Source of the DNA: Acidimicrobiia bacterium | GTDB lineage: Bacteria > Actinomycetota > Acidimicrobiia > Spongiisociales > ZC4RG35 | Direction: 5' to 3' | DNA: 64,000 nt | Assembly (NCBI GenBank): GCA_965220995.1 | Contig: OZ244856.1 | Location: forward strand, 514,928 to 578,927 | In this document: positions 1 through 64,000 of the stretch, in pieces | How positions within the stretch are numbered: the stretch's first letter is position 1 | Layout of the letters: each line of letters begins with the position of its first letter | Translations under genes and position numbers: made by a program | Notes under the pieces: model-generated | The model's input: the letters and a program-made list of their open reading frames with translations, nothing else | What the model was told of the DNA's origin: nothing | Databases searched by the model: none

Positions 1-501
1 CCCGGTCGGCTCGTCCAACAGGAGGATTTGCGGTTCCTGGGCGATTGCCCTGGCCAGAACCACACGGCGCCGCTCCCCGCCGCTGAGTTCGGACATCTTG
101 CGCCCGGCGAAACGTCCGAGATCCAGCAGATCAAGAGCCGATGAGGCAGACTTGAGGTCACTACGGCCTTCCGAACCGAGATAGGACAGATGGGGTGTCC
201 TACCCAGCAGCACGTATTCGGTGACCGTCATTTCGAGGGGGATCATGGGCTCCTGGGGAACGAAGGCCACTGCCCGGGCCCGGGCCCGCCTCGGCATCGA
301 AGTTGAATCGGACCCCAGCAACTCGACGGTTCCCGAGTGCCGCACCAGGCCGGCGATGGCTTTGAGCAGAGTCGACTTGCCGGCGCCGTTGGGTCCCAGA
401 AGGCCGAGCCACTCCCCGGTGGCGACCTCCAGGTTCAGGTCCTCCAACACCGGCAAACCGGGTTGGTAGGACACCGACAGTCTGCGGACCGCCACGGTCA
501 T
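1..501 (-). CDS. ABC transporter ATP-binding protein, iron-siderophore/cobalamin (FecE/FepC) type; C-terminal part cut by the window start
   Basis: Reverse-strand translation of bases 1-120 gives LGRFAGRKMSELSGGERRRVVLARAIAQEPQILLLDEPTG (ABC signature and Walker B). Start ATG near 501 overlaps the permease stop. Confidence 0.85.
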   Translation of the reverse strand, partial: MTVAVRRLSVSYQPGLPVLEDLNLEVATGEWLGLLGPNGAGKSTLLKAIAGLVRHSGTVELLGSDSTSMPRRARARAVAFVPQEPMIPLEMTVTEYVLLGRTPHLSYLGSEGRSDLKSASSALDLLDLGRFAGRKMSELSGGERRRVVLARAIAQEPQILLLDEPTG

Positions 502-1541
502 GCCACATACCGCCGGGTGGTGCGCAGCACGACCAGGAAAAACGGAGCTCCCACGAAGGCGGTGATGACCCCGATGGGCAGTTCGGCCGGGCTGGCCACG
601 GTGCGGGCGACCAGGTCGGCGAGGATCAGGAAGGCGGCCCCGGCAATCATGGAAACCGGTATGAGCGACCGATAGCTAACCCCGATCACCAGCCTGACCA
701 TGTGCGGAATCACTATGCCGACAAAACCGATCAGTCCGCTCACCGCCACCGCCGCGGCCGTCGCCAGGGTGGAGAAGATGACCACGGTGATACGAACCCT
801 GGTGGCCGACACTCCCAGGCTGTCCACCTCCTCGTCTCCCACGCTCATCACGTCCAGCAGGCGCCTGTGCAAAAGCAACCCCGTACCGCAGACCGCCGCG
901 TATGGGATTAGCACCAGCACCTCACTCCACCCGGTGGTGGCCAATAGACCGAGAATCCACGAGTACACCTGCCGGATGGTGTCGGCGTTGGTCTGCATGA
1001 TGTAGGTCTGCGCGGCGGTGAAAAAGGCCGCCACCGCCACTCCGGCGAGTATGAGCGACACCGCGCTCCTGCCTCCCATCGACCGCCCCAGGGTGTAGGT
1101 GAGGGCGACCGCCACCAGCGCGCCGATGAATGCGGCCAGGGGCAGCATGATGGCTGCGGCGCCGGGCGCCAGGGCGATCACCACCGTGGCCCCCAGTCCG
1201 CCGCCGGCCGCCACGCCCAGCAGGTACGGGTCGGCCAGAGGGTTGCGGAATACTCCCTGGTAGGAGGCGCCCGCCAAGGCGAGCAGGCAACCCACCAGGC
1301 CACCCAGGACGACTCGAGGGAGGCGGATCTCCCAGATGATTGCCTGCTGGATGCCGGAGAGAGTCGAGGGCTGTCCGACCAGTCCGACGCCCACCAACTC
1401 GGTTATCACCTGCCGCGGGCTGATTCCCGCCGGACCGATCGTGATCCCCGCCACCATCGCCACCACCAACGCGGCCAGCATCACGGTCATCCAGCCCCAT
1501 CGCAGCCGCAGACGACGCGGCGAGGCCGTGGAGTCATCCAT
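498..1541 (-). CDS. FecCD-family ABC transporter permease (iron-siderophore/B12 import)
   Basis: 347-aa polytopic membrane protein with typical FecCD motifs (GAAFLILADLVARTV...PIGVITAFVGAPFFLVVL). Lies between the SBP and ATPase genes. Confidence 0.9.
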   Translation of the reverse strand: MDDSTASPRRLRLRWGWMTVMLAALVVAMVAGITIGPAGISPRQVITELVGVGLVGQPSTLSGIQQAIIWEIRLPRVVLGGLVGCLLALAGASYQGVFRNPLADPYLLGVAAGGGLGATVVIALAPGAAAIMLPLAAFIGALVAVALTYTLGRSMGGRSAVSLILAGVAVAAFFTAAQTYIMQTNADTIRQVYSWILGLLATTGWSEVLVLIPYAAVCGTGLLLHRRLLDVMSVGDEEVDSLGVSATRVRITVVIFSTLATAAAVAVSGLIGFVGIVIPHMVRLVIGVSYRSLIPVSMIAGAAFLILADLVARTVASPAELPIGVITAFVGAPFFLVVLRTTRRYVA

Positions 1542-1547
1542 TGATCA

Positions 1548-2669
1548 TCAACCGCCTTCGGTCATGGTCCGGAGCGTTTCTCCGATCAGTTGGGCGAACT
1601 GGATCAACCGGGGCCCCCACCTGCTGGAAAGGTCGTCATCGACCTCGAACATGCGCCCGGCGCCGACCGCCTGGAGCTCACTCCACCCGGGTCGTTCCGC
1701 TATTACCTCGGGGGTTGTCCCGCACCATTCCGCACAGCCGTAGAAGATGATGTCGGGATCCGACTCCAGGATGTACTCGGCAGAGAGTTGGGGGTAGCCG
1801 ACGCCATCCGGATCGGCCGCGTCCGCGATGTTCTCCAAACCGAACAGGGCGTAGACGGCGCCTATGAAGGTTCCGGAGGTCGCCGAGAAGAACGAGTCCG
1901 ATATCTCGTGATAGAAGGTGAGTTCCCGCTCCGGGTCACCATACCGATCCACCAGTTGAGAGATCTCGTCCTGCAAAGAATCCACCAATGAACCGGCCTC
2001 ATCAGCATGACCCGTGGCTGATCCCATCGAAAGGATCTGCCGGTAGGCGTCCTCCAGGTTTAGGGCCGCCTCCAGGATCAATACCGGGATGCCCAGAGCC
2101 TCGAGACCTGAGACTATCTCTTCGGGACTCTGCGCCATCACCACCAGGTCGGGCTCGTAGGCGGCTATGGCCTCCAGGTTGGGCCGGAATCCGCTCAGTT
2201 CGGTTATCGGCGTGTCCTCCGGATAGTCGGAATACGAGTCCACCGCCACCACCTGGCTTCCCGCCCCGACCCCGAAAAGCATCTCCGTGGCAGAGGGTGA
2301 AAGCGAAACGATGGCGGTGGGTCTGGCGGGTATCACCACCCCCGCAACCGTCACCGGAAACTCGCTGACCGGGGCTTCCGTCGTGGTGGTCGGGGCAACG
2401 GTTGTGGTAGTGGTCGGAGCGACAGTTGTGGTCGGTGCGACAGTTGTGGTCGGTGCGGTCGTGGTTGGTGCGGTCGTGGTTGGTGGAGCGCCGGTTGTGG
2501 TTGGGGCCACGGTTGTGGTGGTTTCAGGTTGGGACGCTTGGGTTGTCGGAGTTGTGGACCCTTCTGTGGTCACCGTCCCGGATGCGGTTTCTCCATCATC
2601 ACCGCCGCAGGCGGCGAACAGCATCAACAGGACGGCCAACAGAAGACCGAGTGGGTGTTTTCCTTGCAA
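1548..2669 (-). CDS. Periplasmic substrate-binding lipoprotein of an iron-siderophore/cobalamin-type ABC importer, with Thr/Pro-rich linker
   Basis: Signal peptide plus lipobox (LLMLFAACGG), then a TTTAPTTTVAPTTT low-complexity linker, then a class III SBP fold. First gene of the SBP-permease-ATPase operon. Confidence 0.8.
   Translation of the reverse strand: MQGKHPLGLLLAVLLMLFAACGGDDGETASGTVTTEGSTTPTTQASQPETTTTVAPTTTGAPPTTTAPTTTAPTTTVAPTTTVAPTTTTTVAPTTTTEAPVSEFPVTVAGVVIPARPTAIVSLSPSATEMLFGVGAGSQVVAVDSYSDYPEDTPITELSGFRPNLEAIAAYEPDLVVMAQSPEEIVSGLEALGIPVLILEAALNLEDAYRQILSMGSATGHADEAGSLVDSLQDEISQLVDRYGDPERELTFYHEISDSFFSATSGTFIGAVYALFGLENIADAADPDGVGYPQLSAEYILESDPDIIFYGCAEWCGTTPEVIAERPGWSELQAVGAGRMFEVDDDLSSRWGPRLIQFAQLIGETLRTMTEGG
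2380..2540. repeat. Imperfect tandem repeats (12-15 bp units) encoding the Thr/Pro/Val-rich linker of the SBP
   Basis: Reiterated gtggtcgg(t/a)gcgac(a/g)gttgtg units are visible directly in the sequence. Confidence 0.6.
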
Positions 2670-3035
2670 GAGACATCCTCCTCAAATCAGGGAGAATGAG
2701 AAGAAGTCATCTGACTTCAAGTCGCTGGAACCCAGCACGAGCAACCCTTCCTCCGAGAACTGATACGTGACCGTGGGTCAGGCGCCCTGGCTCGTCCCCC
2801 TCCCGAAGGACAGGGCTTGACAGTTGCGGGACAGCGCCGGACTTAAACCGGACTTCGCTGAGTTCCACGGTGCCCGGTTGTATGCCCGGGCCGCAATGTA
2901 CTATAGCGGGCCGGAGGTCGAGCCGGCTCCACGGAAGGCTGGGCGGCCTGAGTTCCGGGAGTCCGGCTCAGCTTCGGGACTGCGGCCCTCGGCCCTTACA
3001 GTTGGGGAGCAGTTTGGGACTGCCCGTGGCCGGAC

Positions 3036-3626
3036 CTATTGGGTGTGGCCAACATTTGGTAGAACCCTGGTTGGCGACCTGCCGGCCACCGGCAGTCCCA
3101 GCAGGACCCGCACCAGGTAGGCGGTGGCGCCCCACAGCCACTCTCCGCTCACGGAAAAGAACCACAGCGGCACGCCGGCCCAACTTCGATCGATCCAATT
3201 GTCGGGATCGGCCAGGGCTTCCAGTGATGGAGTGATGATTCTCTCCACCTCATCGGGAGAGGGGATGAAAACCGGTGGGCCGTCCAGTCGGGCCACCATA
3301 CCCAACAGCGGAAGGGCAAACCGCACCGTCCGGATCATCGGAAGATAGCCCAGAACCTCCACCACAGAGGGATCGACACCTATCTCCTCCCGGGTTTCAC
3401 GAAGAGCGGTGTCCACCGGACCGAGGTCTTCGGCATGAGGTTTGCCACCGGGAAATGAGAGTTGACCGGCGTGGCTGTTGAGGTTTCTGGCCCGTTTGGT
3501 GAGCACCAAACGTAGAATTCCTTGCTCATCCGCGTATACGAGAGCCAAAACCGCCGCCACCTCCCCTTCGGTAAGCACAGGCTCGGCGGAGGAATAATGA
3601 AGATGATCCCACATGCTCTCCATCAT
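3036..3626 (-). CDS. NUDIX hydrolase, CoA pyrophosphatase (NudL-like)
   Basis: Nudix box GGKPHAEDLGPVDTALRETREEIG. NudL-like motif LTKRARNLNSHAGQLSFPGG. Start trimmed to MMESMWDHL; the ORF track extends to 3686. Confidence 0.75.
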   Translation of the reverse strand: MMESMWDHLHYSSAEPVLTEGEVAAVLALVYADEQGILRLVLTKRARNLNSHAGQLSFPGGKPHAEDLGPVDTALRETREEIGVDPSVVEVLGYLPMIRTVRFALPLLGMVARLDGPPVFIPSPDEVERIITPSLEALADPDNWIDRSWAGVPLWFFSVSGEWLWGATAYLVRVLLGLPVAGRSPTRVLPNVGHTQ

Positions 3627-3655
3627 GGTATGAATGGTCGGACAACCGAAAACCC

Positions 3656-4237
3656 GTGAACAACTACTTCCATTCCGTACCGCCAACCCTTCCCACCGAA
3701 CGACTGCGGCTGCGCCGGTTCCGCTTCAGAGACGCCCGGCCCCTGGCGGAGGCCGTGGGGCATTCGCTTCCCGAATTGAGCCGGTGGTTGCCCTGGGCGC
3801 AGGGTTTGTACGGCCTCCCCGAAGCCCGGATCTTTATCAAGTCATCCGCCCGTTCCTGGAGACGAGGAAGGGCCTTTGATTTTTCGGTGAGGCTGAAGAC
3901 AGGCACCCCTGAAATCGTGGGAGGCCTGGGGATTTGGCATACCTCTCACACCGAAAAGAGCGGAGAAATCGGATACTGGATCAGAAGCGATCTGACCGGA
4001 ATAGGCCTGGCCACCGAGGCCGCCGGAGCGGTGGTAGCCCTGGGGTTTGAGAACATGGGTCTTCACAGAATCCTGATGCGCATCGCCGTGGGCAACCATC
4101 CGAGCCGACGGGTAGCCGAGAAACTAGGGTTTACCTACGAAGGCGTAGCCCGGGAGGAAATCTTGGTGCGAGGACAATGGATGGACCATGAGGTATATTC
4201 GCTCCTGGACCGGGAATGGCATCTGAGACCGCAATGA
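3656..4237 (+). CDS. GNAT family N-acetyltransferase (RimJ/RimL-like)
   Basis: 193 aa. TERLRLRRF N-terminus and an acetyl-CoA binding core (GYWIRSDLTGIGLATEA...RVAEKLGF). Confidence 0.8.
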   Translation: MNNYFHSVPPTLPTERLRLRRFRFRDARPLAEAVGHSLPELSRWLPWAQGLYGLPEARIFIKSSARSWRRGRAFDFSVRLKTGTPEIVGGLGIWHTSHTEKSGEIGYWIRSDLTGIGLATEAAGAVVALGFENMGLHRILMRIAVGNHPSRRVAEKLGFTYEGVAREEILVRGQWMDHEVYSLLDREWHLRPQ

Positions 4238-5334
4238 ACGTTGGGCTTCCCCCCGGCTCGGTGGCGGTGGTGCTCGGGACCCGCCCGGAGGTCATCAAAC
4301 TGGCGCACATCATCCGTTTGCTGGGTCCGGCGGCCCGGGTGATCCACACCGGACAGCATTACGACACCAATCTCTCTGAGGCATTTTTTCGGGCATTCGA
4401 CCTGGCCCCGCCCAACCGTTTCCTGGAGGTGGGGGGAGAACCGAGAGGCATCCAGATCGGTGAGGCCACCTCCCGATTGACCCGATTGTTCGCAGACACC
4501 CCTCCTGGCGCAGTGGTCGTTCAAGGTGACACCAACGCGGTGCTGGCCGGGTCATTGGCCGCCAACGCCACCGAAATCCCCCTGGTGCATGTCGAAGCAG
4601 GACTGCGAAGCTACGACCGCGCCATGCCCGAGGAACACAATCGGGTGGTATGCGATCATCTTTCGGATTTGTGCCTGGCGCCCACCGAGACATCCGCCGC
4701 CAACCTGGCCAGGGAAGGAATCGTAGGCAACCGGGTGGTCATCACCGGCAACCCGGTGGTGGAGGCGCTTCGGTCGCTTCTTCCGCCTGCCGACCGAAGG
4801 GCTGATCTGATGAGTCACCACGGCTTGACGGCCGGTGGTTTCATTCTCTCTACCTTTCATCGACCCGAGAACGTCGACCATCCCCGAACCTGGGAAACCA
4901 TCCTCTCCGATCTGGCCCGACTGCCCCTGCCGGTGGTGCTGCCCTTGCATCCCCGCAGCCGACAGCGGGCGGCGGCGTTCGGCCTTGATTCCCTGCTTGA
5001 TCGGCTGCGGGTGGTGGATCCCCTCCCCTATCCCGATTTTCTGGCTCTCCTGGCGGAATGCGCCCTGGCGGTTTCCGATTCAGGAGGCGTGCAGGAGGAG
5101 GTGTCGGTGATCAAGCGTCCGGTGGTGGTGGTCCGCAACTCCACCGAACGCCCCGAGGTACTGGGGACCTTTGCCACCCTCCATCGGCCGGGCGACGGTG
5201 TGGTCGAAGCCATCCTGGAGATCGTGGAATCTCTGGATGAGGTCCATCATCGACTCTCTCGGACTCCCACGCCCTACGGTGACGGATCAGCCTCCCGGCG
5301 GTCGGTCGAGCTCATCGGGCAACTGGTTTCATAA
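4216..5334 (+). CDS. wecB: UDP-N-acetylglucosamine 2-epimerase (non-hydrolysing)
   Basis: VVLGTRPEVIKLAHII, HVEAGLRSYD and NTVLAGS motifs. The true start may be the internal Met at 4234, which avoids overlap with the GNAT gene. Confidence 0.85.
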   Translation: MASETAMNVGLPPGSVAVVLGTRPEVIKLAHIIRLLGPAARVIHTGQHYDTNLSEAFFRAFDLAPPNRFLEVGGEPRGIQIGEATSRLTRLFADTPPGAVVVQGDTNAVLAGSLAANATEIPLVHVEAGLRSYDRAMPEEHNRVVCDHLSDLCLAPTETSAANLAREGIVGNRVVITGNPVVEALRSLLPPADRRADLMSHHGLTAGGFILSTFHRPENVDHPRTWETILSDLARLPLPVVLPLHPRSRQRAAAFGLDSLLDRLRVVDPLPYPDFLALLAECALAVSDSGGVQEEVSVIKRPVVVVRNSTERPEVLGTFATLHRPGDGVVEAILEIVESLDEVHHRLSRTPTPYGDGSASRRSVELIGQLVS

Positions 5335-5504
5335 GCCAAGACGGGAGGAGTAATCCCCGAGCAGCGCCGAACCCTCCCCCCTTGGTTCGCCAAACGTTCC
5401 GAGAAACCTTGCGCTCTGTTTTTGTTTGTGATACCCAGACCTCCTACGGGCCCCTCCTGTGATTAGCCTTTGAGGGGTCCATTCGTCTCCAAGAAGGGAG
5501 CAAC

Positions 5505-5918
5505 ATGAACGCACAGGACTTCAGAAAGGGTGTTGTCCCCGGCGTCCTGTCCGGCTATATCTTCCTTGCCTATGCGGGCGGGGGAATGCAGGACATGATC
5601 GGCGGGATGATCGACTCCAACGATTTCGTCGGGTTCATCCTGCACATCGTGTTCAGTGCCGTTATCGGAGGCCTCTACACGGCCTTGTTCACCCGCTACG
5701 TGAACATAGCTCACCCCCTGACAAACGTCGGGATCGGTGGCCTCATCTACGGGATCATCTGGTGGGTCGTGGGCGGCAACCTGATCATGCCGCTCATCGC
5801 CGGCGGTGATGTGTTCCAGTTCGAGATCGGCGCCAGCTTCTATGGCCACATAATCTTCGGCCACACCCTCGCCGCATATATGATCTTGCGCAACATCGTG
5901 ATGCCGGATAGCGACTAG
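5505..5918 (+). CDS. Small integral membrane protein (137 aa, Gly-rich TM helices), unknown function
   Basis: GGGAG RBS 7 nt upstream of the ATG. 3-4 predicted TM helices. Lower GC than its surroundings. Followed by a terminator. Confidence 0.6.
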   Translation: MNAQDFRKGVVPGVLSGYIFLAYAGGGMQDMIGGMIDSNDFVGFILHIVFSAVIGGLYTALFTRYVNIAHPLTNVGIGGLIYGIIWWVVGGNLIMPLIAGGDVFQFEIGASFYGHIIFGHTLAAYMILRNIVMPDSD

Positions 5919-5955
5919 CCAACCCGCAGACAAGCCAACTCAAGCAAAGTAGTTA

Positions 5956-5993
5956 GCGGAGCCGCCAACCCCATCGGCGGCTCCGTTTCTCTT
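5956..5993 (+). terminator. Rho-independent terminator after the small membrane protein gene
   Basis: cggagccgcc / ggcggctccg 10-bp stem with a ~8-nt loop, followed by tttctctt. Confidence 0.6.
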
Positions 5994-5999
5994 GCCTGC

Positions 6000-6233
6000 T
6001 CAGGAATCCGGTAGGCCATCCGGCGGAGTTCGCCCCCCGGAATCGTCCAATAACGGATCCTCCTGGCCGAGCCCGGGCCTTTCAAACCACTTGGCTGGCA
6101 TAGGCGAGACGATGTCTCCGATGACCCTGATGTTCTCCCGGTTGCGCCCAAAGTACAAGCCCTGTTTGTCGCTCTTCTCGATTGACGACGGCACAGGGGC
6201 TTGGGCATCGTTCCTCTGTTCCGGATCGGACAT
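6000..6233 (-). CDS. Hypothetical small acidic protein (77 aa), antisense to the accessory patch
   Basis: ORF with a GGAG RBS 5 nt upstream of the ATG. Lower-GC codon usage. No recognisable domain. Confidence 0.3.
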   Translation of the reverse strand: MSDPEQRNDAQAPVPSSIEKSDKQGLYFGRNRENIRVIGDIVSPMPAKWFERPGLGQEDPLLDDSGGRTPPDGLPDS

Positions 6234-6632
6234 CTCCGGCTGAAGAGTCTAATCCAACACGAGGTTGAGAAGGGTGCTGTGTCGCAACGTAGAATTTGGC
6301 ATCCAGGCAAGCCATCACAGCAGTTCACACCGCAAGAAACCTCTGCTGACATTTCGGGAGGGCAACCCCGGCGAACCCCCCGAGGGCCCGACCGCACGCT
6401 CATTCATTGCGGCCCCTAACGAAGGCCAAGGTTGCTGAACTCCCTCTTATAGGATGGTGCACCCATGGGACACTCACGGCGGTCAGATGTCCCGCGGGGG
6501 CTGTTGTTGGCGGTAGTTGTAGGGGATCACCGAAATTCCCCAGCTCCTTGGTGGGATGGGGCTCGGGCAGTGTAGGTGGCGTCTATCACCGTCCCTCAAC
6601 GAAGGCCGGAGTCGCGACCCCGGCGAGACTGA

Positions 6633-6833
6633 GTTCTCCACCATCGGACAAAGACCAATACCGAGATTGACTTTGTCGGGCCGGGCTTTGGGGAAGTCGC
6701 ACTGGAGTCAAAGTACGTGGACGGCGGGTGGCGGCGCAACGCCGCAAAAACCCTTCGAGCAAGCCAGTGGCGGGGCATAGTAGCAACCCGGACCGAGTTG
6801 AACCTCGATGACCCCGAGGTGATTGCCGTGCCC
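6633..6833 (+). pseudogene. Start-less C-terminal fragment resembling the DUF4143 domain of AAA-ATPase (archaeal-type ATPase) proteins; probable gene remnant
   Basis: The frame opening right after a TGA reads ...TEIDFVGPGFGEVALESKYVDGGWRR...EVIAVPTAMLAWLLDV. This resembles the EVDFV...IEVK...ALPLSxLW C-terminus of DUF4143 ATPases. No start codon. Upstream frames are broken. Confidence 0.3.
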
Positions 6834-7089
6834 ACTGCCATGCTGGCCTGGTTACTGGATGTCTGAAGACCCTGCAGGGGAAGGTGGATAAGACGTAGAA
6901 AACAGACCGGCATCAGTATTCAGATGGGTCGAACTCTGAGATCACCTGGCGTTTGCCAAAGTGTCACAGCCCCGTTCTATTGTGCCATAGGCATAGTTCA
7001 AAACGATCTATGGGTCCCAAAAGGCCCAGGCTATCTGTCCTCCGGTCACACGGGCGGGGGTCGAAGCCGAAGAAAGGGGAGCAAACCAA

Positions 7090-8016
7090 GTGACCGAACA
7101 TTTCGACCAAACAAACGCATCCATCTTGCATCTGGAGCGGGCGGCGGTCGGTCGGCCGATCACTCGCCTCGGAGTTTCCTTTTTCCCCGTTTACCTGCCG
7201 GAGAACCACCTTCCGGAAATCGCCACCGGGCGGGACTCGCACCTGACCATCGAAGAGTTGGATGACTCCACAGTTCCGTTGCTCAGTGCGCAGAATCCCT
7301 CCGACCTCCCCGTGCTGATTCCCGAGGGTGAACAACTGGTCGGGGGACTGCAGGACAGGGTTCTCAACATCAGTGTTCTGGTGGCCGCCTCGGTGAGTGT
7401 GAAAATACCCGTCTCCTGTATCGAGATGGGACGATGGGGCAACCGACGGGGTTTCGAAAGGGGTCAGGCATATGCGCCCAGACGGACCCGCAGGGCCAAG
7501 AACAGATCGGTTGCCCGGTCGGTTCGCGCCAGCGGCGCTCCGCGGAGCGACCAGGCCGCGGTTTGGCACTCGGTGGACGAGGAACTGGCACGGGTAGACG
7601 TGGCTTCCCCGACCAGCGCGATGCGCGACGCCGAGCAGTTCCTCCATGCCGATCATCGCCGCGCCGGGACGATCAATCATCTGGCGGGAATCGGGGCGCT
7701 GCCCGGCCAGTGCGGGATTGTGGTAACTCATGGGAAGCGGGTGGTGGCGATGGAGATATTCGGCAACCACCAACTGCTGGTCCCCCATTGGGACGGCCTG
7801 ATCCGCTCCTACCTGATGGAGAAGCCGTCATCGGGCGGGTATCCCTCCGCCACCAGCGCCCTGTGGGCGCTCGGCCGTTTCAGCCAGGCCCCGGCGGTGG
7901 GGAAATCAGGAGTCGGCCTCGGTGTGGAATTGCATGTCGAGACCCATCGCCTGGTGGGTCAAGCCTTGACCCTGAATGGTTCCCTGGTCCACGCATCGGC
8001 CTTCATGATCACGTAG
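7090..8016 (+). CDS. Hypothetical protein (308 aa), unknown family
   Basis: GTG start with an AAGGGGAG RBS. Clear third-position GC bias. Contains HADHRRAGTINHLAGIGALPGQCGIVVTHGKRVVAMEIFGNHQLLVPHWDGL. I cannot place it in a family. Confidence 0.6.
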   Translation: MTEHFDQTNASILHLERAAVGRPITRLGVSFFPVYLPENHLPEIATGRDSHLTIEELDDSTVPLLSAQNPSDLPVLIPEGEQLVGGLQDRVLNISVLVAASVSVKIPVSCIEMGRWGNRRGFERGQAYAPRRTRRAKNRSVARSVRASGAPRSDQAAVWHSVDEELARVDVASPTSAMRDAEQFLHADHRRAGTINHLAGIGALPGQCGIVVTHGKRVVAMEIFGNHQLLVPHWDGLIRSYLMEKPSSGGYPSATSALWALGRFSQAPAVGKSGVGLGVELHVETHRLVGQALTLNGSLVHASAFMIT

Positions 8017-8110
8017 GGCGGTCTGACCGGATAATGCGGATCCCCTCCCGGGGGTCCGCACCCGGTCTGAACTGAACTGTTGGAGGAGGTCTGCGGAAAC
8101 CTGCAAGTGG

Positions 8111-10234
8111 ATGGCGGCTCATAGGTGTAGCCCGGGAGGGGCGCCCCCGCTTTGGGTACACTGGCTCTACCTCCCGAAAAGCCGTGACCGACTGGTAAGA
8201 GACGCGCCTTTGGATCCTGCAAGCAACCTCACAGAGCATCCGCTTACCCTGGCGGAGGAACTCGTTCTGATGCTCCTCAACGAAGAGAACGGGTACTTTT
8301 ATCAGGTCCCCGGTTGGGATTTGAATTGCGCGGTCATCGGCGCCGTCCTGGCGGAACTATCCCTCCGGTCCCGCATCGACACGGATATGGAGTCCCTGTT
8401 TCTGCTCAACCCGGACGACACGGGCAAAGGCGCCCTGGACATGATTCTGAAGGAAATCGCCGGCGCCGACGTTCAGCGGAACGCTCAATACTGGATCGAA
8501 CGGCTGTCTCCCCAGGCCGAAGCCATCATCGACATGACCTTGGATCACCTGGTCGACCTGAGGATCCTGGAACATCACGAAGGCGATTTCTGGACGTTGC
8601 ATCGGAACATGGACCACCGGGAACTGTTCGGCGACACTGCGGAAGATTCCGACGTTCTTTTCGTGAAGACGCGAATCCGTCAGGCCATCTTCCACAACGA
8701 GATTCCCGACCCAAGAGATGTCATCATCATCTCACTCATCAACACCTGCGATGTCTTTCGCTTCATATTCCAGCTTGATGACGAGGCGGAGAAGCGCATT
8801 GAGTTCATCTGCAACATGGATCTGCTGGGTCGGTCCATCGCGGCGGCGGTTTCCCAGAACCTTGCCGGACCTTTGCTTCGACGCTCCGCCCTCACCAAGA
8901 AGATTCCGGTGGTTCCCCTCCGCAAGTTGCTGTTCGATCCGCACATCCGCAATGGCCACGTTCCGGCTATGTTTGCGAATCTCGCCCAGGAATACGGCCC
9001 GGTCTTTGAACTGCGCCCCCCGTTTGCCGACCCGATGCTCTTTCTGGCCGGTCCCGAGACAAATCGGTGGGTGAACCGAAACGGTCGAATGCACCTGAGA
9101 GCCAGGGACTATTTCGCCGACTTCGAAGAGGTCTATGGCGCTAACGGGGTGCTGCCCGCCCTGGACGGGACGGATCACTTCCGACTTCGCAAGGCCTTGG
9201 CCCCGGCCTATTCACGGAGGAGACTGGCCGGTCGCCTGGATGACCTGTTCCGTCAGGCGCGCCAACACATGGCGGGCTGGACGGTTGGAAACTCCTACTC
9301 CGCCACCCGAATGTGTCGGCTGATGGTCAACGCCCAAATCTCGCCGCTCTTTGTCAGCGTGGAGTCTCAGGACCTCATTGACGATTTGATGGTCTACAAG
9401 GAACGGGCGCTCAACACCCACATAGTGAGAGTCCTCCCCAAATACATGCTGAGTACCCCCGGCATGAGGCGCCGGGAAAAGGCCATCGGAACGCTGTTGG
9501 AGCGAGTCCAGAATGTCCATACCTCTGCTCAGCGGGCCGACGCCCCACGGGATCTGGCCGATGACATTCTGAGCCTCCACGCCAGCGATCCACAGTTCTT
9601 TCCCGAGTCCAATCTGCGATTCGCCCTGTCGGCGGCCCTGATAGCCAGCGTGTACCTGGGGGACGCCTTTAGTTTCGCCCTGTACGCCATGGTTTCGCAG
9701 CCGGAACTGGAAACCAGGATCCAGAGGGAGGCCGATGACCTGTTCGGCGGCGGGGATCCCTCCGAGGAGGGCTTCCGCCCCTCGAACCTGGATGTCACTC
9801 ACCGTTTCCTGATGGAATGTCTGCGCATCTATCCCATCGTTCCGATGTCCATTCGGAATGTCATGAACTCATGCATAGTGGAAGGCTACGAGTTGCCGGT
9901 GGGTGCTCGGCTCCACATTGCCCAAACCGCCACCCATTTCATGGAGGACATCTTTCCCCACCCCTTCAGATTCGACATCGACCGCTATCTGCCTCCCCGC
10001 CTTGAGCACCAGGGTCCGGGGTACGCACCGTATGGGCTGGGCACCCACAAGTGTCTGGGCAACCGGTGGATGGAGCTGCAACTGGCGGTGAATGTGCTGA
10101 TGGTGGCCCACTACTTCACGCTGAGGGTTACCCCCGACGACTACCAACTTCGGTTCAGTCCTCTGCCTTCCATGAAACCCAGCAAGAAGCTGCAGTTCAA
10201 GATCGTGGAGCAAAGGCACAAGTTCCCCGCCTGA
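8111..10234 (+). CDS. GPP34/GOLPH3-like N-terminal domain fused to a cytochrome P450
   Basis: N-terminus LTLAEELVLMLLNEENGYFY matches the GPP34-family signature. The C-terminal ~440 aa carry P450 motifs: ExxR (ECLRIYP) and heme-thiolate loop PYGLGTHKCLGNRW. The start is uncertain; the GGAGGAGG RBS at 8081 is 22 nt from the ATG at 8111, and the start may lie further in. Confidence 0.8.
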   Translation: MAAHRCSPGGAPPLWVHWLYLPKSRDRLVRDAPLDPASNLTEHPLTLAEELVLMLLNEENGYFYQVPGWDLNCAVIGAVLAELSLRSRIDTDMESLFLLNPDDTGKGALDMILKEIAGADVQRNAQYWIERLSPQAEAIIDMTLDHLVDLRILEHHEGDFWTLHRNMDHRELFGDTAEDSDVLFVKTRIRQAIFHNEIPDPRDVIIISLINTCDVFRFIFQLDDEAEKRIEFICNMDLLGRSIAAAVSQNLAGPLLRRSALTKKIPVVPLRKLLFDPHIRNGHVPAMFANLAQEYGPVFELRPPFADPMLFLAGPETNRWVNRNGRMHLRARDYFADFEEVYGANGVLPALDGTDHFRLRKALAPAYSRRRLAGRLDDLFRQARQHMAGWTVGNSYSATRMCRLMVNAQISPLFVSVESQDLIDDLMVYKERALNTHIVRVLPKYMLSTPGMRRREKAIGTLLERVQNVHTSAQRADAPRDLADDILSLHASDPQFFPESNLRFALSAALIASVYLGDAFSFALYAMVSQPELETRIQREADDLFGGGDPSEEGFRPSNLDVTHRFLMECLRIYPIVPMSIRNVMNSCIVEGYELPVGARLHIAQTATHFMEDIFPHPFRFDIDRYLPPRLEHQGPGYAPYGLGTHKCLGNRWMELQLAVNVLMVAHYFTLRVTPDDYQLRFSPLPSMKPSKKLQFKIVEQRHKFPA

Positions 10235-10322
10235 CCACCTGCTCCCTTCCTGCCCACTCCTGCTCATCAGGATTGGCAACACCCCCGCCATGCTTCCGGA
10301 GGCGGTAGATTCGCAGCGTCTT

Positions 10323-12794
10323 CTATTCGTAACGTTGGTGGGTGGCTTCGATCAACTCGTCCAATTGGTCGATTTCGTCCTCCCAGCGCAACATCCGAGA
10401 ACGCAGTCGCAGGTTCTGGTAGGCCCCCCAAACCGTCATGGCGGGCGGCACCAGCAGAACGGAAACGATCAACGAATAGGCGATCGTGATGGCGGCGGTG
10501 ATAGCGAACTGCTGGGAGGCGGCCAGAGGAGAGAAAACCAGAATCCCGAGTCCGAACGCGGTGGTCATGGCAGAACCCAACAAGGCCGAACCCGTGGTGG
10601 AAAGCGTCCTGATGGCAGCCTGCTCGGGATCGCGTCCCAGGGAGTACTCCTCTCGGTAACGGTGGATCACATGAATGGTGTAGTCCACCCCGATCCCGAT
10701 CGAAAGGGCGGTGATGATGGAGGTGATAATCGTGTAGGGGATGTCCAACAGGGCCATGGTGCCCAACACCGAAATGAGCACCAGCACGATCGGAAACACG
10801 GCCACAAATCCCAGGGCGGGCTGACGCACCGTTATCCAAAAGAACAGGGCCAAGACGGTGAAAGCCACAGCGATGGTGGTGCTGATCGCCTCGGTTTGCT
10901 GCTCGGTGATGGCGTCGGTGACCGTGAACGAAATGATGCTGGCCGACGTTGCCGTGAGTGCATCGTCGTCACCGGGCCAAAGCGCCTCAAGCTCCTCCTG
11001 GGTCCTCTTCGCCTCAGAAGTGGCACCGGCATAGGCCGGGAATTGGAGCAACATGGCATCGAGGCCGCCCGGGTCGTTGGCCAACAAGCGGTTAAAGCTG
11101 GGATCAAGAGTCTCGATCCGGATCAGCACCTCTTCCATGATCCCGGCGTCCAGTCCCATGCCGGCCGAGGCGTCCCGGAGCATGACCATGATCTCTTCGT
11201 CGTACTTGTCGCCCGGCTGTCCGCTGTCATGGGCCCAGTCAGCCACCGTCAAGTGGTAGGAGGCCAGAATGGGACCCGCCGCGGCGGCCGGGCGGCGGCG
11301 CTCGTCCTCGAAAGCGGTGGTGAGTTCTCCCAGATTCAGAAACGTGCGGGCGTCGGTGGCTTCGGCCTTCACCAGCACACTGTATATCTCGGTGGTGCCG
11401 CCCACCGCCGCATCGAGAGCGTCCATGTCCTCCAACAAGGACCCTCCCCGGGGCAGGATGTCCCGGATGCTGAATTCCGATTCAAGATCCGTGGCGGCGA
11501 ATCCCAGGGCAACCGTCACCGCCACCACTCCCACGATATAGGGAGTAGGCCGGCGGGTAACCCCCCTCCCCAGCATTTCCGCCACCCTCCCGATGGCCGG
11601 CAGCGAGTTGGAGATGGGGCGGGGAGCCGCCAACTTGTTCCGGGCCGCCCTCCTGCGGTCGATGATGGTGCGACCGGCCGGTATCAAAGTCAGCATCACC
11701 ACCAGGCTCATCCCCACCCCGATCCCGGCCACCACGCCGAAGTCGTTGACTATTTCGATGGGTGAGAACAGGTTCACCAACAGGCTCACGATGGTGGTGA
11801 CGCCGGCCAGTGACAGTGGCATGGCAACATGGCGCAGTCCGGTCCGGACTGCGCCGAGCACCTCTTGGCCGGCCAGGCGCTGTTCGCGGTAGTGAGAGAT
11901 GATCTGGATCGAATAGTCCACGGTGAGACCGATCAAAATGATCGGCACCATGGTGGTGAGGGAGTTGGGAGGGCCGATCAGGTCAAGGGCGTTGGGCCCC
12001 AGCCATCCTTCCGCTCCGACGATCCATATGATCGACAGCAAAAGTCCCCCCAGAGTGAGCAGCAGATCGGAGGCGCTGCGCATAAAGAGCAGTATCAGGG
12101 CGGCAATCAGCAGAAACGCTCCTCCCACCAATGGCCCCATTCCTTCCTGGGTGGCTCTCTGGTACTCCTCTTCGATCACCACCGGCGAGACGGTGCTCAC
12201 CCGAAGGGGTCCCTCATCTCCCTCCGCGAGTTGGCGGACCCTGTGCTCGGCCACCACGATTCGCTCGTCGTCGGTGTCTTGCAGATTGATGGTGGCGATG
12301 GCGACCGGCGTCCCGTCCCGGTCGATGCCGGTCAGCGCCTCAATGGCCTCCGAAATCCCCGGGACACTGCGGACCGAATCGATTTCCGCCCGCGTGACCG
12401 ACTCGAGATTCTCCACCCCCAGGACGGCCCTGACCAGCAGCGAAGGCGCCAAGACCGCGTCGGAGGACACCAGCAAATCGGTCACATCGGGGTCTCTGAC
12501 GATCTCGCCGACCAGACGATCCATCTGCGAGAGCCCGGCTGGGGTAAGTACCTCCCCCCGGAAAATCAGCGTGGCAATGTTGGCGGCGGCGCCCGAGTCT
12601 CCGAAGAGTTCATCAATGTCATCCAGAGCCCGGGCGACTGCGCTGTCCCGGGGAAGGGTCTCCTGGGTCTCCGGCGGCGGCGCCCGGTGTACGGCGCCGG
12701 CCCCCAGCGCCACGGTGACAATCAAAAGGATGAGAAGGGTAACCCACGGATAGCCCGTCACCATCGAACGAATCCAAGCGAGCGTCCTGTTCAC
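10323..12794 (-). CDS. MMPL/RND-superfamily membrane transporter (lipid exporter type)
   Basis: 823 aa. Duplicated 6-TM plus periplasmic-domain architecture. Typical MMPL blocks GIGVDYSIQIISHYRE and GIGVDYTIHVIHRYRE. Confidence 0.85.
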   Translation of the reverse strand: MNRTLAWIRSMVTGYPWVTLLILLIVTVALGAGAVHRAPPPETQETLPRDSAVARALDDIDELFGDSGAAANIATLIFRGEVLTPAGLSQMDRLVGEIVRDPDVTDLLVSSDAVLAPSLLVRAVLGVENLESVTRAEIDSVRSVPGISEAIEALTGIDRDGTPVAIATINLQDTDDERIVVAEHRVRQLAEGDEGPLRVSTVSPVVIEEEYQRATQEGMGPLVGGAFLLIAALILLFMRSASDLLLTLGGLLLSIIWIVGAEGWLGPNALDLIGPPNSLTTMVPIILIGLTVDYSIQIISHYREQRLAGQEVLGAVRTGLRHVAMPLSLAGVTTIVSLLVNLFSPIEIVNDFGVVAGIGVGMSLVVMLTLIPAGRTIIDRRRAARNKLAAPRPISNSLPAIGRVAEMLGRGVTRRPTPYIVGVVAVTVALGFAATDLESEFSIRDILPRGGSLLEDMDALDAAVGGTTEIYSVLVKAEATDARTFLNLGELTTAFEDERRRPAAAAGPILASYHLTVADWAHDSGQPGDKYDEEIMVMLRDASAGMGLDAGIMEEVLIRIETLDPSFNRLLANDPGGLDAMLLQFPAYAGATSEAKRTQEELEALWPGDDDALTATSASIISFTVTDAITEQQTEAISTTIAVAFTVLALFFWITVRQPALGFVAVFPIVLVLISVLGTMALLDIPYTIITSIITALSIGIGVDYTIHVIHRYREEYSLGRDPEQAAIRTLSTTGSALLGSAMTTAFGLGILVFSPLAASQQFAITAAITIAYSLIVSVLLVPPAMTVWGAYQNLRLRSRMLRWEDEIDQLDELIEATHQRYE

Positions 12795-12929
12795 GGCCTA
12801 CCCTGTTGCTCCCGAAGTCCGAGAACCACTATCCCGGTCACCTGCCTGTTCAGTACCGCTGCTCACCACCACCACCTCTGATAAGCCTAATCTTCGGGCA
12901 GGCGCCCAGGCCGGTTCCTGTCGGCCTGC

Positions 12930-13592
12930 TTACGTCACCAACCGATTGAGAAACACCACCCCGGCTATGGTCACCACCCCCAGATAGGAAAGGCCGGTGG
13001 CAGCCATCACCCCCGAATAGCCGGTTTCTCCCAGGGAGAACCACGTGCCCGCCACCAGGGCGGCGCTCACCAGCGCCAGGATGCCCAGGGTCCATCCCAG
13101 CGGGCCACCCTGGTAAGGGACTGCTCCGTTGACCAAGCCCGCTCCCAGGCTCAGCAGCAAACCCACCCCGGCCCAAAGATCCAAACGACGCAACGCCCAG
13201 CGGGGAAGGGTGGGGTCCACCAGAAACCAGTGACCCAAAAGCATGGTGGCGGTGATACCACCCAGCGCCACGGCGCCGGCCACCGCCGTCATCCAACCGC
13301 CGGAAGTCACCGCCGGGATCATCGCCAGCAAGGCGCCGACGCTCACCAACGGGGAGAATTCTCGCCGTCCCGATCTCCACACCGCCGCCAACATCGCCGC
13401 CAGACCGGCCGCCGCCCACCACCCCCGCCAGGCCGGGTAGACCATCAGCAAAGCGGCGGTGGCGGCGCCCAGCATCTGGTATCCCCGCTTGGCCACTCTC
13501 CAGCGGACCGCCAAGGGCAAGGTCAAAGCGAGCCCCCCTGCCCAGGCCGCCATAAAGGCCGCCGGGCCAAAGGTTGCACCGGTGGGTATCAC
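12930..13592 (-). CDS. Hypothetical polytopic membrane protein
   Basis: 220-aa Ala/Gly/Leu-rich ORF with ~6 TM helices, co-directional with the MMPL gene. No family recognised. Confidence 0.5.
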   Translation of the reverse strand: MIPTGATFGPAAFMAAWAGGLALTLPLAVRWRVAKRGYQMLGAATAALLMVYPAWRGWWAAAGLAAMLAAVWRSGRREFSPLVSVGALLAMIPAVTSGGWMTAVAGAVALGGITATMLLGHWFLVDPTLPRWALRRLDLWAGVGLLLSLGAGLVNGAVPYQGGPLGWTLGILALVSAALVAGTWFSLGETGYSGVMAATGLSYLGVVTIAGVVFLNRLVT

Positions 13593-13601
13593 CCTCGGCG
13601 A

Positions 13602-15524
13602 TTACAGGTGGGCCAGGACCCGTTCGGCGACCGACCGGGGAGTGAAACCGAACTTGTCGGCCAATACCGTGTGCGGCGCCGAGGCCCCGAACCGGTCGAT
13701 CCCGATGGCCAGGCCGTCGGACCCCACCAGCCGTTCCCAGCCGAACGTGGATCCGGCCTCCACCGAGACCCTGGGCAGGCCGTCTCCCAAGACCTGCCGT
13801 CGGTAATCGGGGCCCTGTTCCTCAAACGCCTCCCAACACGGGAGGCTGACCACCCGAGCCGAAATGCCCTGCTCTTCCAACAGGTCGGAAGCGCCCAAAG
13901 CCACCGACACCTCCGACCCGGTGGCCACCATCACCACATCCTCGCCGGGGCGCAGGACATATCCGCCCTTGCAAACTTGGCCGTCGGTCTGCGATGGATC
14001 CAACACCGGGATGCCCTGTCGGCTGAGAACCAGCAGGGTGGGACCGGCGGTCCGGTTGAGGGCCAACTCCCAGGCCTGCACCGCTTCGGTGATATCGGCC
14101 GGGCGAACCACCCACAAACCGGGCATGGCCCGCAGGCTTGCCAAGTGTTCCACCGGTTGATGAGTGGGGCCGTCCTCACCGAGCAGGACGGAGTCGTGGG
14201 TCATCACCCAGATACAGGGCAGTTCCATCAGGGCGGAAAGCCGAATGGAAGGGCGCATGTAGTCGGTGAAAACAAAGAAAGTGGACCCGTAGGGTCGAAC
14301 GCCGCCGTGCAGCGCCATGCCGTTGACGATGCCGCCCATGCCGTGTTCTCTCACCCCGAACTGAATGTTGCGACCCAGTCGGTTGGCGCGGGAAAACCCC
14401 GAGTCTCCGGGCAGCGCGGTCTTGGTGGACTCAACCAGGTCGGCCCCACCGCCGATCAGGCCCGGGACTTTCTCGCCGATTTGCCCGAACAACCGGGCGG
14501 ACACCACCCGGGTGGCCACCGCCGTCCCCGACTGCAAATCCGGCGCCTCCAGCCCGACCGGAGTGTGGGTGTGGAGGGTGTGCCATTCTCCGCTTCGCTC
14601 CCGGCTTTCCCACTCACGGCGGGCGGATCTCCCCCGTTCCATGCCCTCGGACATGAAGCGGTAAACCTCGGGTGGCACCCAGAAATCCTCGTCCGGCGGA
14701 AGGCCGATGTTCTCTTTGGCCAACCTCACCTCTTCGACCCCCAGCGGCGCCCCATGGGCCCCGGGAGTGTCCGCCTTGTTGGGGGAGCCATGGCCGATGT
14801 GGGTGCGGCAGATAACCAGAGAAGGGCGCTCGGGGTTGTCCAGAGCCTGCCGGGTGGCCTCCGCGATCGCCTCCCGGTCATGGCCGTCCACCGCCTCGGT
14901 GTGCCAACCCAGCGCCCGGAAACGCGCTCCCACGTCTTCGGAGAACGTGATGTCGGTGCCGCCGTCGATGGAGATGCGATTGTCGTCGTAGAAATAGATC
15001 AGCCGTCCCAGGCCGAGATGCCCGGCCAAAGAGGCCGCCTCGGCCGCCACCCCTTCCATCAGATCACCGTCGGAAACGAAACCATAAGTGTGGTGATCCA
15101 CCTGGTCGGCCCCCAGGCGGGCGCGCAGATGTTCCTCGGCCAGCGCCATTCCCACCCCGTTGGCAAACCCCTGCCCCAACGGGCCGGTGGTGGTTTCGAT
15201 ACCCAACTCCGGATCCCGCTCGGGATGCCCGGCGGTGGGATAGCCCCATTGGCGGAAGTTCTTCAAGTCGTCCATGGAGAGCGGAAAACCCGACAGGTGC
15301 AACATGGCGTAGAGCAGCATCGAGCCGTGTCCGTTGGACAGTACGAAGCGGTCCCGGTCCGGCCAGGTGGGAGCGTCGGGATCCACCTTGATAAAGCGAG
15401 TCCAGAGCGTCACCGCGATGTCGGCCATTCCCATCGGCATTCCCGGATGCCCGGAGTTGGCCCGCTGCACCGCGTCCATGGCCAGGCCCTTGACCACCGC
15501 TACGGCAAGCTGTTCATCTCTCAT
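13602..15524 (-). CDS. tkt: Transketolase
   Basis: 640 aa. ThDP motifs GHPGMPMGMADIA and SNGHGSMLLYAMLHLSG. Pyrimidine-binding and C-terminal domains present. Confidence 0.9.
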   Translation of the reverse strand: MRDEQLAVAVVKGLAMDAVQRANSGHPGMPMGMADIAVTLWTRFIKVDPDAPTWPDRDRFVLSNGHGSMLLYAMLHLSGFPLSMDDLKNFRQWGYPTAGHPERDPELGIETTTGPLGQGFANGVGMALAEEHLRARLGADQVDHHTYGFVSDGDLMEGVAAEAASLAGHLGLGRLIYFYDDNRISIDGGTDITFSEDVGARFRALGWHTEAVDGHDREAIAEATRQALDNPERPSLVICRTHIGHGSPNKADTPGAHGAPLGVEEVRLAKENIGLPPDEDFWVPPEVYRFMSEGMERGRSARREWESRERSGEWHTLHTHTPVGLEAPDLQSGTAVATRVVSARLFGQIGEKVPGLIGGGADLVESTKTALPGDSGFSRANRLGRNIQFGVREHGMGGIVNGMALHGGVRPYGSTFFVFTDYMRPSIRLSALMELPCIWVMTHDSVLLGEDGPTHQPVEHLASLRAMPGLWVVRPADITEAVQAWELALNRTAGPTLLVLSRQGIPVLDPSQTDGQVCKGGYVLRPGEDVVMVATGSEVSVALGASDLLEEQGISARVVSLPCWEAFEEQGPDYRRQVLGDGLPRVSVEAGSTFGWERLVGSDGLAIGIDRFGASAPHTVLADKFGFTPRSVAERVLAHL

Positions 15525-18500
15525 CAGGAAACATACGGTACCAATTCGCCTCGGTGACCCGTCCGTCCACCGGGGTCACCCCGTTGCGACGCTTCCAATA
15601 CTTGGTATTCCGATCCGTATCGTCGTCGAATTCCCCGGTTACCGCGATATTCGCCCCCGGCACGTTGGCATTCAAAGCTTCCTGCCATCTTCTAACCAGC
15701 GGACCGGAGTCGTCCTTTTGCAACGGAAAGGAAGTGGCGATAACCGACCCGTCATCTCCGCCGGGAGGACTCCCTTCGGGGAACATACGGTCCCATGCCG
15801 CTTGAGTGACTCGGCCGCTGGCGGCGATCCCCTCATGCCGCTGCCAAGACTTGGTATACCTGACCGTGTCATCGCCGAACACTCCGTCAACCTCGATGTT
15901 CGCCCCCTGCACGTTGGCATTCAAAGCGATCTGCCACACCTGCACCCGCGGTCCCTCATCCCCTTCCTCCAACAACACCGATGACCAGCGGGCAACGTTG
16001 GTGGCGCCGGAAGAGCCGCCCGAGAACATCTCCCGCCAATCGTCGGCGTCCACTATCCCACTGACCGCCAGCCCGTTGTCACGCTGCCAGTTGCGGGTGG
16101 CCCGCTCGGTCTGAGGGCCGAAACTTCCATCGGCCGTCACCCCCACAGCCCGTTGCCAGGTCACGACATCGGCCCCCCGCGACCCCCTCCTCAAGGGTTG
16201 GCCGGGATAGGCGGGCGTCGGTGCGGCAACGTTTTCCTCCCGGCTGCCGACATCGGTGGAACTCGGTTGGCGCGTCCCGGCGCCGGCAAACATCCGGCCC
16301 CACGATTCCGCGTCGACCGTCCCGTCAGCCGTCAGACCCTGTTGGTACTGCCACGCCTTGGTGGCCACCAAAGTGGCGGGCCCAAAGTCGCCGTCCGGCG
16401 CGATCCCCAGCGCGCGCTGCCACACGATCACGTCCATACCTTGAGAACCCACCCGGAGCGGGGTTCCCGGATAGGAGGGGACGTTTCCATCCGATCCGTT
16501 CCCGTCTCCGCCCGAATCCGAACTCCCATTCTTGTCAGGCGGAGTAGCGGGCTGCTCCACACCTGCACCGGGAAACATGGTCTGCCAACTCTCCAAACCC
16601 ACTACCCCGTCGGGGTTCAGCCCATTTCGTTCCTGCCATTGCCGGGTGGCCCGGGCGGTGGCGGCCCCGAAGTATCCGTCCGCCCTCACCCCCAGCGCGG
16701 CCTGCCAGGTTCTCACCCACTTGCCCTGGCTTCCCACCCTCAGCAAAAAGCCCGGGTAGCTGGGAACGCCCGAATCGGTGGTCGGGCTCTGGGGTTGGGT
16801 TCCCGCCTCCGGTTCCGGGTCGGGCGCCGGTTCCGGGTCGGGATCGGATTCGGGTTCCGGCGGGCTCGCGAACATCTTGTTCCAGGACTGCTCCCCCACG
16901 ATCCCGTCGGGGTTCAAGCCGTTCTCCTCCTGCCACAGGCGGGTGGCGGCGGCGGTGGCCGGGCCGAAGTCCCCATCGGCGGTCACTCCCAAGGCCTCCT
17001 GCCACAAACGAACCGGTTCCCCCCTGCTTCCCTGCCGCAACGGCGCCCCCGGGTAAGGTTGCTCGGCGATCACCACCCGGGGAGAAGTGGCGGCCGATGG
17101 TGGGCCGTCGCCTACCTGGTTGGTGGCCATCACCGTAAAGCTGTAGTCCACTCCCCTTCGCAGACCCGTGACAACCGCTTCGGTTTGAGATCCCTCCACC
17201 ACCACCGGATCGACATGGGCGGGAGTAACGGTCACCGTGTACCTCCCCGGATCGAACCGGGCGGGAACCGGATCCCAACGCACCGTGGCCGCCGTTCCGC
17301 CGGTCACAGTCACGCCGGTCGGAGCGGGCGGCGGCGACCAACCGGGCGCCAAGTAGTCGATCACGAAATACCTGGATCGCAACCGCAGGGACGATTTGAT
17401 AGTGGAGGCGGAGACCCGTTCGGTGACCCGGGTTCCCCCCCGGATGCCGACGATCTTCACGTGTTCGGCGCTGCCCCACGGGTAGGGAACCGTGCTCACC
17501 GACACCACCTCGGAGAACCGGCCCTCCAGGTTGAAGATCTCAAGCAGGTCTGCCAGAGAAACGGTCTTCGACCAATAGGCGCCCGGATTGACCGCCGGAT
17601 CAATCGACCAGGGGTCCCGCACCGACACCAGGTAGGGTCGTCCCGCCGTGCCCCACAACGTCGAAGAGTCTTCCGTGGCGCCTCCGCTGGAGGCGGAATA
17701 GAAGGCCTGCACCACCGTTTCCGATTCCTGGGGATGGGTGATCACCATGCCGGCCGTGGGTCGGGCGCCCACCGTCGCCCACCGACCATCCGCCTGGATT
17801 TCTCGATTCCATCCGGCATACACCTGATCACGCGAATCACTCAGAACATGACACCAGCACGACGAACGACGGGCACTGCTCAGAGACGGTCCCGAACCGC
17901 GGCGCAGCATGCCGTAGATCGCATAGGAACGGGCGGCGATGGCCTGGGCCCGGAGGGCCGCATCGGGCCATCCGGCGGGAACCTCGGCGATTCCCGCCAC
18001 GTAGTCCTCGATATCCAATTGCATAGAAAAATGGATGCGGTTCCCACTGGGACGCAACCGGACATTTCCGTGGGCGAACTCGGTCATGTTGGACCCATAT
18101 CTGAGGCCCTCCAAGCCCACCCGGTTGGCGGGCGTCAGACCCTGGATGCTCAGGTGGCACTCGGTGGCGGTTCCCACCAGGTTGGTTGAACAGGACCCTC
18201 CTCCGGCGGCGGTCACCGCAAGCCGCTCCCCGGCGTCCAGGTAGTAGGCCCCGGCACATTCGGGCAAGCCGCTGTCAGAAAGCAACGCCTCCCAGGTGCT
18301 GCTTCCCACCGCCCCATCCGCCTGCAGGCCCTGGTCGGCCTGAAAAGACCTCACCGCGTCCCGCACGGTCCCGTCGAATCCACCGGGAACCGATTGCAGA
18401 TATCCCAGTTCCACCAATCTGGTCAGCACGACATCGGTGAAGGTGTTGTCCCGTTCCAGGGTTTTTCCCTCCACCAGCACGGGATAGGAGTCGTAGTCCC

Positions 18501-19122
18501 CATCAAAGCAGACTCTGACCTGCCCGGCGGTCACCACAAACGTCAGGTCCGAACGGTTCTGTCTGATCCCCACCCAGATTGGCATGGGTTCGGTCACCAC
18601 CCACGAGCCGGGAAGGGCCGAAGCCAGACTCTGCACCGACGTCCCTTGATAGAAGTGTTCCAGGATCTGAACCTGGTTATAGCCCTCGATCGCCATACCC
18701 AGGGCCCCGAACTGGGTCAGCCCCACTCCATGTCCATGGCCGGCCCCATCAATAGTGATCTGCACCCGGTCGGCGTTGACCGCGGCATTCGGGAACATCA
18801 CCCTCCAGGAGGCGGGGCCCACGATCCCGTCACCCACCAGACCATTGGCTACCTGCCACCGGATGGTCGCCGCCCTGGTCTGTTCCCCGAAAGCGCCGTC
18901 TGCGCTGATGCCCAACGCCTCCTGCCACACCCGGACCGCCTCTCCCCGGCTGCCCAACCGCAGCGGTTCTCCCGGATATTCCTGCGCCGCCACCGGGATG
19001 ATGGTGGTGGATACCAGGAGGGCCACTCCCAGTGCCGCCACCAGGCGAGGCAAGCGGCGCCTACGGGTTTTCTTTCTGTGGTTTCTCAAGTTAAAGCCCA
19101 ACAATGCTCGAACAGGCGCCAA
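15514..19122 (-). CDS. Large secreted cell-wall protein: SpoIID/LytB domain, FN3-like domain and 6 or more peptidoglycan-binding (PG_binding_1) repeats
   Basis: Signal peptide. Reiterated LRxGSxGxxVxxWQxALGxxADGxFG modules. SpoIID-like block YVAGIAEVPAGWPDAALRAQAIAARSYA. Confidence 0.75.
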   Translation of the reverse strand: MAPVRALLGFNLRNHRKKTRRRRLPRLVAALGVALLVSTTIIPVAAQEYPGEPLRLGSRGEAVRVWQEALGISADGAFGEQTRAATIRWQVANGLVGDGIVGPASWRVMFPNAAVNADRVQITIDGAGHGHGVGLTQFGALGMAIEGYNQVQILEHFYQGTSVQSLASALPGSWVVTEPMPIWVGIRQNRSDLTFVVTAGQVRVCFDGDYDSYPVLVEGKTLERDNTFTDVVLTRLVELGYLQSVPGGFDGTVRDAVRSFQADQGLQADGAVGSSTWEALLSDSGLPECAGAYYLDAGERLAVTAAGGGSCSTNLVGTATECHLSIQGLTPANRVGLEGLRYGSNMTEFAHGNVRLRPSGNRIHFSMQLDIEDYVAGIAEVPAGWPDAALRAQAIAARSYAIYGMLRRGSGPSLSSARRSSCWCHVLSDSRDQVYAGWNREIQADGRWATVGARPTAGMVITHPQESETVVQAFYSASSGGATEDSSTLWGTAGRPYLVSVRDPWSIDPAVNPGAYWSKTVSLADLLEIFNLEGRFSEVVSVSTVPYPWGSAEHVKIVGIRGGTRVTERVSASTIKSSLRLRSRYFVIDYLAPGWSPPPAPTGVTVTGGTAATVRWDPVPARFDPGRYTVTVTPAHVDPVVVEGSQTEAVVTGLRRGVDYSFTVMATNQVGDGPPSAATSPRVVIAEQPYPGAPLRQGSRGEPVRLWQEALGVTADGDFGPATAAATRLWQEENGLNPDGIVGEQSWNKMFASPPEPESDPDPEPAPDPEPEAGTQPQSPTTDSGVPSYPGFLLRVGSQGKWVRTWQAALGVRADGYFGAATARATRQWQERNGLNPDGVVGLESWQTMFPGAGVEQPATPPDKNGSSDSGGDGNGSDGNVPSYPGTPLRVGSQGMDVIVWQRALGIAPDGDFGPATLVATKAWQYQQGLTADGTVDAESWGRMFAGAGTRQPSSTDVGSREENVAAPTPAYPGQPLRRGSRGADVVTWQRAVGVTADGSFGPQTERATRNWQRDNGLAVSGIVDADDWREMFSGGSSGATNVARWSSVLLEEGDEGPRVQVWQIALNANVQGANIEVDGVFGDDTVRYTKSWQRHEGIAASGRVTQAAWDRMFPEGSPPGGDDGSVIATSFPLQKDDSGPLVRRWQEALNANVPGANIAVTGEFDDDTDRNTKYWKRRNGVTPVDGRVTEANWYRMFPDER

Positions 19123-19164
19123 AACCCAACCGCCGCAATCTCTTAGGTTAGATCGTCCGGGCGG

Positions 19165-20871
19165 TTAGGCAGTTACCGGAAAGCGGCGGCCGATCGTCAC
19201 CGGGGTACCCCCGCCCAAGCTGGGAACCACCGCCCGCTTGGCGCTCTTGGCGTGGTAGCTGGATCGCACCAGGGGTCCCGACTCCACGTGCGGGATTCCC
19301 AGGCGCCGGGCCTGGGCGCGGTACTCCTCGAACTCGTCGGGATGGACATAACGATGCACGGGTCGATGCCGGGGGCTGGGCCGCAGGTACTGCCCGATGG
19401 TCACAATGTCTACCCCCACCGCCCGCAGGTCCGCCAGGGCGCCCATCACCTCGGCGCGGGTTTCCCCCATACCCACGATCAGTCCCGATTTGACCAGACC
19501 CTCGGGATGAAGCCGCTTGGCCCGCGCCAGCAACGCCAGGGAACGTCCGTAATTGGCGGATGTTCGGATCTCTCGCTGCAGTCGGACCACCGTCTCGGTG
19601 TTGTGATTGAGGACATCGGGGTGTTCGGCCATCACGGTGGACAACGCCTCTTGGTCGCCCTTGAAGTCGGGGATCAGCACCTCGATGTCAGTATGGGGAG
19701 ACCGGGCCCGGGTTTCCCGGATGGTGGCGGCGAACACAGCCGATCCGCCGTCGGCCAGGTCATCCCGGTTTACCGAGGTAATCACGGCATGACCCAGGCC
19801 CATGCGGGAAATAGCCTCGGCGGCCCGGTGAGGCTCGTCCAGATCCAGACCCAGGGGCCGAGCGGTGGTCACGTGGCAGAATCCACAGGCGCGGGTGCAG
19901 CGATCTCCCAGGATCATCAGGGTGGCGGTGCCCATTCCCCAGCATTCGTAGATGTTGGGGCAGCCGGCCTCCTCGCACACCGTGTTGAGATCCAGGGACC
20001 TCATCAACTTTCGAAGCTGCAGGAACTCGGGGTCCATGCGAGCCGTGACCCGCAACCAGGGAGGTCGCTCGGGCTCGCCGGGGAGTCGGCGGGTGTTCCG
20101 GGAAGCGGCGGGGGCCGGGCGGTCGGGCGAGAAGGTCCCCCCCTGCAGCAATCGGTCCACTTCGAAATCCCGCGGCCGGCCCTGACCCCGAACGAAGGCG
20201 GCCGATTGGGTCTCGGTTTCCGGATAGTCGAACACCTCGGCAAACCGCGGAACGAAGGCCTCCACGGCCTCCTGCAGCGACACTCGTCTGCCCAAAAGCT
20301 CCGAAACGGAAGTCACCGACCGGGTGGTGATGCCGCACGGATTGATGTAGCCGAAGTACTCCATCTGCGGGTGCAGATTCAGGGCGAAGCCATGCATGGA
20401 GACCCGCCGGGAAACCCGGACCCCGATCGCCGCCACCTTGCCTCGCTCGGTCCACACCCCGGTGAGTCCCCGCTCGCTCCACGACTCCACCCCCAGATCC
20501 GACAGGGTGGCGATCAACGCCTTTTCCAGGGAACGCACATAGTCGGTGACCCGGCCGGGCTTCACCCCGATCAGGGGGTACCCCACCAGTTGACCGGGTC
20601 CGTGATAAGTGACATCGCCGCCCCGATCGACCTGGAAGTACTCCGCTCCCACTTCCGAGAGTCCGTCGGAGTCGATCAGTAGATGCGACCCGTCTCCCCG
20701 ACGTCCCACTGTGTAAACGTGGGGGTGTTCCAAGAGAAACAGGTAGTCATCGGTGATGGCTTCCGACGACCGTCGTTCCCACACCGCCCGCTGGAGATCC
20801 CAAGCCTCCGCATAGGGCAGTCGGCTCAACCATCGGACCCGCAAGAGCGGGGTGGGGGCCCCCGAGGTCAC
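19165..20871 (-). CDS. In-frame fusion of octanoyltransferase LipB (N-terminal) and lipoyl synthase LipA (C-terminal)
   Basis: Residues 1-225 are LipB-like (HPHVYTVGRRG...GFALNL). A ~50-aa linker follows. LipA then starts at PPWLRV and carries the radical-SAM cluster (CEEAGCPNIYECW...CTRACGFCHV). Uninterrupted 568-aa ORF. Confidence 0.8.
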   Translation of the reverse strand: MTSGAPTPLLRVRWLSRLPYAEAWDLQRAVWERRSSEAITDDYLFLLEHPHVYTVGRRGDGSHLLIDSDGLSEVGAEYFQVDRGGDVTYHGPGQLVGYPLIGVKPGRVTDYVRSLEKALIATLSDLGVESWSERGLTGVWTERGKVAAIGVRVSRRVSMHGFALNLHPQMEYFGYINPCGITTRSVTSVSELLGRRVSLQEAVEAFVPRFAEVFDYPETETQSAAFVRGQGRPRDFEVDRLLQGGTFSPDRPAPAASRNTRRLPGEPERPPWLRVTARMDPEFLQLRKLMRSLDLNTVCEEAGCPNIYECWGMGTATLMILGDRCTRACGFCHVTTARPLGLDLDEPHRAAEAISRMGLGHAVITSVNRDDLADGGSAVFAATIRETRARSPHTDIEVLIPDFKGDQEALSTVMAEHPDVLNHNTETVVRLQREIRTSANYGRSLALLARAKRLHPEGLVKSGLIVGMGETRAEVMGALADLRAVGVDIVTIGQYLRPSPRHRPVHRYVHPDEFEEYRAQARRLGIPHVESGPLVRSSYHAKSAKRAVVPSLGGGTPVTIGRRFPVTA

Positions 20872-22178
20872 TTCAGTTCCTGTTCCCAGTTCCAGGATTC
20901 CAGGTTGTGCTTGATGCGCTGCAGGAACAGGACCGCCGTGGATCCGTCGAATGCGCGATGATCCCAGGAGAAACCCAAGAAACCGGTGTGCCGAATGGCC
21001 AGGGCATCCCGCCCGTCGGCGGTGGTCACCACCACCGGCCGTTTGGCCACCGTGTCGGTGGAAAGAATGGCCACGTTGGGCACGTTGATGATCGGGGCCG
21101 ACATGTACGCCCCGAACGGACCGGGATTGGTGATGGTGAAGGTTGAGCCGGTCATCAGATCGGGGCCCAGTTGGCGCCGGCGCGCTCCGGTGGCCAGCCG
21201 CCGGATCTGGCGAGCCAACCCCGCCAACCGGAGGTCCTCGGCATCGCGGATGGTCACCACCACCAGGCCCTCCTGGTCAAGATCCACCGCGATCCCCAGG
21301 TGGATCCGGTCGTGGTGAACCGCCTTGCGCTCCTCTAGGAAAAAGGAACTGTTCACCACCGGGAAGGCCCGCAGGGCGTCGATCACCGCCCGACAGACAA
21401 ACGGGAGGTAGGTGAGGGAGAAACCCTCCTTTCGCTTGAAGTCGTCGCGGTGCGCGGCCCGCACCTCGGCAATCGGCTCGTAATCCACCTCCATGGCGCT
21501 CCAAACGTGGGCGGCCGTTCGGCGGGAGTTGATCATGTTCTCACCGATGCGGACCCTCAGCCGGCTCAAATCGGTCTTCTCCCCAGGCTCTCCGCCAACC
21601 GGCGGAGCGCTGGGCGCCGCCACCGGCGGTTTGGGAGTCGGGGAAACGACCGGCGAAGGTTCCGAAGCGGGCTCGGCGGGCGACGATGGGGCCAGGGTGT
21701 CCAGATAAGCCTCCACGTCCCGACGGGACACCCGGCCGCCCTGGCCGGTCCCCCGAATCAGATTGATGTCGATCCCATGGCGGCGCACCAGACGACGGAC
21801 CACCGGGGTAAGGCGAACCGAGCGGCGGGAAGAAGACGGCGGGGGCGTGGACACCGCCTGCACCGGAGCTTCCACCACCGCCGGGGCCGGCGCCTCCTCG
21901 GGCGGGGGACTCTCGGGAGGCTCCTCCCCGGAGGGGGTCTGGTCCGCCGCGCCCACCACGCACAGTTCGGTTCCCACCTCCACGGTCGCCCCCTCTTCCA
22001 CCAATATCTCCAGCATGGTTCCCGACACCGGCGAGGGCACCTCCGTGTCAACCTTGTCGGTGGAGATCTCCACCACGATCTCCCCCTGGGCAATGGTGTC
22101 CCCCACCCCCTTGGCCCACCGCAGAATGGTTCCCTCGGTGATCGTCTCGCCCAGTTGGGGCATGGGGATGGTGGTCAT
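20868..22178 (-). CDS. 2-oxoacid dehydrogenase E2 component (dihydrolipoyllysine-residue acyltransferase), single lipoyl domain
   Basis: Lipoyl domain ISTDKVDTEVPSPVSG, a Pro/Ala linker, an E3-binding domain and a catalytic domain. Start trimmed to MTTIPMPQLGE. Confidence 0.85.
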   Translation of the reverse strand: MTTIPMPQLGETITEGTILRWAKGVGDTIAQGEIVVEISTDKVDTEVPSPVSGTMLEILVEEGATVEVGTELCVVGAADQTPSGEEPPESPPPEEAPAPAVVEAPVQAVSTPPPSSSRRSVRLTPVVRRLVRRHGIDINLIRGTGQGGRVSRRDVEAYLDTLAPSSPAEPASEPSPVVSPTPKPPVAAPSAPPVGGEPGEKTDLSRLRVRIGENMINSRRTAAHVWSAMEVDYEPIAEVRAAHRDDFKRKEGFSLTYLPFVCRAVIDALRAFPVVNSSFFLEERKAVHHDRIHLGIAVDLDQEGLVVVTIRDAEDLRLAGLARQIRRLATGARRRQLGPDLMTGSTFTITNPGPFGAYMSAPIINVPNVAILSTDTVAKRPVVVTTADGRDALAIRHTGFLGFSWDHRAFDGSTAVLFLQRIKHNLESWNWEQELK

Positions 22179-22191
22179 AAGGCTCCTTGGA

Positions 22192-23565
22192 TCAGTGCAG
22201 ACTGCGGCCCGTGGCCGACAGCAGTGTCTCTCCCACAGCTTCGGACAGGGTGGGATGGGCGTGAATGAAGGCTGCCGCCTCTTCGGGCAGCGCTTCCCAG
22301 CCCACCGCATACATAAGTTCGTGGATCATCTCCCCGGCCTGCGGGCCCACCACCGCCGCTCCCAGAAGAGGCCCGTCCTTTTCCGCCAACACCTTCACCA
22401 TGCCCTGACTCTGGCCGATGATGAGGGCTCTGCCCACACCACCGAAGGGATGCTTGGTCACTTCCACTTCCAGGCCCATCGCCGCTGCCTGAGAAGCGGT
22501 GATACCCACTTCCGCCACCTCCGGATGCGTGTAGGTCACCCGGGGGATCACCCGGTAGTCAACCGGGGCCGGTTCCCCGGTGGCGATCCAGGTTGCCACG
22601 GCAATGCCCTCGGCGAACGCCGCATGGGCAAGCTGGGGCGTACCGGCCACGATATCCCCCACCGCAAACAAACCCGGTTCGGAGGTTTCCATGGTTTGGG
22701 GATCCACCTCCACATATCCCCGATCCACCCCGGCCCTCACCGATTCCAGTCCGACCCCCTCGGTGTTCGGCCCCCGGCCCACCGCCACCAACGCCACATC
22801 CACCTCGATGCTTTTGTCCCGAAAGGGGACTCTGACGCCGGAGTCGGTGATCTCGGCCGGCCCCACACCGGTCTTCAGATAGAACTTCACGCCCCGCTTG
22901 GACAGCTGGCGCATCAACTGGCGGGAGGCGTCGGGGTCGCCTCCCGGAATCAACTGCTTTTCCAGTTCGAAGACATGCACCTGCGACCCCAGGTCCACCA
23001 GCAGGGAAGCGAACTCGCAGCCGATCACCCCTCCGCCGATGATCGCCACCCGCTTCGGACGGGAAGACCAGTTCACGGCCTGGTCCGAAGTCACGATCCG
23101 CTCGCCGTCGATCTCCCAACCGGGGATGCTCCTGGGGTGCGAACCGGTGGCCAACACCACCGACTTTCCCCGCAGGGTGTTTCCCCCTTCCACCTCCACC
23201 TTCCCGGCGCCGCCCAGCCGGCCCCGCCCCGCCACCACCTCCACTCCCCGGCGGCGCAGCAGACCTCCCAGACCGGTGACCAGTTGATTTACCACCCGGT
23301 CCTTGCGGGCCAGAGCCGCCGCCCAATCCAACTCCGGCGGCGAGGACATCACCCCGAAGTCCCCGGCGTTTTTCACGGTGGAGAACACCTCGGCGATCTG
23401 CAACCACTGTTTGGCCGGAATGCATCCCCGCAGAAGACAGGTGCCTCCCGGCTTCTCCTGTTCCACCAGCGCCACCGAAAGGTCGAAGTTGCGGGCGTAC
23501 AGGGCGGTGGCGTAACCTCCCGGGCCCCCTCCCAGGATCACGACATCGAATTCGGACTCAGTCAT
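22192..23565 (-). CDS. lpdA: Dihydrolipoyl dehydrogenase (E3)
   Basis: FAD motif DVVILGGGPGGY. Redox-active disulfide GTCLLRGCIPAK. NAD and dimerisation domains. Confidence 0.9.
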   Translation of the reverse strand: MTESEFDVVILGGGPGGYATALYARNFDLSVALVEQEKPGGTCLLRGCIPAKQWLQIAEVFSTVKNAGDFGVMSSPPELDWAAALARKDRVVNQLVTGLGGLLRRRGVEVVAGRGRLGGAGKVEVEGGNTLRGKSVVLATGSHPRSIPGWEIDGERIVTSDQAVNWSSRPKRVAIIGGGVIGCEFASLLVDLGSQVHVFELEKQLIPGGDPDASRQLMRQLSKRGVKFYLKTGVGPAEITDSGVRVPFRDKSIEVDVALVAVGRGPNTEGVGLESVRAGVDRGYVEVDPQTMETSEPGLFAVGDIVAGTPQLAHAAFAEGIAVATWIATGEPAPVDYRVIPRVTYTHPEVAEVGITASQAAAMGLEVEVTKHPFGGVGRALIIGQSQGMVKVLAEKDGPLLGAAVVGPQAGEMIHELMYAVGWEALPEEAAAFIHAHPTLSEAVGETLLSATGRSLH

Positions 23566-23710
23566 TGAACGAGGTCAAAATAGGTCATCATGTTGATTTT
23601 ATCCCGCCGGGGCATATCATCAGCAGGGTGCCCACCCGGTATCTGCTCATAGCCTCGGCGGTGGTGGGGCTGGCCATCCTGGTGGCCGGGGCGATCTGGT
23701 TCCTGCGTCT

Positions 23711-24632
23711 CTATTTCTGATCGGGCGCCATGGCCTCGACCGCCGCCTCGATACCCTCCTCGCCGACCGGCACCGGGCGTATCACCAATTCGTCGAGGCC
23801 GCCGACCCGGTAGGAGTCCAGGGCCGCCCGACATTGGGAGGGCGTACCCGAGATTCCCAGACGCTCTGCCGCGGCTCCCGGATCGTCAGGGTCAAGTCCC
23901 TGCTGCACAGCATGCCTTCGATAGGCCGGCAGTCGCAGGTATTGGCCCAGATCGGCGGCCAAGGCCTGTTTGGCCGCCTTCGGGTCCGATGAAACCGCCA
24001 CCCGCACGTAGGCGGCGATGTGGAAAAAAGAAGCTCCCCGAGAGAACCCTCGCAGCCATTGGGCGGTGGACCGCAGATGGGAGGCGGTGCACCAATTGAG
24101 CAACACCCCGTCGGCCTCCGCAACAGCCAACTGCAACATGCGCGGACCCATGGCGCCCACCACCGTCCAGATCGGACCGCCGGCCAGAAGGCCCAACCGG
24201 GCGCCTTCCACCGAGAACACCTCGCCCCGATGGGTGACCCTCCGGCCGTGGCGAAGGCCGTTGACGATCTTGAGATAATCGGAAACGGCCGCAAGCGGCG
24301 AGGAAAGATCGAACCCGAAGTAGCGACGGGCGAGCACCGGATGCCCCGAACCGATTCCCAGCACCATCCGACCCGGCCCGGCCGCGGCCGCCACCGAAGC
24401 GGCCCCCATGGCCGCCGCCATCGGAGGGCGAACATAGACCGGCGCCACCCCCGTGGCCAGTCGGATCCGGGCGGTGGCTGACGCCCAGGCCGCCAGGGTG
24501 GAGAACGCCTCCCGGGCCACCGATTCGTTGGTCCAGGCCGCGTGATACCCGAGTTGTTCGGCCCTCACCACCACCTCGGTGAGCCGCTGGTGGGAAAGGC
24601 GCGGGTCGACCAGGGAGACGCCGGTCTCCATC
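23711..24632 (-). CDS. LLM-class (luciferase-like) flavin/F420-dependent oxidoreductase
   Basis: TIM-barrel LLM motifs, including METGVSLVDPRLSHQRLTEVV. ORF-track start trimmed to METGVS; the upstream extension is Ser/Arg low-complexity. Confidence 0.75.
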
Positions 24633-24972
24633 AGACAGACCCGGAGACGGAGACCTCTGCCCGACAGTTGGGACAGATGGCTACTTCGATGGCCCCCACG
24701 ATGAAACTGAAAGAGCACAGAGGACAGGCAACCCGCGGGGAGGGAACTTCGGGCGGCGGAGGTGGCTGAGCGCCCGGATGCTGAGGACCCGGCGGCTGCA
24801 TACCCGCAAAACCCGGTCCTGGACCTTCGGGCGGCGGAGGACCCGGCGGAACTCCCCCCGGGCCGGGCATGGGACCTTTCACCTGGTTCATCGCTCCACA
24901 GTGTGGGCATGAAAAACGGCCCGGACGGCTAATCGTGACGCTGGCCCGACAAGCGCCGCATCTCACTCTCAT
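24631..24972 (-). CDS. Small double zinc-ribbon protein with Pro/Gly-rich central linker
   Basis: Two CxxC...CxxC pairs (CGACRASVTISRPGRFSCPHC and CPLCSFSFIVGAIEVAICPNC) flank PPGPPPPEGPGPG. Its stop overlaps the LLM start. Confidence 0.55.
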   Translation of the reverse strand: MRVRCGACRASVTISRPGRFSCPHCGAMNQVKGPMPGPGGVPPGPPPPEGPGPGFAGMQPPGPQHPGAQPPPPPEVPSPRVACPLCSFSFIVGAIEVAICPNCRAEVSVSGSV

Positions 24973-24975
24973 CGC

Positions 24976-25428
24976 TCAACCTTTCTCCTCTTCCGCCAAC
25001 CGGCCGACTTTCTCTCCCACCGCCCCGATGCTGTGGAGGTATTCGGCTTCAAGTTCCAAGACGGTTCGGATGTCATCAGAGGGTATCTCGATCCCGTGCC
25101 GCTCGGCAATCCGACCCCGGATGTATTCCACCGAGGCCTCCGAACCCCCCGCCACCGTCTCCACCGGACGGTGACGATCCTTTTGGGCCAGGCCCTGAAG
25201 GTAAAAAAGCTCCCATTCCACGATCCTCTGGATACCGGCGCCTCCCACCCGTTCCCGAACCTGGGGGTCGAGGTTGTCCCGGATGTAGCGACGCGCCTCG
25301 GAGACCACGTACACCGCCTGCGGTCCGGTCCTGCGACGCTTGGCCTCCTGCCACAGAAGAATCGCCACCAGGGATAGGAACACGGCCCCCAGCAACGCCC
25401 CCAGTGCGACCGTGGTGAACCCCGACAT
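24976..25428 (-). CDS. Membrane-anchored hypothetical protein (single N-terminal TM)
   Basis: Start trimmed to MSGFTTVALGALLGAVFL. The upstream ORF extension is Arg/Gly low-complexity. Confidence 0.5.
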   Translation of the reverse strand: MSGFTTVALGALLGAVFLSLVAILLWQEAKRRRTGPQAVYVVSEARRYIRDNLDPQVRERVGGAGIQRIVEWELFYLQGLAQKDRHRPVETVAGGSEASVEYIRGRIAERHGIEIPSDDIRTVLELEAEYLHSIGAVGEKVGRLAEEEKG

Positions 25429-25445
25429 CTGTGGCCCCCGGGGTT

Positions 25446-26570
25446 CTAAAGACCCAGCTGAGCGGCGATCTTTTCTCGATGGTGGGACGGGTCGCCGAAC
25501 AGCAGTTCCGAACTCTTGGCCCTCTTGAAATAGAGGTGGGCGTCGTGCTCCCAGGTAAACCCGATGCCGCCATGGATCTGGATGTTTTCCCCCGCCGCCG
25601 AAAAGTACGCCTCCGAGCAATAGGACTTGGCCAGGGCGGCCATCAGGCTGCGTTCCTCGTTGTCCTCGCTCACCGCCCAGGCGGCGTAATAGGCGGCGGA
25701 ACGAGCGGCCTCCACCCCGGCCAGCATGTCGGCGCACTTGTGTTTGATGGCCTGAAAAGATCCGATCGGGCGCCCGAACTGCTTTCGGACCTTGGCGTAG
25801 GAGACCGCCATCTCAAGACATGCCTGTGCCCCTCCCACCTGTTCGGCCGCCAGGGCCACCGCGGCCTTTTCCACCATCCTTTCCAAAACGGGCCACCCTC
25901 CCCCTTCGGGTCCCAGGAGAGCCTCCGGCCCCACTCTCACATTCTGCAACTCGATCTCGGCTTGCTTGCGGGTTTGATCCATGGTTTGCAGTCCCCGCCG
26001 ATGCACGCCTTCGGCCTCGGCGGGGGTCAGAAACAGCGAAACCCCGGCGTCGGTGCGAGCCGCCACCACCAACAGATCGGCGGTGTGACCGTCCAGCACG
26101 AAGCTCTTGGTCCCCTCCAGGTTCCACCCGCCCCCCGCGCCGGGATGCGCCCGGGTCTGGACACCGTCGGCATCCCACCTTCCGTTCGGCTCGGTGAACG
26201 CCACCGCCACCCGCAGGTCCCCTTCCGCAATCGCCGGAAGAATCTCTCCCTTCTGTCGGTCGTCGCCGGCCTCTTCCACCACCGTGGCCGCCATCACCAC
26301 CGTCGAAAGAAACGGAGCGCAGAACAGCGACCTGCCCTGCTCCTCCAACAGCACGAACAGTTCCAGGAAACTGAAACCCGCCCCTCCCCACTTTTCGGGT
26401 ATGGCCATACCGAGCCATCCCATCTCGGCGATGGCTGTCCAGTGGCCGGGGTCATAGCCGTGTTCGGTTTCCATCAAACGGCGTACGGTTTCCGTGGCGC
26501 AGTTGCTATCGAGCCACTGTCGGGTGTAGCGGCGCAATTCCTCCTGTTCCTCGGTGAAGGAAAAGTTCAT
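25446..26570 (-). CDS. Acyl-CoA dehydrogenase
   Basis: 374 aa with ACAD N-terminal, middle and C-terminal domains (FTEPNGRWDADG...QIHGGIGFTWEHDAHLYFKRAK). Confidence 0.9.
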   Translation of the reverse strand: MNFSFTEEQEELRRYTRQWLDSNCATETVRRLMETEHGYDPGHWTAIAEMGWLGMAIPEKWGGAGFSFLELFVLLEEQGRSLFCAPFLSTVVMAATVVEEAGDDRQKGEILPAIAEGDLRVAVAFTEPNGRWDADGVQTRAHPGAGGGWNLEGTKSFVLDGHTADLLVVAARTDAGVSLFLTPAEAEGVHRRGLQTMDQTRKQAEIELQNVRVGPEALLGPEGGGWPVLERMVEKAAVALAAEQVGGAQACLEMAVSYAKVRKQFGRPIGSFQAIKHKCADMLAGVEAARSAAYYAAWAVSEDNEERSLMAALAKSYCSEAYFSAAGENIQIHGGIGFTWEHDAHLYFKRAKSSELLFGDPSHHREKIAAQLGL

Positions 26571-27601
26571 TGTCTCTCTTCTGTCACTGGGCTGTTTTCC
26601 CGAAGATAACCTACCGCGTCGGAAATCGATTCCACGGCCACGATCTCCACGTCCACCGGGGCGGTGCCGGCTTCCGCGTAATTGCCCCGGGGCACCAGCA
26701 CCACGTCGGCGCCGGCGGCTTCGGCCGCCACCAGTTTCTGCCGGATACCCCCGATGGCGCCCACCGACCCGTCCATGCTGATGGTTCCGGTGCCCGCCAC
26801 CACCCTCCCGTTGGTCAGACTCCCCTCCTCCAAGAGGTCGATCACCGCCAGGGTGTAGATCATCCCCGCCGAGGGTCCCCCGTAGTTTTCGGAGTCGATC
26901 TCGATCGGGTAGGCGGTGGATGCGGTGATACCCACCATGGCCCGATCGGGCGAGTCGGGATTGGAATGCAACTCAAAGCCGAGGAGAACCTGCTCCTCGT
27001 CCCGAATCACCATCACCTCCACCCGATCCCCCGGTTGGTGGTTTTCCAATATGTTCCGAATGTCCTCCACGGTTCGGACCGGCCGGTCCTCCATCTCCAC
27101 CACCAGATCACCCTCGATCAAGGTCTCGAATGCCGGCGCATCGGACAGTATCCCCACCACCTTCACTCCCTCGGACAGGGTGTCTTCCAAGCCCAGTTCG
27201 GCCAGGGCCACGGCGATGGCGATGTCCTTGGATCTTTCCATGGCCTGTAGACCCCTCCGGCGGGCCTCCTCGTTGGTTTCGCCCTGGGGACGAAGGACTT
27301 CCCGCTCGATCAGGTCTATCCGACCGTCGAAAAAGGCCACCGCCGCCTCGTAGAGATTGACCGGCTGCAGGCTGACCGTGAGCAGCAGCAGTTCTCCTTC
27401 GGGCTGAAAAACAGGGAAGCCTTCCTCCACCACCACCGCGTCCACCGCGTCGCCGGTGGGGCCGGCCGACGCGGAGAAGTAGGGAAGGTCGATCATCCAT
27501 CCCACCGGCGTCAACAGCGCCAGGACCACGGCCGTCCACAGCAGCGCCGGCCACCGGGGTCGGGAACGGGGCGAGACGGGAGGGGAGTCGGGTACGGTCA
27601 T
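26567..27601 (-). CDS. Membrane-anchored PDZ domain protein with Lon-like (S16) proteolytic domain (YlbL-like)
   Basis: N-terminal TM, a PDZ segment (GDLVVEMEDRPVRTVEDIRNIL), and a Lon C-terminal-like domain (YGGPSAGMIYTLAVIDLL...GTGTISMDGSVGAIGG). Start trimmed to MTVPDSPP. Confidence 0.75.
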   Translation of the reverse strand: MTVPDSPPVSPRSRPRWPALLWTAVVLALLTPVGWMIDLPYFSASAGPTGDAVDAVVVEEGFPVFQPEGELLLLTVSLQPVNLYEAAVAFFDGRIDLIEREVLRPQGETNEEARRRGLQAMERSKDIAIAVALAELGLEDTLSEGVKVVGILSDAPAFETLIEGDLVVEMEDRPVRTVEDIRNILENHQPGDRVEVMVIRDEEQVLLGFELHSNPDSPDRAMVGITASTAYPIEIDSENYGGPSAGMIYTLAVIDLLEEGSLTNGRVVAGTGTISMDGSVGAIGGIRQKLVAAEAAGADVVLVPRGNYAEAGTAPVDVEIVAVESISDAVGYLRENSPVTEERQ

Positions 27602-27716
27602 TGATCGCTTCGGCCAAGCGTATATCCCCCTTTGGGCCAAAAATCGGCGGGTTGGGACTTGTAACCTGAATTTGACGGCTCCGGTCGAAACACCAACGCG
27701 CAAGAAGGAGAAACCG

Positions 27717-28325
27717 ATGACCCTTTTCACCCCGCATCATGAAGTGCTGGCTGCCCGGTTGCACCGGCCCTCCGCCGCCCTGTCCTCGGCCACGGTGTGG
27801 GTGATGCAGGTGACCGGGTTCGCCCTGTTGACCGCCCTCTTCGCCCAGTTCACCATCCGTCTCCCCTTCACTCCGGTGCCGATCACCGGCCAAACCTTTG
27901 CGGTGCTCCTTTCCGGCGCCGCCCTGGGGATGTGGGCGGGGGGCGCCAGCCAGATTCTCTACCTGCTGCTGGGCACTTTCCTGCCGTTCTACGCCAACGG
28001 CGCTTCGGGGACCGAAGTGCTGTTCGGGGCCACCGGCGGGTACCTGTTCGGGTTCGTGGTGGCTGCCGCGGTGGTGGGCAGGCTGGCGGAGCGCCACCAC
28101 GACCGGCGAGTGATCTCGGCGGTGACCGCGTTTTTGACCGGCAGTCTGCTGATCTACGTTTTCGGGGTGATCGGGCTGATGGCCGCCGCCGACATGGACC
28201 TGGTTACCGCCCTGGAACTGGGGGTGGCGCCCTTCATCCTGGGCGATGTGGTGAAAGCCTACGCGGCCGGCCTGCTGCTCCCAGCCGCCTGGCGTCTTAC
28301 CAGACGCAACTCCCAGGAGGTCTAA
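27717..28325 (+). CDS. bioY: BioY-family biotin transporter (ECF S-component-like)
   Basis: PFTPVPITGQTFAVLLSGAALG...GTFLPFYANGASG...GATGGYLFGF core. AAGGAG RBS 7 nt upstream. Start trimmed from the ORF track. Confidence 0.8.
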   Translation: MTLFTPHHEVLAARLHRPSAALSSATVWVMQVTGFALLTALFAQFTIRLPFTPVPITGQTFAVLLSGAALGMWAGGASQILYLLLGTFLPFYANGASGTEVLFGATGGYLFGFVVAAAVVGRLAERHHDRRVISAVTAFLTGSLLIYVFGVIGLMAAADMDLVTALELGVAPFILGDVVKAYAAGLLLPAAWRLTRRNSQEV

Positions 28326-28564
28326 TGGGAACACGAACACACATCTCCAAGTGGGGTTCCAGTCTGGCGGTCCGAATCCCCAAGGCGATAGCAGACCAAT
28401 GGGGTGTGCGAGAAGGCTCACCAATTGAGATAGCGCCTCGCGGAGACCGAATCGTTCTGCGAAGAACCCCTAACGATCTGGACCGCATGTTGGAACTGAT
28501 GACCGAAGACAACTTCCATGCCGACCAGGACTTCGGCCCTCCTCAAGGGGTCGAAGCCTGGTAG
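28325..28564 (+). CDS. AbrB/MazE-family (SpoVT-AbrB fold) antitoxin-like small protein; no toxin partner found
   Basis: MGTRTHISKWGSSLAVRIPKAIADQWGVREGSPIEIAPRGDRIVLRR is a typical MazE/AbrB swapped-hairpin domain. The start overlaps the bioY stop (TAATG). GGAGG RBS. Confidence 0.7.
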   Translation: MGTRTHISKWGSSLAVRIPKAIADQWGVREGSPIEIAPRGDRIVLRRTPNDLDRMLELMTEDNFHADQDFGPPQGVEAW

Positions 28565-28611
28565 GACTCGCCAGGAGGGGAAGTCACCTACAGCTCAACT
28601 GCTACTGACAT

Positions 28612-28892
28612 AGAGCCTGCGCGATGGATTATTGGGGAAGGTCGCGAAAAACAGGGTGGCCGAGTGCTTGACTTTGTCTCCCGGGTGACACATAGTGATA
28701 GGAGTCAAGCACCTCCCGGTCTGTTCCGACGTCGACCAGACCGGCCGCAGGGACCATATTGTCGGGAAAGCGAATCCCGTTCTGCGTGACGGTTTCGCGT
28801 CCCGACCCCAGGAAAGGTGGTGGCGGGGGAGGGTCCCTCGGGACAGAAATTTTCGGGGCGTTTTCGCGAGACAGTGTTTGATTTCACAAGTT
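28612..28892. repeat. Interspersed repeat, copy A (~281 bp), near-identical to 59702-59985; terminal inverted repeats CGCGAAAAACAG, internal hairpins and a sigma70-like promoter
   Basis: By-eye alignment to copy B gives ~85-90% identity, with indels that break any reading frame. TIR-L gtcgcgaaaaacagg and TIR-R cgttttcgcgag. 10-bp stem gtgcttgact...agtcaagcac encloses TTGACT-17nt-CATAGT. Second hairpin ccggtctg...cagaccgg. Confidence 0.8.
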
Positions 28893-28986
28893 CTCTTTGC
28901 CTCCCAACCCGCTATCTCTCCAAAGCTCATCTGCCACTGACACAAGAGTCAGCCCCGGCCTCTCTGGGATCGGGAGGTTCTCAGAC

Positions 28987-29787
28987 CTACGCATCCTCGG
29001 TTTGGCCGAGATAGGCTCCTATCACTTCGGGATTGTTCTGCACTTCCTCGGGCTTCCCGTCGGCGATTTTGCGGCCGAAGTCGAGCACCATCACCCGGTC
29101 GGCGATGTCCATCACCAGGCCCATGTCGTGTTCCACCAGGATCATGCTGATTCCCAACTCGTCCTGGATGTCGAGAATGAACCGGGCCATGTCCTCGGTC
29201 TCCTCCAGGTTCATGCCCGCCACCGGTTCGTCCAGCAGCAGTAGTTCGGGCTCCATCGCCAGGGCCCGTCCCAATTCGACTCGTTTCTGAACGCCGTAGG
29301 GGAGCAGTCCCACCGGATATTTGCGCCACTGCTCTATTTCCAGAAAGTCGATGATGTCCTCCACCTTGAAGCGGTTTTCCAACTCTTCCCGCTTGGCCCG
29401 ACCCCACCACAGGGCGCCGGACAAGAAGCCGTGTCCCATCCGGATGTGTCGACCGGAGAGAATGTTCTCCATCACCGTCATGTGGGCAAAAAGCTCTATG
29501 TTCTGAAACGTGCGGGCGATACCCCGCTCGGCGGTCTGGTTGGGCCGCAGTCCCATCAGGGATTCGCCCTTCCAGAGAATCGACCCGTTCTGAGGCCGGT
29601 AGACCTGGTTGATGCAGTTGAAAATGGAGGTCTTACCCGCCCCGTTGGGACCGATTATCGAAAACAACTCGCCTTCGTCCACATGAAACGACACCCCTTC
29701 CAGGGCCACCAACCCCTTGAAGGAAAGCCCGATCTCCCGCACATCCAGCAAAGGGACGGCTGCATCCGAGCCGCTCACGACAGCCAC
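28987..29787 (-). CDS. livG: Branched-chain amino acid ABC transporter ATP-binding protein LivG
   Basis: 266 aa. Walker A GPNGAGKTS, LivG-type insertion, LLLLDEPVAGMN. Confidence 0.85.
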   Translation of the reverse strand: MAVVSGSDAAVPLLDVREIGLSFKGLVALEGVSFHVDEGELFSIIGPNGAGKTSIFNCINQVYRPQNGSILWKGESLMGLRPNQTAERGIARTFQNIELFAHMTVMENILSGRHIRMGHGFLSGALWWGRAKREELENRFKVEDIIDFLEIEQWRKYPVGLLPYGVQKRVELGRALAMEPELLLLDEPVAGMNLEETEDMARFILDIQDELGISMILVEHDMGLVMDIADRVMVLDFGRKIADGKPEEVQNNPEVIGAYLGQTEDA

Positions 29788-30563
29788 CGCTTGCGGCGCT
29801 TGTAATGTTTGACGTCCCGGAACGACTTGCGTTCTCCGGCCTGAAGTCCCAGGTAGAACTCCTGAATGTCCTCGTCGCCCGCCAGTTTCTCGGCGCTTCC
29901 GTCCATCACCATCTTGCCGTTCTCCATCACGTAACCATGATCGGCAATGGAAAGGGCCATGTGGGCGTTCTGTTCGATCAGCAGCACGGCGGTGCCCTGA
30001 CGGTTGATCTCCACGATTATCTCGGCGATCAGTCCCACCAGCCGGGGCGCCAAGCCCAGGGAAGGTTCATCGAGGATCATCAATTTCGGGGACTGCATCA
30101 ACGCCCGGGCGATAGCCAGCATCTGCTGCTCTCCCCCCGACATGTATCCGGCCACCTGGCTGCGCCGTTCGGCAAGCGCCGGGAATAGCGCCATCACCCG
30201 TTCCCGGGCCTCTCGGACCGCGCGGCGGTCGCGGTTGATGTAGGCCCCGGCGGCCAGGTTCTCGTCCACCGTCAACTCCACGAAGATGCGCCGGCCCTCC
30301 ATCACCTGGCTGATTCCCATTCGCACCCTCTCCGACGGCAGCGTGTGGGTGATGTCTTGGCCGCCGAAATTGATCGAACCCTTGGTTACATCCCCCTCGT
30401 GGACATCCAGCAAACCGGTGATCGCCCGGGCGGTGGTGGTCTTGCCCGCTCCGTTGGCGCCCAACAGGGCCACGATTGAATCCTGCGGCGCCTCAAGAGA
30501 GATGCCCCTCAGCACCAGCGCGACATCGTTGTATACGACTTCCAGGTTGGAAACTTCAAGCAT
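29775..30563 (-). CDS. livF: Branched-chain amino acid ABC transporter ATP-binding protein LivF
   Basis: 262 aa. GANGAGKTT, MSGGEQQMLAIARAL, LMILDEPSLGLAP. Confidence 0.85.
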   Translation of the reverse strand: MLEVSNLEVVYNDVALVLRGISLEAPQDSIVALLGANGAGKTTTARAITGLLDVHEGDVTKGSINFGGQDITHTLPSERVRMGISQVMEGRRIFVELTVDENLAAGAYINRDRRAVREARERVMALFPALAERRSQVAGYMSGGEQQMLAIARALMQSPKLMILDEPSLGLAPRLVGLIAEIIVEINRQGTAVLLIEQNAHMALSIADHGYVMENGKMVMDGSAEKLAGDEDIQEFYLGLQAGERKSFRDVKHYKRRKRWLS

Positions 30564-30643
30564 GGTTCAACCCTCGATCGGGCAAAGCGGCCGGGGGTCG
30601 GCCCGCCCACAGGGGAGGCCGACCCCCGACTGCACAGTGTTTC

Positions 30644-32080
30644 TCAGGAGAGCTTGTAGCAAGCCTCCTCGAATACGTAATCGGCCGCGATCGGATGGGT
30701 GTAGGCCCGCTCGATCACCCGGATGCCGGTGGGAGAGGTACCGGCCGCCAGAGCCTCCGGATCGGGACGATTGATCCAGATCTGGCGCTGGAGACGCTCG
30801 TTGGCGCTCCCGACATAGCTCTCGCTGGGAGCGAGGCCGCGGAAGTCGATCTCCTCGATGCTCTTGGCCGCCGCCAGGACTCCGCCCTGGGTCAGATCGC
30901 CGTTCTCATAGGCGATATTCAGAGCCTCATGAAGGATCATGGCCTCGACGAATCCCTCCACCACGTAGTCGATGAGGGGAACCTCCGGGGCATATGTGGC
31001 CATCAGTTCCCTGAGGAACTCCGTACCGGGGTTGTCCTCGATGATCGGCGAGAAGTAGATGGTCGTGTAGAAGTCGCGGGCGATGGCGTCCTTGATGGGG
31101 GAATCGGGCGCCACCAAGGCCTGGCTCCACACCGGAGCAGCCCCCGACCAGCGGGCCTCAAAGCCCTGGGAGATGGCCGCACCGTAAACCTCGGTGAGGG
31201 TGGCGGCGTTGGCCGTGACCCACACTATGTCGGCGCCGCTCTGGGCAATGGCATTGCCGATCGGAGCATTGTCCTGTCCGGGAATCACCGCCCCCGAACC
31301 GTCGTACACCACATCGATGCCCAGGGTTTGGGCCGCGATCTTGGCGCCTTCGGCCGAGTCCAGTCCGTAGTCACCGGGGAAGGAGGCGACCGCCAGGGTG
31401 GGACTTGCCACACCGTCGGCCACCGCCAGATCGTGCAGGTAACCGATCATGTTCATTGCCTCTATGCAGTAAGGCGTTCCATGGGAGAGGAGGTTGGCGT
31501 TCAACGCCGGGTCCGACCAGCCCGAGTACCAGGTGAGGGGAATGGCCAGGATGCCATCCTCTTCCAGGTTCTCCCGGATGGCCACGGTGTGCGGCGACCC
31601 GGTGGAATGGCCGAAGGCCACCACCTCGTCCTTCAATTCCTCGTAGAACTGAACATGATTGTCCACCGAATAGACGGTGTCCCGGTACTCCAACTCCACG
31701 GTCAACCCGTGGATACCGCCATGGGCGTTCACGTCCGCCCAATAAGCGTTGGCGCCGGCCACCACCAATCCCACCAGACCTCCGAAAGCGCCGGTCAGAT
31801 CGGAGAGCATTCCCACCTTGATGACGCCGGCATCGAGATCAACCCCGATGTCGGTGGCGACCATCATGTCCATGGGCTCATCCTCTTCCATCGGCTCCTC
31901 TTCCTCCATGGGCTCCTCTTCGGGAGCGGCCGTGGTGGCAGGAGCCGCCGTGGTGGTGGGAGCCGCCGTGGTGGTGGGAGCCGCCGTGGTGGCGGGTTCC
32001 GCGTCGTCGTCTCCGCCGCAGGAGGCTGCGATCAGGGCCACTGCCATGACCATGGCCAACCATTTGAATTTACTCTTCAT
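30644..32080 (-). CDS. Branched-chain amino-acid-type ABC substrate-binding lipoprotein (Thr/Ala/Pro and acidic linker)
   Basis: Lipobox LIAASCGG. ATTAAPTTTAAP and EEEPMEEEEPMEED low-complexity. Type-I periplasmic binding fold. Confidence 0.8.
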   Translation of the reverse strand: MKSKFKWLAMVMAVALIAASCGGDDDAEPATTAAPTTTAAPTTTAAPATTAAPEEEPMEEEEPMEEDEPMDMMVATDIGVDLDAGVIKVGMLSDLTGAFGGLVGLVVAGANAYWADVNAHGGIHGLTVELEYRDTVYSVDNHVQFYEELKDEVVAFGHSTGSPHTVAIRENLEEDGILAIPLTWYSGWSDPALNANLLSHGTPYCIEAMNMIGYLHDLAVADGVASPTLAVASFPGDYGLDSAEGAKIAAQTLGIDVVYDGSGAVIPGQDNAPIGNAIAQSGADIVWVTANAATLTEVYGAAISQGFEARWSGAAPVWSQALVAPDSPIKDAIARDFYTTIYFSPIIEDNPGTEFLRELMATYAPEVPLIDYVVEGFVEAMILHEALNIAYENGDLTQGGVLAAAKSIEEIDFRGLAPSESYVGSANERLQRQIWINRPDPEALAAGTSPTGIRVIERAYTHPIAADYVFEEACYKLS

Positions 32081-32181
32081 CTCCTTCTCCTTAACTTGGT
32101 GTTTTACTTTTCCGCGTGTGTCAGGGGTTAAGACTAGAGAAACCCGCAGCGGGACTGCTCCCGAAACCCCGTGTCAACCAA

Positions 32182-33372
32182 TCAATATGTGAATGGCCAC
32201 CCCTTCCAGTAATTGCGTACCCGAAGCCAGATCCCGTACAGACCCAACGGCTCAAAGACCATGAACAGCACGATCAGAAGGCCGAACAGGACCTGATTGA
32301 GCTGAAACACCGACAGGCCCGGCCCCACCCCCGGAATGGTGTTTATCAACCCCCTGTCCTCGGCGGATACCGCCACCACCAGGTCGGCGACCGTGGCCAG
32401 GGTGCTCTCGCCCCGTTCGATCACCTCCGACAGCCACTCCGTGAAATCCTGGACCAAACGGGGCAGGAGGATCACGAAGGCGGCGCCCATCAATGCTCCC
32501 GACACGGTGCCGGCGCCCCCGATCAGGATGATGGCGATGAACTCCACCGACAAGAACAGATCCCAGGTCTCGGGGATCTGCCGTCCCACAAACGAGGCGA
32601 ACAAGGCCCCGGCCACTCCGGCAAAGGCCGAGGAGATACCGAAGGCCGTCAACTTGTAGCGGAATTCGTTCACACCCATCACCTCGGCGGCGATGTCCCG
32701 GTCGCGGATCGCCTGAAAGGCGCGTCCGGTGCGGGTGCGTTGCAGATTCTTGGCCACCAGGGTCGCCACCACCAAAAACCCCAGCATCAGCAGATAAACC
32801 TTGGCCTCCTCGCTGATTTCAAAACCCAGCCACACCCCGTCGGAGGCAAAATCCGCCACGGGTTCCTCTTCTTTCCACACCCTCCACTGGAATTCGGGGA
32901 ACTTTCTTCCGGCAAAGGCCCCGCCGGTGACAAACTTGAGATTGCGCCACGCCCACTCGCCGATGAACACCAGGCCCAAAGTGGCAAATGCCAGGTAAAG
33001 TCCCCGGACCCGGACCGCGGCCGGACCCACCAGGAGCCCGATGATCGCCGGGATGATCCCCGCCATGGGAAGCCAGATCCACATGGGCAGACCCAGTCCC
33101 CACAGATCACCGGGCGGCGCGCCGAAGACCACCGCCACGTAGGCGCCGAGGCCCATGAAAAAGGCATGCCCCAGGGACACCTGCCCGGCCACTCCGGTCA
33201 GCAGGTTGATGCCCAGGGCGCCGATGCCGAAAATGGCCACATGGGACAAGAGTTTCATCCAATCGTTGTCTCCCAGGAAGTCGGGGTAGAAGGGAATGCT
33301 GGAAGCGATCGGCGCCAAGGCCGCCAGCACCAGGAAGACGCCCAGCACCACCTTCTTGGTGACGGTGGGCAT
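32182..33372 (-). CDS. livM: Branched-chain amino acid ABC transporter permease LivM
   Basis: Start trimmed to MPTVTKKVVLGV. The N-terminal 250 aa of the 650-aa ORF-track entry is a spurious overlap with livH. Confidence 0.85.
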   Translation of the reverse strand: MPTVTKKVVLGVFLVLAALAPIASSIPFYPDFLGDNDWMKLLSHVAIFGIGALGINLLTGVAGQVSLGHAFFMGLGAYVAVVFGAPPGDLWGLGLPMWIWLPMAGIIPAIIGLLVGPAAVRVRGLYLAFATLGLVFIGEWAWRNLKFVTGGAFAGRKFPEFQWRVWKEEEPVADFASDGVWLGFEISEEAKVYLLMLGFLVVATLVAKNLQRTRTGRAFQAIRDRDIAAEVMGVNEFRYKLTAFGISSAFAGVAGALFASFVGRQIPETWDLFLSVEFIAIILIGGAGTVSGALMGAAFVILLPRLVQDFTEWLSEVIERGESTLATVADLVVAVSAEDRGLINTIPGVGPGLSVFQLNQVLFGLLIVLFMVFEPLGLYGIWLRVRNYWKGWPFTY

Positions 33373-33419
33373 CAAGGCCTGGTCGGAGGAGTAGGAGGTG
33401 TGAAGGTGGGGTCGCCCTC

Positions 33420-34379
33420 TCATACCCGCCTGATCTCCTCGGTGCCGAAAATGCCGTACGGCCTGACGAACAAGACTCCCACCATCAACAGATACGGCAC
33501 GATCCCCGAAAACCCGGTTCCGAACCAGGGATGGTTGAGATAACTGCCCGCCAGAGACTCGGCCACCCCCACGGACAGCCCCCCGATCACCGCCCCCACC
33601 ACCGAGTCCAACCCTCCCAGGATGATGGCCGGAAAGGCGCGGAACACCAGCAACGCGGTGTCCGAATAGACCCCGACCCGCCGGGGATACACCGAACCGA
33701 AGATACCCCCCACCGTGGCCAGCACCGCCCCGATCGCCCAGGCAATCGCGAAAATCGCCCCTACCCTGATCCCCTGGGCGCGGGCCGCCTCCTGGTCGAA
33801 AGCCGTGGCCCGCATGGCTATCCCCGTGCGGGTTCGGAAAAAAGCGGCCACCATCAGCACCAGGGCCACCGCCACCAGAAACTGGGCGATCTCGGTGTGG
33901 GCGATGATCACGAATCCCAGATCGGCCACCGCGTCTCCCCAGGGATCGGCCATGGAACGAGGATCGGGGCCGATGTAGTCGGTGACGATGGTCATAAGAA
34001 TCACGTTCAACCCCAGGGTGACGATGGCCACCGAGAACAGGTCCTCTCCCACCATGGGACGCAGGAAGACTCGTTCCAGCACCATCCCCATCGCGGCCGA
34101 CAGCAGCAGGGCGGCCAGCACCGAGATCCCCCACCCCAAGAGCGGCGGCAGGTCCAGGAAACGACCCGGGAAATTGAGTTCCACCGCCACCCCGGCAGTG
34201 ATGAACGCCCCCACGGTGGCCAGGGCGCCGTGGGCGAAGTTCACCACCTGCGTGGCCTTGAATATGATCACAAACCCCATCGCCAACAGGGCATATATGG
34301 TGCCCAGGGACAGTCCGCTGACGATGGCCCCCGCCAGTTGGCTGTGGTCGGCCTGGGCAACTATCGCCGGTAGATCCAC
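33420..34379 (-). CDS. livH: Branched-chain amino acid ABC transporter permease LivH
   Basis: 319-aa polytopic permease. GTIYALLAMGFVIIFKAT...FAHGAL motif region. Confidence 0.85.
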   Translation of the reverse strand: MDLPAIVAQADHSQLAGAIVSGLSLGTIYALLAMGFVIIFKATQVVNFAHGALATVGAFITAGVAVELNFPGRFLDLPPLLGWGISVLAALLLSAAMGMVLERVFLRPMVGEDLFSVAIVTLGLNVILMTIVTDYIGPDPRSMADPWGDAVADLGFVIIAHTEIAQFLVAVALVLMVAAFFRTRTGIAMRATAFDQEAARAQGIRVGAIFAIAWAIGAVLATVGGIFGSVYPRRVGVYSDTALLVFRAFPAIILGGLDSVVGAVIGGLSVGVAESLAGSYLNHPWFGTGFSGIVPYLLMVGVLFVRPYGIFGTEEIRRV

Positions 34380-34423
34380 GGTCAGAGAAGTCTGCTCGGT
34401 CGGTTCGCCGCCGGGGAGACCAC

Positions 34424-36307
34424 TCAGCTTCTCCCCGAGTACATGTCCAGGATCAACTCCCCGAACATGTCCTCCATCGACTCTCTCTTGAGCTTCTGGG
34501 TGGCGGTCAGCTCCCCGTCCTCATGGTCGAGTTCCTTGGGAAGCATGCGGAATCTGCGAATGTTCTCCACCCGGGCGAACTTGCTGTTGGTGTGGTTGAT
34601 CACCCCCTGAATCAACTCGATCACCTCGGGTTTTTCCCCCAGATCCCGATAGGTGGTGTAGGGGATGCCCGCCCGGGTCGCCCAGTCACCCACGGTGTCG
34701 AACTCGATGCCGATCAGCGCCGTCAGGTAGTTGCGGCTGTCCCCGATCACCATGGCCTCCTTCACAAACGGAGACGTCTTCAAACTGTTCTCGATCTCCG
34801 AGGGGGATATGTTCTTCCCGCCGGAGGTGATGATGATGTGTTTGATGCGGTCCACGATCTTGACGTGCGTCTTGTCGACCCATACCCCCACATCCCCGGT
34901 GCGCAGCCACCCGTCTTCGGTGAAAGCCTCGGCGGTCTGTTCCGGCTTGTTCCAATACCCTCGGAAGACCCCCGGGTGCCTGGTCTGGATCTCCCCGGTC
35001 TCCGGGTCGATCCGAAGCCCGATTCCCGGGTAGGGCTCGCCCACCGTGCCCAACTTCATCCGTCCGTGGAAGTTGTTGGTGGCCACCGCCGCGTTCTCGG
35101 TCATCCCGTACAACTCGTAGAGGTTCACCCCCATCCCGTGAAAGAACTCGATCACCTCGGGAGCTATGGGAGCGGCGCCGGTCCCCGCCCAACGCACCCG
35201 GCGCAGGCCGATCCTCTCCCGGAGCGCCCGGAACACCAGCAGATACCCGATCCCGAACAGGACGCGGCTCAGCAGGGTGTGTCGGCCGCCGTTCTTCACC
35301 CTCTGGCGGCCGATGGTGCGGGCCAGTCCTTCCGCGAAGGACATGAAAGCCCGTTTGAACCGGGTGGCGTCCTTGCCCTTGATGAGCACCGTGGCGTGGA
35401 GCTTTTCCCAGATCCGGGGGACGGCGAAGAACAGGGTGGGTTGGATTTCTCGGAGGTTCTCCTGCACGGTCTCGATCGACTCGGCAAAATTGAGGGTGGT
35501 CCCCGAAGCCGCCGAGGTCCAGGTGGAAAAGATCCGCTCCGCCACGTGACAGAGCGGCAGATAGGTGAGAATCTCGTCGGTGGGAACGGGCCCCACGTCG
35601 CCCGGCATGCGCTGTCCGGCCCTGATGAGAACCTCAAAGCAGTATTCGACGTTGGCGTTGTCCAGCATCGCCCCTTTGGGAGGGCCGGTGGTGCCCGAGG
35701 TGTACACCAGGGTCATCACGTCGTCCGGACGGGCTTCCGCCATGCGCCGCTCCACCTCGCCCGGGTTTTCCTCCCGGTGGCGCCGGCCCAATTCCAAGAA
35801 CGCCTCCCAGAAGATGAAACGAGGGTCCTCCCGGTAGGAGCGAAACCCCCGCGGCTCCACATGAATGATCTTCCGCAAGTGGGGGAGGGTGTCGATCACC
35901 TCCATCAGTTTGTCGGCCTGCTCCTGGTCCTCGGCCAGGTGGACGACCGATCCGGAATCGGAAAGCAGATACTGGATCTCGGCAGCCGGATTGGTGGGAT
36001 ACAGGCCGACGGTGATTCCTCGCACCGCCACCGCGGCCAGATCCAGAATCACCCACTCGGGGCGGTCCTCGGAGTGGATGGAAACCCGATCTCCCACTTC
36101 CACCCCCAGCGCCAGCAGCCCGTGGGCGGCCAGGGACACCTGTTCCCAGTAGTCGGCCCAGGTGATCTCCTGCCAGATCCCGAAGTCCTTTTCCCGAAGC
36201 GCCACCAGGTCGGGAGTGCGCATGGCCCTGCGCCTCACCAGACTGGCCACCGTGACGGTCCCCGGTTCAACCCCGGACAGCCGGGTTTCTTCCATCACGG
36301 CGGTCAC
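34424..36307 (-). CDS. fadD: Long-chain fatty-acid--CoA ligase (AMP-dependent synthetase)
   Basis: 627 aa. AMP-binding motif LVYTSGTTGPPKGAML and C-terminal ITSGGKNISPSEIE. Confidence 0.85.
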   Translation of the reverse strand: MTAVMEETRLSGVEPGTVTVASLVRRRAMRTPDLVALREKDFGIWQEITWADYWEQVSLAAHGLLALGVEVGDRVSIHSEDRPEWVILDLAAVAVRGITVGLYPTNPAAEIQYLLSDSGSVVHLAEDQEQADKLMEVIDTLPHLRKIIHVEPRGFRSYREDPRFIFWEAFLELGRRHREENPGEVERRMAEARPDDVMTLVYTSGTTGPPKGAMLDNANVEYCFEVLIRAGQRMPGDVGPVPTDEILTYLPLCHVAERIFSTWTSAASGTTLNFAESIETVQENLREIQPTLFFAVPRIWEKLHATVLIKGKDATRFKRAFMSFAEGLARTIGRQRVKNGGRHTLLSRVLFGIGYLLVFRALRERIGLRRVRWAGTGAAPIAPEVIEFFHGMGVNLYELYGMTENAAVATNNFHGRMKLGTVGEPYPGIGLRIDPETGEIQTRHPGVFRGYWNKPEQTAEAFTEDGWLRTGDVGVWVDKTHVKIVDRIKHIIITSGGKNISPSEIENSLKTSPFVKEAMVIGDSRNYLTALIGIEFDTVGDWATRAGIPYTTYRDLGEKPEVIELIQGVINHTNSKFARVENIRRFRMLPKELDHEDGELTATQKLKRESMEDMFGELILDMYSGRS

Positions 36308-36389
36308 AGGCTGCTCCTTCCATGGCGCGGCATGGGTCTATGAGGATATCGAGGGAGTCAAGACCGAGAGGGCCGATCGGGCGATTGCC

Positions 36390-36833
36390 TCACGAGCCCA
36401 GAGACCATTCGGCGCCGCCCCCCCAGTGCTCCTTTTTCCAGATGGGGGCCCTTTCCTTCAGTTCGTCGATCAGATAGCGGGCCGCTGCGAATGCTTCCGC
36501 CCGATGGGCGCTCGACACCGCCACCGCCACCGCCACTCCTCCCACGTCCACCTTTCCCACCCGGTGTTCAACCGCCGCCGCGTAAAGCTCCCACCGGTTT
36601 GTCGCCTCGGCGGCAATCTCCCTGATCTTTTCGCACACCTGGGACCGATAGACCTCGTACTCCAGGTGGGTCACCCCAACTCTGCGGGGCGAATGGTTGC
36701 GCACCGTGCCGAGGAACAGCGCCACCGCCCCCGCCTCGGGGCGACCAACCTCGTTCAGCAGTGCAGCCACGTCTATGGGGTCTTCCACCACCGCCACCCG
36801 GGTTTGGGGCGTGTTTTCTGTCATGGGAACCAA
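36390..36833 (-). CDS. moaE: Molybdopterin synthase catalytic subunit MoaE
   Basis: 147 aa. MoaE-like VALFLGTVRNHS...HLEYEVYRS...ERAPIWKKEHW. Confidence 0.75.
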   Translation of the reverse strand: MVPMTENTPQTRVAVVEDPIDVAALLNEVGRPEAGAVALFLGTVRNHSPRRVGVTHLEYEVYRSQVCEKIREIAAEATNRWELYAAAVEHRVGKVDVGGVAVAVAVSSAHRAEAFAAARYLIDELKERAPIWKKEHWGGGAEWSLGS

Positions 36834-36951
36834 ATTAGCCGAACACCCTCCCCCGAACGGTACGCAACGGGGCCGCGGGAGATGAGGCGCCCGGCGGGCA
36901 GGGACCGGCAGGAAGGAGACAACCTCTTTTGTCGGACATACAATTGACAGG

Positions 36952-38028
36952 GTGAGCGAGGATCTGTTTTCGCGGTTGATCAGGATGTTCAGTCAGCCTG
37001 GACCGGTCAACCTCGATCTCGCCCGGGAAATCTCCCGTCATCTGGCCGGGGAACCACAGCTTCTGAACCCCTGGACCACCGAGGAACTGGTGGAGTTGGT
37101 AAGACTCGCCGAGTACGAGATCTCGGTGGTGGCCCCGTTTTCCTTTCCTCCCGCCTCTGCGGTGATTCCCCTTGGTCCCCGAGAGTGGGGAGACGCCATG
37201 GTGGAGGAACTGGCCGAATTGGTGGAGCCGTTCGCCGCGCCACACGGGGACGATTCCCAAAAATCGTCATGGGGAATGGTGGCCCCGCTGGGACCGGTGC
37301 TGGCCGGCGCGCAGTTGGGCGCCTGGGCAGGCATGGCGGCCGGTCGGGTGATCGGATCCTGCGAAACGGGTCTCCCGGCGGTCTTTTCCAATCGCACCCT
37401 GCTGGTGGCCACCGTGATAGAGGAGTTGGAGGATGAACTGGGGGTGGACGGGCAGCAGATGAGAATGTGGGCGGCGCTGTTCGAGACCGCCCACCGCGCC
37501 GTCTATTCGCTCCCGCACGTAATGGACTCCTATCGCGCCCTCAACGACGCATATGCGGCCGCCGTGCATTTGGCGCCGGAGACTTTGATGGAACAACTGG
37601 GCTCCATGACCGATCCCTCCGCCGTATTGAATCTGAATCTCAGCCCCGATGAGGCAGGACTGTTCGATGTTTCCTCGGCGGGACCGGCTCTTGACAACCT
37701 GCAGGCCTTCACGGGCTTGGTCAATGGAATGGCGCGTCGACTGGTCGCCAAGGCGGGATCACGATTGCTGCCCGATCTGGAGGAGATTGTCGTGCAGCGG
37801 GACCTCGCACTCGGGATGGGAAGCGAAAGCGACTCCAACCCGCTGTTGGTCTCGGTTTCCGCCCAGGCCACCGAGGACGGACTGGATTTCTTGTCCGAGG
37901 TGGAGGAACGGTTCGGACCCTTGGCGGCCGAGCGGGTGTGGCGCCCCGAGGGACTTCCCCTTCCGCAGGAAGTCCACGATCCGGTGGGGTGGGCGGCCCG
38001 GGTACTTTTGGACGATCCCCTTTGGTGA
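36952..38028 (+). CDS. Conserved hypothetical protein (358 aa)
   Basis: GTG start 8 nt after a TACAAT -10 element, suggesting a leaderless mRNA. No HExxH or other diagnostic motif found. Confidence 0.6.
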   Translation: MSEDLFSRLIRMFSQPGPVNLDLAREISRHLAGEPQLLNPWTTEELVELVRLAEYEISVVAPFSFPPASAVIPLGPREWGDAMVEELAELVEPFAAPHGDDSQKSSWGMVAPLGPVLAGAQLGAWAGMAAGRVIGSCETGLPAVFSNRTLLVATVIEELEDELGVDGQQMRMWAALFETAHRAVYSLPHVMDSYRALNDAYAAAVHLAPETLMEQLGSMTDPSAVLNLNLSPDEAGLFDVSSAGPALDNLQAFTGLVNGMARRLVAKAGSRLLPDLEEIVVQRDLALGMGSESDSNPLLVSVSAQATEDGLDFLSEVEERFGPLAAERVWRPEGLPLPQEVHDPVGWAARVLLDDPLW

Positions 38029-38073
38029 GGGGTTAGGATTCCTGCGAAACCCTTCAAAACCAGGAGAAAACAC

Positions 38074-38532
38074 ATGTCGGCACAGGTTGGCTCAATCGCT
38101 CCCTCCTTCTCTCTGAAGGACCAGGACGGAAATGAAGTGTCCTTGGACAACTTGCCCCGGAGCAAAACGTTGGTGGTATTCATTCCCTTCCCTTTCACCG
38201 GCATCTGTGAGGGGGAACTGTGCGAGTTGCGCGATCACCTTGACGAACTGTCGAACATGGATGCCCGGGTGGTGGTCATCACTTGCGACACTCGCTACTC
38301 CAACAAGAAGTGGGCCGATGAGAACGGTTTCAACTTTCCCATTCTCTCCGATTTCTGGCCCCACGGCGAGACCGCCCGGCAATACGGATGTTTCAACGAG
38401 ACCCTGGGGGTGGCCCGGCGGGCCTCCTACGTGCTCGACTCAGATCGGGTGGTGAGGGAGATCATCGCCACGGAGAGTCTCGGCACTGCCCGCGACATCC
38501 AGAGCTACGACCAGGCTCTCCAACGCATTTAG
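38074..38532 (+). CDS. 1-Cys peroxiredoxin, AhpE-like (AhpC/TSA family)
   Basis: FIPFPFTGICEGELCELRDHL resembles mycobacterial AhpE (FPLAFTGICQGELDQLRDHL). 152 aa. Confidence 0.8.
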   Translation: MSAQVGSIAPSFSLKDQDGNEVSLDNLPRSKTLVVFIPFPFTGICEGELCELRDHLDELSNMDARVVVITCDTRYSNKKWADENGFNFPILSDFWPHGETARQYGCFNETLGVARRASYVLDSDRVVREIIATESLGTARDIQSYDQALQRI

Positions 38533-38559
38533 CTTTGCGGGCGTGGCTCGCCCGGACTT

Positions 38560-38751
38560 CTAGGAGTCCGAGGAAGTCTCCTCGCCCGCCTCGGTGGCCT
38601 CGGCCGCCCGGGCGCCCTCTTCCACCCCTTTGCGAAACTCGCGGGCGGACGATCCCAGGGACCGCGCCAGCTTGGGAAGTTTGGAGGCCCCGAACAGCAA
38701 CAGCAATATCGCGGCAATGATCAGCAGTTCCTGGGGTCTCAAACCGAACAA
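38560..38751 (-). CDS. tatA: Twin-arginine translocase subunit TatA/E
   Basis: MFGLRPQELLIIAAILLLLFGASKLPKLARSLGSSAREFRKG is the canonical TatA TM plus amphipathic helix. Confidence 0.8.
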   Translation of the reverse strand: MFGLRPQELLIIAAILLLLFGASKLPKLARSLGSSAREFRKGVEEGARAAEATEAGEETSSDS

Positions 38752-38797
38752 CGTCTTCTCCTTTTAGGGTGTTCTCCGCTCCCGTACGGGGCGAAGG

Positions 38798-39706
38798 TCA
38801 ACCCAAGGCTAACGCATCCAAGGCCTTCTGAAGCCTTTCCCGGGTGACAAACCGTATCCGGGGATCCCGCCGCTCCAGTTGGTACACCGAAAAGGGCCCG
38901 TATTTCTCGGTCACCAGCATCCCCTTGGCCATGGGGGATTTGGCGTTGTCCATGACAAACCGGTGCAGGTCTGCGTCGGACAGTTCGGGATAGGAACCCG
39001 GGGTGTGCGGAACCTCCCGCACCAGAACGGTGGCCGCCCCTTTGCGGGCATGATGGGTGTGAGGATCGGGTCCGGCAGTGATCGTGTAGCCCCGCAGAGC
39101 CAAAATGCCCCGCACCAGCTCCCCGGCGGTCATGCGATCGGGATCCACTCCCTGCAGTCGAAGAGCGGCCGCCGCTTGACTGGAAACCCGCAGGAAAGAT
39201 CCCAATGGCGCCAGTTTTTCCCCGGCATCCCTCCCGGCGGGAACTCTCGAGCCGGACGACGCTTTGAAGTCACTGTCCAGGGGGTCGTCCATGACTTCCG
39301 AGAGCTTCACGATCTCGGGTACCGGCAGATCTTCGGGAAGACGTCCCGGCGCCTCGAAGGAGACGGTTCCAACCTTCCTTGACCTTCCTCGGTGGGAAAC
39401 CCATACCTCCACCCCTTCGGTGTCCTGCAGGGGAAGTTCCCGGCGGGCCCGACGCACCGCCTCCAATGCGTAGTAGTTCAGTAGTTCGGCCAGGATGGGA
39501 TCATCCCCCGCCACCGGGATTCCGAAAGTGACCCGGACAATGTCCCCTGAGACCGAAAGATCCTCGATGTTGGGTAAGGGCGTGAGCGGATCGGGTTCCG
39601 AATCGGCCGCCGTGGCGGGACGAAAGCGGCGGAACAAGCGGACCAGCACAATGACCAGGCCCGCCAAGGCCAACGCCAGCACCAGGATGGTCATCAGATC
39701 GTTCAA
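38798..39706 (-). CDS. Membrane-anchored hypothetical protein (302 aa)
   Basis: N-terminal TM helix then a soluble domain. Co-directional with whiB and tatA. No family recognised. Confidence 0.55.
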   Translation of the reverse strand: MNDLMTILVLALALAGLVIVLVRLFRRFRPATAADSEPDPLTPLPNIEDLSVSGDIVRVTFGIPVAGDDPILAELLNYYALEAVRRARRELPLQDTEGVEVWVSHRGRSRKVGTVSFEAPGRLPEDLPVPEIVKLSEVMDDPLDSDFKASSGSRVPAGRDAGEKLAPLGSFLRVSSQAAAALRLQGVDPDRMTAGELVRGILALRGYTITAGPDPHTHHARKGAATVLVREVPHTPGSYPELSDADLHRFVMDNAKSPMAKGMLVTEKYGPFSVYQLERRDPRIRFVTRERLQKALDALALG

Positions 39707-39748
39707 GTTTTCCCCCTAACTCTCGGACTCTGCAATCGTACCGACCGA

Positions 39749-40024
39749 TCAGGAGGCGACGGCCGTCCTCTTTGCCCGGTCATGCCGCACCCGGCGACGC
39801 TCCCGTTCGGACAGCCCACCCCAGATCCCGAACCTCTCACCTTGCTCCAAGGCGAATTCCAGGCACTCGATCTTCACCTCGCACTCGGCGCAGATCGCCT
39901 TGGCCTTGCGAGTGGAAGAACCCCGTTCGGGAAAAAACAGGTCGGCGTCGGCCCCCAGGCAGTTGGCATAATTCTGCCAGTCCACCGGCCCGGTGTTGAA
40001 TGCTTCTATCAAACTACGTCGCAT
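39749..40024 (-). CDS. whiB: WhiB-family transcriptional regulator (Fe-S, Wbl)
   Basis: Four Cys (CLGADADLFFPE...CAECEVKIECLEFAL) and the GIWGG turn with basic tail. Confidence 0.85.
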   Translation of the reverse strand: MRRSLIEAFNTGPVDWQNYANCLGADADLFFPERGSSTRKAKAICAECEVKIECLEFALEQGERFGIWGGLSERERRRVRHDRAKRTAVAS

Positions 40025-40041
40025 CTAACCAATCCCTCTTT

Positions 40042-40080
40042 CCATGGCCATGGTCCATTCATTTGGGTGTTATTACACCC
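40042..40080. promoter_or_regulatory. Two perfect palindromes in the whiB/sdhC divergent intergenic region: CCATGGCCATGG (40042-40053) and GGGTGTtattACACCC (40065-40080)
   Basis: Read directly from the sequence. AT-richer context between divergent genes. Candidate operator or promoter elements. Confidence 0.35.
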
Positions 40081-40127
40081 GTGTAACTACAAGGAGGAAA
40101 TATATAGCAAAGCCGGCAAGTTGTCAA

Positions 40128-40919
40128 ATGGGAACGGATGTGAGGAAGAATCCCAGGGATCCGTTTACAATTCAGGGTGCTCATGTTGTGCCGGAAGCTG
40201 TGACCGTCAAGCAAGTCGCCCCCCCGCGGCGGGCGCCCTGGCCCCTTGCGTTCTATCGGTCGGCGGTGGGGAAAAAGTGGGTGATGGGCGTCACCGGCAT
40301 TGCTCTTCTGGCTTTCGTTCTGGCCCACATGATCGGCAACCTCAAGGTCTACCTGGGTGACGGCCAATTGAACTCCTACGCCCATTTCTTACGAGAACTT
40401 CTGTACCCCCTCCTGCCCAAGACCGTCACCTTGTGGATCATGCGCACCGGACTGGTGGCCGTCTTCCTGCTCCACATCCATGCCGCGGCCAGCCTCACCA
40501 TGGCCAACCGGCGGGCCAACGTCGCCTATCGGGGACCGCGGGACTACGCGGTGGCCAGTTACGCCTCCCGCACCATGCGCTACAGCGGAGTGATCATCGG
40601 GATCTTTCTGCTGTGGCATCTGGCCGACCTGACCTGGGGGATGACTCCCATGGCGCCGGAGGGATGGGTGGCCGGAGAGGTGGAAGCCAACCTGGGGGCG
40701 TCCTTGTCGCGGGGAGGGGTGGCGATTCTCTACATCGTCGCCAACCTCCTGCTCGGAATTCACATCTATCACGGCGCCTGGTCGCTGTTCCAGAGTCTGG
40801 GACTGGCCAACCCCGCCTACCACCGCGGGCGGCGGTGGTTTGCGAGAGCCTTCGCGGCGGTGATCGTGGTGGGCAACGTCAGCATCCCGGTGGCGGTGTG
40901 GGCGGGTCTTGTGGGATGA
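40128..40919 (+). CDS. sdhC: Succinate dehydrogenase/fumarate reductase cytochrome b subunit
   Basis: Polytopic membrane protein with conserved His. Its stop overlaps the sdhA start (ATGA). The start is uncertain: the ATG at 40128 is 30 nt from an AGGAGG, and an in-frame ATA at 40104 sits 6 nt from that SD. Confidence 0.75.
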
Positions 40920-42841
40920 ATTCGGTGAAACTGTCCCCCAGAGTTCCCTCCGGGTCCTTGGAGGAGGGCTGGGAGAACCACAAATTCTCCATCAAGCTGG
41001 TAAACCCCGCCAACAAACGCCGATTTCGCATCATCGTGATCGGCTCCGGCCTGGCCGGCGCCTCGGCGGCGGCCACCCTGGCGGAACTCGGCTATCAGGT
41101 GGACGTGTTCACTTTCCACGACAGTCCCCGCCGCGCTCACTCCATAGCCGCCCAGGGGGGAATCAACGCCGCCAAGAACTACCGCAACGACGGCGACTCG
41201 GTGTTCCGACTGTTCTACGACACCATCAAGGGAGGCGACTTCCGCTCCCGGGAGGCCAATGTCTACCGGCTGGCGGACCTCTCCCTGAACATCATCGATC
41301 AGGCCACCGCCCAGGGAGTACCCTTCGCCCGGGAATACGGGGGGCTTCTGGACAACCGTTCCTTCGGCGGGGCCCAGGTGTCCCGCACCTTTTATTCCCG
41401 CGGTCAGACCGGTCAGCAATTGCTGCTGGGGGCCTATCAGGCCATGGCCCGCCAGGTGGGGCTGGGAACGGTGAAACTGTGGGTGCGCACCGAGTTCATG
41501 GACGTGGTGACCAAGGAGGGCCGGGCCGTGGGAGTGGTGGTGCGGGACCTTCTGACCGGCGAGATCAGTTCCCATTCGGCTCATGCGGTGGTGCTGGCCA
41601 CCGGGGGCTACTCCAATGTCTACTACCTGTCCACCAACGCCATGACCTGCAACGTCACCGCCGCCTGGCGCGCCCATCGGCGGGGAGCGGCGTTCGCCAA
41701 CCCCTGCTACACCCAAATCCACCCCACCTGCATACCGGCCTCGGAGGAGTTTCAGTCCAAGCTCACCCTGATGTCGGAATCCCTGCGCAACGACGGCCGG
41801 GTGTGGGTGCCCGAATCGCCCGACGACCAGCGGCCCCCCGACCAGATCCCCGACGGGGAACGGGACTACTACCTGGAACGGACCTATCCCTCCTTCGGCA
41901 ACCTGGTGCCAAGGGACGTCGCCTCCCGGGCCGCCAAACGCATGGTGGACGACGGACATGGCGTGGGGACTCGAAAAAATGGCGTCTACCTGGACTTTCG
42001 GGATGCCATAGCGCGACTTGGCCAACCCGCTGTCGCCGCCCGGTACGGCAACCTGATGGAAATGTACGAGCGGATAACCGACGAGGACCCCTACCGGATG
42101 CCCATGCGCATCTATCCCGCCCCCCACTACACGATGGGAGGGTTGTGGGTGGACTACAACCTGATGACCACCATTCCCGGGTTGTACGCCCTGGGTGAGG
42201 CCAACTTTTCCGACCACGGCGCCAACCGGCTGGGCGCCTCGGCCCTGATGCAGGGGCTGGCGGACGGCTATTTCGTTCTTCCCTACACCATCGGCGACTA
42301 CCTGGCCGACTTCCTCAACGAGGAACCCCCCTCCGCCTCCGATCCGGCCTTCGCCCGGGCCGAGGCCGAACTGGAAGACCGCATGTCCCGTTTACTCGCC
42401 CTCAACGGCAACCGCACCGTGGACGATTTTCACCGGCGACTGGGGCGGGTGGTGTGGGACCATTGCGGCATGTCCCGCAGCCGGGCCGGCCTTGATCAGG
42501 CTCTGTCCGACCTGCCCGACCTTTACGGTGAGTTTCACGCTTCCGCCCGGGTGCCCGGTGACGGGGAAAGCCTCAACCAGACCTTGGAAAAGGCCGCCCG
42601 CCTCGAGGACTTTTTCGAGTTGGCCATGGCCATGTGCGTGGACGCCCGGCACCGGGAGGAGTCCTGCGGGGGGCATTTCCGGGAGGAATTCCAAACCGAC
42701 CAGGGTGAGGCAGTGCGGGATGACCGGAACTTTGCCAGCGTGTCGGCCTGGTTGTGGACCGGTGACCCGGCCCGGCCGGAACTGGCGTCGGAGCCCCTGG
42801 AATTCGAAAACGTGGAACTGAGCACCCGGAGCTACAAATGA
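40916..42841 (+). CDS. sdhA: Succinate dehydrogenase flavoprotein subunit
   Basis: FAD motif [13 protein letters not shown] and the covalent-FAD His region [12 protein letters not shown]. ~640 aa from MNSVKLSP; the longer ORF-track entry is over-extended. Confidence 0.9.
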
Positions 42842-43599
42842 ATATCACCCTGCGGGTATGGCGACAGGCGGGTCCCTCCCGGGACGGTCGCTTTGAAACC
42901 TACGAGGTGCCGGACATCTCCTCTCACATGTCGTTTCTGGAGATGCTGGATGTTCTGAACGAACGGCTCACCCTGGAAGGTGAGGAGCCTATCGCGTTTG
43001 ATTCGGACTGTCGGGAGGGGATATGCGGCACCTGCGGAGTGGTGATAAACGGCCGCGCCCACGGCCCCCGGGCCCGGACCGCCACCTGCCAACTCCATAT
43101 GAGAAGCTTTTCCGATGGCGACACGATCACGGTCGAACCGTGGCGGGCCGAAGCCTTTGGGATCATACGCGACCTGATGGTGGATCGTTCGGCGTTTGAT
43201 CGGATCATCGAGGCGGGAGGCTTCATTACCGTCGCCACCGGTTCGGCGCCCGAGGCCAACCTGACCCCGGTGCCCAAGGAAACCGCCGAAACCGCCTTCG
43301 ACGCGGCGGCCTGCATCGGCTGCGGCGCCTGCGTGGCCGCCTGTCCCAACTCGGCCGCCCAATTGTTCACCGCAGCCAAGGTTTCCCACCTCAACCTGCT
43401 GCCCCAGGGAAGCGCCGAGCGCCACGTCCGAACCAGACGCATGGTCGACACCATGGAGCAGTTCTTCGGATCCTGCACCAATCACGGTGAGTGCGAAGCC
43501 GCCTGTCCCAAGCAGATTTCCATCGACTTCATCGCCCTGATGAACCGCGACTACGTAAGAGCCCTGCTCAAGGGTCGCGGAACAGGCGACCAGGGCTGA
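42838..43599 (+). CDS. sdhB: Succinate dehydrogenase iron-sulfur subunit
   Basis: 2Fe-2S ([10 protein letters not shown]) and 4Fe-4S/3Fe-4S ([12 protein letters not shown]...[12 protein letters not shown]) motifs. Confidence 0.9.
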
Positions 43600-43612
43600 G
43601 TCTTCACAGGCC

Positions 43613-44503
43613 GTGTGGGAAGTACCGGAACCGTCGTCAATCGGGCGGGCGCGCATGGCGGACGGGACAACCATCGTCCTCCGTCGCCACGGCAACCCCG
43701 ACGGACCCAGACTGGTTCTGACCCACGGCAACGGCTTGGCTGCCGACCTCTACTACCCCTTCTGGTCTCTTCTGGCCGACGATTTTGATGTGATCCTGTA
43801 TGACCTCCGGAACCATGGGTGGAACGAGATCGGGCCGATCGAAAAGCACAACATGCCTTCCTTTGTGGATGATCATGACCGCACCATGGAGGCCGTCGAT
43901 CATCAATTCGGAGAAAAACCCAAGGTGGGAGTGTTTCACTCGGTCTCGGCCCTGATATCGCTCTTGTCCCCCACCGGTGGGACCGCTCTGGCCGGACGCT
44001 TTCTTTTCGATCCGCCGCTTTGCAAACCGGGCAGAAGCCACCAGCAAATGGAAGAGGCGGCCAACCACACCGCCAAAGTGGCCCGCGTCCGCGCGGAGCG
44101 ATTCCCCACCCGGGAAGACTTTTCGTTTCTCCTGGGATTCTCCCCCCTGTTTTCCCGGGTGGCGCCCGGTGTGTTGGATCTGATGGCGGACACCACGCTT
44201 CGCAAGAGCCCGAAAGGCCAGGACTACCAACTGCGATGTCCCAAGGAATACGAGGCCCGGATTGTGGAGTACGCGGGAATCTTCTCGGTCCTGGTGGACC
44301 TTGACGCCCTGAAGTCTCCCACCAAGGTGCTGGGGGCCGACCCGACTCTGCCTTTTTCCTACCTGCCCACCCTGGACCTGAACGACATCATGACGGTGGA
44401 CTATGACTTTGTCCCCGATGCGACTCACTTTTTGCAGCTTGAACAGCCCGAGGTTTGCGCCGCGGCACTTAGGGAATTCGTCAACAAGGTGTCCGGCGGC
44501 TGA
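43613..44503 (+). CDS. Alpha/beta-fold hydrolase
   Basis: LVLTHGNG oxyanion region and nucleophile elbow GVFHSVSA. The true start may be the Met at 43655. Confidence 0.7.
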   Translation: MWEVPEPSSIGRARMADGTTIVLRRHGNPDGPRLVLTHGNGLAADLYYPFWSLLADDFDVILYDLRNHGWNEIGPIEKHNMPSFVDDHDRTMEAVDHQFGEKPKVGVFHSVSALISLLSPTGGTALAGRFLFDPPLCKPGRSHQQMEEAANHTAKVARVRAERFPTREDFSFLLGFSPLFSRVAPGVLDLMADTTLRKSPKGQDYQLRCPKEYEARIVEYAGIFSVLVDLDALKSPTKVLGADPTLPFSYLPTLDLNDIMTVDYDFVPDATHFLQLEQPEVCAAALREFVNKVSGG

Positions 44504-44542
44504 GTCCTACGGGAAGACCCCGGGCAGGCGCCTCGCACCCTG

Positions 44543-45616
44543 CTAGGTTCTGTCCACCTTCACCATGACTACATCAAGGCCGTGGTACTTTTGGTGCCGG
44601 ACCACCGACGCATAATGCCGCAACAGGCGAAAGGACACTTCTTCTTCGTCCCATGCCGGGATTTCATCATCCAGGTTGGCCAGCCGGTTTTCCAGGTTCT
44701 CATCGCCGGGCGCCGTAACGAACTCCATTTCCACAGAGTCGGGGCCGGGATGCACCGAAACCATAAGTTTGGCCGGCTCATCGGCGGGAAAACGGGCGCC
44801 CTCCTGCAGGCTCAGCAGGGCCTCCTCGCCCGCCGAACGCAATTTGCGGACCGAGAGTCCGTCCCAGCCGTGGTCGGCGGCCACCTTCCGGAGGAGCGTG
44901 TCTATCCCGGTGAAGGCCGAATCGTTGAGGACCGTTCGCAATCGTCGAGGTCGCGGCCCCACCGACCTCAAGAAGAAGGACATCCCGATCGCAATCCCGG
45001 CGCCCAGAGTGAGACCGTCCCCCAGCAGCGTATCCCAGGGGGGCGGAAGGACTCCTGCCAGAATATCCTGTTGCATCATGCCCACCCCCACCGCGTAGGC
45101 CAGTCCCACCGACACCATGTCCTGGGCATTCAGACCTCCGCGCGCCACGGTGTGCACCCCTTCCATGAAAAGCGTGGCGGTTACGAACAGCAGGACTGCT
45201 CCCATGACGGGGCTCGGGATGGCCAACAGGGCGGCGGTGGCCTTGGGGAGCAGGGCCAGGGCCACCAGGATCGACCCCATGGCGTAGCCGACCCGGCGAG
45301 ACGCCACCCCCGTCAGACGCAGCAGCGACACGCTGGAAGACGAATAGGCGGTGGTGGGCAGAACGCCGGCCAGGCCGGACAACAGGATTCCCACACCGTT
45401 GGCGTAGATCGCTCCCTGAATGGAACGGTGATCGACAGCCTGCCTCCGGCGGTAGGACACCTGCTGAACCGCCATGTTGTCGCCGATGTTCTTGATGGCC
45501 TGCACCAGGGTCACCACCAGGAACATCGGTAAGAGCGCCCAGACCTCGCCGCTGATCGTCAGATCCACTCCCCCGAAGCCGACTGTAGGCAAACCGAACC
45601 AAGGCGCTTCCAGCAC
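44543..45616 (-). CDS. Permease (NCS2/SulP-like, APC superfamily), C-terminal half with a cytoplasmic C-terminal domain; possibly the downstream part of a frameshifted gene
   Basis: Multiple TM helices then a ~120-aa soluble tail. Overlaps the upstream ORF in a different frame by 58 nt. Confidence 0.5.
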   Translation of the reverse strand: MLEAPWFGLPTVGFGGVDLTISGEVWALLPMFLVVTLVQAIKNIGDNMAVQQVSYRRRQAVDHRSIQGAIYANGVGILLSGLAGVLPTTAYSSSSVSLLRLTGVASRRVGYAMGSILVALALLPKATAALLAIPSPVMGAVLLFVTATLFMEGVHTVARGGLNAQDMVSVGLAYAVGVGMMQQDILAGVLPPPWDTLLGDGLTLGAGIAIGMSFFLRSVGPRPRRLRTVLNDSAFTGIDTLLRKVAADHGWDGLSVRKLRSAGEEALLSLQEGARFPADEPAKLMVSVHPGPDSVEMEFVTAPGDENLENRLANLDDEIPAWDEEEVSFRLLRHYASVVRHQKYHGLDVVMVKVDRT

Positions 45617-46272
45617 TTTTGGTAGTCATACAGCCCAAAGGGGACAGCCGCCACACAACCGGTGGTGATCCCGATCAGCAATGCCCACAGCCGCCAGGTC
45701 CCTTTGGCCCGGAGCACCAGGATGGTGACCGCCGCCAAGGTGATCAACGCCACCACCAATCCGGCGGCCTGGGACCCCCCCGGCGTCACTTCGGTGAGTC
45801 GATTCACCGAAAAGGGAAGCGTAATGGTGGCGATCAGCATCAGCACGGTTCCGGATACCACCGGGGTAACCACCTTGCGGAGCACCGGCAACCACCTGGC
45901 CACCATCAGGTAGAAGAGCGCGGACAGAACGATCAGGCTCGCCAGACCGGCCGATCCACCCACTTCCAGGGCCAGAATCGACACCGCAATGTAATTGGGG
46001 GAAACGCCGGTGATCAAGACGTGACCACCCCCCACCCTCCCGATACTGGCCGCCTGCAGCCCGCAAATGACCCCGCACACCGTCAGGGCCGCGAAGACGG
46101 ACCACTCCAGGGTTTCGGCGCTTTGCCCCGCTGACGCGGCCGCAATGGCCGTGAACAGGACAATGATGGCCAGCACGGTCATCACGCCCTGCATCCCCAC
46201 CCCGCCCGCCAACCACACGGAACATTTCTCCTCCGGCTGGTAGCGAATGCCTTCGTTCACCGGGGCTGACAT
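45559..46272 (-). CDS. Permease N-terminal half (NCS2-like GMQGVMTVLAIIVLF block), continuous with 44543-45616 apart from a frame change
   Basis: 237-aa membrane ORF whose C-terminus overlaps the next ORF. Together they would give a ~590-aa transporter. Confidence 0.5.
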   Translation of the reverse strand: MSAPVNEGIRYQPEEKCSVWLAGGVGMQGVMTVLAIIVLFTAIAAASAGQSAETLEWSVFAALTVCGVICGLQAASIGRVGGGHVLITGVSPNYIAVSILALEVGGSAGLASLIVLSALFYLMVARWLPVLRKVVTPVVSGTVLMLIATITLPFSVNRLTEVTPGGSQAAGLVVALITLAAVTILVLRAKGTWRLWALLIGITTGCVAAVPFGLYDYQKCWKRLGSVCLQSASGEWI

Positions 46273-46275
46273 TAG

Positions 46276-47082
46276 CTACCCGTTGCGGCGCTCCTTCCCC
46301 AGCCCCGCCGCCCCGGATGCGGTGCTGGTTTCAAAAACCACCGCCAAGGCCATTTCCCGGTCTCCCAGGTCTTCCACCTGCCAGGTGGCGGCCGACAGGA
46401 GCGGATAGTGAAAAGTCCCGCTTCGCCCGCCCCCGAGTATCTCCGCCGGAGCCTGAAACCGGACAAAGTCGGTGTGGAGACCCGTGCCCCACGCCTTGAC
46501 GAGGGCCTCTTTGATAGTCCAGAACCGCAGAAAGGTCGCCAACCAGGCTTCTCCGGTCAGACCGGCCAGGATCTGCTGTTCGTCCGGACCGAAGAGTGTT
46601 CCAGCCAGTCCCGGGAGGCTTGGGCGGGTTCTTTTCTCCTCCACATCCACCCCCACCCTTCCCTGCCCGGACAGGGCGAACACTCCCACCGCGCCGCTGT
46701 GGCTGAGGTTGAAATCGATCGGCGCCCGCACCCCATCCTTCCGGACAAACGGTTTGGCACGCTCTTCGAGGTCGAACGTCAAATCCCGGTTCTCGCACCC
46801 CAGTCTGCTACTCAGCTCCACTCGAAGGGCCGCCCGACACAGGACGAACTGTCGGCGAGGGAGCGAATGGCGAAATCTTCGACACCGGCGACGCTCTTCC
46901 TCAACCAACCAGCCCCAGGCTGCGGCTTCCCGCGCGGGGTTCCTGCTCAAATCAACGCGAAAAACCTCAACCGGACCGGTCGAGGCATACGTCTGCCACC
47001 ATCGCTGGGCGTGAGCGACAGGATGTGGATCGGGCGGTAGGTTCGCCCGGGTCAGGTCCTTACCCTCCCCGGCAAGGACCAA
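46276..47082 (-). CDS. 4'-phosphopantetheinyl transferase (Sfp-type)
   Basis: IDFNLSHSGAVGVFALS...GVDVE and WTIKEALVKAWG motifs. The N-terminus is probably 20-30 aa shorter than the ORF. Confidence 0.75.
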   Translation of the reverse strand: MVLAGEGKDLTRANLPPDPHPVAHAQRWWQTYASTGPVEVFRVDLSRNPAREAAAWGWLVEEERRRCRRFRHSLPRRQFVLCRAALRVELSSRLGCENRDLTFDLEERAKPFVRKDGVRAPIDFNLSHSGAVGVFALSGQGRVGVDVEEKRTRPSLPGLAGTLFGPDEQQILAGLTGEAWLATFLRFWTIKEALVKAWGTGLHTDFVRFQAPAEILGGGRSGTFHYPLLSAATWQVEDLGDREMALAVVFETSTASGAAGLGKERRNG

Positions 47083-47107
47083 ACCGGATTATTGCTCGGG
47101 TGGGAGA

Positions 47108-47353
47108 TCAGGCTGCGTCGGCGTCCAGACGCGCGATGAGTTCCCGGGTCGTGTTGATGGTGGCCCAAGTGTCGGCGCCGAACTCGACGTTGAACTCGGC
47201 GTCCAACAGCTTGGCGAACGCCAGGAAATCCAACGATGAAACTCCCGATTCCCGGAGGCTCGAATCCAAATCCAACGGGCGACCCATGGACCGACCTTCA
47301 ATATCCAGGTGCTCGTCGACCAGTTTCATGATCCTCTCCTCGGTGGTAGCCAT
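47108..47353 (-). CDS. Stand-alone acyl/peptidyl carrier protein
   Basis: 81 aa. Phosphopantetheine attachment motif LGVSSLDFLAF. AGGAGG RBS 7 nt upstream. Confidence 0.75.
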   Translation of the reverse strand: MATTEERIMKLVDEHLDIEGRSMGRPLDLDSSLRESGVSSLDFLAFAKLLDAEFNVEFGADTWATINTTRELIARLDADAA

Positions 47354-47690
47354 GTGGACCTCCTGCTAGCAATAAGTTGGCTTAGGTCAAAAAGCCTAGT
47401 CCAATGGATCAGACCCAATGTCTCCTTCTCCGGAAAGGATACCCGAGTACCTCCGCCGGGGTCGGCAATCGGTGATCACATCCGTGACCACTGGGATGAC
47501 ATCTGCGACCGCGCCTGCCTCACCGAGTCGGACAGAGACTGGCTATGGGAACGCCAGTTTCTCAACCCCTTCGCTTTGGAAGGCTACGAAAAGAAGATCC
47601 CATAACCGTTGATCGGCCAATGTGAAACTGCGATGCAAGATATCCGGGAGTGCTACTTACACCTCAAACAGCCGGCATCACCCGGGACAC

Positions 47691-48719
47691 CTACCCGGCG
47701 ATGGACCGCAGTTCGGGCAGAACCTCTTTTTCGACCATTTCCAGGGTGCGATTGGGGTTGGTGGAAGCGATCTGGATGGCCACGTAATCGGCGCCGATCT
47801 CGGTTGCGAGGGGGCGATAGACCTCAATCAGATCCTCCACCGAGGAAGCCATGGTGTATTTGCCCAGGACCTCGGAGCGATCCATGGAATCGGCCCGTTC
47901 CCGCAGCACCATCGGATCAACCGCCTGCAGCCTTCCGGGTGCTCGCAGCCCGCGCATGCTGCCCAACGCCTCCCATGCTTCCGACTCGTCGCCGGCCAGT
48001 ACACACCAGCGGGTGGTCATCAGGGTCCCCGACCTGCCCCATTTCTCCGCCGAGGCGCGGAACGGCCCGATTGCCCTCTCCATGGCCACGGCAGGATCCT
48101 TCACGCTGACGATCAGGCCATCGGCCCGCCTTCCGGCGAAGGTGGCCGACTGCGGACCTCCGGCGGCCATCCAAATGGGGGTCTTGCGAGGCGGGGGGCT
48201 GTAGAGCCTGGCCTTGTCAATGGTGTACCAGTCACCGGAAAAGTCAAGCTTTTCGCCCTCCAAGAGCCGATGCATGATCTCAAGCGCCTCCCGCATCCTT
48301 CTGATGCGTTCGCGGTAGTCGCCGAATTTGAATCCCATCGGGCCCTCATTGATGTTCTCTCCGGTGCCCACTCCCAAGACGAACTTTCCTCCGGTGAGCC
48401 TGTCCATGGTGGCAGCCGCCTGGGCGATCAGCGCGGGGTGATAGTGGTAGAGCGGGCAGGTGACGGATGTGGCGAGTTCGGCGTCCGTGCGGGCCGCCAC
48501 CGCCCCCAACCAGGACCACACGAACCCCGATGCGCAGTTGTCGTCGACCCAGGGGTGAAAGTGATCCGATCCCAGGATCATGTCGAATCCGGCTTCCTCG
48601 GCTCGGACCGCTTGATCCACCAGCACCTCCGGCTGGTACGACTCGTGACTGCAAAGCCAGGCGAATTTCAAAACTCTCTCCTTGGTGGACAACCACACCG
48701 AGGTTACCCCTTTGAACAA
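47691..48719 (-). CDS. LLM-class (luciferase-like) F420/flavin-dependent oxidoreductase
   Basis: 342 aa. LLM TIM-barrel blocks (AGFDMILGSDHFHPW...GVGTGENINE...LDFSGDWYTI). Confidence 0.8.
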   Translation of the reverse strand: MFKGVTSVWLSTKERVLKFAWLCSHESYQPEVLVDQAVRAEEAGFDMILGSDHFHPWVDDNCASGFVWSWLGAVAARTDAELATSVTCPLYHYHPALIAQAAATMDRLTGGKFVLGVGTGENINEGPMGFKFGDYRERIRRMREALEIMHRLLEGEKLDFSGDWYTIDKARLYSPPPRKTPIWMAAGGPQSATFAGRRADGLIVSVKDPAVAMERAIGPFRASAEKWGRSGTLMTTRWCVLAGDESEAWEALGSMRGLRAPGRLQAVDPMVLRERADSMDRSEVLGKYTMASSVEDLIEVYRPLATEIGADYVAIQIASTNPNRTLEMVEKEVLPELRSIAG

Positions 48720-48947
48720 CCGCCTTTGGACAGTCTGTCTCTATCAACAAAGGCCTTTTCGCCACGACCGGGGTCAACCGCGAACAACTGGATAACCCTG
48801 AACGGATTTCCATCCAGCGCCAACCCCCGGGTGGCACACATGCTTGATCTTCTGTCGGTAGAAGGGGATTTATGATTAGGTTTGGTTTGTCAACTTGGCG
48901 TTATATGGTCATGTTTTGTCACACCCGTGGGGGTATAATGATCGGGT

Positions 48948-50201
48948 ATGAACGAAGTGGCAACCGGAGCGAACGGACGGGTCGTGGACCAACGGACGGG
49001 CAACCAGGTACGGGTAGTGCTGCCGTCGGTTCCGGTGCGGGAAGCGTCGTTGGCCGGACTGCAGGAGCAGATGCGGTCGGCCAGCCGAGCCAAAGCCCAG
49101 GCCGAAGCGATCCGCGCGCGGGCCGCCGCCGAGTACAGCCGACGCCTGGGTGACAAAGCCACCGAAAAAGAACTCCGGAAACAATCCCGCCAATCAGCCC
49201 GCGGTACACGAACCGAAGTGAAAGTCGCCACCCAACTCAAAGACCTGCCCAACACCAAAAATGCATTCGAGACAGGCGAAATCACCTTCGGGCATGCCAA
49301 GGTAATCGCCGCCACAGCCGAACGGGCGAAAAACATTGACGAGCAGGAACTGGTAGGCCGGGCCAAGGTGGAACCGGTGGACGTGTTTTCTCGCACCGCC
49401 CGCCGTCACGAACAACAACGTTCCCACGATGACGGGATAGGAATGTTAGAAGCCCAAAAACGGGCCCGGCGGGCGTGGATCAAAACCGACCGGGACGATG
49501 GCATGACCGTCCTCTACGCCCGGTTCGATCCGATAACCGGCGCCCGGATCAGAAACGCCCTATCCCACCGCACCGACCAACTATGGCGAGAAGAACACCC
49601 CAACCATCGTCCCTCCACCGAACAACGCCTGGCCGACGCCGTGGCTGATCTGATCTGCCGACCCGACAGAACCCAAGAGAAGAAGGGCAAACCAGGATGG
49701 GCCGGGGCCACGCTGTTTATCACTGCCAACTACGACGTGGTAACCCAAAAGCTACAGGACGCCCAACTGGCTGACGGGACTCCCATACCCGTGGAAACCA
49801 TAAAAGAGTTGGCGTGTGAGGCGGAGATCGTTCCCGCCTTCTTCGACAGCCGTTCCCAGCCGCTGTGGGTGGGAACGAGCAGCCGACTCGCCACCCGAGC
49901 ACAACGCATGGCCCTGTTCGCCCGCGACCGGGGCTGTGTGGGATGCCAAACCGATCCCGAATGGTGCCAAGCCCACCACATCATCCCCTGGCAGGAGGAC
50001 GGACCCACCAACATCGACAACCTGGTCCTGCTATGCAGCAGATGCCACCACCAAATCCACGACAACCGATGGCAAATACACCAAACCCCGGACGGCAAAC
50101 ACGTAATGCTCCCACCCCCACGCCATCGCCCGCCCCCACCGAACAACCACCCCCGCCGCAGGAGACGACGGCGAAAACTCACCACTCAACTACGCCGGTA
50201 A
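48948..50201 (+). CDS. DUF222 + HNH endonuclease protein (REP13E12-like family)
   Basis: C-terminal HNH motif CVGCQTDPEWCQAHHIIPW...NLVLLCSRCHHQIH preceded by a DUF222-like region. The upstream region is AT-rich, with TATAAT (48934-48939) 8 nt before the ATG, suggesting a leaderless transcript. Confidence 0.8.
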   Translation: MNEVATGANGRVVDQRTGNQVRVVLPSVPVREASLAGLQEQMRSASRAKAQAEAIRARAAAEYSRRLGDKATEKELRKQSRQSARGTRTEVKVATQLKDLPNTKNAFETGEITFGHAKVIAATAERAKNIDEQELVGRAKVEPVDVFSRTARRHEQQRSHDDGIGMLEAQKRARRAWIKTDRDDGMTVLYARFDPITGARIRNALSHRTDQLWREEHPNHRPSTEQRLADAVADLICRPDRTQEKKGKPGWAGATLFITANYDVVTQKLQDAQLADGTPIPVETIKELACEAEIVPAFFDSRSQPLWVGTSSRLATRAQRMALFARDRGCVGCQTDPEWCQAHHIIPWQEDGPTNIDNLVLLCSRCHHQIHDNRWQIHQTPDGKHVMLPPPRHRPPPPNNHPRRRRRRRKLTTQLRR

Positions 50202-50360
50202 AACCCGCGAAACAAACCCGCCTCCCAGGGTTGACCACAGCCCCTCGGGTCGGCCACACTGAACAAGCTACTGAAACCAACCCCCGGGAAACGAGCGCTC
50301 AACCCCGGGCCGCAACAACCCAAACAACGCGACACCCACACACTGCGATCAAACGCGGAA

Positions 50361-50429
50361 AAGTCGCGAAAACCCACGGACAGGCGGTGGCGGGGGAGGG
50401 CAACCCGAAAGGGGAGAAATTCGCGACTT
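50361..50429. repeat. Mini-copy (~70 bp) of the repeat family: perfect 10-bp terminal inverted repeats aagtcgcgaa / ttcgcgactt around the conserved GGTGGCGGGGGAGGG core
   Basis: Shares TIR sequence (GTCGCGAAAAC) and core (ggtggcgggggaggg...gaaat) with copies A and B. Lies in the gap between the HNH gene and the dapA-like gene. Confidence 0.6.
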
Positions 50430-50542
50430 TTGCGACTCTCTGGCGAGAACCTACTAAGACTCATTATGGATTCGGCGACCCACAGCCCCAGTCGCCGGCT
50501 CCGGAACATTGCCGTGCTTCCGCCGGTTATCATCGAATCCTG

Positions 50543-51403
50543 ATGAAGTCACCGCCAAGGGCCATGCCCGCCATCATTACCCCCTTCAACGAACACCAGG
50601 AACTCGATCTCGGCGCCCATCGCCACAACCTTTCCTTACTGGGCTCAATGGGCTATGAAGGTTTCGTCCTGGGTGGATCCACCGGGGAAGGACCCCTGTT
50701 GGAACCCGGGGAACGGCTGCGCCTCACTGCCGCCGCCCGGGATGGCATGGGAGACGGCACATTTCTGTTGTGCGGCATCAACGCCGAGACCAACCGGGCC
50801 GCAACACGGCAGATCGCCGAAGCCCACCAGGGGGGAGCGGATGCCGTGCTGGTCCTCACCCCCACCACCATGTCTCGCAACCGCACCAACTTTCAGAGCG
50901 CCTTTTTCGAGGCAGTGGCGGATGAATCGCCCCTTCCGGTGTTTCTCTACTCGGTTCCGATAGTGACCGCCTATTCGCTGCCGCTTGAAACGGTCTGGGA
51001 ACTGGCCCAACACCCCAATGTGGCGGGCATGAAGGATTCCAGCGGGGACGCCACCCGGCTGCAGCGGATGCTGGCGGGCCTGCCCGATGATTTTGCCCTC
51101 TACAACGGTTCTGCTCATTCTGTGAACCTGGCCCTAGCCGCCGGGGCTCACGGTGTGATCCTGGCAGCCGCCAACTACCTGCCGAGGCTGGGCTTGGAAT
51201 TGGTAGCGGCTGCCCTGGAAAGCCCCCCCGGGGACATGAAACGCCAACACCGTCTGAGCGCCGGCAACGATGGTGTGGCCCGGCACGGGATTCCGGGAGT
51301 GAAAGCGGCCGCCGAACTGGTGGGACTCCGGGCGGGGCGCTGTCGGGCTCCGTTGCTGGCGGTGGACGAAGAGACTCAGGCCGGGTTCGCCCCCCTGCTT
51401 TAG
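50543..51403 (+). CDS. Dihydrodipicolinate synthase-family (DapA-like) lyase
   Basis: IITPFNE...GFVLGGSTGE...DAVLVLTP...YSVP blocks of the DapA/NAL family. The ORF-track N-terminal 225 aa is a spurious overlap with the HNH gene. Confidence 0.75.
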   Translation: MKSPPRAMPAIITPFNEHQELDLGAHRHNLSLLGSMGYEGFVLGGSTGEGPLLEPGERLRLTAAARDGMGDGTFLLCGINAETNRAATRQIAEAHQGGADAVLVLTPTTMSRNRTNFQSAFFEAVADESPLPVFLYSVPIVTAYSLPLETVWELAQHPNVAGMKDSSGDATRLQRMLAGLPDDFALYNGSAHSVNLALAAGAHGVILAAANYLPRLGLELVAAALESPPGDMKRQHRLSAGNDGVARHGIPGVKAAAELVGLRAGRCRAPLLAVDEETQAGFAPLL

Positions 51404-52161
51404 ACCGTCCCGCCGGTGTAGGCGGATATCACCGCTTCGGGGGCGCCCTGCATGCGAATCTTTCCCCGGTCGAGCCACAGAACACGGGAGGCCAGATCCC
51501 CGATCAACTCCATGTCGTGGGAAACCAAGATGGTGGCCGCCCCCTGTTCCATCACTTTCCGCACCCGCTGCCGGGATGTCTCCTGAAAACTCTGGTCGCC
51601 GACACTGAGGATTTCATCAACCAGCAGCACGTCGGGTTGGATATCGGTGACGATGGAAAAACCCAGCCGAGCGAGCATCCCCGAGGAAAAGGCTCGCACG
51701 GCAACGTCCGAGAACTCCGACAACCCCGCCCATTCGATGATCTCCTCGGCCCGTTGTTCCATTTCCCGGGGGGAGCGGCCCAGGATCGCCCCATACAGAA
51801 TCACGTTTTCCGTGGCGGTCAACTCCACATTGAATCCCGCTCCCAGTTCGATGAGCGGCGCCACCAGTCCTCTCACCACCACCCGACCCCGGGTGGGGGG
51901 CAACACCCGGGCCATGATCTTCATGAGGGTGGACTTCCCCGCCCCATTGTCACCGATCACGCCCAGCACCTCTCCGCGATCGACCCTCAACGACACGCCA
52001 GAAACGGCTCTCAGTTGATCCACCACCATCCGCCGACGCAGAGAACGGATCACCTGCTCTTTGAAGGTGCCGGGACGGTCCCGCACCAGGGGATAGATCA
52101 AGGAGACTTCCCGGCAGTCGACCGCGGGAGAACTCAAACCAGCACCGCCAGTCGCCGCCAT
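51400..52161 (-). CDS. ABC transporter ATP-binding protein (Wzt/TagH-like exporter ATPase)
   Basis: GDNGAGKSTLMKI, LSGGQ-like FSSGMLARLGF, LLVDEILSVGD. Start chosen at MAATGG, which overlaps the permease stop. Confidence 0.8.
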   Translation of the reverse strand: MAATGGAGLSSPAVDCREVSLIYPLVRDRPGTFKEQVIRSLRRRMVVDQLRAVSGVSLRVDRGEVLGVIGDNGAGKSTLMKIMARVLPPTRGRVVVRGLVAPLIELGAGFNVELTATENVILYGAILGRSPREMEQRAEEIIEWAGLSEFSDVAVRAFSSGMLARLGFSIVTDIQPDVLLVDEILSVGDQSFQETSRQRVRKVMEQGAATILVSHDMELIGDLASRVLWLDRGKIRMQGAPEAVISAYTGGTV

Positions 52162-52973
52162 GACCGGGAGAAGATCCAAGCTCCTCCCAACAACGCCGCG
52201 GCGGACGTGGCCACCATCACCACCCACATCCACCCGGGGGCAAATCCACCCCCGTATATCAGTCCCCTGAACACCTCCAGATAGGAGTAGAGGGGGTTGA
52301 AATGGATCAACACCACAAACCGATCGGGAACGATGGTCACCGGATAGAAGCCGGGTGTTGCGTACATGGCGAGGGTGAGCAGAACCCCCACTATGTCGAG
52401 AACATCCCGGTAGGCCACCGCCAAGGACGCCACCATCATGCCCAAGCCCGCCACGAACATGGCCAGGAACACCAGTGGAATGGGCGCCAGCAGGGCGGTG
52501 ACGGGTATCCCGACTCCGGCCACCAACTGCACCACCAGTAGCAACAGGATGTTGATTCCGAAGTTGACCAGAGCCGCCAGGGCGGGCGCCACCGCGAACA
52601 CCTCGGCCGGAACGTACACCTTGGAAAGAATCCCGGCGGAATCGACTATCGACGACCCCGACGCCACCACTCCCTGCGAAAAAAAGGTAATGAGCATCAC
52701 ACCCGACAGCACATAGACCACATAGGGGACATCTCCGGGAATCTCAAACCGAAAAATCGTGCTGAACACCGCCCACATCACCCCCACCGTCAGAAGCGGA
52801 TTCAGAAGGGTCCACCACACCCCCAACATGGAACGCTTGTAGCGGACCGTGAGGTCCCTTTTCACCAACAGTCCCAGAAGGCCCCCATAGCGACGGAGAT
52901 TGGCGATTTCCGACGCCACCGGACGGCGGGGTTGGTCGGAGTCATAGTGAGAGACCGGCGGCGGCGCTCTCAC
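52134..52973 (-). CDS. ABC-2 type transporter permease (Wzm/TagG-like)
   Basis: 279 aa, 6 TM. ABC-2 signature region YKRSMLGVWWTLLNPLL. Confidence 0.8.
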   Translation of the reverse strand: MRAPPPVSHYDSDQPRRPVASEIANLRRYGGLLGLLVKRDLTVRYKRSMLGVWWTLLNPLLTVGVMWAVFSTIFRFEIPGDVPYVVYVLSGVMLITFFSQGVVASGSSIVDSAGILSKVYVPAEVFAVAPALAALVNFGINILLLLVVQLVAGVGIPVTALLAPIPLVFLAMFVAGLGMMVASLAVAYRDVLDIVGVLLTLAMYATPGFYPVTIVPDRFVVLIHFNPLYSYLEVFRGLIYGGGFAPGWMWVVMVATSAAALLGGAWIFSRSWRRLAVLV

Positions 52974-53752
52974 CAGATTCCTCTCCGGGTGAACACTTCC
53001 CGTAACCGGTCCGGACGGTCGGTCATTATCCCGTCCACCCCCCGGTCCAGCAGGGCCTCCATCTGTTCCGGGCGGTCAACCGTCCAAATGTGCACCGCCG
53101 TCCCCATCCGATGGTAAGCCCGCACCGTTCGCCGGGTGACCAGGGGCACCAGACCGGACCGAACCGGAATCTGCAGGGCGACATGGCGGGTGGCGGCGCG
53201 TCGCCCGAGCCAGGCGGCCCTCACCAGGCGAGCCACCTCCTTTTCTCCGGCGGAAGTGGCCAGAGAGCCACCGGACAACTCCTCCATGCGGGCCACCCGG
53301 GCATCGGCAAAGGACGCCACAATCACCCGGTCGGCCAGGCGCATCCTCCGAATCAACCTCCACAGGGGCTCCTCGGTATGGTCGGCCTTCAGTTCCAGCA
53401 CCATGTTCAGATCGGGGAAGGCGCCGGCAACCTCTTCCAGGGAGGGAACCCTGATCCCCTGGCCCCGGAAGGGAAAGTCCTGATCGGGCCCGTGGTTGTA
53501 TCCGGCATCGAATCTCCGCACCTGCGACCAGGAAAATTCTCTTATCTCCCCCTGTCCGTCGGTGGTCCGCTCCAGGGTGGGATCATGAAAACACACCGGC
53601 ACTCCGTCGGACGTGAGGTGGAGATCGGTCTCTATCCATCGATAACCCATGGCCACAGACCGGGAGAACGCCTCCATGGTGTTCTCCGGCCAAAGACCCG
53701 CACCCCCACGGTGAGAGATCGCCAGGGTTTGGGAATCAGGCCGCCGATTCAT
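52970..53752 (-). CDS. Glycerophosphodiester phosphodiesterase (GDPD/UgpQ-like)
   Basis: AISHRGGAGLWPENT and ETDLHLTSDGVPVCFHD catalytic blocks. Confidence 0.8.
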   Translation of the reverse strand: MNRRPDSQTLAISHRGGAGLWPENTMEAFSRSVAMGYRWIETDLHLTSDGVPVCFHDPTLERTTDGQGEIREFSWSQVRRFDAGYNHGPDQDFPFRGQGIRVPSLEEVAGAFPDLNMVLELKADHTEEPLWRLIRRMRLADRVIVASFADARVARMEELSGGSLATSAGEKEVARLVRAAWLGRRAATRHVALQIPVRSGLVPLVTRRTVRAYHRMGTAVHIWTVDRPEQMEALLDRGVDGIMTDRPDRLREVFTRRGIW

Positions 53753-54980
53753 CCGATTGACCCACCGCGGTCAGATCCCCTTCCCGAATCAGTTCCCACA
53801 CCATGGGCAGGTCAGGATGGTTGGCCAACTCACCGAAACCACCCGCCTCCAGGATGACTATGTCTCCCACCGCCCCCCGACCGATCCAACCCCTGGCCTT
53901 GTCGCCCAGCGCCCGGGCGCCGCCCAAAGTGGCGCACCACAAGGCCGTTTCCATGGGTACGTCGCCGGCCTCGGAAGCCACCCAGGCCAAAAACGGCATG
54001 GAGGTCACCGATCGCTCCCCGGGCAGGCATCCGGTGCCCAACGCCACGGGTATGCCCCGATCGATCAGGCTTCTGATGGGAAGCCGCGTTCGGACGCTGT
54101 TCATGGGAAGCACCACCACCGCCCCGCCGCTGTGGCGCAGGGCCTGCAGGGTTAACTCGTCCAGCCGGGTCATGTCCTGCACCGCCAAAGGCCGAAGCGA
54201 CCGGACCAGGTCCGTGGGAATACCCGGAGATCCGTGAAGTCTCACCCGTTTTCGCAGGCTGCCCATCGTCGAGCAAATCTGACGGGCGTCCCCGGTGGAA
54301 TAGCCCTGGGCGCCCACCACCACCGAGATCCCGGAGACATATTGGGCGATCTCCCGGAGAAATCTCCTCCCTTCCCCGTCCTGGGCCGATATCTCCGTGT
54401 CAGGCCCCACCCTCCAGTTCGACACCACTTTCATGGGAAGCTTTTGCTTCAACTGGTTGGCCGCATCCAAACGCCCCTTGTCCTCCGCCAGATTCCCCCG
54501 GGACCCCACCGACACCGACAGGCAGGTCGCCCCTCCGGCCAGCAGCCGTCCCGCCCACTCGGTGGCCACTTCTTCCACCGACACCTCGTCGGACAACGTG
54601 GCGCCCGGGGTTCCCACCACCTGGCAGAAGGCGTCCACAAACCCCGGCGCCGCCACCCGTCCGCCGCAGTCGAATCGGGGCAGGGCCCCGAGTTGGCGCG
54701 GTATCTCCCGCTCGGCCCCCACCCAGGCAACCCGTCCCCTGCGGATCGCCACCGCGGCATCGTCGATGATCCCAAACGAACTGCCCCAGGAAGGGTCGTT
54801 GGTCATCAACCGCCCGATGCCGGTCACCAGCCGATCGGTTCCATGGGGTCGAAGGGCCTCCTGGGCAACGGTGTGGACGGTAACCGCGCATTCGTCACAG
54901 ATCGCCACCCCTTTGGGACCGGCCACCACATATGAACCCGGCCCGGGAAGTTGGCTGCAGAAAGAACATCTGGAAGGCAT
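53736..54980 (-). CDS. ClpX-type C4 zinc-finger domain fused to an amidohydrolase-superfamily domain
   Basis: N-terminus MPSRCSFCSQLPGPGSYVVAGPKGVAICDECAVTV matches the ClpX zinc-binding domain. The remainder is a metal-dependent amidohydrolase fold (HGSPGIP...VLEAGGFGEL). The 54980 start avoids overlap with the downstream gene; the ORF track extends to 55157. Confidence 0.65.
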   Translation of the reverse strand: MPSRCSFCSQLPGPGSYVVAGPKGVAICDECAVTVHTVAQEALRPHGTDRLVTGIGRLMTNDPSWGSSFGIIDDAAVAIRRGRVAWVGAEREIPRQLGALPRFDCGGRVAAPGFVDAFCQVVGTPGATLSDEVSVEEVATEWAGRLLAGGATCLSVSVGSRGNLAEDKGRLDAANQLKQKLPMKVVSNWRVGPDTEISAQDGEGRRFLREIAQYVSGISVVVGAQGYSTGDARQICSTMGSLRKRVRLHGSPGIPTDLVRSLRPLAVQDMTRLDELTLQALRHSGGAVVVLPMNSVRTRLPIRSLIDRGIPVALGTGCLPGERSVTSMPFLAWVASEAGDVPMETALWCATLGGARALGDKARGWIGRGAVGDIVILEAGGFGELANHPDLPMVWELIREGDLTAVGQSDESAA

Positions 54981-55106
54981 CTGAAGGCTTGGTGTATGGG
55001 AGGGGTCGAGGACAGCGCGAACATAGTTGAGGGTACCTGCGGGAGGGACATTCTGGGCGGCGTCTTGGTACCGTGAGGAAGAAACCGAAGCGAAAGGCGT
55101 CGTCTT

Positions 55107-55880
55107 ATGCAGTGCGGATACGAGTTGGCCGGGGAAGTGGCGGTGATCACTCTCCAACGTCCTTCCCGCTACAACGCCCTCACTCTCACCATGATCGGGG
55201 AGCTGACCGAGGCTCTCGGCCAGGCCAACGAGGAAGCTCGGGCCACGGTCATAACCGGAGAGGGACGGGCCTTTTGCGCCGGGGCCGATTTGATGGAGCT
55301 AACCGGCGAGTTGGAAAAAGCGGGGGATCTCGAAACTATTTTGCTTCGCCATTTCCATCCCCTGATCGAAGCCCTGCACCACTCTTCAACCCCCACCGTG
55401 GCGGCGATCAACGGTCCGGCCGCCGGAGCAGGAATGGGGATCGCGCTCAGCTGTGATCTGCGAGTGATGGATCCGGGGTCCTACTTCATGAGCGCCTTCA
55501 TCCACCTGGGACTCACCCCCGACTCGGGCACGGCCTGGTACCTGCCGCAAATGGTGGGGCTGAGCCGGGCGATCGAAATCACCATGACCGGGAGAAAGGT
55601 GAGCGCCCGCGAATCTTTGGACATCGGACTCTGCCATCGCCTGTCGGCCCCGGGAGAATCTTTGTCGGAGGCCCGGGAGTGGGCGGAACAGTTGTGCGAC
55701 GGCCCCACCGCCGCCTACCCCGCCAACCGGAGGCTCTTGTACGAGGTGTCAGCCACCGATGTCAGCCAGGGATTGGCTGCCGAAGCCCGCAGCCAAGGAG
55801 AGCTGGGCCGTTCGGCGCTGTTCTCCGAGGGGGTTTCGGCCTTCAAGGAGAAACGGAAAGCCGACTTTCGTTCGGTGTAG
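55107..55880 (+). CDS. Enoyl-CoA hydratase/isomerase (crotonase family)
   Basis: EGRAFCAGADLME...AAINGPAAGAGMGIALSCD crotonase-fold oxyanion-hole blocks. Confidence 0.85.
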   Translation: MQCGYELAGEVAVITLQRPSRYNALTLTMIGELTEALGQANEEARATVITGEGRAFCAGADLMELTGELEKAGDLETILLRHFHPLIEALHHSSTPTVAAINGPAAGAGMGIALSCDLRVMDPGSYFMSAFIHLGLTPDSGTAWYLPQMVGLSRAIEITMTGRKVSARESLDIGLCHRLSAPGESLSEAREWAEQLCDGPTAAYPANRRLLYEVSATDVSQGLAAEARSQGELGRSALFSEGVSAFKEKRKADFRSV

Positions 55881-55970
55881 AAAGGCTGTCGGACGTCCCA
55901 AGAACTTGGGGGTTATTCTCAGCCGGCGCCCGGGCAGGAAACGGCTCCCACTCTCGGGGCGATCGACCGG

Positions 55971-56378
55971 TTAGACCTTCACCACGTAGACAGTGAGAGT
56001 AAGGTCGAGACCTTCTCCATGGCCCACCGCCACCCCCACGGTGGTGTTCAGCCACTCCAGTTCCTCATCAGAGGTTTGAAAAGTGAGAAGTTCCCGGGGC
56101 ATCGCCTCGGTCCTCGACTTCATGATGCTCACTCCCAGGGCGCGGTAGGAAACGGTCCGGCGGCCCTCGCCGATCACACCCCGGATATCGAGGTCGAGAT
56201 TCCCGTCGGCCCGGACGGTGGCGTAGTCCGTTCCCGACACCGGAAGGGAACCCTCCCAGTGGGGACCCACCGCCTGCCCTTCGAACGCAAAGTCGATGCG
56301 GACCCCGGCCGGGGTCTTGCCCAGCATCCGCGGTTGGAGACGGGCGGTGATGGTGCAGAATTCTTCCAGTCGGGGCAT
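55971..56378 (-). CDS. Hypothetical protein (135 aa)
   Basis: Clean ORF with coding bias. No recognised domain; possibly DUF3237-like. Confidence 0.5.
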   Translation of the reverse strand: MPRLEEFCTITARLQPRMLGKTPAGVRIDFAFEGQAVGPHWEGSLPVSGTDYATVRADGNLDLDIRGVIGEGRRTVSYRALGVSIMKSRTEAMPRELLTFQTSDEELEWLNTTVGVAVGHGEGLDLTLTVYVVKV

Positions 56379-56420
56379 GGCTTCAGGCTCCTCCGTCGGG
56401 GCCTCTTACACTACTTCCGA

Positions 56421-57119
56421 ATGTGTGGCAGGTTCGGCCAAACCGGGGACCCTGACTATTACGGGTCCCTTCTCCAAGCCGACGCCATGGTCGAAGAACC
56501 TCTCTCCCCCAGTTGGAACGTTGCCCCGACCGACCGGATATATGCCGTCCGCCATCGCAAGGGGAATACCCGCCTGGAGATCCTCCGCTGGGGCCTGATA
56601 CCTCACTGGGCTCCCGACCTGCGGACCTTCCACATCAACGCCCGCTCCGAAACCCTGGTGGAAAAGGCCCTGTTCCGCGATGGACTGGCCCGCCGTCGCT
56701 GCCTGATTCCCGCCGACGGGTTCTACGAATGGACCGCCCGATCGCAGGGTCACGTTCCCTATTGGTTTCATCGCCAGGACAGTCACCCCCTGGCTCTGGC
56801 GGGCATCTGGTCGGTCAGGCGCCATCCCAAGCGTCCGGAAGAATGGCTGGTTTCCTGCGCCATAATCACCGGCCAGGCCCTCGGCCCGGTGGCGGCGGTG
56901 CATAACCGGATGCCGGTCGCCCTTCCTGGGGACCGGTGGGGGCCGTGGATTGATCCCCACCTGGATGATCCCTTCGCCGCCCACGACCTACTGATGGATC
57001 CTGACCTGCACAATTGGACATCCCACCCGGTTTCCCGGCGGGTTAACCGGGTAGCCAACAACGATCCCACCCTTGTGGAACCGGTCACCTATCCCTCCGC
57101 TCCCATCTTGGACATGTAG
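56421..57119 (+). CDS. SOS-response associated peptidase (SRAP/YedK, abasic-site processing protein)
   Basis: Begins MCGRF (catalytic Cys2). WNVAPT, ETLVEKALFRD...RRCLIPADGFYEW motifs. The ORF-track N-terminal extension is spurious. Confidence 0.8.
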   Translation: MCGRFGQTGDPDYYGSLLQADAMVEEPLSPSWNVAPTDRIYAVRHRKGNTRLEILRWGLIPHWAPDLRTFHINARSETLVEKALFRDGLARRRCLIPADGFYEWTARSQGHVPYWFHRQDSHPLALAGIWSVRRHPKRPEEWLVSCAIITGQALGPVAAVHNRMPVALPGDRWGPWIDPHLDDPFAAHDLLMDPDLHNWTSHPVSRRVNRVANNDPTLVEPVTYPSAPILDM

Positions 57120-57158
57120 AAGTAGGGGAAATGCAGAAGTAGGGTTCCTCGCTCCCGC

Positions 57159-57716
57159 TCAGGGTTGGCGGCCCACCAGCGCCAGATAGCGATCGACGAT
57201 CGAAGCGTCGGCGGAGACCTCCATCGGCGGACCGATCCTACCGCTCTTGCGGAACATCTCCGCCCGGGCGCCGATCAGATCGTAGCTGACCTGGCAAAGG
57301 TCCGGTGGAAGGCTGACGTCGACCCCGGTGGCCTTCCCGATATCCCAGGCATGGGTAAGGGGATCCCATTGAACGTAGGACACAAAAGACGCCATATCCA
57401 TCCTCCCGAACCAGTATTTGTCCTCACGCTCCAACACCCCCGGCTGTTGAAGAGCAGCCAAAACCGAACTTCGGGTCTGTTCCCAACGGGCCAGGGGATT
57501 CTCCGGCGCCTCCGGCATCACCGGACGGCGCCACTTCCCCGTGCGGGCTATCTCGGCCAGGGCGTCCAGCACCCCACACTGGTGCGCCAGCACGTCACGG
57601 GCCGTCCATCCGGCGCAGGGAGAGTGATTGTCCCAGGCATCTGGTGGCACCTGTCGGCACACTGCGTCGAAAGTCTCCACCGCCCGGATGAAGTTTTGAA
57701 GCTTTCGGTTCATGGA
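57159..57716 (-). CDS. Maleylpyruvate-isomerase N-terminal domain (MDMPI/DinB_2) family protein
   Basis: WDNHSPCAGWTARDVLAHQ block typical of mycothiol-dependent MDMPI_N proteins. Start trimmed to MNRKLQ. Confidence 0.65.
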   Translation of the reverse strand, partial: SMNRKLQNFIRAVETFDAVCRQVPPDAWDNHSPCAGWTARDVLAHQCGVLDALAEIARTGKWRRPVMPEAPENPLARWEQTRSSVLAALQQPGVLEREDKYWFGRMDMASFVSYVQWDPLTHAWDIGKATGVDVSLPPDLCQVSYDLIGARAEMFRKSGRIGPPMEVSADASIVDRYLALVGRQP

Positions 57717-57986
57717 TGCAAGCTCATGGTAACCCCGGCCCGGCGGACCTGACCAGGCCTCCCTTCCCAAGGGGGCAAGGGTCTATCCTCAAAAAAGGCA
57801 ACCCGGCACACAGGCCGGCGCCGTTGATTGCGAGGGATGCCATGCCCACCGTTCGGACAGAAAGCCCACGCCGCGTCCCCACCCCCCGAGGAGCGCCACC
57901 TGCCTGATCGAGGCCCGGTCGGCGGTTCCCATGCCGATCTCCCCAACCACCGCCCAACCACTCGTCCCCTGATATCGGGGACCCAC

Positions 57987-59702
57987 GGGGTGATGGCCGC
58001 CGGACATCCCCTGACGTCGGTGGCCGGGATGCAAATGCTCCTTTCGGGAGGAAACGCCTTCGATGCGGTGGTGGCCGGACTGTTCGCGGCGGCGGTGGTG
58101 GAACCGACTGCGGCCTTCTCTCTGGCGGCGGAGAGCGTGTTCATGATCTACGACTCCCGCACCGGAGACCTCCGTTCTGTGAGCGGACAGGGCGTGGCCC
58201 CCGCCAGAGCCACCGTAGACTTCTACCGGTCGGCCGGTCTCGATTCGATTCCCACCGGTCCGGGCCGAATGGCGCCTTTGTCGTTCACCGTTCCCGGCGC
58301 GGCCCACGCCGCCATCGCCCTGCTCGACCGATACGGCGCCAAGAGTCTGAGCGAGGTGCTTGAACCGGCCATCAGGTACGCGGCGCAAGGCATCCCCCAC
58401 TACCGCCCCATGCTTGATTTCCTGCGCCAAGAGGCCACCCTCGCCCAGTTCAAACTCTTTCCCCACGGCGGGTCGGAGGTCTTTTATTCCGGAGACCGGA
58501 TACCAGAGCCCGGGTCCCTGCTGGTGCAACCCGGCCTGGCCGGAACCCTCCGAGCCATGGCTTCGGCCGAGCAGGCCTGTTCGGGAGGGCGGTCGGAAGC
58601 CCTGGGAGCGGCAAGCGACGAGTTCTACCTCGGACGGATCGCCCGATTGATCGCCGATTCCTCGGCAGGTGTGGGGGGAGTATTGGACTATGAAGACCTG
58701 ACCACCTATCGATCCCGCTTCGAGACCCCGCTGTCATGCCGTTATGGGGGATACGAAATTTTTGGCCAAGGGACCTGGTCGCAGGCGGCGGTCCTGTTTC
58801 AGGCTCTGAACATCCTCCGGCATTTCGATCTCGGGGCCATGGGACACAACACCCCCGCCTACATCCATACGGTCACCGAGGCCCTGAAGCTCTCCCTGGC
58901 CGACCGTCAGGCTTACTACGGCGACCCCGGCCATGCCGAGGCGCCGGTGGAGGAACTCCTGTCAAGGGAATACGGAACCGCTCGGGCCAGTTTGATCGAC
59001 CCGGCCCGCGCCTTTCCCCAAATGCCTCCGCCGGGTGACCCCTGGACCCTCTCGCCGTCGGCGGGGCGATACATCGATCCGGTGGTCTGCGCCTCGCCCC
59101 CCAATGTCTCACCCTTGCCTGACACCGGCACCACTCATGTGGCCGCCATCGATCAGCATGGCAACCTGGCGGCCGCCACTCCCAGCGGCGGGTCCTTTGA
59201 GAAGTCGGTGTATTTCGGGGAACTCGGATGCGCTCTCAGCACCCGCATCGAGGTTTTCAATCTTTCCCCGGGCCACCCCAATGTCATCAAACCCGGCAAG
59301 AGCCCCCGGACCACTTTGGTCAACTACATAGTGGCCGAAGGGGGCGTCCCCCTGATGACCTTCGGCTGCCCCGGGGGAGATCATCAGACCCAGGCCAATC
59401 TTCAACTCATGCTGAACACCTTCATCTTCGGGATGAACCCGCAGGAAGCGGTGGAAGCGCCCCGGTTCGCCACCGACAGCACTCCGGACTCGTTCTATCC
59501 GCATCGGTACTTCCCGGGCCGACTATCCCTGGAAGCGGCCTTCCCGGATGGCACCGCGGAGGCCCTGGCCGGTCTCGGTCACCGGGTGGTCAGATCCGAA
59601 GCCTGCGGCATGGGGGCCATCATCACCCGCTCCGATCCTGTGTCCGGGGTGGTGTGCGCCGGCGCCGATCCGAGACGGCCCACCTACGCGCTGGGATGGT
59701 AA
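57987..59702 (+). CDS. Gamma-glutamyltransferase family protein (no signal peptide)
   Basis: GGT large- and small-subunit blocks. Autoprocessing Thr in DTGTTHVAAIDQHGN. Start trimmed to MAAGHPL; the ORF-track start at 57828 adds a non-signal extension. Confidence 0.8.
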   Translation, partial: GVMAAGHPLTSVAGMQMLLSGGNAFDAVVAGLFAAAVVEPTAAFSLAAESVFMIYDSRTGDLRSVSGQGVAPARATVDFYRSAGLDSIPTGPGRMAPLSFTVPGAAHAAIALLDRYGAKSLSEVLEPAIRYAAQGIPHYRPMLDFLRQEATLAQFKLFPHGGSEVFYSGDRIPEPGSLLVQPGLAGTLRAMASAEQACSGGRSEALGAASDEFYLGRIARLIADSSAGVGGVLDYEDLTTYRSRFETPLSCRYGGYEIFGQGTWSQAAVLFQALNILRHFDLGAMGHNTPAYIHTVTEALKLSLADRQAYYGDPGHAEAPVEELLSREYGTARASLIDPARAFPQMPPPGDPWTLSPSAGRYIDPVVCASPPNVSPLPDTGTTHVAAIDQHGNLAAATPSGGSFEKSVYFGELGCALSTRIEVFNLSPGHPNVIKPGKSPRTTLVNYIVAEGGVPLMTFGCPGGDHQTQANLQLMLNTFIFGMNPQEAVEAPRFATDSTPDSFYPHRYFPGRLSLEAAFPDGTAEALAGLGHRVVRSEACGMGAIITRSDPVSGVVCAGADPRRPTYALGW

Positions 59703-59985
59703 GAGCCTGCGCGGTTGGGTTTTGGGGGGGTCGCGAAAAACAGGATGGCCGATGGCTTGACTTTGTCTCCGGGGTGACACATAGTGATAGGAGTCAAGCA
59801 CCTCCCGGTCTGTTCAGACGTCGACCAGACCGGCCGCAGGGATCACAATTTTCGGGAAAGCGAAATCCTCGTTCTGCGTGGTGGATTCGCGTCCCGACCC
59901 CAGGAAAGGTGGTGGCGGGGGAGGGTCCCGCGGGGACAGGAATTTCGGGGCTGTTTTCGCGAAATAGCGTCAGATTTCACAAGTT
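59702..59985. repeat. Interspersed repeat, copy B (~284 bp), beginning at the GGT stop codon; same TIRs, promoter-like hairpin and core as copy A
   Basis: Aligns with 28612-28892 over its whole length. TIR-L gtcgcgaaaaacagg, TIR-R ctgttttcgcgaaat. TTGACT-17-CATAGT inside an 8-bp stem. Confidence 0.8.
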
Positions 59986-60077
59986 TCGCCGCCCGAACCC
60001 CTCCCTCTATACCAATCCGTAAAGCCGGTGGGCGGGGGACCGGTTGCTCCTCGGTGAATTTCTGAGGAGCGCCTGAC

Positions 60078-60320
60078 TTAACCCCCCAGTTTGGCGTGTA
60101 TCAGCGCGGCGGCTTCCCCCACGGTGGTGATCTCCTCGGCCTCCTCGTCGGGAATCTCCACGCCGAACTCGTCCTCCAGCGCCATCAGCAACTCCACCAC
60201 GCCGAGCGAATCGACATCCAGGTCTTCCTCGAAATTGGCTTCGGGGTGCAGCTTTTCTTCTTCGAGGTCCAATTCCTCCACCAGAATTCTCATAAGCCTG
60301 CTATCGATGTCCGCGCTCAT
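60078..60320 (-). CDS. acpP: Acyl carrier protein (FAS-II)
   Basis: 80 aa. LDVDSLGVVELLMALEDEFG phosphopantetheine-attachment motif. Downstream of fabG. Confidence 0.85.
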   Translation of the reverse strand: MSADIDSRLMRILVEELDLEEEKLHPEANFEEDLDVDSLGVVELLMALEDEFGVEIPDEEAEEITTVGEAAALIHAKLGG

Positions 60321-60446
60321 GGTTGTCCCTTCTTTCGCTTCAGATGGAGAACAGTTCCGGTCAGCCTATTGGACAGGTTGCACCGTGTTCAGGTTACCTA
60401 CCCTGTGGCCTCCGGGGTAAACCATCAAGAGTATCGCGCCGGCACC

Positions 60447-61181
60447 TCAGAGCGCCAAACCTCCGTCCACCTGCCACACCTGCCCGGTCACGTAGGAGGC
60501 CGCGTCGGATGCCAGAAAACTCACCACCTTGGCCACTTCGGATGGTTCGCCCACCCTTTGCAGAGCCGTCCCCGAGGCCATGGCCCCGGCGGTGGATTCC
60601 CCCAGTGGAGCGGTCATATCCGTGACGATGAAACCGGGCGCCACCACGTTGGCGGTGATCCCTCGGGAACCCACTTCCCGGGCCACCGATTTGGCGAATC
60701 CGATCAAACCGGCCTTGGAGGCGGCGTAGTTGGCCTGCCCGGCGTTGCCGGTCACCCCCGCCACCGAACTGATGCAGACAATCCTTCCCCACCGGGCTCG
60801 CAACATACTGCGCAATGCCGCAGAAGTGCACAGGTAGGCCGAACGCAGATTAACTGCGATCACTTCGTCGAACTGTTGGGGACGCATGCGGGCCAACAGT
60901 GCATCCCGGGTGATTCCGGCGTTGTTGACCAGCACCGTAACCGGACCCAGGGACGCCTTCACCTGTGCAAACATGCCCTTCACTGCTTCGGAGTCCGAGA
61001 CGTCGGCGCCGACCGGGACGGCCTGCCCGCCGCCGTCACGGATCATCTCGGCCACTTCCGCCGCGGCATCCGAGCGATGGGCGTAGTTGACCGCCACCTG
61101 ATACCCGAGATCCGCCAACTCCAGGCACACGGCCCTCCCGATTCCCCTCGACCCTCCCGTGACCAGAGCCACCCGGCTCAC
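60447..61181 (-). CDS. fabG: 3-oxoacyl-ACP reductase
   Basis: SDR: TGGSRGIGRA, NNAG, SSVAG...YAASKAG catalytic triad context. Confidence 0.85.
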   Translation of the reverse strand: MSRVALVTGGSRGIGRAVCLELADLGYQVAVNYAHRSDAAAEVAEMIRDGGGQAVPVGADVSDSEAVKGMFAQVKASLGPVTVLVNNAGITRDALLARMRPQQFDEVIAVNLRSAYLCTSAALRSMLRARWGRIVCISSVAGVTGNAGQANYAASKAGLIGFAKSVAREVGSRGITANVVAPGFIVTDMTAPLGESTAGAMASGTALQRVGEPSEVAKVVSFLASDAASYVTGQVWQVDGGLAL

Positions 61182-62275
61182 TTCAGTTTCTCCGGCACTC
61201 CGTAAGCCGCAAAATTGCCCTCCAGCAGATCCATCAGAGACCGGTCGGTGGGAGCCAGAGCAGCGTTGCTGTGCTCCAGCGGATGGGTGCGATCACCCCA
61301 TCGCACCAACGCGGCCGCAGCGGTCAACCCGCCCCCGAACGCCGCGAACACGATATAGTCGCCCGGTGAAATGCAGCCCTGCTCCAAAGCCTCGGTGAGC
61401 GCCACCGGAATGGTGGCCGCCGAAGTGTTTCCATAGGCGTGGATGTTGGTGTAGACCTTGTCGGACGGCAACTTCAGCCGCTTGGCGGTGGCGTCGATTA
61501 TGCGAATATTGGCCTGGTGGGGGATGAGCAGATCCACGTCACCCAGCGCCAGACCGGCTTCCTCCACCACCTTCACGGAGAGATCCCCCATGGCGGTAAC
61601 CGCCCGGCGGAACACCTCCCGGCCGTTCATGCTGATTCCCCCATCCGGTTCTTCCAGGTGACGGGCGGGCATCCGTTCCTGGCCATCCTCGGACACTTCC
61701 AGGTAGGAAAGCGCCTCCGAGTCCATCTGCATACGTCCCGAAATCAGCCCGTAATCCTCATCGGTGGCTTCCACCACCACCGACCCCGCCGCGTCGCCGA
61801 ACAACACCGCGGTGGATCGATCGGTGAAATCGATCAGAGCGCTGAGCCGTTCCGAAGCCGCCACCAAAACCCTGGAATGGATCCCCGACTCGATCATCTT
61901 GGAGGCGGTGATCAGCGAATAAACAAACCCCGAGCAATTGGCGTTGAGATCAAAAGCCGCGGTGGCCACCGGCGCCTCCAACAGACGGTGCACGTGGGCG
62001 GCCGTGGCCGGCACCACCGAATCCGAGGTGCAGGACGCCAGAATGATCAGATCGATCTCCTCAATGGAGCGCCCGGCCGCCGCCAAGGCGTGCCGGCCGG
62101 CCACCGCCGCCATGTCCGAGGCTTCGACATGACTGATCCGTCGCTCCTTGATTCCCGACCGAACGGTTATCCACTCATCGGAGGTGTCCATCATTCGTTC
62201 GAGGTCGGCATTGCTCAACACGGTGGGGGGGACGCAGCGCCCCCATCCGGTTATCGCAGCTCGCGGCATTTTCAC
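61178..62275 (-). CDS. fabH: 3-oxoacyl-ACP synthase III (KAS III)
   Basis: GWGRCVP, active-site Cys in ASCTSDS, and HQANIRI...GNTSAATIP blocks. Confidence 0.85.
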   Translation of the reverse strand: MKMPRAAITGWGRCVPPTVLSNADLERMMDTSDEWITVRSGIKERRISHVEASDMAAVAGRHALAAAGRSIEEIDLIILASCTSDSVVPATAAHVHRLLEAPVATAAFDLNANCSGFVYSLITASKMIESGIHSRVLVAASERLSALIDFTDRSTAVLFGDAAGSVVVEATDEDYGLISGRMQMDSEALSYLEVSEDGQERMPARHLEEPDGGISMNGREVFRRAVTAMGDLSVKVVEEAGLALGDVDLLIPHQANIRIIDATAKRLKLPSDKVYTNIHAYGNTSAATIPVALTEALEQGCISPGDYIVFAAFGGGLTAAAALVRWGDRTHPLEHSNAALAPTDRSLMDLLEGNFAAYGVPEKLK

Positions 62276-63228
62276 CCTTCTCGCGAAAACCCCATGCTAG
62301 ACAGGGACTCCGCCGCCCGAGCCGCCCCGGCCAGGTCATTTACCACCAGCACCTTCGCCGATCGCACCGTCCGCCTGGCCAACCCGGCGGTCACCTTGCC
62401 GGGTCCGACATGGACGAAGACCTTCACCCCTCCCTCGGCCATGGCCGCAAGACTCTGGTGAAACCGCACCGGGGAACACACCTGGTCCACCAACGTGGCG
62501 ACGACCCGGTCCTCTTCCACCGGCTGTGCGCTGACATTGGCGTACACCGGAAATCGGGGCGCCCGGGGTCGCAGACCCCGAAGGGCCATCGCCACCTGTC
62601 GGGCGGCGGGGGCCATGAACGGAGAGTGAAAAGCGCCGGCCACGGCCAGACGGACCATCCGGCGCAGTCCCAGGCGCCGACCGTGGGCGCCCAGCCAATC
62701 AAGATCGGACACACCCCCCGCCATCACCACTTGGCCGGGAGCGTTGAGATTGGCCACTACCAATTGTCCTCCCTCCTCCCGGCGCATCCGGGCGATTTCT
62801 TCGGCGCGCTGGGGGTCAACGCCCATCAGGGCCATCATTCCCGACGGCTCTGCGTCGGCGGCCTGGGCCATGGCTCGCCCCCGGGCCGCCACCACGGACA
62901 GAGCTTCTTCAAAGCCCAGCACCCCGGCGGCGGTCAGGGCGGTGTACTCACCCAACGAATGGCCGGCCGCGGCCGCCGGCGGCGCCGACAACTGGGCGGC
63001 CAGTTCCAGCCAGAGAACGTAGGAGAGACAGAACAGGGCGGGCTGGGCGTGCTCGGTTCGCACCAGTGCCTCTTTCGGTCCCTCCAAGCAGAGCCGCCGA
63101 AGCGACCATCCCAACAGTTGGTCCGCCCGCTCACCCAACAGATCGGGCCGGGCGTCGAACAATTCGGCGCCCATGCCCACGAACTGGCTGCCCTGGCCGG
63201 GGAACAAGACTGCGTATTTCAGCGCCAT
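62272..63228 (-). CDS. fabD: Malonyl CoA-ACP transacylase
   Basis: FPGQGSQ and GHSLGEYTAL active-site Ser. Confidence 0.85.
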   Translation of the reverse strand: MALKYAVLFPGQGSQFVGMGAELFDARPDLLGERADQLLGWSLRRLCLEGPKEALVRTEHAQPALFCLSYVLWLELAAQLSAPPAAAAGHSLGEYTALTAAGVLGFEEALSVVAARGRAMAQAADAEPSGMMALMGVDPQRAEEIARMRREEGGQLVVANLNAPGQVVMAGGVSDLDWLGAHGRRLGLRRMVRLAVAGAFHSPFMAPAARQVAMALRGLRPRAPRFPVYANVSAQPVEEDRVVATLVDQVCSPVRFHQSLAAMAEGGVKVFVHVGPGKVTAGLARRTVRSAKVLVVNDLAGAARAAESLSSMGFSREG

Positions 63229-63267
63229 CGGAGGTTCGACCCGGCCACTTTCAATCCGGTTACCGGC

Positions 63268-64000
63268 TCAATTGGGAGAAAACGCCGCCAGCAATCGATC
63301 GGCGTCGGCGTCGTTGACATCCCGGTGGGTGACCAGTCTCAGAGACCCGGCGTAGGGATGGTTGACCCGGATTCCCGCTTCCCGGAGGCGAACCCGGATG
63401 CGATCCCAACCTCCCGACAGCCGGCCCACTTTCACGATCACCATGTTGGTCTCGGTCGCTTCCGGATCCACCGCCCCGGGATGCCGGTCCGCCAAGCCCC
63501 CGGCCATCCGGGCAGCCAGACGGTGGTCCGAAGCCAGCCGCTCCCAGTCCGAAAGCGCCACCCGGGCAGGGGCGGCGAGCACACCTGCCTGCCGCATCCC
63601 TCCCCCCAGCCTCTTTCGCAGATAGCGTGCCTCTCCGATCAGATCCGCCGGGCCGCACAGAATGGACCCCACCGGGGCGCCCAAGCCCTTGGAAAAGCAG
63701 AACTGTACGGTGTTCACCTCCTCGGCGAAACGGGCAGGGGGCAAACCGGCCGCCACCGCCGCGTTGAATATCCGGGCCCCGTCCAAATGAATGGACAGAC
63801 CGTGACGGCGCGCCGCCCGGTTGGCGGAGGTCATCACCTCGACGGGAACCACTCGACCTCCGGAGAGATTGTGACTGTTCTCCCACACCATGAGCCCGAT
63901 CCTGGGGAACATCCGGCCAGCCAGTTCCATCGCCTGGTCGATGTCGGAAGCATTGATCCGACCCGCCGGAGCGTCCACCGGGCGGAAGGCCACCCCCGAC
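63268..64000 (-). CDS. Low-specificity L-threonine aldolase-like PLP enzyme, 3' portion; gene continues past the window end
   Basis: ENSHNLSGGRVVPVE...HLDGARIFNAAVA...FCFSKGLGAPVGS blocks of the threonine aldolase (beta-eliminating lyase) family. Confidence 0.7.
   Translation of the reverse strand, partial: SGVAFRPVDAPAGRINASDIDQAMELAGRMFPRIGLMVWENSHNLSGGRVVPVEVMTSANRAARRHGLSIHLDGARIFNAAVAAGLPPARFAEEVNTVQFCFSKGLGAPVGSILCGPADLIGEARYLRKRLGGGMRQAGVLAAPARVALSDWERLASDHRLAARMAGGLADRHPGAVDPEATETNMVIVKVGRLSGGWDRIRVRLREAGIRVNHPYAGSLRLVTHRDVNDADADRLLAAFSPN

Follow-up and report, generated by a model that had tools for sequence, protein, structure and literature searches.

A GPP34-cytochrome P450 fusion of the GPP34_L family, encoded beside an RND transporter, as a candidate membrane-lipid oxidase

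What does a bacterial protein do that joins a domain of the GPP34 (GOLPH3/Vps74-like) family to a cytochrome P450? The question is raised by an open reading frame at 8111..10234 (+ strand) of the window, the whole 64-kb stretch of DNA analysed here. The original prediction regarded this architecture as uncharacterised. We found no biochemistry on the family, so that part holds, but the architecture itself has been reported under the name GPP34_L, with 656 proteins in MAGs of sponge symbionts (Ferreira et al. 2025, Microbiome 13:4, PMC11706023), and the fusion is therefore not new. That article reports GPP34_L from the genomes of sponge symbionts alone and not from their free-living relatives, its proposed role is that of a secreted PI4P-binding effector, and the bin prefixes APA and SB066x are tied to A. 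aerophoba and I. ramosa. Many homologues of the window protein come from MAGs with these prefixes, and the syntenic locus L003 belongs to an Acidimicrobiia MAG, by which synteny the window is probably of an Acidimicrobiia-type genome. GPP34_L and the window protein are both single polypeptides of about 675 aa that begin with GPP34 and end with a PF00067 P450; the same host lineages recur (Acidimicrobiia, Dehalococcoidia, Latescibacterota, Nitrospirota and others), and the window protein is 70-87% identical to many GPP34_L MAG proteins. On sequence criteria it is a member of the published family, as no sequence feature separates it. The accessible part of the article holds no analysis of the PI4P residues, P450 motifs or neighbourhood of GPP34_L, and its effector reading differs from ours, which takes in an unconserved PI4P pocket and a neighbourhood of RND pumps and sterol-type genes.

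The reading frame agreed exactly with the ORF list (707 codons from an ATG, 707 aa), and residues are numbered from this ATG unless stated otherwise. Homologues of the fusion are 674-675 aa long, with a first residue equivalent to a TTG codon at 8210; the motif AAGAG lies 8 nt 5' of this TTG, and in the DNA alignment with L003 the first aligned codon is number 10 counted from the TTG, which leaves the upstream codons unaligned. For these reasons the true start is probably TTG 8210, which gives a predicted coding sequence at 8210..10234 (+ strand, 674 aa, stop codon counted in). The 33 in-frame codons between ATG and TTG (8111..8209, + strand) are without counterpart in homologues and their translation is improbable. 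At locus L001 the gene caller picked a shorter start, which yields 654 aa.

The gene is single and uninterrupted, as originally described. Neither the window nor a sister contig of 98.6% identity (from ENA analysis ERZ25072299) has a stop or frameshift between the domains, and none was found in any of the homologue clusters among the 120 listed. Compared with L003, dN/dS was 0.10 for the whole gene, 0.11 for GPP34, 0.07 for the P450 and 0.37 for the linker stretch, the last taken over TTG-numbered codons 216-250, which overlap the linker. Both domains are under purifying selection. The idea that two genes were merged by sequencing error, or that this is a decaying pseudogene, hinted at solely by the odd architecture and the 654-aa start called in L001, can be dismissed because at least 558 relatives exist in many phyla and both domains are constrained (dN/dS of about 0.1 in each half), the same open frame recurring in the independent sister contig, the 120 listed clusters and the 558 genome matches. 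The 64-kb window held no further GPP34 or P450 copy, no Rfam match and no rRNA.

A Pfam scan placed both domains well above their cut-offs, in agreement with the original assignment. The GPP34 domain covers ORF residues 47-247 (8249..8851, + strand; PF05719, E=1.4e-25, 91 bits against a cut-off of 29.1 bits) and the P450 domain residues 282-697 (8954..10201, + strand; PF00067, E=3.9e-32, 112 bits against 22.8 bits). The gap between the two envelopes leaves a linker of approximately residues 248-281 (8852..8953, + strand), which overlaps the lower-confidence part of the AF2 model. The suggested search for orthologous fusions returned at least 558 relatives in GTDB species representatives of many phyla. 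All of the 120 homologue clusters listed have both domains at about 675 aa, and dozens of full-length fusion clusters were found at 25-39% identity. Proteins from different phyla still share about 70-76% identity, which points to horizontal transfer. An AF2 model from an alignment that included the 25-39%-identical fusions reached pLDDT 86.3 and pTM 0.79 (an earlier model from 31 sequences, 70-87% identical, had pLDDT 49.7 and was discarded), and this pTM suggests a defined arrangement of GPP34 relative to the P450. Neither a signal peptide nor a transmembrane segment was found in the fusion protein, which is most likely a cytoplasmic two-domain protein by these predictions.

Within the P450 domain, the expected ExxR (in ECLRIYP) and Cys loop (PYGLGTHKCLG) were both present, as E569-C-L-R572 (9815..9826, + strand) and as the heme-ligand loop Y640-G-L-G-T-H-K-C648-L-G (10028..10057, + strand), with C648 as ligand. 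The Glu and Arg of ExxR are invariant in 36 diverse fusions, as are G609, G611, H613 and C615 of the loop (TTG numbering). The domain is thus predicted to have the Cys loop, ExxR and fold required for heme binding. Foldseek gave TM scores of 0.80-0.84 to solved P450s, with 0.82-0.84 to CYP184A1, CYP51-ferredoxin and CYP120A1 at 19-21% identity, and the best PDB sequence matches scored 64-77 bits (CYP51s, CYP184A1 and others). Fold, ExxR and Cys loop are common to CYP51 (including the M. capsulatus CYP51-ferredoxin, 6MCW), CYP184A1 (7WZL), CYP120A1 and P450 BM3; however, these are only 16-21% identical to the fusion, they alone have the acid-alcohol pair, and the partner domain of the fusion is a non-redox one. 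Assignment as a CYP51 sterol 14-alpha-demethylase was rejected, since solved CYP51s matched at no more than about 73 bits and about 20% identity and neither a CYP51 signature nor an equivalog match was present: an NCBIfam search matched no CYP51 model, and its top matches were terpene oxygenases far under cut-off.

The I-helix was reported to read LGDAFSF and to lack the conserved oxygen-activation Thr. The Thr is indeed missing, whereas the register has to be corrected, as LGDAFSF lies about 4 residues 3' of the motif-equivalent ASVYLG (A512-S513-V514-Y515-L516-G517; 9644..9661, + strand). The position was assigned by HMMER alignment to 7wzl and CYP51 and by MAFFT alignment of 34 relatives, in which ASVYLG falls opposite AGHETT of CYP184A1, AGHHTS of CYP51 and the canonical AG(L/I)(D/E)T that is kept by distant fusions and by relatives that stand alone. 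The window's clade has a near-invariant A(S/A)(V/I)Y(L/I/V)G; judged from these alignments, the clade has lost the acid-Thr pair that is still found in distant relatives. The (A/G)Gx(D/E)T(T/S) motif is typical for the P450 superfamily, not obligatory. P450s naturally without the Thr include CYP74 allene oxide synthase, CYP8A1 (prostacyclin synthase), CYP5A1, CYP152 peroxygenases and CYP107A1 EryF, and they are linked to peroxide-rearranging, peroxide-using or substrate-assisted chemistry. As here, the heme-thiolate core is kept and the Thr replaced; no specific sequence kinship with these enzymes was detected, and the Cys loop of the window protein is canonical whereas that of CYP74 carries an insertion.

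It is very unlikely that the fusion is a self-sufficient P450 of the kind of P450 BM3 or the Methylococcus CYP51-ferredoxin, with its N-terminal domain in the role of redox partner. Most of the natural P450 fusions known do have such a partner, neither a ferredoxin nor a reductase gene nor any other redox partner was found encoded near the fusion, and Ferreira et al. draw the same analogy (PMC11706023). The N-terminus, however, matches GPP34 only, an all-helical and cofactor-free fold, with no flavin, Fe-S or heme-binding family detected there, and GPP34 also occurs as a stand-alone domain, as tandem copies (P0220) and joined to proteins of other kinds.

The GPP34 domain was compared with its eukaryotic relatives. 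A profile of these domains matched GOLPH3 structures 3kn1 and 9qpq at E ~2e-13 and Vps74 at ~2e-10; the family profile was needed, as a single-sequence PDB search gave only a marginal match to the Vps74 N-terminus (E=0.37). AF2 pLDDT over the domain was mostly 76-93; two strands were predicted, at 120-123 and 127-130, and the loop after them (135-149) was modelled with low confidence. GOLPH3 and Vps74 (PDB 3KN1, 2ZIH) share with it the domain family, an N-terminal L-T-L-x-E-E-hydrophobic helix and perhaps the projecting beta-hairpin, to which the two predicted strands may correspond, but they act in a Golgi context. The PtdIns4P pocket of GOLPH3 consists of W81, R90, R171 and R174, and PI4P is no longer bound once these residues are changed to alanine in pairs, as W81A/R90A or R171A/R174A (Wood et al. 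2009, PMC2806290). By profile-sequence alignment (52 bits), R90, R171 and R174 correspond to I76, E137 and I140 of the fusion, which unlike GOLPH3 also carries a fused enzyme. Across the window's clade the R90 site is I/V/A, the R171 site E/D and the R174 site an invariant I, while W81 aligns 2 residues away from an invariant Trp. The domain has a pI of 4.60 and a net charge of -19, against a pI of 8.34 for GOLPH3 residues 56-275; these values describe the whole domain, not its surface, and on this measure the domain does not have the character of a basic membrane-facing surface. With all three basic residues of the pocket exchanged and an acidic domain around them, PI4P binding as in eukaryotic GPP34 proteins cannot be transferred to it, contrary to what the family assignment had implied, although the position of the invariant Trp leaves some chance that a pocket persists in altered form.

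These results bear directly on the published proposal, in which symbiont-secreted GPP34 would bind phagosomal PI4P and block maturation, with the P450 as an accessory (PMC11706023). Eukaryotic GOLPH3 and Vps74 do bind PI4P, the GPP34 fold seems to be kept in the GOLPH3 profile match and the confident AF2 model, and the family is reported there only from sponge-symbiont genomes, not from free-living relatives. We nevertheless consider the proposal improbable: the pocket sites are substituted throughout the clade at residues whose mutation to alanine in GOLPH3 abolishes binding, the domain is acidic, no signal peptide is present, and the protein is a strongly constrained, predicted heme enzyme of 674 aa with catalytic-core motifs intact. 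What is conserved around its gene, moreover, is not secretion systems but enzymes of lipid tailoring and pumps of the RND type.

The nearest of these neighbours is an MMPL/HAE3-type RND transporter of 823 aa, convergent to the fusion (10323..12794, - strand; PF03176 in two stretches, E=1.3e-44), with sterol-sensing and Patched domains. Its nearest solved relatives are Patched-1, MmpL3/5 and HpnN, which move sterols, mycolates and hopanoids. With HpnN (hopanoids), BstA (sterols, Methylococcus), MmpL3 and Patched/NPC1 it shares the MMPL and sterol-sensing domains, but it scored far under the HpnN (98 vs 752) and BstA (37 vs 1400) cut-offs and belongs to a divergent HAE3/MMPL-like branch; its NCBIfam HAE3 and HpnN-like matches were likewise under cut-off.

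The suggested comparison of gene neighbourhoods was carried out on 81 loci with a fusion, and RND pump, Rieske, sterol C-24 methyltransferase (SMT) and flavoprotein genes recurred. An MMPL-type pump homologue (60-76% identity) lies downstream of and convergent to the fusion in 48 of the 81, separated from it by 47-303 nt in 12 of those 48; among the other 33 loci, 22 have an RND pump of AcrB type, in many cases encoded on the strand of the fusion and ending 50-180 nt upstream of it. An RND-superfamily pump thus adjoins the fusion in 70/81 loci, and a fusion of only 35% identity is followed after 2 nt by AcrB, OEP and adaptor genes. The linkage between fusion and RND pump holds across phyla while the pump type varies by lineage. 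Of the lipid module that had been proposed for this locus, coupling to the downstream MMPL pump therefore stands (48/81 loci, plus the 22 of AcrB type), but membership of the gene upstream does not. The latter, at 7090-8016, had been called a 308-aa unknown protein; it carries an ARPP-1 domain (PF20208, E=1.8e-63), accompanies the fusion only in L001 and L003 of the window's own lineage (2/81 loci), and is located at a strain-variable boundary.

The other recurrent neighbours were a KshA-like Rieske oxygenase (Rieske plus KshA_C; 69/81 loci), an SMT homologue (57/81) and an amine-oxidase-like flavoprotein (Amino_oxidase; 47/81). Only Pfam-confirmed clusters were counted, as de novo ORF clustering in this high-GC DNA gave one junk mega-cluster and clusters of shadow ORFs. 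The SMT homologue at L007:12066-13163 (- strand) combines Methyltransf_11 (PF08241, 62 bits) and Sterol_MT_C (PF08498, 55 bits) with GWGESLHF, DVGCGIGGP and IESTCHAP, which we take to be SMT signature motifs, and SMT activity is predicted for it. Sponge-symbiont enzymes of this class build 24-isopropyl side chains in vitro. At L082 the fusion is flanked by two SMT homologues, at L083 a transposase stands beside it, and gene order in the cassette is shuffled among loci. With 29 bits, where the SdmA equivalog model requires 600, the Rieske protein was rejected as SdmA. Homologues of the SMT, Rieske and flavoprotein genes are absent from the 64-kb window, which has the fusion-pump pair only, and the closest relatives (L002, L004, L005, L012 and L023) keep flavoprotein, pump and Rieske but have no SMT within 10 kb; the sterol link is for this reason an indirect, family-level one at the present locus.

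Sponge symbionts are known to carry sterol clusters, such as msb in a Melophlus symbiont (PMC7074536) and the ERG24-CYP51-LSS 'CSGs' in symbionts of Ircinia (PMC9531527). Clusters with SMTs are described by Brown et al. 2023 (PMC10070321), where symbiont SMTs added methyl groups to the side chains of sterols in vitro. Hosts and phyla are common to these and the GPP34-P450 cassette, as are SMT and Rieske oxygenase, and horizontal transfer and purifying selection were reported there. The known clusters, however, contain oxidosqualene cyclase, bona fide CYP51, ERG24 and SdmA/SdmB and make sterols de novo. None of these genes lies within 10 kb of the fusion, where GPP34-P450, KshA-like Rieske, flavoprotein and RND pump are found instead, and identity of the cassette with the 'CSG' of Kelly et al. 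or the Melophlus msb cluster was ruled out because those hold oxidosqualene cyclase, ERG24 and CYP51. GPP34 is not mentioned in the three articles, and bona fide CYP51 is the only P450 mentioned in their clusters. In the literature searched, with most subscription journals outside its coverage, we found no earlier report of the linkage of GPP34-P450 to pump, SMT or Rieske genes. Relative to that literature, the linkage to pump and tailoring genes, the loss of PI4P residues and the I-helix loss of this clade appear to be new.

Linkage to an RND pump fits detoxification as much as biosynthetic export. The P450 might oxidise a toxic lipophile of the host or its community (a sponge terpenoid, a sterol or another natural product) that gets into the symbiont's membrane and the pump expel the product, the linked SMT, Rieske and flavoprotein genes being passengers of a common mobile island rather than one pathway. 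The adjacent pumps include classic AcrB/OEP/adaptor tripartite efflux systems, shuffled gene order, the transposase at L083 and the identity levels across phyla speak for mobility, and in the window the P450-pump pair stands alone. Nevertheless, most loci have an SMT homologue directly next to the fusion, and the same four to five gene families re-associate in many orders across phyla, which argues for selection for linkage and not hitch-hiking. The very high sequence constraint suggests a single defined substrate over a broad xenobiotic range. Detoxification overlaps with our preferred explanation in mechanism (oxidise a lipid, then pump it) and differs chiefly in biological purpose; we regard it as unlikely, if much less so than the effector proposal.

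Our preferred explanation, to which we assign a probability of roughly 0.55, is that the fusion acts on a lipid of the membrane, most likely a sterol or a triterpenoid resembling one, in concert with the RND transporter next to it. The P450 would carry out the oxidation; a sterol-type substrate is suggested by the family's neighbour genes, by the lipid-moving relatives of the pump and by the presence of CYP51 and fatty-acid P450s among its fold neighbours. The transporter would carry the lipid out of or across the cytoplasmic membrane. GPP34, with no reading of PI4P, may serve as an adaptor that keeps the P450 close to the membrane, to the substrate or to a membrane protein, which might be the pump. 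The altered I-helix would imply non-standard oxygen chemistry, by substrate-assisted activation or by a peroxide-using or rearranging reaction. In the window's lineage the fusion-pump pair alone has stayed together. A more specific form of this explanation is possible, and we put it forward tentatively: GPP34-P450 may be the oxidative tailoring enzyme of a horizontally mobile sterol-modification and trafficking cassette of sponge symbionts (SMT, KshA-like Rieske, flavoprotein and RND pump) acting on side-chain-alkylated sterols, in which an acidic, PI4P-blind GPP34 would dock the P450 to the pump or membrane and the Thr-less I-helix would direct it to desaturation or peroxide rearrangement.

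The sole published proposal for this family, a secreted PI4P effector, is at odds with the sequence of an acidic domain in which the pocket is lost. The near-universal presence of an RND pump beside the fusion, and the frequent presence of SMT genes, offer a testable alternative, a mobile cassette for lipid or sterol tailoring and transport in many symbiont phyla, with the P450 as its oxidative step. To enzymology it is of interest as a new clade of P450s in which a non-canonical I-helix is conserved and the fusion partner is not a redox domain. For the symbiosis, the family bears on how symbionts persist in sterol-rich hosts and on the debate over the bacterial share in 'sponge' sterane biomarkers. 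If the sterol cassette proves real, sponge bacteria would remodel and export side-chain-methylated sterols by a dedicated pathway, beyond methylation in vitro, with direct bearing on the question of which organisms produce the 'sponge biomarker' sterols with 24-isopropyl and 26-methyl groups.

The ORF at 8111..10234 (+) comprises 707 codons from its ATG and matches the sequence quoted in the original prediction, which had read a GPP34 domain and a P450 in a single frame. This observation stands, as both Pfam domains passed the curated cut-offs: GPP34 (PF05719) spans ORF residues 47-247 with 91 bits against 29.1 (E=1.4e-25), and p450 (PF00067) spans residues 282-697 with 112 bits against 22.8 (E=3.9e-32). 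Both P450 motifs were also present as first read, with ExxR at E569 and R572 and YGLGTHKCLG, which holds C648, as the Cys loop (ORF numbering). Judged by its sequence, the heme-binding core of the P450 is intact. Fusion homologues are 674-675 aa long and start 13 residues ahead of an L-(S/T)-L-x-E-E-L motif. In the window this start falls on TTG 8210, with AAGAG 8 nt upstream, and the 33 codons at 8111-8209 had no counterpart in the relatives compared; given these features, the product is likely a 674-aa protein encoded by 8210-10234.

We examined whether the fusion is a genuine gene. From window position 6955 onward, the 385-kb sister contig L001 (ENA ERZ25072299 contig_6) matches at 98.6% identity and carries an equally unbroken reading frame, with 8 nucleotide differences inside the fusion gene, 6 of them synonymous. 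Both Pfam domains were found in 120 of 120 homologue clusters among the matches listed, and at least 558 relatives were confirmed when GTDB species representatives were scanned. Compared with the syntenic Acidimicrobiia MAG L003 (OZ219758.1), dN/dS was 0.11 for GPP34, 0.07 for the P450 and 0.37 for the linker, ratios that are approximate as dS is near saturation. An AF2 model built from a diversified alignment reached a pLDDT of 86.3 and a pTM of 0.79. The GPP34-P450 fusion is a real gene and not an artefact, and the original view of the protein as real and unusual was confirmed. The architecture itself, which had been described as not known to be characterised, has been in print since 2025 as GPP34_L, and the window protein is one more member. 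In the passages covered, Ferreira et al. (Microbiome 13:4, PMC11706023) report that 656 of 663 long GPP34 proteins combine GPP34 with P450, that all GPP34_L proteins come from sponge-symbiont MAGs in 14 of 20 surveyed phyla, and, in a figure, an acidimicrobial example. Their flank survey as described there concerns GPP34_S only, with P450 genes noted nearby, and those passages contain no analysis of PI4P residues, P450 motifs or the GPP34_L neighbourhood.

When 1.84 billion cluster representatives were searched exhaustively, many more full-length fusions were recovered at 25-39% identity (655-690 aa), along with standalone P450s at approximately 30% identity. Among the relatives from this protein-cluster search, P0136 (872 aa) has two tandem GPP34 domains plus a P450, and P0220 (444 aa) has tandem GPP34 domains without a P450. 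On one contig (L085:1-383), two GPP34-P450 paralogues lie 7.6 kb apart, one beside a TonB-dependent receptor. The window protein fell into one tight clade with at least 58% internal identity. The 69-76% protein identity seen across phyla in the genome scan, together with a G+C of 0.592 in window 8001-10000 (a block covering the bulk of the fusion gene, with a lower value than any other 2-kb block; typical blocks have 0.61-0.67), would be consistent with horizontal acquisition of the fusion.

Neighbourhoods were compared across 81 loci, comprising the sister contig and 80 GTDB species representatives. Homologues of the MMPL/HAE3-type RND pump of the window (10323-12794, minus strand), with 60-76% identity, were downstream of and convergent with the fusion in 48 of the 81 loci; 12 of these had gaps of 47-303 nt and 34 had one intervening gene. 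Of the 33 loci without an MMPL pump, 22 carried an AcrB-type RND pump, often co-oriented with the fusion and ending 50-180 nt before it. The AcrB-type pump adjoins the fusion at about 6700-9950 in L014, L017, L021, L024, L027, L041, L048, L054, L058, L061, L065 and L068, at about 12000-15200 in L034 and L047, and, with OEP and adaptor genes, at L085:10012-16140. In P0138, a fusion at 35% identity whose I-helix is canonical, AcrB, OEP and adaptor genes start 2 nt after the fusion. Which pump is present depends on the phylum: the MMPL type occurs in Acidimicrobiia and Chloroflexota, and the AcrB type in Latescibacterota, Gemmatimonadota/Longimicrobiales, Binatia and Opitutales. The AcrB-type pump is a non-orthologous replacement of the MMPL-type transporter, and since the linkage endures while the pump family is swapped, there is strong evidence for functional coupling of fusion and pump. 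With an RND-superfamily pump paired with the fusion in 70 of the 81 loci, the earlier idea that the P450 and pump modify and export a lipid is supported.

To identify further recurrent partners, ORFs around the fusion were clustered de novo and then annotated with Pfam, which revealed three. A KshA-like Rieske oxygenase (Rieske + KshA_C) was present in 69 of the 81 loci, an amine-oxidase-like flavoprotein in 47, and a Methyltransf_11 + Sterol_MT_C gene with motifs of sterol C-24 methyltransferase (SMT) type in 57, mostly abutting the fusion. The flavoprotein, Rieske, fusion and MMPL pump genes occurred together within 10 kb in 32 loci, in shuffled order; L007:7368-15735 is one example of a complete cassette. 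The linkage of the fusion to RND pumps and to lipid/sterol tailoring genes is persistent. In a study that mentions neither P450 nor GPP34, Brown et al. 2023 showed in vitro methylation of sterol side chains, reaching 24-isopropyl, by SMTs recovered from sponge-symbiont metagenomes. The clusters with which sponge symbionts make sterols de novo (ERG24-CYP51-LSS; msb cluster) differ in gene set from the fusion cassette, and a link between GPP34_L and pump, SMT, Rieske or flavoprotein genes was not found in the literature searched, coverage of which was incomplete. At one locus (L082) two SMT genes flank the fusion, and a weak FA_hydroxylase match was also seen. In some Dehalococcoidia loci (L046:16816-19292; also L028, L049, L050 and L074), the Rieske and flavoprotein genes are separated by genes for an MFS transporter and for a lipid-binding lipoprotein of LppX/LprAFG type, both of which may be extra lipid-handling components of the cassette. 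At L083:12245-14091 (MAG contig MPNA01000005), the fusion is followed directly by DDE transposase genes, and the usual pump, SMT and Rieske genes were not seen in the 2.2 kb downstream, which suggests that the cassette is mobile or has been disrupted there.

At the window locus the fusion-pump pair is what is directly conserved. The 64-kb window yielded no homologue of the SMT, Rieske or flavoprotein genes, and the GPP34 and P450 domains of the fusion were the only ones detected in it. The closest relatives of the window gene (L002, L004, L005, L012 and L023) share the arrangement flavoprotein > fusion > pump < Rieske < and lack an SMT within 10 kb; the sterol link at this locus is therefore family-level and indirect. 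In L003 an SMT homologue lies 3.8 kb upstream of the fusion. L003 has the gene order of the window (ARPP-1, fusion, RND, 220-aa membrane protein, transketolase, large cell-wall protein), with neighbouring proteins 72-87% identical over aligned stretches, and on this basis an Acidimicrobiia genome is the most likely source of the window. The 1202-aa ORF at 15514-19122 (minus strand), kept in L003 at 72% identity, encodes the large cell-wall-associated protein, as its L001 counterpart has PG_binding, SpoIID and fn3 domains. The 308-aa protein at 7090-8016 (+), previously considered unknown and possibly part of the module, carries an ARPP-1 domain (PF20208, E=1.8e-63). We rejected it as a module member, as among the 81 loci it adjoins the fusion solely in L001 and L003 and it sits at a strain-variable boundary, L001 carrying a different island upstream of window 6955; ARPP-1 may belong with the adjacent variable island rather than with the P450. 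Opposite window 1-6955, L001:1-8688 holds a defence-system-like island (DNA methylase, UvrD helicase, Helicase_C, MZB, PLDc_2). The corresponding window region includes a 137-aa membrane protein (5505-5918) and an ORF at 4216-5334 that we take to be UDP-GlcNAc-2-epimerase-like.

The I-helix of the P450 was then considered. The motif-equivalent segment, A512-S513-V514-Y515-L516-G517 (ORF numbering), lies opposite AGHETT of CYP184A1 and AGHHTS of CYP51 by HMMER and opposite AG(L/I)(D/E)T of relatives by MAFFT. Depending on placement of a one-residue gap, the Thr position is Leu516 or Tyr515, and neither placement yields Thr/Ser or a preceding acidic residue. Absence of the oxygen-activation Thr was thus predicted correctly, but in the wrong register, LGDAFSF being about 4 residues downstream. 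The fusions that were compared keep ExxR and the Cys loop, with the FDIDRY segment either kept or conservatively varied. Distant fusions and standalone relatives have canonical I-helices (AGIETV, AGIDTA, VGLETS, AGLDTV), P0127 and P0165 are intermediate (AGHYT), and the window clade and nearer relatives share A(S/A)(V/I)Y(L/I/V)G. From this distribution, loss of the acid-alcohol pair is a derived change that was afterwards kept nearly invariant, a pattern indicating altered chemistry, not decay. The P450 domain is closest in structure to CYP184A1, the Methylococcus CYP51-ferredoxin fusion, CYP120A1 and P450 BM3 (TM 0.80-0.84), but identity to them is only 16-21%, and NCBIfam returned terpene-oxygenase matches alone, far below threshold. 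The domain represents an orphan P450 family, and the P450s nearest to it in fold have lipids and sterols as substrates.

A profile built from the GPP34 domains of 22 fusions matched human GOLPH3 structures (E ~2e-13) and Vps74 (~2e-10). Wood et al. (2009, PMC2806290) assign the PtdIns4P pocket of GOLPH3 to W81, R90, R171 and R174 and show that binding is lost in the W81A/R90A and R171A/R174A variants. Opposite R90 the window protein has I43 in TTG numbering (I/V/A in all fusions save one Ser), opposite R171 it has E104 (mostly E/D/N) and opposite R174 it has I107, invariant in the clade; Arg at the last position occurs in 11 of the 22 sampled fusions, all distant. W81 aligns two residues ahead of an invariant Trp. 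The window domain has a net charge of -19 and a pI of 4.60, compared to 8.34 for the GOLPH3 core, and 21 of the 22 fusion domains have a pI of 4.3-5.2. A sequence scan found no signal peptide, the sole hydrophobic maxima are buried core helices, and the protein is predicted to be cytoplasmic. With the pocket residues replaced, the domain acidic and a signal peptide lacking, canonical PI4P reading by the window domain is unlikely.

In the reading that we favor, at a probability of roughly 55%, the fusion would oxidize a membrane lipid, most likely sterol-type, the adjacent pump would traffic that lipid, the GPP34 domain would serve as adaptor to membrane, membrane protein or substrate, and the changed I-helix would support substrate-assisted or peroxide-type chemistry. 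The main rival, detoxification and efflux, invokes the same mechanism for a different purpose, and we consider it rather unlikely. The proposal of Ferreira et al. (PMC11706023), in the passages covered, of secreted GPP34 proteins that bind PI4P of the host and stop phagosomes from maturing is improbable for this fusion, as the same pocket, charge and signal-peptide features oppose it. New here are two points that together give concrete experiments on the function of the fusion: its sequence contradicts the PI4P model, and it sits among RND pump and sterol-cassette genes in related loci.

Follow-up and report, generated by a model that had tools for sequence, protein, structure and literature searches.

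Correia elements (NEMIS) of Neisseria and the ERIC/IRU sequences of enterobacteria are non-coding interspersed repeats of 100–300 bp, which lie between genes and form hairpins. Correia elements have near-perfect terminal inverted repeats (TIRs) of 26 bp and a TA duplication, and carry functional promoter elements and protein-binding sites; ERIC is a single imperfect palindrome of 127 bp. REP sequences are imperfect palindromes of 20–40 bp, often arranged as inverted pairs and associated with RAYT (IS200-like). PATEs, of the IS200/IS605 type, have no TIRs; they carry similar subterminal hairpins at both ends and are inserted 3′ of a fixed tetra- or pentanucleotide with no duplication. Other multicopy intergenic repeats, LDR and QUAD/Sib of E. 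coli, proved to be RNA or toxin-antitoxin loci. Common to LDR/Sib, the HEARO/omega RNA (IscB) and the IS110 bridge RNA is a repeated intergenic unit of ~300 bp with its own promoter and a structured RNA that is conserved. Among insertion sequences (IS), the actinobacterial IS5-family element IS1237 has inverted repeats GAGGTGG.../GAGATGG... and a TTA (TAA) duplication, and the IS1031 group is described as typically using an insertion site of three nucleotides (PMC2516522).

Here we describe a family of elements of 308–325 bp, two copies of which, A and B, lie in one window (the whole 64-kb stretch of DNA that was analysed). The nearest documented pattern of ends and target is that of IS1237/ISLxx6 of Leifsonia xyli. 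As in IS1237 (GAGGTGGTTTCAG.../GAGATGG..., direct repeat TTA (TAA); PMC2516522), the termini of the element start with GAG and its flanks are of the TTA/TAA type, but beyond GAG the ends share no sequence with those of IS1237. Like IS5-derived MITEs, the element is small, multicopy and intergenic and has no transposase gene. Unlike them, it has weak TIRs (16/26) that form its least conserved part, its putative 3-bp duplication is exact in three of nine copies, and no parent IS turned up in the ~150 kb of the genome that were examined. For a MITE, conservation of the interior is far above expectation, and it extends to a family member of ~60% identity.

The remaining systems are further away. 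No sequence relationship to Correia or ERIC repeats is seen, and the element differs from both in having nested weak TIRs, a strong subterminal repeat and long non-palindromic invariant blocks. The original prediction had named a REP/MITE-like element as one possibility; the MITE part agrees with the size and the dispersal and gains some support from the ends and flanks, but the REP part does not hold for a unit of ~310 bp with long non-palindromic blocks. It is also unlike PATEs, since its first and last 50 nt contain no hairpin and T-N-A is present on both sides. The pattern of LDR/Sib, HEARO and the bridge RNA is the one that a small-RNA gene would fit. Unlike LDR/Sib, however, the element has no conserved short ORF with coding-type substitutions (11/6/7 over the codon positions, and a stop in copy B), and it has no Rfam hit, HEARO included, and no consistently adjacent nuclease or recombinase gene.

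Results

Two copies in the window and the limits of the element

Two look-alikes of ~280 bp with 85–90% identity had been predicted in the window. BLASTN aligned 28591–28920 with 59702–59985 at 89.2% identity over 286 bp, and a 23-mer of the core occurs exactly twice in the window compared to 0.00 expected occurrences. Both copies begin with AGAGCCTGCGCG, the shared start that had been described, and the MAFFT alignment contains indels of 1–2 nt that shift every reading frame, again as described. The boundaries of the element were taken as the points where nine aligned copies cease to align. In this alignment the homology starts at (T)TA/GAGCCTGCGCGG and ends at ...CCCCTACCCGCTATCCCTC/TAA, the slash marking the boundary. 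Copy A accordingly occupies 28613–28920 on the + strand (308 bp, from a terminal GAG to a terminal CTC), where the nhmmer family profile covers 28608–28929. Copy B occupies 59703–60019 on the + strand (317 bp; nhmmer covers 59699–60021), and its right end is atypical, with ~5 extra nt. The predicted left start was thus correct, but the right boundary had been set ~30 bp short, since the homology reaches 28920 and 60019. On both sides the homology ends sharply and the flanking genes are not entered.

Family size and distribution

A near-identical strain assembly (ENA ERZ25072299, contig_6) is 99.06% identical to the window. The spurious 86-aa minus-strand ORF called on copy A in this assembly was used as bait for further copies. 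Eight such 'proteins' were matched among 5.8 billion clusters, and two more element ORFs, together with two unrelated repetitive proteins, came from a HMMER search run exhaustively over 1.84 billion representatives. The ORF loci yielded six further full-length copies (L004, L005, L006, L007, L008 and L009); four others (P0003, P0007, P0008 and P0014) are known from their ORFs alone, and L002 is copy A in the 99%-identical strain. The copy number is at least 12 per genome, and four copies lie within ~80 kb of one contig. The eight sequenced genome copies are 79–87% identical to each other and are found in unrelated gene contexts, in both orientations relative to their neighbours. The host is a GC-rich, WhiB-encoding, uncultured actinobacterium.

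A first metagenome scan with an invariant 21-mer gave no match. When metagenomes were scanned for the internal repeat pair described below, at least 120 loci were listed. One true relative was found among them by profile search, L074 (LXNI01013161.1; full length, E = 2e-35), and no more distant relatives were detected among the 119 other listed loci. L074 has ~60% identity to the family and lies on an unrelated metagenome contig, between unrelated genes and at a non-syntenic place. It comes from a different organism, and the family thus spans more than one species. An exact 20-mer scan of the genome collection returned a single match, a chance one inside a Mycobacterium P450 gene. A scan of viral contigs for the element was negative, as was a search of plasmids and phages by distant BLASTN. 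Rfam 15 had no hits in the window at the gathering threshold. With copy A alone and E values up to 10, the best sub-threshold match was a plant microRNA model (E = 1.9), which indicates no family; the copies in L005, L008 and L074 gave no hits, and the HEARO model was also unmatched. The Rfam check that had been proposed thus agrees with the plasmid and phage searches and with the statement that no named element family fits. The family is previously undescribed.

A simple segmental duplication of an intergenic fragment inside the 64-kb region would account for the two copies seen within the window. It had been pointed out that a lack of further copies, or a duplication running on into the flanking genes, would speak for this explanation. 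At least 10 further copies are present in the genome, one more is found in another organism, and the homology stops sharply without entering the flanking genes. The copy count and the unrelated context of L074 exclude segmental duplication, to which we give practically no weight; the repeat is interspersed, as had been predicted.

Genomic context of the copies

Copy A lies between genes for a MazE/AbrB-type protein (PF04014) and a LivG-type ABC ATPase, and copy B between those for gamma-glutamyltranspeptidase and an acyl-carrier-type PP-binding protein. The flanking genes and the convergent arrangement reported for these two copies are as stated, and the suggested preference for convergent gaps extends to five of the eight genome-lineage copies. 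In five of eight copies the stop codon of a co-directional upstream gene is at the left end or not more than ~45 nt from it; in copy B (winB in the alignment) and L006 the flanking TAA/TGA is itself this stop codon. L005 occupies the recO-uppS spacer, antisense to both genes. L074 similarly lies antisense to two co-directional genes, for a short-chain dehydrogenase and a CoA-transferase-like protein, in the spacer between them. Transcription from the internal promoter-like site would enter the downstream gene in antisense in six of the eight copies and in sense in the other two. No nuclease or recombinase gene is consistently adjacent among the copies.

A link between copies A and L007 through their MazE-like neighbours was considered and rejected, as the two proteins are distant paralogues on opposite sides of the element. 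One copy adjoins a DUF222-HNH gene, which is divergently oriented.

The positions bear on the possibility that the element is a structural or regulatory DNA repeat of the host, REP/BIME- or ERIC-like, which is spread and homogenised by recombination with no dedicated transposase. Such a repeat could act between genes as a palindromic binding unit for host proteins, insulate transcription or stabilise mRNA. The preference for gene 3′ ends and convergent gaps (5/8) and the close abutment to stop codons agree with it. Against it, ~310 bp far exceeds the size of a REP unit, and a related copy is found in a different organism at a non-syntenic place.

Coding potential

The sole recurrent ORF is on the minus strand, MVPAAGL(V/D)DVGTDREVLDSYHYVSP.RQSQA...PVFRD, and it is called as a gene of 53–165 aa in several copies. 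A small protein gene on the minus strand would be in line with these calls by gene callers in public assemblies, and with the fact that the ORF is open in seven of the eight genome copies. In copy B, however, it contains an in-frame TGA and has no ATG. The 24 variable sites of the ORF are distributed 11/6/7 over codon positions 1/2/3, with no excess at the third, and almost all of them alter the amino acid. The position of the stop, and hence the length and C-terminus of the protein, differs in every copy, and L074 does not keep the frame. The ORF has no Pfam domain, and among 1.84 billion representatives no related homologue was found outside the element copies. No other ORF stays in frame across the indels in the copies. 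A single conserved ORF over many copies had been named as the observation that would speak for a gene; it was looked for, and what was found is a frame that is interrupted in copy B and ends differently each time.

The small-protein explanation is largely refuted by these results and is very improbable. We conclude, in line with the original prediction, that the element does not code for protein and that the ORF-track proteins are artefacts. The spurious 'hypothetical protein' calls of 53–165 aa at no fewer than 12 loci in these assemblies should be deleted.

Promoter-like site and conserved hairpins

An inward-facing sigma70-like site, TTGACT-17 nt-CATAGT, is located at 28668–28696 (+ strand) in copy A and at 59757–59785 (+ strand) in copy B. 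The promoter scan detected it in both copies with 9/12 matches, compared to 0.1 sites in shuffles of the same regions. All eight genome copies retain both hexamers (CATATT in L008) and the distance of 17 nt between them while the sequence of the spacer varies, so that the predicted conservation of the site is borne out. In L074 TTGACT is kept, and the −10 position reads CAGGCT. No terminator-like site was found in the region of either window copy.

The promoter-like site is enclosed by hairpin 1 (28666–28710, + strand; GCTTGACT...AGTCAAGC). Stem and site are present in A and B as originally described, but the stem is not the conserved part: it is mismatched in L008, L009 and L074, while the −35 box remains intact. 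Hairpin 1 was therefore rejected as a selected feature. Hairpin 2 (28716–28744 in copy A and 59805–59833 in copy B, both + strand; CCGGTCTG-13 nt-CAGACCGG) had also been predicted and is conserved throughout, including L074. In it 98.6% of cells are paired, one compensatory change, U-A to C-G, is seen in L074, and the palindrome CGACGTCG of the loop is retained there. The third hairpin of the original prediction, GGGTCCC..GGGAC, did not withstand comparison: its loop would have 2 nt, and where the stem requires U the copies have T, A, G or a gap, opposite a partner A that never changes. The best-supported hairpin is one that is absent from that prediction. This hairpin 3 (28762–28805 in copy A and 59852–59897 in copy B, both + strand) has a stem of three tiers, TCGGGA/TCCCGA, GCGAA/TTCGC and a variable tip (TCGGGA-AA-GCGAA...TTCGC-G-TCCCGA), and every copy folds into it by itself. 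The tip undergoes substitutions and indels between copies with pairing retained, and L074 has a compensatory A-U to G-C change in the stem.

Over five helices 96.9% of cells are paired, compared to 24–50% when the partners are slid. The covariation analysis that had been proposed gave two covarying pairs, one each in hairpins 2 and 3, a result reached by 7 of 500 shuffles; both pairs stem from one divergent sequence, L074, and the structural support from covariation is modest for this reason. One-sided changes in stems give G-U on the + strand in five cases and A-C in one, a weak hint at the + strand. The consensus fold scores z = −2.7 (+ strand) and −3.0 (minus strand) against column shuffles, and folds of single copies are ordinary (z = −1.4 and +0.4). 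Assignment of a strand from folding energy was rejected, since both strands score alike.

These observations were weighed for a multicopy structured small-RNA gene, in which a promoter-driven + strand RNA of ~200–230 nt, with hairpins 2 and 3 and a G-rich block, would be the selected product. Such an RNA could, for example, regulate genes, act in antisense or work with a mobile-element protein as its guide. The constant hexamers and spacing around a variable spacer point in this direction, and so do the location of the most invariant blocks downstream of the putative start, the retention of hairpins 2 and 3 with two compensatory pairs in a sequence of ~60% identity, the excess of G-U changes, the z of −2.7 for the consensus fold and the antisense direction of the predicted transcript in six of eight copies. 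Several results oppose it. The −10 hexamer is not retained in L074 (CAGGCT), and the region upstream of the putative start is equally conserved, including an inverted-repeat arm that pairs far downstream. The minus strand folds as well as the + strand, single-copy folds are not unusual, and both covarying pairs come from one sequence. Neither a terminator-like site nor an Rfam match was found in the searches described above. We consider a selected small RNA unlikely, though it is the alternative that deserves most attention. It would be compatible with a MITE-like element, as its spread could still be by transposition.

Inverted repeats and flanking trinucleotides

The pair TCGCGAAAA/TTTTCGCGA had been taken for the TIRs. 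The inverted repeat is real and invariant, but it is internal, 29 nt (left) and ~51 nt (right) inside the ends. Its arms are at 28642–28650 and 28861–28869 in copy A, where the second pairs with the first, and at 59731–59739 and 59954–59962 in copy B (all given on the + strand). They are invariant in the nine aligned family members including L074, the left arm of L002 is also identical, and 98.8% of cells are paired. This subterminal inverted repeat may represent internal protein-binding sites.

The true ends look like imperfect TIRs flanked by T-N-A. In copy A the left TIR is at 28613–28638 (+ strand; family consensus GAGCCTGCGCGGGTAGGTGATTGGGG) and the right one at 28895–28920 (minus strand; reverse-complemented family consensus GAGGGATAGCGGGTAGGGGCCGGGCG). 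Read inward, the two consensus ends are identical at 16 of 26 positions in register, including a run of 9 nt, GCGGGTAGG; composition-preserving shuffles reach 16/26 and a 9-nt run in 460 and 30 of 100000 trials, respectively. The consensus starts with GAG at both ends, as do the ends of the IS1031/IS427 group of IS5, and the end motif is GAG-N5-GCGGGTAGG, GCGGGTAGG being 8 nt further in from GAG. Individual copies deviate from this consensus, and the ends are the most variable region of the element. Five of nine copies have GAG at the left end, with GAA in L074 and GGG in L008. At the right end, after reverse-complementing, four of nine have GAG or GAC and most others CAG or AAG. In L074 the same G-to-A change is found in the motif at both ends (GCGGGTAAG/GCGGGAAAG), which is the behaviour that would be expected of ends co-evolving as transposase-binding sites.

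At the left flank A is present at −1 in all nine copies and T at −3 in six; at the right flank T at +1 and A at +3 are each present in eight of nine. Copy A has ATA at 28610–28612, the T-N-A position and a candidate target or duplication, and CAA, a degenerate T-N-A, at 28921–28923. Copy B is flanked by TAA on the left (59700–59702), which doubles as the ggt stop codon, and by TAA on the right (60020–60022), so that the two flanks form an exact direct repeat of 3 bp. In the copies other than A the right flank reads TAA, TTA, TAA, TGA, TAA, TGA, TTA and TCG. Exact 3-bp direct repeats flank three of nine copies, namely winB (TAA), L005 (TTA) and L074 (TTA); the middle base of T-N-A agrees in these three, which is near chance once T and A are fixed. 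The T-N-A flanks stand out against the GC-rich background of the genome.

Copy A has an unexplained flanking direct repeat of 19 bp. A general long target-site duplication was rejected, because this repeat occurs in copy A only. In the ~150 kb fetched from this genome no transposase with matching ends was found.

The pattern of ends and flanks points to a transposase of the IS5 family (IS1031/IS427 type) that would act in trans, and the newly recognised terminal repeats and T-N-A flanks add support for a MITE-like element. Defined ends with T-N-A flanks typical of transposition also argue against the host-repeat explanation given above.

Variation between copies

Among the eight genome copies the termini vary most (17 of 20 and 16 of 18 columns), and alignment columns 101–140 and 201–240 are near-invariant, with 3 and 4 variable columns. 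To the near-invariant part belongs the G-rich block CCCAGGAAAGGTGGTGGCGGGGGAGGG (28807–28833, + strand; 4 of 40 alignment columns vary among the eight copies). In L074 the 3′ part of this block, GGTGGCGGGGGAGGG.CCCTCGGG, is identical and the 5′ part is different. The palindromes TCGCGA and CGACGTCG are invariant across copies.

The copies are mosaic, and 185 of 351 informative site pairs fail the four-gamete test. When the window is compared to L002 of the 99%-identical strain, all seven differences in copy A fall at 28760–28793, a patch of 34 nt in hairpin 3. This variation would fit short-tract gene conversion that homogenises interiors better than edges; it would also fit recurrent changes at a few unconstrained sites, or both processes together. 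Unusually for a plain MITE, the interior is under constraint or is being actively homogenised.

Mosaic copies consistent with gene conversion, the nested inverted-repeat architecture and the two invariant palindromes would be in agreement with a repeat maintained by the host; the long non-palindromic invariant blocks are not what a REP-like unit would have. Taken with its positions and its ends, we regard a REP/BIME- or ERIC-like host repeat as rather improbable.

The conservation of the interior in L074, with its two compensatory pairs, suggests a function beyond transposition. In its strongest form this would mean that the interior is a structured + strand RNA of ~200–230 nt under purifying selection in at least two distant actinobacterial lineages, and the whole element a mobile, self-promoted non-coding RNA gene. 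Such an RNA, transcribed from TTGACT-17-CATAGT, might for example regulate in trans, or serve a transposase or nuclease encoded elsewhere as guide or scaffold, and the variable tip of hairpin 3 might be a module that is tolerated or that carries specificity. We hold this for a speculative proposal with a small chance of being correct.

Discussion

The reading that we prefer, and regard as probable if far from certain, is that these are lineage-restricted, non-coding, non-autonomous MITE-like elements of ~310–325 bp, possibly derived from the IS5 family, whose interior is homogenised or constrained. The size of 308–325 bp is below the ~600 bp that MITEs stay under, no transposase or conserved ORF is present (the recurrent ORF fails the coding tests), and copies are dispersed in unrelated contexts, eight of them sequenced and four deduced from spurious ORFs.

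In the mechanism that we propose, a DDE transposase of the IS5 family (IS1031/IS427-group type) would act in trans and move the copies by cut and paste. The putative enzyme would insert at TWA/TNA and duplicate 3 bp. TTGACT-17-CATAGT near the left end would most simply be the retained transposase promoter of the parent IS; like an IS transposase promoter, it points inward. Such a promoter may still fire, and its transcript would cross hairpins 2 and 3 and leave the element on the right. Uniformity of the interior might be due to gene conversion between copies, to selection on hairpins or binding sites, or to both.

Some features sit uneasily with a MITE-like element. The termini are its least conserved part and the interior is near-invariant, whereas a simple active MITE would be expected to show the opposite. 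The two TIRs match at 16/26 positions and single copies deviate from this; exact 3-bp direct repeats flank three of nine copies, near chance for the middle base. The ~150 kb of this genome that were examined contain no transposase flanked by matching ends, and a partner IS is not known. The 19-bp direct repeat flanking copy A is unexplained, and the conserved interior and compensatory pairs of L074 suggest a role in addition to transposition.

As matters stand, this is an ordinary new MITE-like family with an unusually constrained interior. If the interior should prove to be a selected RNA, the family would exemplify a non-coding RNA gene that has its own promoter and spreads as a transposable element, and this case, if true, would be of wider interest given the recent findings on RNA-guided transposon proteins. 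Within this uncultured lineage the family could serve as a marker to type strains and to follow recombination. For the host, the copies could set an inward promoter-like site near, and often antisense to, the ends of acpP, recO/uppS and ftsY, and thereby may influence the expression of these essential neighbours.

Conserved and variable segments of the element

Two short palindromes were found unchanged in every copy of the element, including the full-length relative of about 60% identity on a separate metagenome contig (LXNI01013161.1). The perfect palindrome CGACGTCG lies within the loop of hairpin 2 (window 28726-28733), and each arm of the internal repeat contains the perfect palindrome TCGCGA (window 28642-28647 and 28864-28869). 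Both are candidate sites for protein binding or for loop-loop contacts.

The window and the corresponding contig of a closely related strain (ENA ERZ25072299 contig_6) share 99.06% identity across 20.8 kb, and within copy A all seven differences, five substitutions and two indels, fall in 34 nt of hairpin 3 (window 28760-28793), where the pairing is kept despite them. The cluster looks like a short gene-conversion tract with another copy as the donor.

Downstream of this hairpin, the G-rich block GGTGGTGGCGGGGGAGGG(T)CCCTCGGG (window 28816-28842) carries several G-runs, so that the + strand might fold into a G-quadruplex of two tetrads; the 60%-identical relative has GGG runs sufficient for three tetrads. 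The block also gave a weak profile match (E = 0.014) at window 50372-50438, which is short, lies in G-rich surroundings and is probably a chance similarity, not an element fragment.

Other repeats are present in the window. Tandem 18-bp repeats (family D1) occur at 31922-32011 and 2415-2519, the former coding on the - strand for the Thr/Ala/Pro-rich linker (TTAAPTTTAAP...) that follows the signal peptide in a solute-binding lipoprotein of the branched-chain amino-acid type. Several direct repeats of 90-140 bp with 60-79% identity (families D2, D4 and D6; window 15590-19000) probably reflect the internally repetitive structure of a large coding region.

Flanks and neighbouring genes of the copies

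Copy A is flanked, immediately beyond the T-N-A trinucleotides at its ends, by a 19-bp direct repeat, AGCTCA(A/T)CTGC(T/C)ACTGACA (window 28592-28610 and 28924-28942; chance expectation 0.02), inside which a perfect 12-mer is found in the related strain. No comparable flanking direct repeat was seen at any other copy; the left flank of the L009 copy is similar to the copy A repeat. Possible origins of this repeat are a target motif, duplication of the local sequence or an extended form of the element end.

Solitary MazE/AbrB-type genes (PF04014) adjoin copy A (window 28325-28564) and the copy at locus L007 (L007:4550-4801), on opposite sides of the element and with no obvious toxin partner for either; their products show only a distant relationship, at 33% identity over 42 aa. 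At locus L008, the left end of the element copy (L008:4982-5308) has a divergently oriented DUF222 and HNH endonuclease gene (L008:3680-4795, - strand) at a distance of 185 bp; the gene belongs to the actinobacterial REP13E12-type family. Since such a neighbour is found at just one of the eight copies, the adjacency is probably coincidental. Roughly 3 kb separate a selenocysteine tRNA gene (L005:2081-2172, - strand; Rfam RF01852, 76.5 bits) from the element copy between recO and uppS, and the organism therefore probably uses selenoproteins.

Follow-up and report, generated by a model that had tools for sequence, protein, structure and literature searches.

Of the described systems, the REP13E12 repeats of Mycobacterium tuberculosis are among the closest counterparts of the locus studied here; they are dispersed, multi-copy units of ~1.4-1.5 kb with a DUF222(+HNH) gene, they are hotspots of gene conversion (PMC13061034), and they are associated with a putative prophage attachment site, their function being undefined (PMC13061034; PMC10589994). 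The window, by which we mean the whole 64,000-nt stretch of Acidimicrobiia DNA that was analysed (G+C 63%), carries one unit of this general kind, in which a DUF222-HNH gene is followed by an inverted repeat around a G-rich core (Table 1). The host here is a member of the Acidimicrobiia, and the sequence that serves as attachment site in relatives belongs to an adjacent predicted structured-RNA gene, not to the ORF. The phiRv1 integrase is a serine integrase, whereas the integrase found with the Acidimicrobiia family is a P4-type tyrosine recombinase, and we know of no RNA partner described for mycobacterial REP13E12.

P4-type islands that use tRNA or tmRNA genes as attB offer a second comparison: there, as here, the integrase gene adjoins the 3' part of a structured RNA gene and AbiEii defence genes are carried as cargo, and since the junction lies inside the RNA gene the island supplies a replacement 3' segment. 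The target here differs in being neither tRNA nor tmRNA but a paralogous family that offers 4-17 alternative sites per genome, and the native tail past the core is not regenerated by the island. With HEARO/IscB omega-RNAs and TnpB right-end RNAs the locus shares a structured RNA that lies beside an HNH-nuclease gene and abuts the end of the repeated unit, as well as an HNH domain like that of IscB and group II introns; unlike in those systems there is no Rfam HEARO match and no RuvC domain, the RNA lies downstream and has a promoter-like element to itself, the majority of family copies stand alone, and no guide-like variable segment was identified. Sibling sRNAs (Qrr1-5, LhrC1-5, the csRNAs) likewise have several paralogues per genome, their own promoter and hairpin-U terminator, and one invariant motif, but the RNAs described here are longer (~180 nt), with a helix that closes the 5' on the 3' part, and their motif is G-rich and Shine-Dalgarno-like rather than C-rich and anti-Shine-Dalgarno-like.

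From sequence comparison we consider it probable that positions 50361-50429 are the 3' domain of a divergent, full-length class-E member of a multi-copy structured small-RNA gene family. The family itself was found only in Acidimicrobiia MAGs of the Candidatus Spongiisocius type.

Table 1. Positions in the window of the three family copies, the linked HNH gene and their parts.
Feature	Position	Strand	Basis or remark
Long copy 1, class D, flanked by a gene of the MazE/AbrB type and a convergent one for an ABC ATPase	28612-28906	+	
Long copy 1, upstream box	28641-28652	+	
Long copy 1, TTGACT-17-CATAGT	28668-28696	+	
Long copy 1, RNA	28700-28879	+	
Long copy 1, core	28811-28833	+	
Long copy 1, 3' box	28858-28870	+	
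1.5-kb repeated unit (HNH promoter, DUF222-HNH gene, class-E RNA gene), REP13E12-like	48894-50453	+	blastn, paralogues
HNH promoter-like region: TGTCACAC box (48917-48924) and TATAAT (48934-48939), 8 nt before the ATG	48917-48939	+	
DUF222 + HNH endonuclease gene, 417 aa	48948-50201	+	Pfam DUF222 1e-21, HNH 1.7e-9
Upstream A-rich CGCGAAA box CCCGCGAAACAAACC, right after the HNH stop codon	50203-50219	+	class-E alignment
Promoter-like TTGACC - 18 nt - CACACT	50231-50260	+	relaxed sigma-70 scan, 8/12
Predicted class-E small RNA	50266-50437	+	architecture parallels classes A-D; 3' end approximate
P2-like hairpin CCCGGG...CCCGGG, palindromic apex GAGCGCTC (50293-50300)	50282-50310	+	
P3-like hairpin: CGCGAC 50328-50333 / GUCGCG 50363-50368, inner CUGCG/CGCGG	50328-50368	+	minimum-free-energy fold of 50266-50440
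Left inverted-repeat arm AAAAGTCGCGAA, overlapping the 3' strand of P3	50359-50370	+	
Family core GGACAGGCGGTGGCGGGGGAGGG; attB crossover region for integrase islands in relatives	50378-50400	+	junction analysis
Mini-hairpin CCC-GAAA-GGG past the core	50404-50413	+	centroid fold
Right inverted-repeat arm TTCGCGACTTTT, the family 3' TTTTCGCGA box	50420-50431	+	
Degenerate second 3' box, TTGCGAC + CTCTGGCGAGAA	50430-50449	+	aligns with the distal TTTTCGCGAG box of L027, L105, L076
Long copy 2, class D, between a gamma-glutamyltranspeptidase gene and a convergent acyl-carrier-protein/FabG/FabH cluster	59702-59997	+	
Long copy 2, RNA	59789-59964	+	
Long copy 2, core	59903-59925	+	
Long copy 2, 3' box	59954-59962	+	

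The inverted repeat around the core

The initial annotation described the interval as a mini-copy of a repeat family, with perfect 10-bp terminal inverted repeats around a core shared with two long copies. Its reading of the letters matches the window exactly, and each of the two arms, AAGTCGCGAA (50361-50370) and TTCGCGACTT (50420-50429), is the exact reverse complement of the other; without mismatch the repeat in fact reaches 12 bp on each side (Table 1), and a repeat search returned an imperfect version of it with 15-nt arms that are 93% complementary at a spacing of 49 nt. The core is indeed common to the long copies: the 15-mer GGTGGCGGGGGAGGG at 50386-50400 occurs exactly again at 28819-28833 and 59911-59925, and the stretch that the short copy shares with the long ones measures 29 nt at 86% identity (repeat family D12). 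Allowing up to two mismatches, GGTGGCGGGGGAGGG has 6 matches in the window against 1.87 expected, and none of 100 shuffles reaches 6. Perfect 10-bp inverted repeats with a spacer of at most 60 nt are unremarkable in this DNA (10 in the window, 5.8 in shuffles), those of 12 bp are rarer (2 versus 0.48 expected), and TCGCGAAAA occurs 7 times against 0.57 expected, a 12-fold excess. Given the 12-bp repeat, the recurrence of the core and the excess of TCGCGAAAA, the observation stands and a chance effect of composition is ruled out. The isolated 82-nt stretch around the inverted repeat folds with a z of about -3 on either strand. Two extra TCGCGAAAA sites, at 33746 and 62281, appear unrelated to the family.

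The word mini-copy, on the other hand, proved wrong, since homology and architecture run upstream of the left arm, to 50325 or beyond in a covariance model of the family (match at 50325-50437, 23.5 bits, E 1.8e-4) and, in a class-specific alignment, to the promoter-like element at 50231-50260. The nhmmer family profile matches the copy at 50362-50444 (E 1.8e-12). What had been noted as a truncated re-occurrence just past the right arm is also real: TTGCGAC (50430-50436) and CTCTGGCGAGAA (50437-50449) align with the distal second TTTTCGCGAG box of relatives. The two long copies, each ~295 bp, are found by the covariance model at 28700-28879 (39.7 bits, E 7.5e-9) and 59789-59964 (46.1 bits, E 1.3e-10) and align with each other over 258 nt at 90.7%; the promoter-like element of the first was also found by a stricter promoter scan, and the single-sequence fold of a long copy has a z of -0.8.

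A probable structured-RNA gene family with covarying helices

A scan of one genome for each of 185,579 species with GGANAGGNGGTGGCGGGGGAGGG, a pattern that matches each of the three window copies, returned 107 stretches, 102 of them in Acidimicrobiia MAGs and the remaining 5 chance matches in unrelated phyla. Exact-core copies number from 4 to ~17 per Acidimicrobiia genome, and the hosts include Candidatus Spongiisocius (order Ca. Spongiisociales). The core lies near the 3' end of one type of ~180-200-nt unit in every Acidimicrobiia stretch. Within the unit an A-rich or CGCG box comes first, then a TTGAnn-17/18-nAnnnT promoter-like element and a short segment (UCGCCAAGCACC, for instance). These are followed by a hairpin with a palindromic apex, AGGGAACA, a second and longer hairpin, ACCA and the core; a GC hairpin, short and variable in sequence, and a TTTTCGCGA / TTTTCGCG box complete the order. 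The near-invariant 19-nt consensus of the core is AGGYGGUGGCGGGGGAGGG; an nhmmer profile recovered 17 additional copies in related loci whose cores carry from one to a few base differences, and the near-invariance is therefore no artefact of the search pattern. A relaxed promoter test was positive for 41 of 76 non-redundant copies, all three window copies among them, compared with 8.7 in shuffles, and 86 of 90 copies have a TT(N)CGCG box no more than 90 nt past the core.

Rfam at its gathering threshold gave no match in the window or in 14 related loci (HEARO, 6C and tmRNA included), and for long copy 1 at E up to 10 it gave chance-level matches only (E > 1); blastn returned no match for a long copy in a plasmid collection or for the class-E unit in a phage collection. 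The family thus seems to be an undescribed one, a structured RNA of ~180-200 nt with four covarying helices, a 19-nt core and 4 to ~17 paralogues per genome; the Acidimicrobiia of the Ca. Spongiisocius type that carry it are uncultivated, and their biology is known from genomes alone.

Folding of 40 class-A copies with RNAalifold pairs the 5' segment with the core (UCGCCA/UGGCGG and CACCU/AGGUG), which forms the closing helix P1. On the class-A MAFFT alignment the five-helix structure has 92% of its cells paired against 29-47% in slid controls, and 9 pairs show double changes, compared with 4.0 +/- 1.2 in shuffles, none of 500 being as high. A covariance model built from class A only retrieves classes B, C and D at full length as well as all three window copies. 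In the cross-class alignment 85% of cells pair (33-46% in slid controls) and 28 of 37 pairs show double changes (17 +/- 1.7 in shuffles, 0 of 500 as high), an alignment that was fitted to the covariance model, which inflates the pair counts, the class-A counts being without that bias. Every pair of P2, P3 and the post-core hairpin covaries across classes, P2 and the post-core hairpin each with 7 of 7 pairs. G.U pairs exceed A.C pairs by 75 to 26 and by 73 to 36, which favours the + strand as the folding strand, and this is the strand that the promoter-like element would transcribe. Folded one at a time, copies have unremarkable energies (z -0.8 to -1.8), and the energy of the post-core hairpin does not discriminate it from mononucleotide shuffles (mean z -0.4), so that covariation is the better evidence. 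Compensatory changes that preserve helices, together with the strand asymmetry, point to a family of structured small-RNA genes, with the + strand RNA as the likely functional form.

In the model that these data suggest, each unit would begin with an A-rich/CGCG box and a sigma-70-like promoter. A 5' segment whose pairing with the G-rich core forms P1 would be followed by P2, P3 and the core itself, and then by a short GC hairpin, a U-run and CGCGA. Class-A copies carry CCGGTGC-GGA-GCACCGG and then TTTTT, and the apex of P2 is always a class-specific palindrome (CGATCG, GACGTC, GGCGCC or GAGCTC). Beyond the U-run CGCGA is kept, and a copy of the box, inverted in classes B-E and direct in class A, lies just upstream of the promoter; these conserved features are unaccounted for by an RNA-only model. 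With low confidence, we suggest that the RNA may act in trans as a "sibling" RNA, with the exposed, G-rich, Shine-Dalgarno-like GGGGGAGGG as its interaction surface; GGTGGTGG may also be a G-quadruplex or a Chi-like element. A small ORF (GGAGG followed by GTG or ATG in class A) was ruled out because indels that distinguish the copies break the frame and classes B-E have no start codon, and the core as the reverse complement of a tRNA 3' end was ruled out by inspection and with ARAGORN.

The initial annotation had taken the arrangement for a minimal MITE, that is, a non-autonomous element in which two terminal inverted repeats enclose a core and a transposase acts in trans. MITEs and REP/BIME-like repeats (Correia, RUP, ERIC) share with the family that they are short, multi-copy, intergenic and foldable with inverted repeats, and some MITE/REP families bear promoters or terminators. 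The perfect 12-bp repeat would suit this reading, as would the inverted TCGCGAAAA boxes that also flank the long copies and the 90.7% identity of the long copies at unrelated loci, which points to recent duplication. Genuine MITEs also exist in the same genomes: a textbook element of ~120 nt with AGGAGGGTRCTGAAAAA termini is inserted into three class-A promoters (L017, L035, L103). The arms at issue, however, are internal to the homologous unit, which runs to 50325 in the covariance model and to 48894 in paralogues; the boxes that flank class-A copies are direct repeats; and by inspection no target-site duplication is present beside the arms (..ACGCGG, GCGACT..) or beside the 295-bp copies. 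Both flanks of class-C copies are 92-98% identical in five MAGs and hence orthologous, so that these copies have been retained in place and are not fresh insertions. Clustering of the ORFs within 3 kb of ~105 copies, in ~110 loci, revealed no recurrent transposase, and the helices covary in an RNA-like manner, with compensatory variation in at least four of them and the bias of G.U over A.C. Because the arms are non-terminal, target duplication is lacking and no recurrent transposase was found within 3 kb of the copies, we do not regard the element as a MITE; the description TIR-core-TIR gives way to a promoter-like element with covarying helices in orthologous copies, and a MITE origin is very unlikely.

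Class-E copies and their linkage to a DUF222-HNH gene

Thirteen copies resemble the third copy of the window and are here called class E; they are A/C-rich and share the order CCCGCGAAACAAACC right after the stop codon, TTGAC-17/18-CAnACT, AGCUACC, a CCCGG...GAGCUC...CCGG hairpin, CGCG-loop-CGCG, AAAACC, the core, a CCC-loop-GGG mini-hairpin and one or two TTTTCGCGA boxes. The TTGA of the promoter-like element is invariant in the class-E alignment, and the long copies carry an analogous GTCGCGAAAAAC box upstream. The stricter promoter scan does not report the class-E element at 50231-50260. We infer transcription from TTGACC-18-CACACT, and the 5' end of the predicted RNA was accordingly placed ~6-8 nt past the -10 box. 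Sequence similarity to the other classes covers no more than the last 85-113 nt, so the homology of the 5' half is argued from architecture and position, namely order, spacing and shape. The P1 pairing of class E has just 6 bp, with wobbles, and is uncompensated in L128, and the full-length class-E RNA folds barely better than shuffles (z -1.5).

The interval might also be taken for the 3' UTR or terminator of the HNH gene, or for the 5' leader of the DHDPS-family gene downstream, for it sits between two same-strand genes, 90 nt upstream of the DHDPS-family start, and has a stable stem followed by a T run. A terminator scan of the + strand over 50100-50560 found neither an intrinsic nor a terminator-like site, the downstream gene is a different one in every relative and often convergent, and the very same core is present at sites remote from any HNH or dapA-like gene, all of which makes such a role extremely unlikely.

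In the small-RNA reading that we prefer, the supposed terminal repeats have other identities: the left one is the 3' strand of P3 and the right one is the family 3' box. In class E the two arms can also pair with each other, and the helix they form, 9-12 bp long ([N]UCGCGAAAA / UUUUCGCGA[N]), encloses the core. This bracket helix is perfect in 11-12 of the 13 class-E copies, and it is kept through compensatory variants (AAG..CTT, AAC..GTT, C..G, and CCCGCG..CGCGGG, in which a T-A pair inside the box becomes C-G), so we take the inverted repeat to be a selected helix around the core; in the nearest relative, L135, it is formed in a shifted register. As the left arm can instead close P3, two mutually exclusive folds are possible. 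The bracket helix is specific to the copies that follow DUF222-HNH genes.

That the neighbouring gene is of the REP13E12 type, as had been proposed, is borne out by its DUF222 and HNH domains (Table 1) and by its place in a dispersed multi-copy repeat. Nor is its adjacency to the inverted repeat a coincidence, the linkage being conserved in 8 of 8 loci selected through the core, where the family copy lies 180-310 nt downstream of the HNH homologue on the same strand. Since that sample was biased by its selection via the core, homologues were redrawn by protein similarity alone; the RNA is present beside 5 of 7 of these, at 50-84% identity and with variant cores in three, and is absent from 2 of 7, indicating that the linkage is not obligatory. 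A metagenome scan with the HNH protein returned just 4 distant homologues (27-42% identity), none beside the RNA. The protein has 526 homologues, with several copies in many genomes and at least 7 on one 2.56-Mb contig.

Within one chromosome, paralogues of the repeated unit share ~1.5 kb at ~70% identity, beginning ~33 nt before the HNH start and ending at the TTTTCGCGA box. Thus window positions 48894-50419 match positions 5074-6576 of the related locus L105 at 73% (blastn), and two paralogous units of one chromosome (L105 5092-6606 and L010 2121-3661) have the TTTTCGCGA box as their right boundary; OY762464.1 holds three such 1.5-kb units and the window one. Class-E copies form the right end, and the DUF222-HNH gene the other part, of a REP13E12-like unit. 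The neighbourhood of the unit varies, from tig-malic enzyme in L128 and L135 to monooxygenase-dapA-like in the window. The TGTCACAC box and its layout recur upstream of all 7 HNH genes examined, and TGTCACAC is also present in class-A and class-B RNA promoters.

This layout invites the idea that the DUF222-HNH protein recognises the core and/or the TCGCGA boxes as a DNA homing site and that the unit spreads by break repair or gene conversion, an idea compatible with the RNA-gene reading. The HNH gene lies directly 5' of a family copy, the right boundary of the HNH-RNA unit is the family 3' box, such units occur at different loci in different genomes, and one of them adjoins another family copy (L031); the TGTCACAC box common to HNH and RNA promoters could be the left homology arm, and in M. 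tuberculosis gene conversion has hotspots at the REP13E12 loci (PMC13061034). Against these points, no empty/occupied pair was found for the HNH unit, the paralogous units are old (~70% identity), and the HNH-linked copies all belong to one divergent class rather than being converted class A-D copies, so we judge a homing site unlikely.

The conserved linkage may also reflect a partnership of the HNH protein with the RNA. The HNH domain is weakly IscB/group II intron-like, with matches to IscB in the PDB at E 0.04-0.4; with the NCBIfam model guided_IscB, whose cut-off is 175 bits, the protein reaches 35.7, the match covers just HNH residues 319-377, there is no RuvC, and a Foldseek search of the AF2 model of the protein (pLDDT 70, pTM 0.46) against the PDB gave no match below E 0.7. 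That the DUF222-HNH protein and the class-E RNA form a functional pair, for instance in RNA-dependent homing, whether guided, templated or scaffolded, on paralogous RNA genes via the core, is a speculation to which we give very little probability. If true, it would be the first mechanism for REP13E12-type elements, unexplained since 1999, and would establish mobile elements of a new HNH-nuclease/RNA class, separate from IscB and TnpB. The tie between REP13E12-like DUF222-HNH genes and a specific RNA gene provides a testable lead, as homing target or as RNA partner.

Island junctions at the core in relatives

The proposal in the initial annotation that the element is a candidate integration site holds for the family, since in relatives islands are joined exactly after GGGGGAGGG; in the 64 kb of the window itself neither an integrase nor an island junction was found. 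Eleven related loci have CACAtTGTGGrGGTTTCGTAG after the core in place of the native hairpin and box. A 385-aa integrase gene lies ~170 nt past the core on the same strand in L025, L102, L090 and L030, the four loci with enough downstream sequence for the count, two of these genes being in one chromosome; it encodes Arm-DNA-bind_3, Phage_int_M and Phage_integrase domains (P4-type tyrosine), and the cargo beyond it includes AbiEii. The empty L001 and L093 and the occupied L025 represent one orthologous locus with a common upstream flank, and they diverge exactly after GGGGGAGGG, as do the further occupied sites L090 and L102.

These empty and occupied junctions at the end of the core identify the core as attB in the family, with the adjacent integrase and the end of empty/occupied identity inside the gene being those of islands at stable-RNA genes. 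Recombination within the core would replace the native 3' tail, as it does for islands at tRNA/tmRNA genes. When viral contigs were scanned for the core, the 16 matches were chance ones within glycine-rich coding sequence, and no attP emerged. The junctions in relatives show that RNA genes other than those for tRNA can, as a family, offer multiple landing sites to tyrosine-integrase defence islands; islands are found in copies of classes B, D and E.

Integration at the core raises the question of whether the copy in the window could itself be an attR-type remnant, in which only the 3' part of an RNA gene has been duplicated, at the distal end of an integrated element that carries the HNH gene as cargo. 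A true 3'-only copy does exist: L043, an 8-kb piece, has unrelated sequence upstream and looks like the distal repeat of an integrase island; and the nhmmer similarity of the window copy to the general profile begins only at 50362. The window holds no integrase, however, and the repeated unit is just 1.5 kb and begins at the HNH promoter. P3-like and P2-like hairpins and a promoter-like element precede the core and are conserved in the 13 class-E copies, and we consider a remnant very unlikely. Similarity in L043 stops 7 nt upstream of the core, whereas that of the window copy continues past this point.

Promoters of the HNH and RNA genes

A common element is evident from the promoters of the DUF222-HNH genes: a TGTCACAC box lies between the -35 and -10 positions in every one of them, in the window and in the loci L105, L010, L027, L079, L031 and L097 from related genomes, and the class A and B genes of the structured small-RNA family carry it at the same place. 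The HNH genes have TATAAT 8 nt 5' of the ATG; judging by this promoter position, their mRNAs would be nearly leaderless.

Apex of the second RNA helix

The apex of P2, the second helix of the family RNA, is a palindromic hexamer or octamer in all classes, with a sequence that depends on the class (CCGATCGG; GGCGCC; GACGTC/CGACGTCG; GAGCTC/GAGCGCTC). Such a palindrome might serve class-specific kissing-loop dimers, or might be the mark of a DNA site.

Arrays and insertions at class-A copies

On their 3' side, class-A copies in eight loci (L011, L022, L026, L028, L037, L040, L068 and L080) carry tandem arrays of ~36-nt units, each unit consisting of two palindromes, GAACCTSAGGWWC and GGCGTCATATGACGCC-like; at many class-A copies the array begins directly after the TTTTCGCGA box. 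Spacers are absent, and we therefore rejected a CRISPR identity for these arrays, none of which occurs in the 64-kb window. In L017, L035 and L103, the -10 box and the RNA start of class-A copies are separated by a ~120-nt insertion, bounded by clear terminal inverted repeats (AGGAGGGTRCTGAAAAA ... TTTTTCAGCACCCTCCT); it is a genuine MITE-like element that splits three RNA-gene promoters.

Neighbourhoods in relatives and other features of the window

In L130, the orthologue of the ABC-transporter gene at 51400-52233 of the window has on its 5' side an HNH homologue (2701-3266; 50% identical, without the family's RNA gene), and HNH genes may therefore be long-standing occupants of this neighbourhood. 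In L027 (about 740-940), a tRNA gene precedes the HNH-RNA unit (HNH gene plus class-E RNA gene) by ~200 nt, and in L031 the unit directly follows another member of the family, whose core is a variant. L043 (7936-7999) holds a true 3'-only partial copy, comprising core, hairpin and box with unrelated sequence upstream, the arrangement that an integrase island should show at its distal (attR) end.

Selected features of the window
Feature	Position	Strand	Remark
TGTCACAC box, HNH promoter	48917-48924		
P2 apex	28731-28738; 50293-50300		
tRNA-Arg(CCG)	24378-24459	-	single tRNA in window
MazE/AbrB-type antitoxin-like gene	28340-28564	+	ends 48 nt 5' of long copy 1 of the RNA family
18-nt-period tandem repeats	2383-2522; 31922-32011		
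~90-nt direct repeats	15590-18978		
Inverted repeat	about 30590-30630		

The 18-nt-period repeats (GTGGTGGTxGGxGCxxCx) resemble each other at two sites far apart and are probably coding repeats, and the several ~90-nt direct repeats (D3, D5, D7; 60-79% identity, ending ...CTCCTGCCA) look like repeated protein modules. The sole other perfect inverted repeat of at least 12 bp in the window, CGGGGGTCGGCC...GGCCGACCCCCG, is a terminator-like hairpin adjoining ABC-transporter genes.
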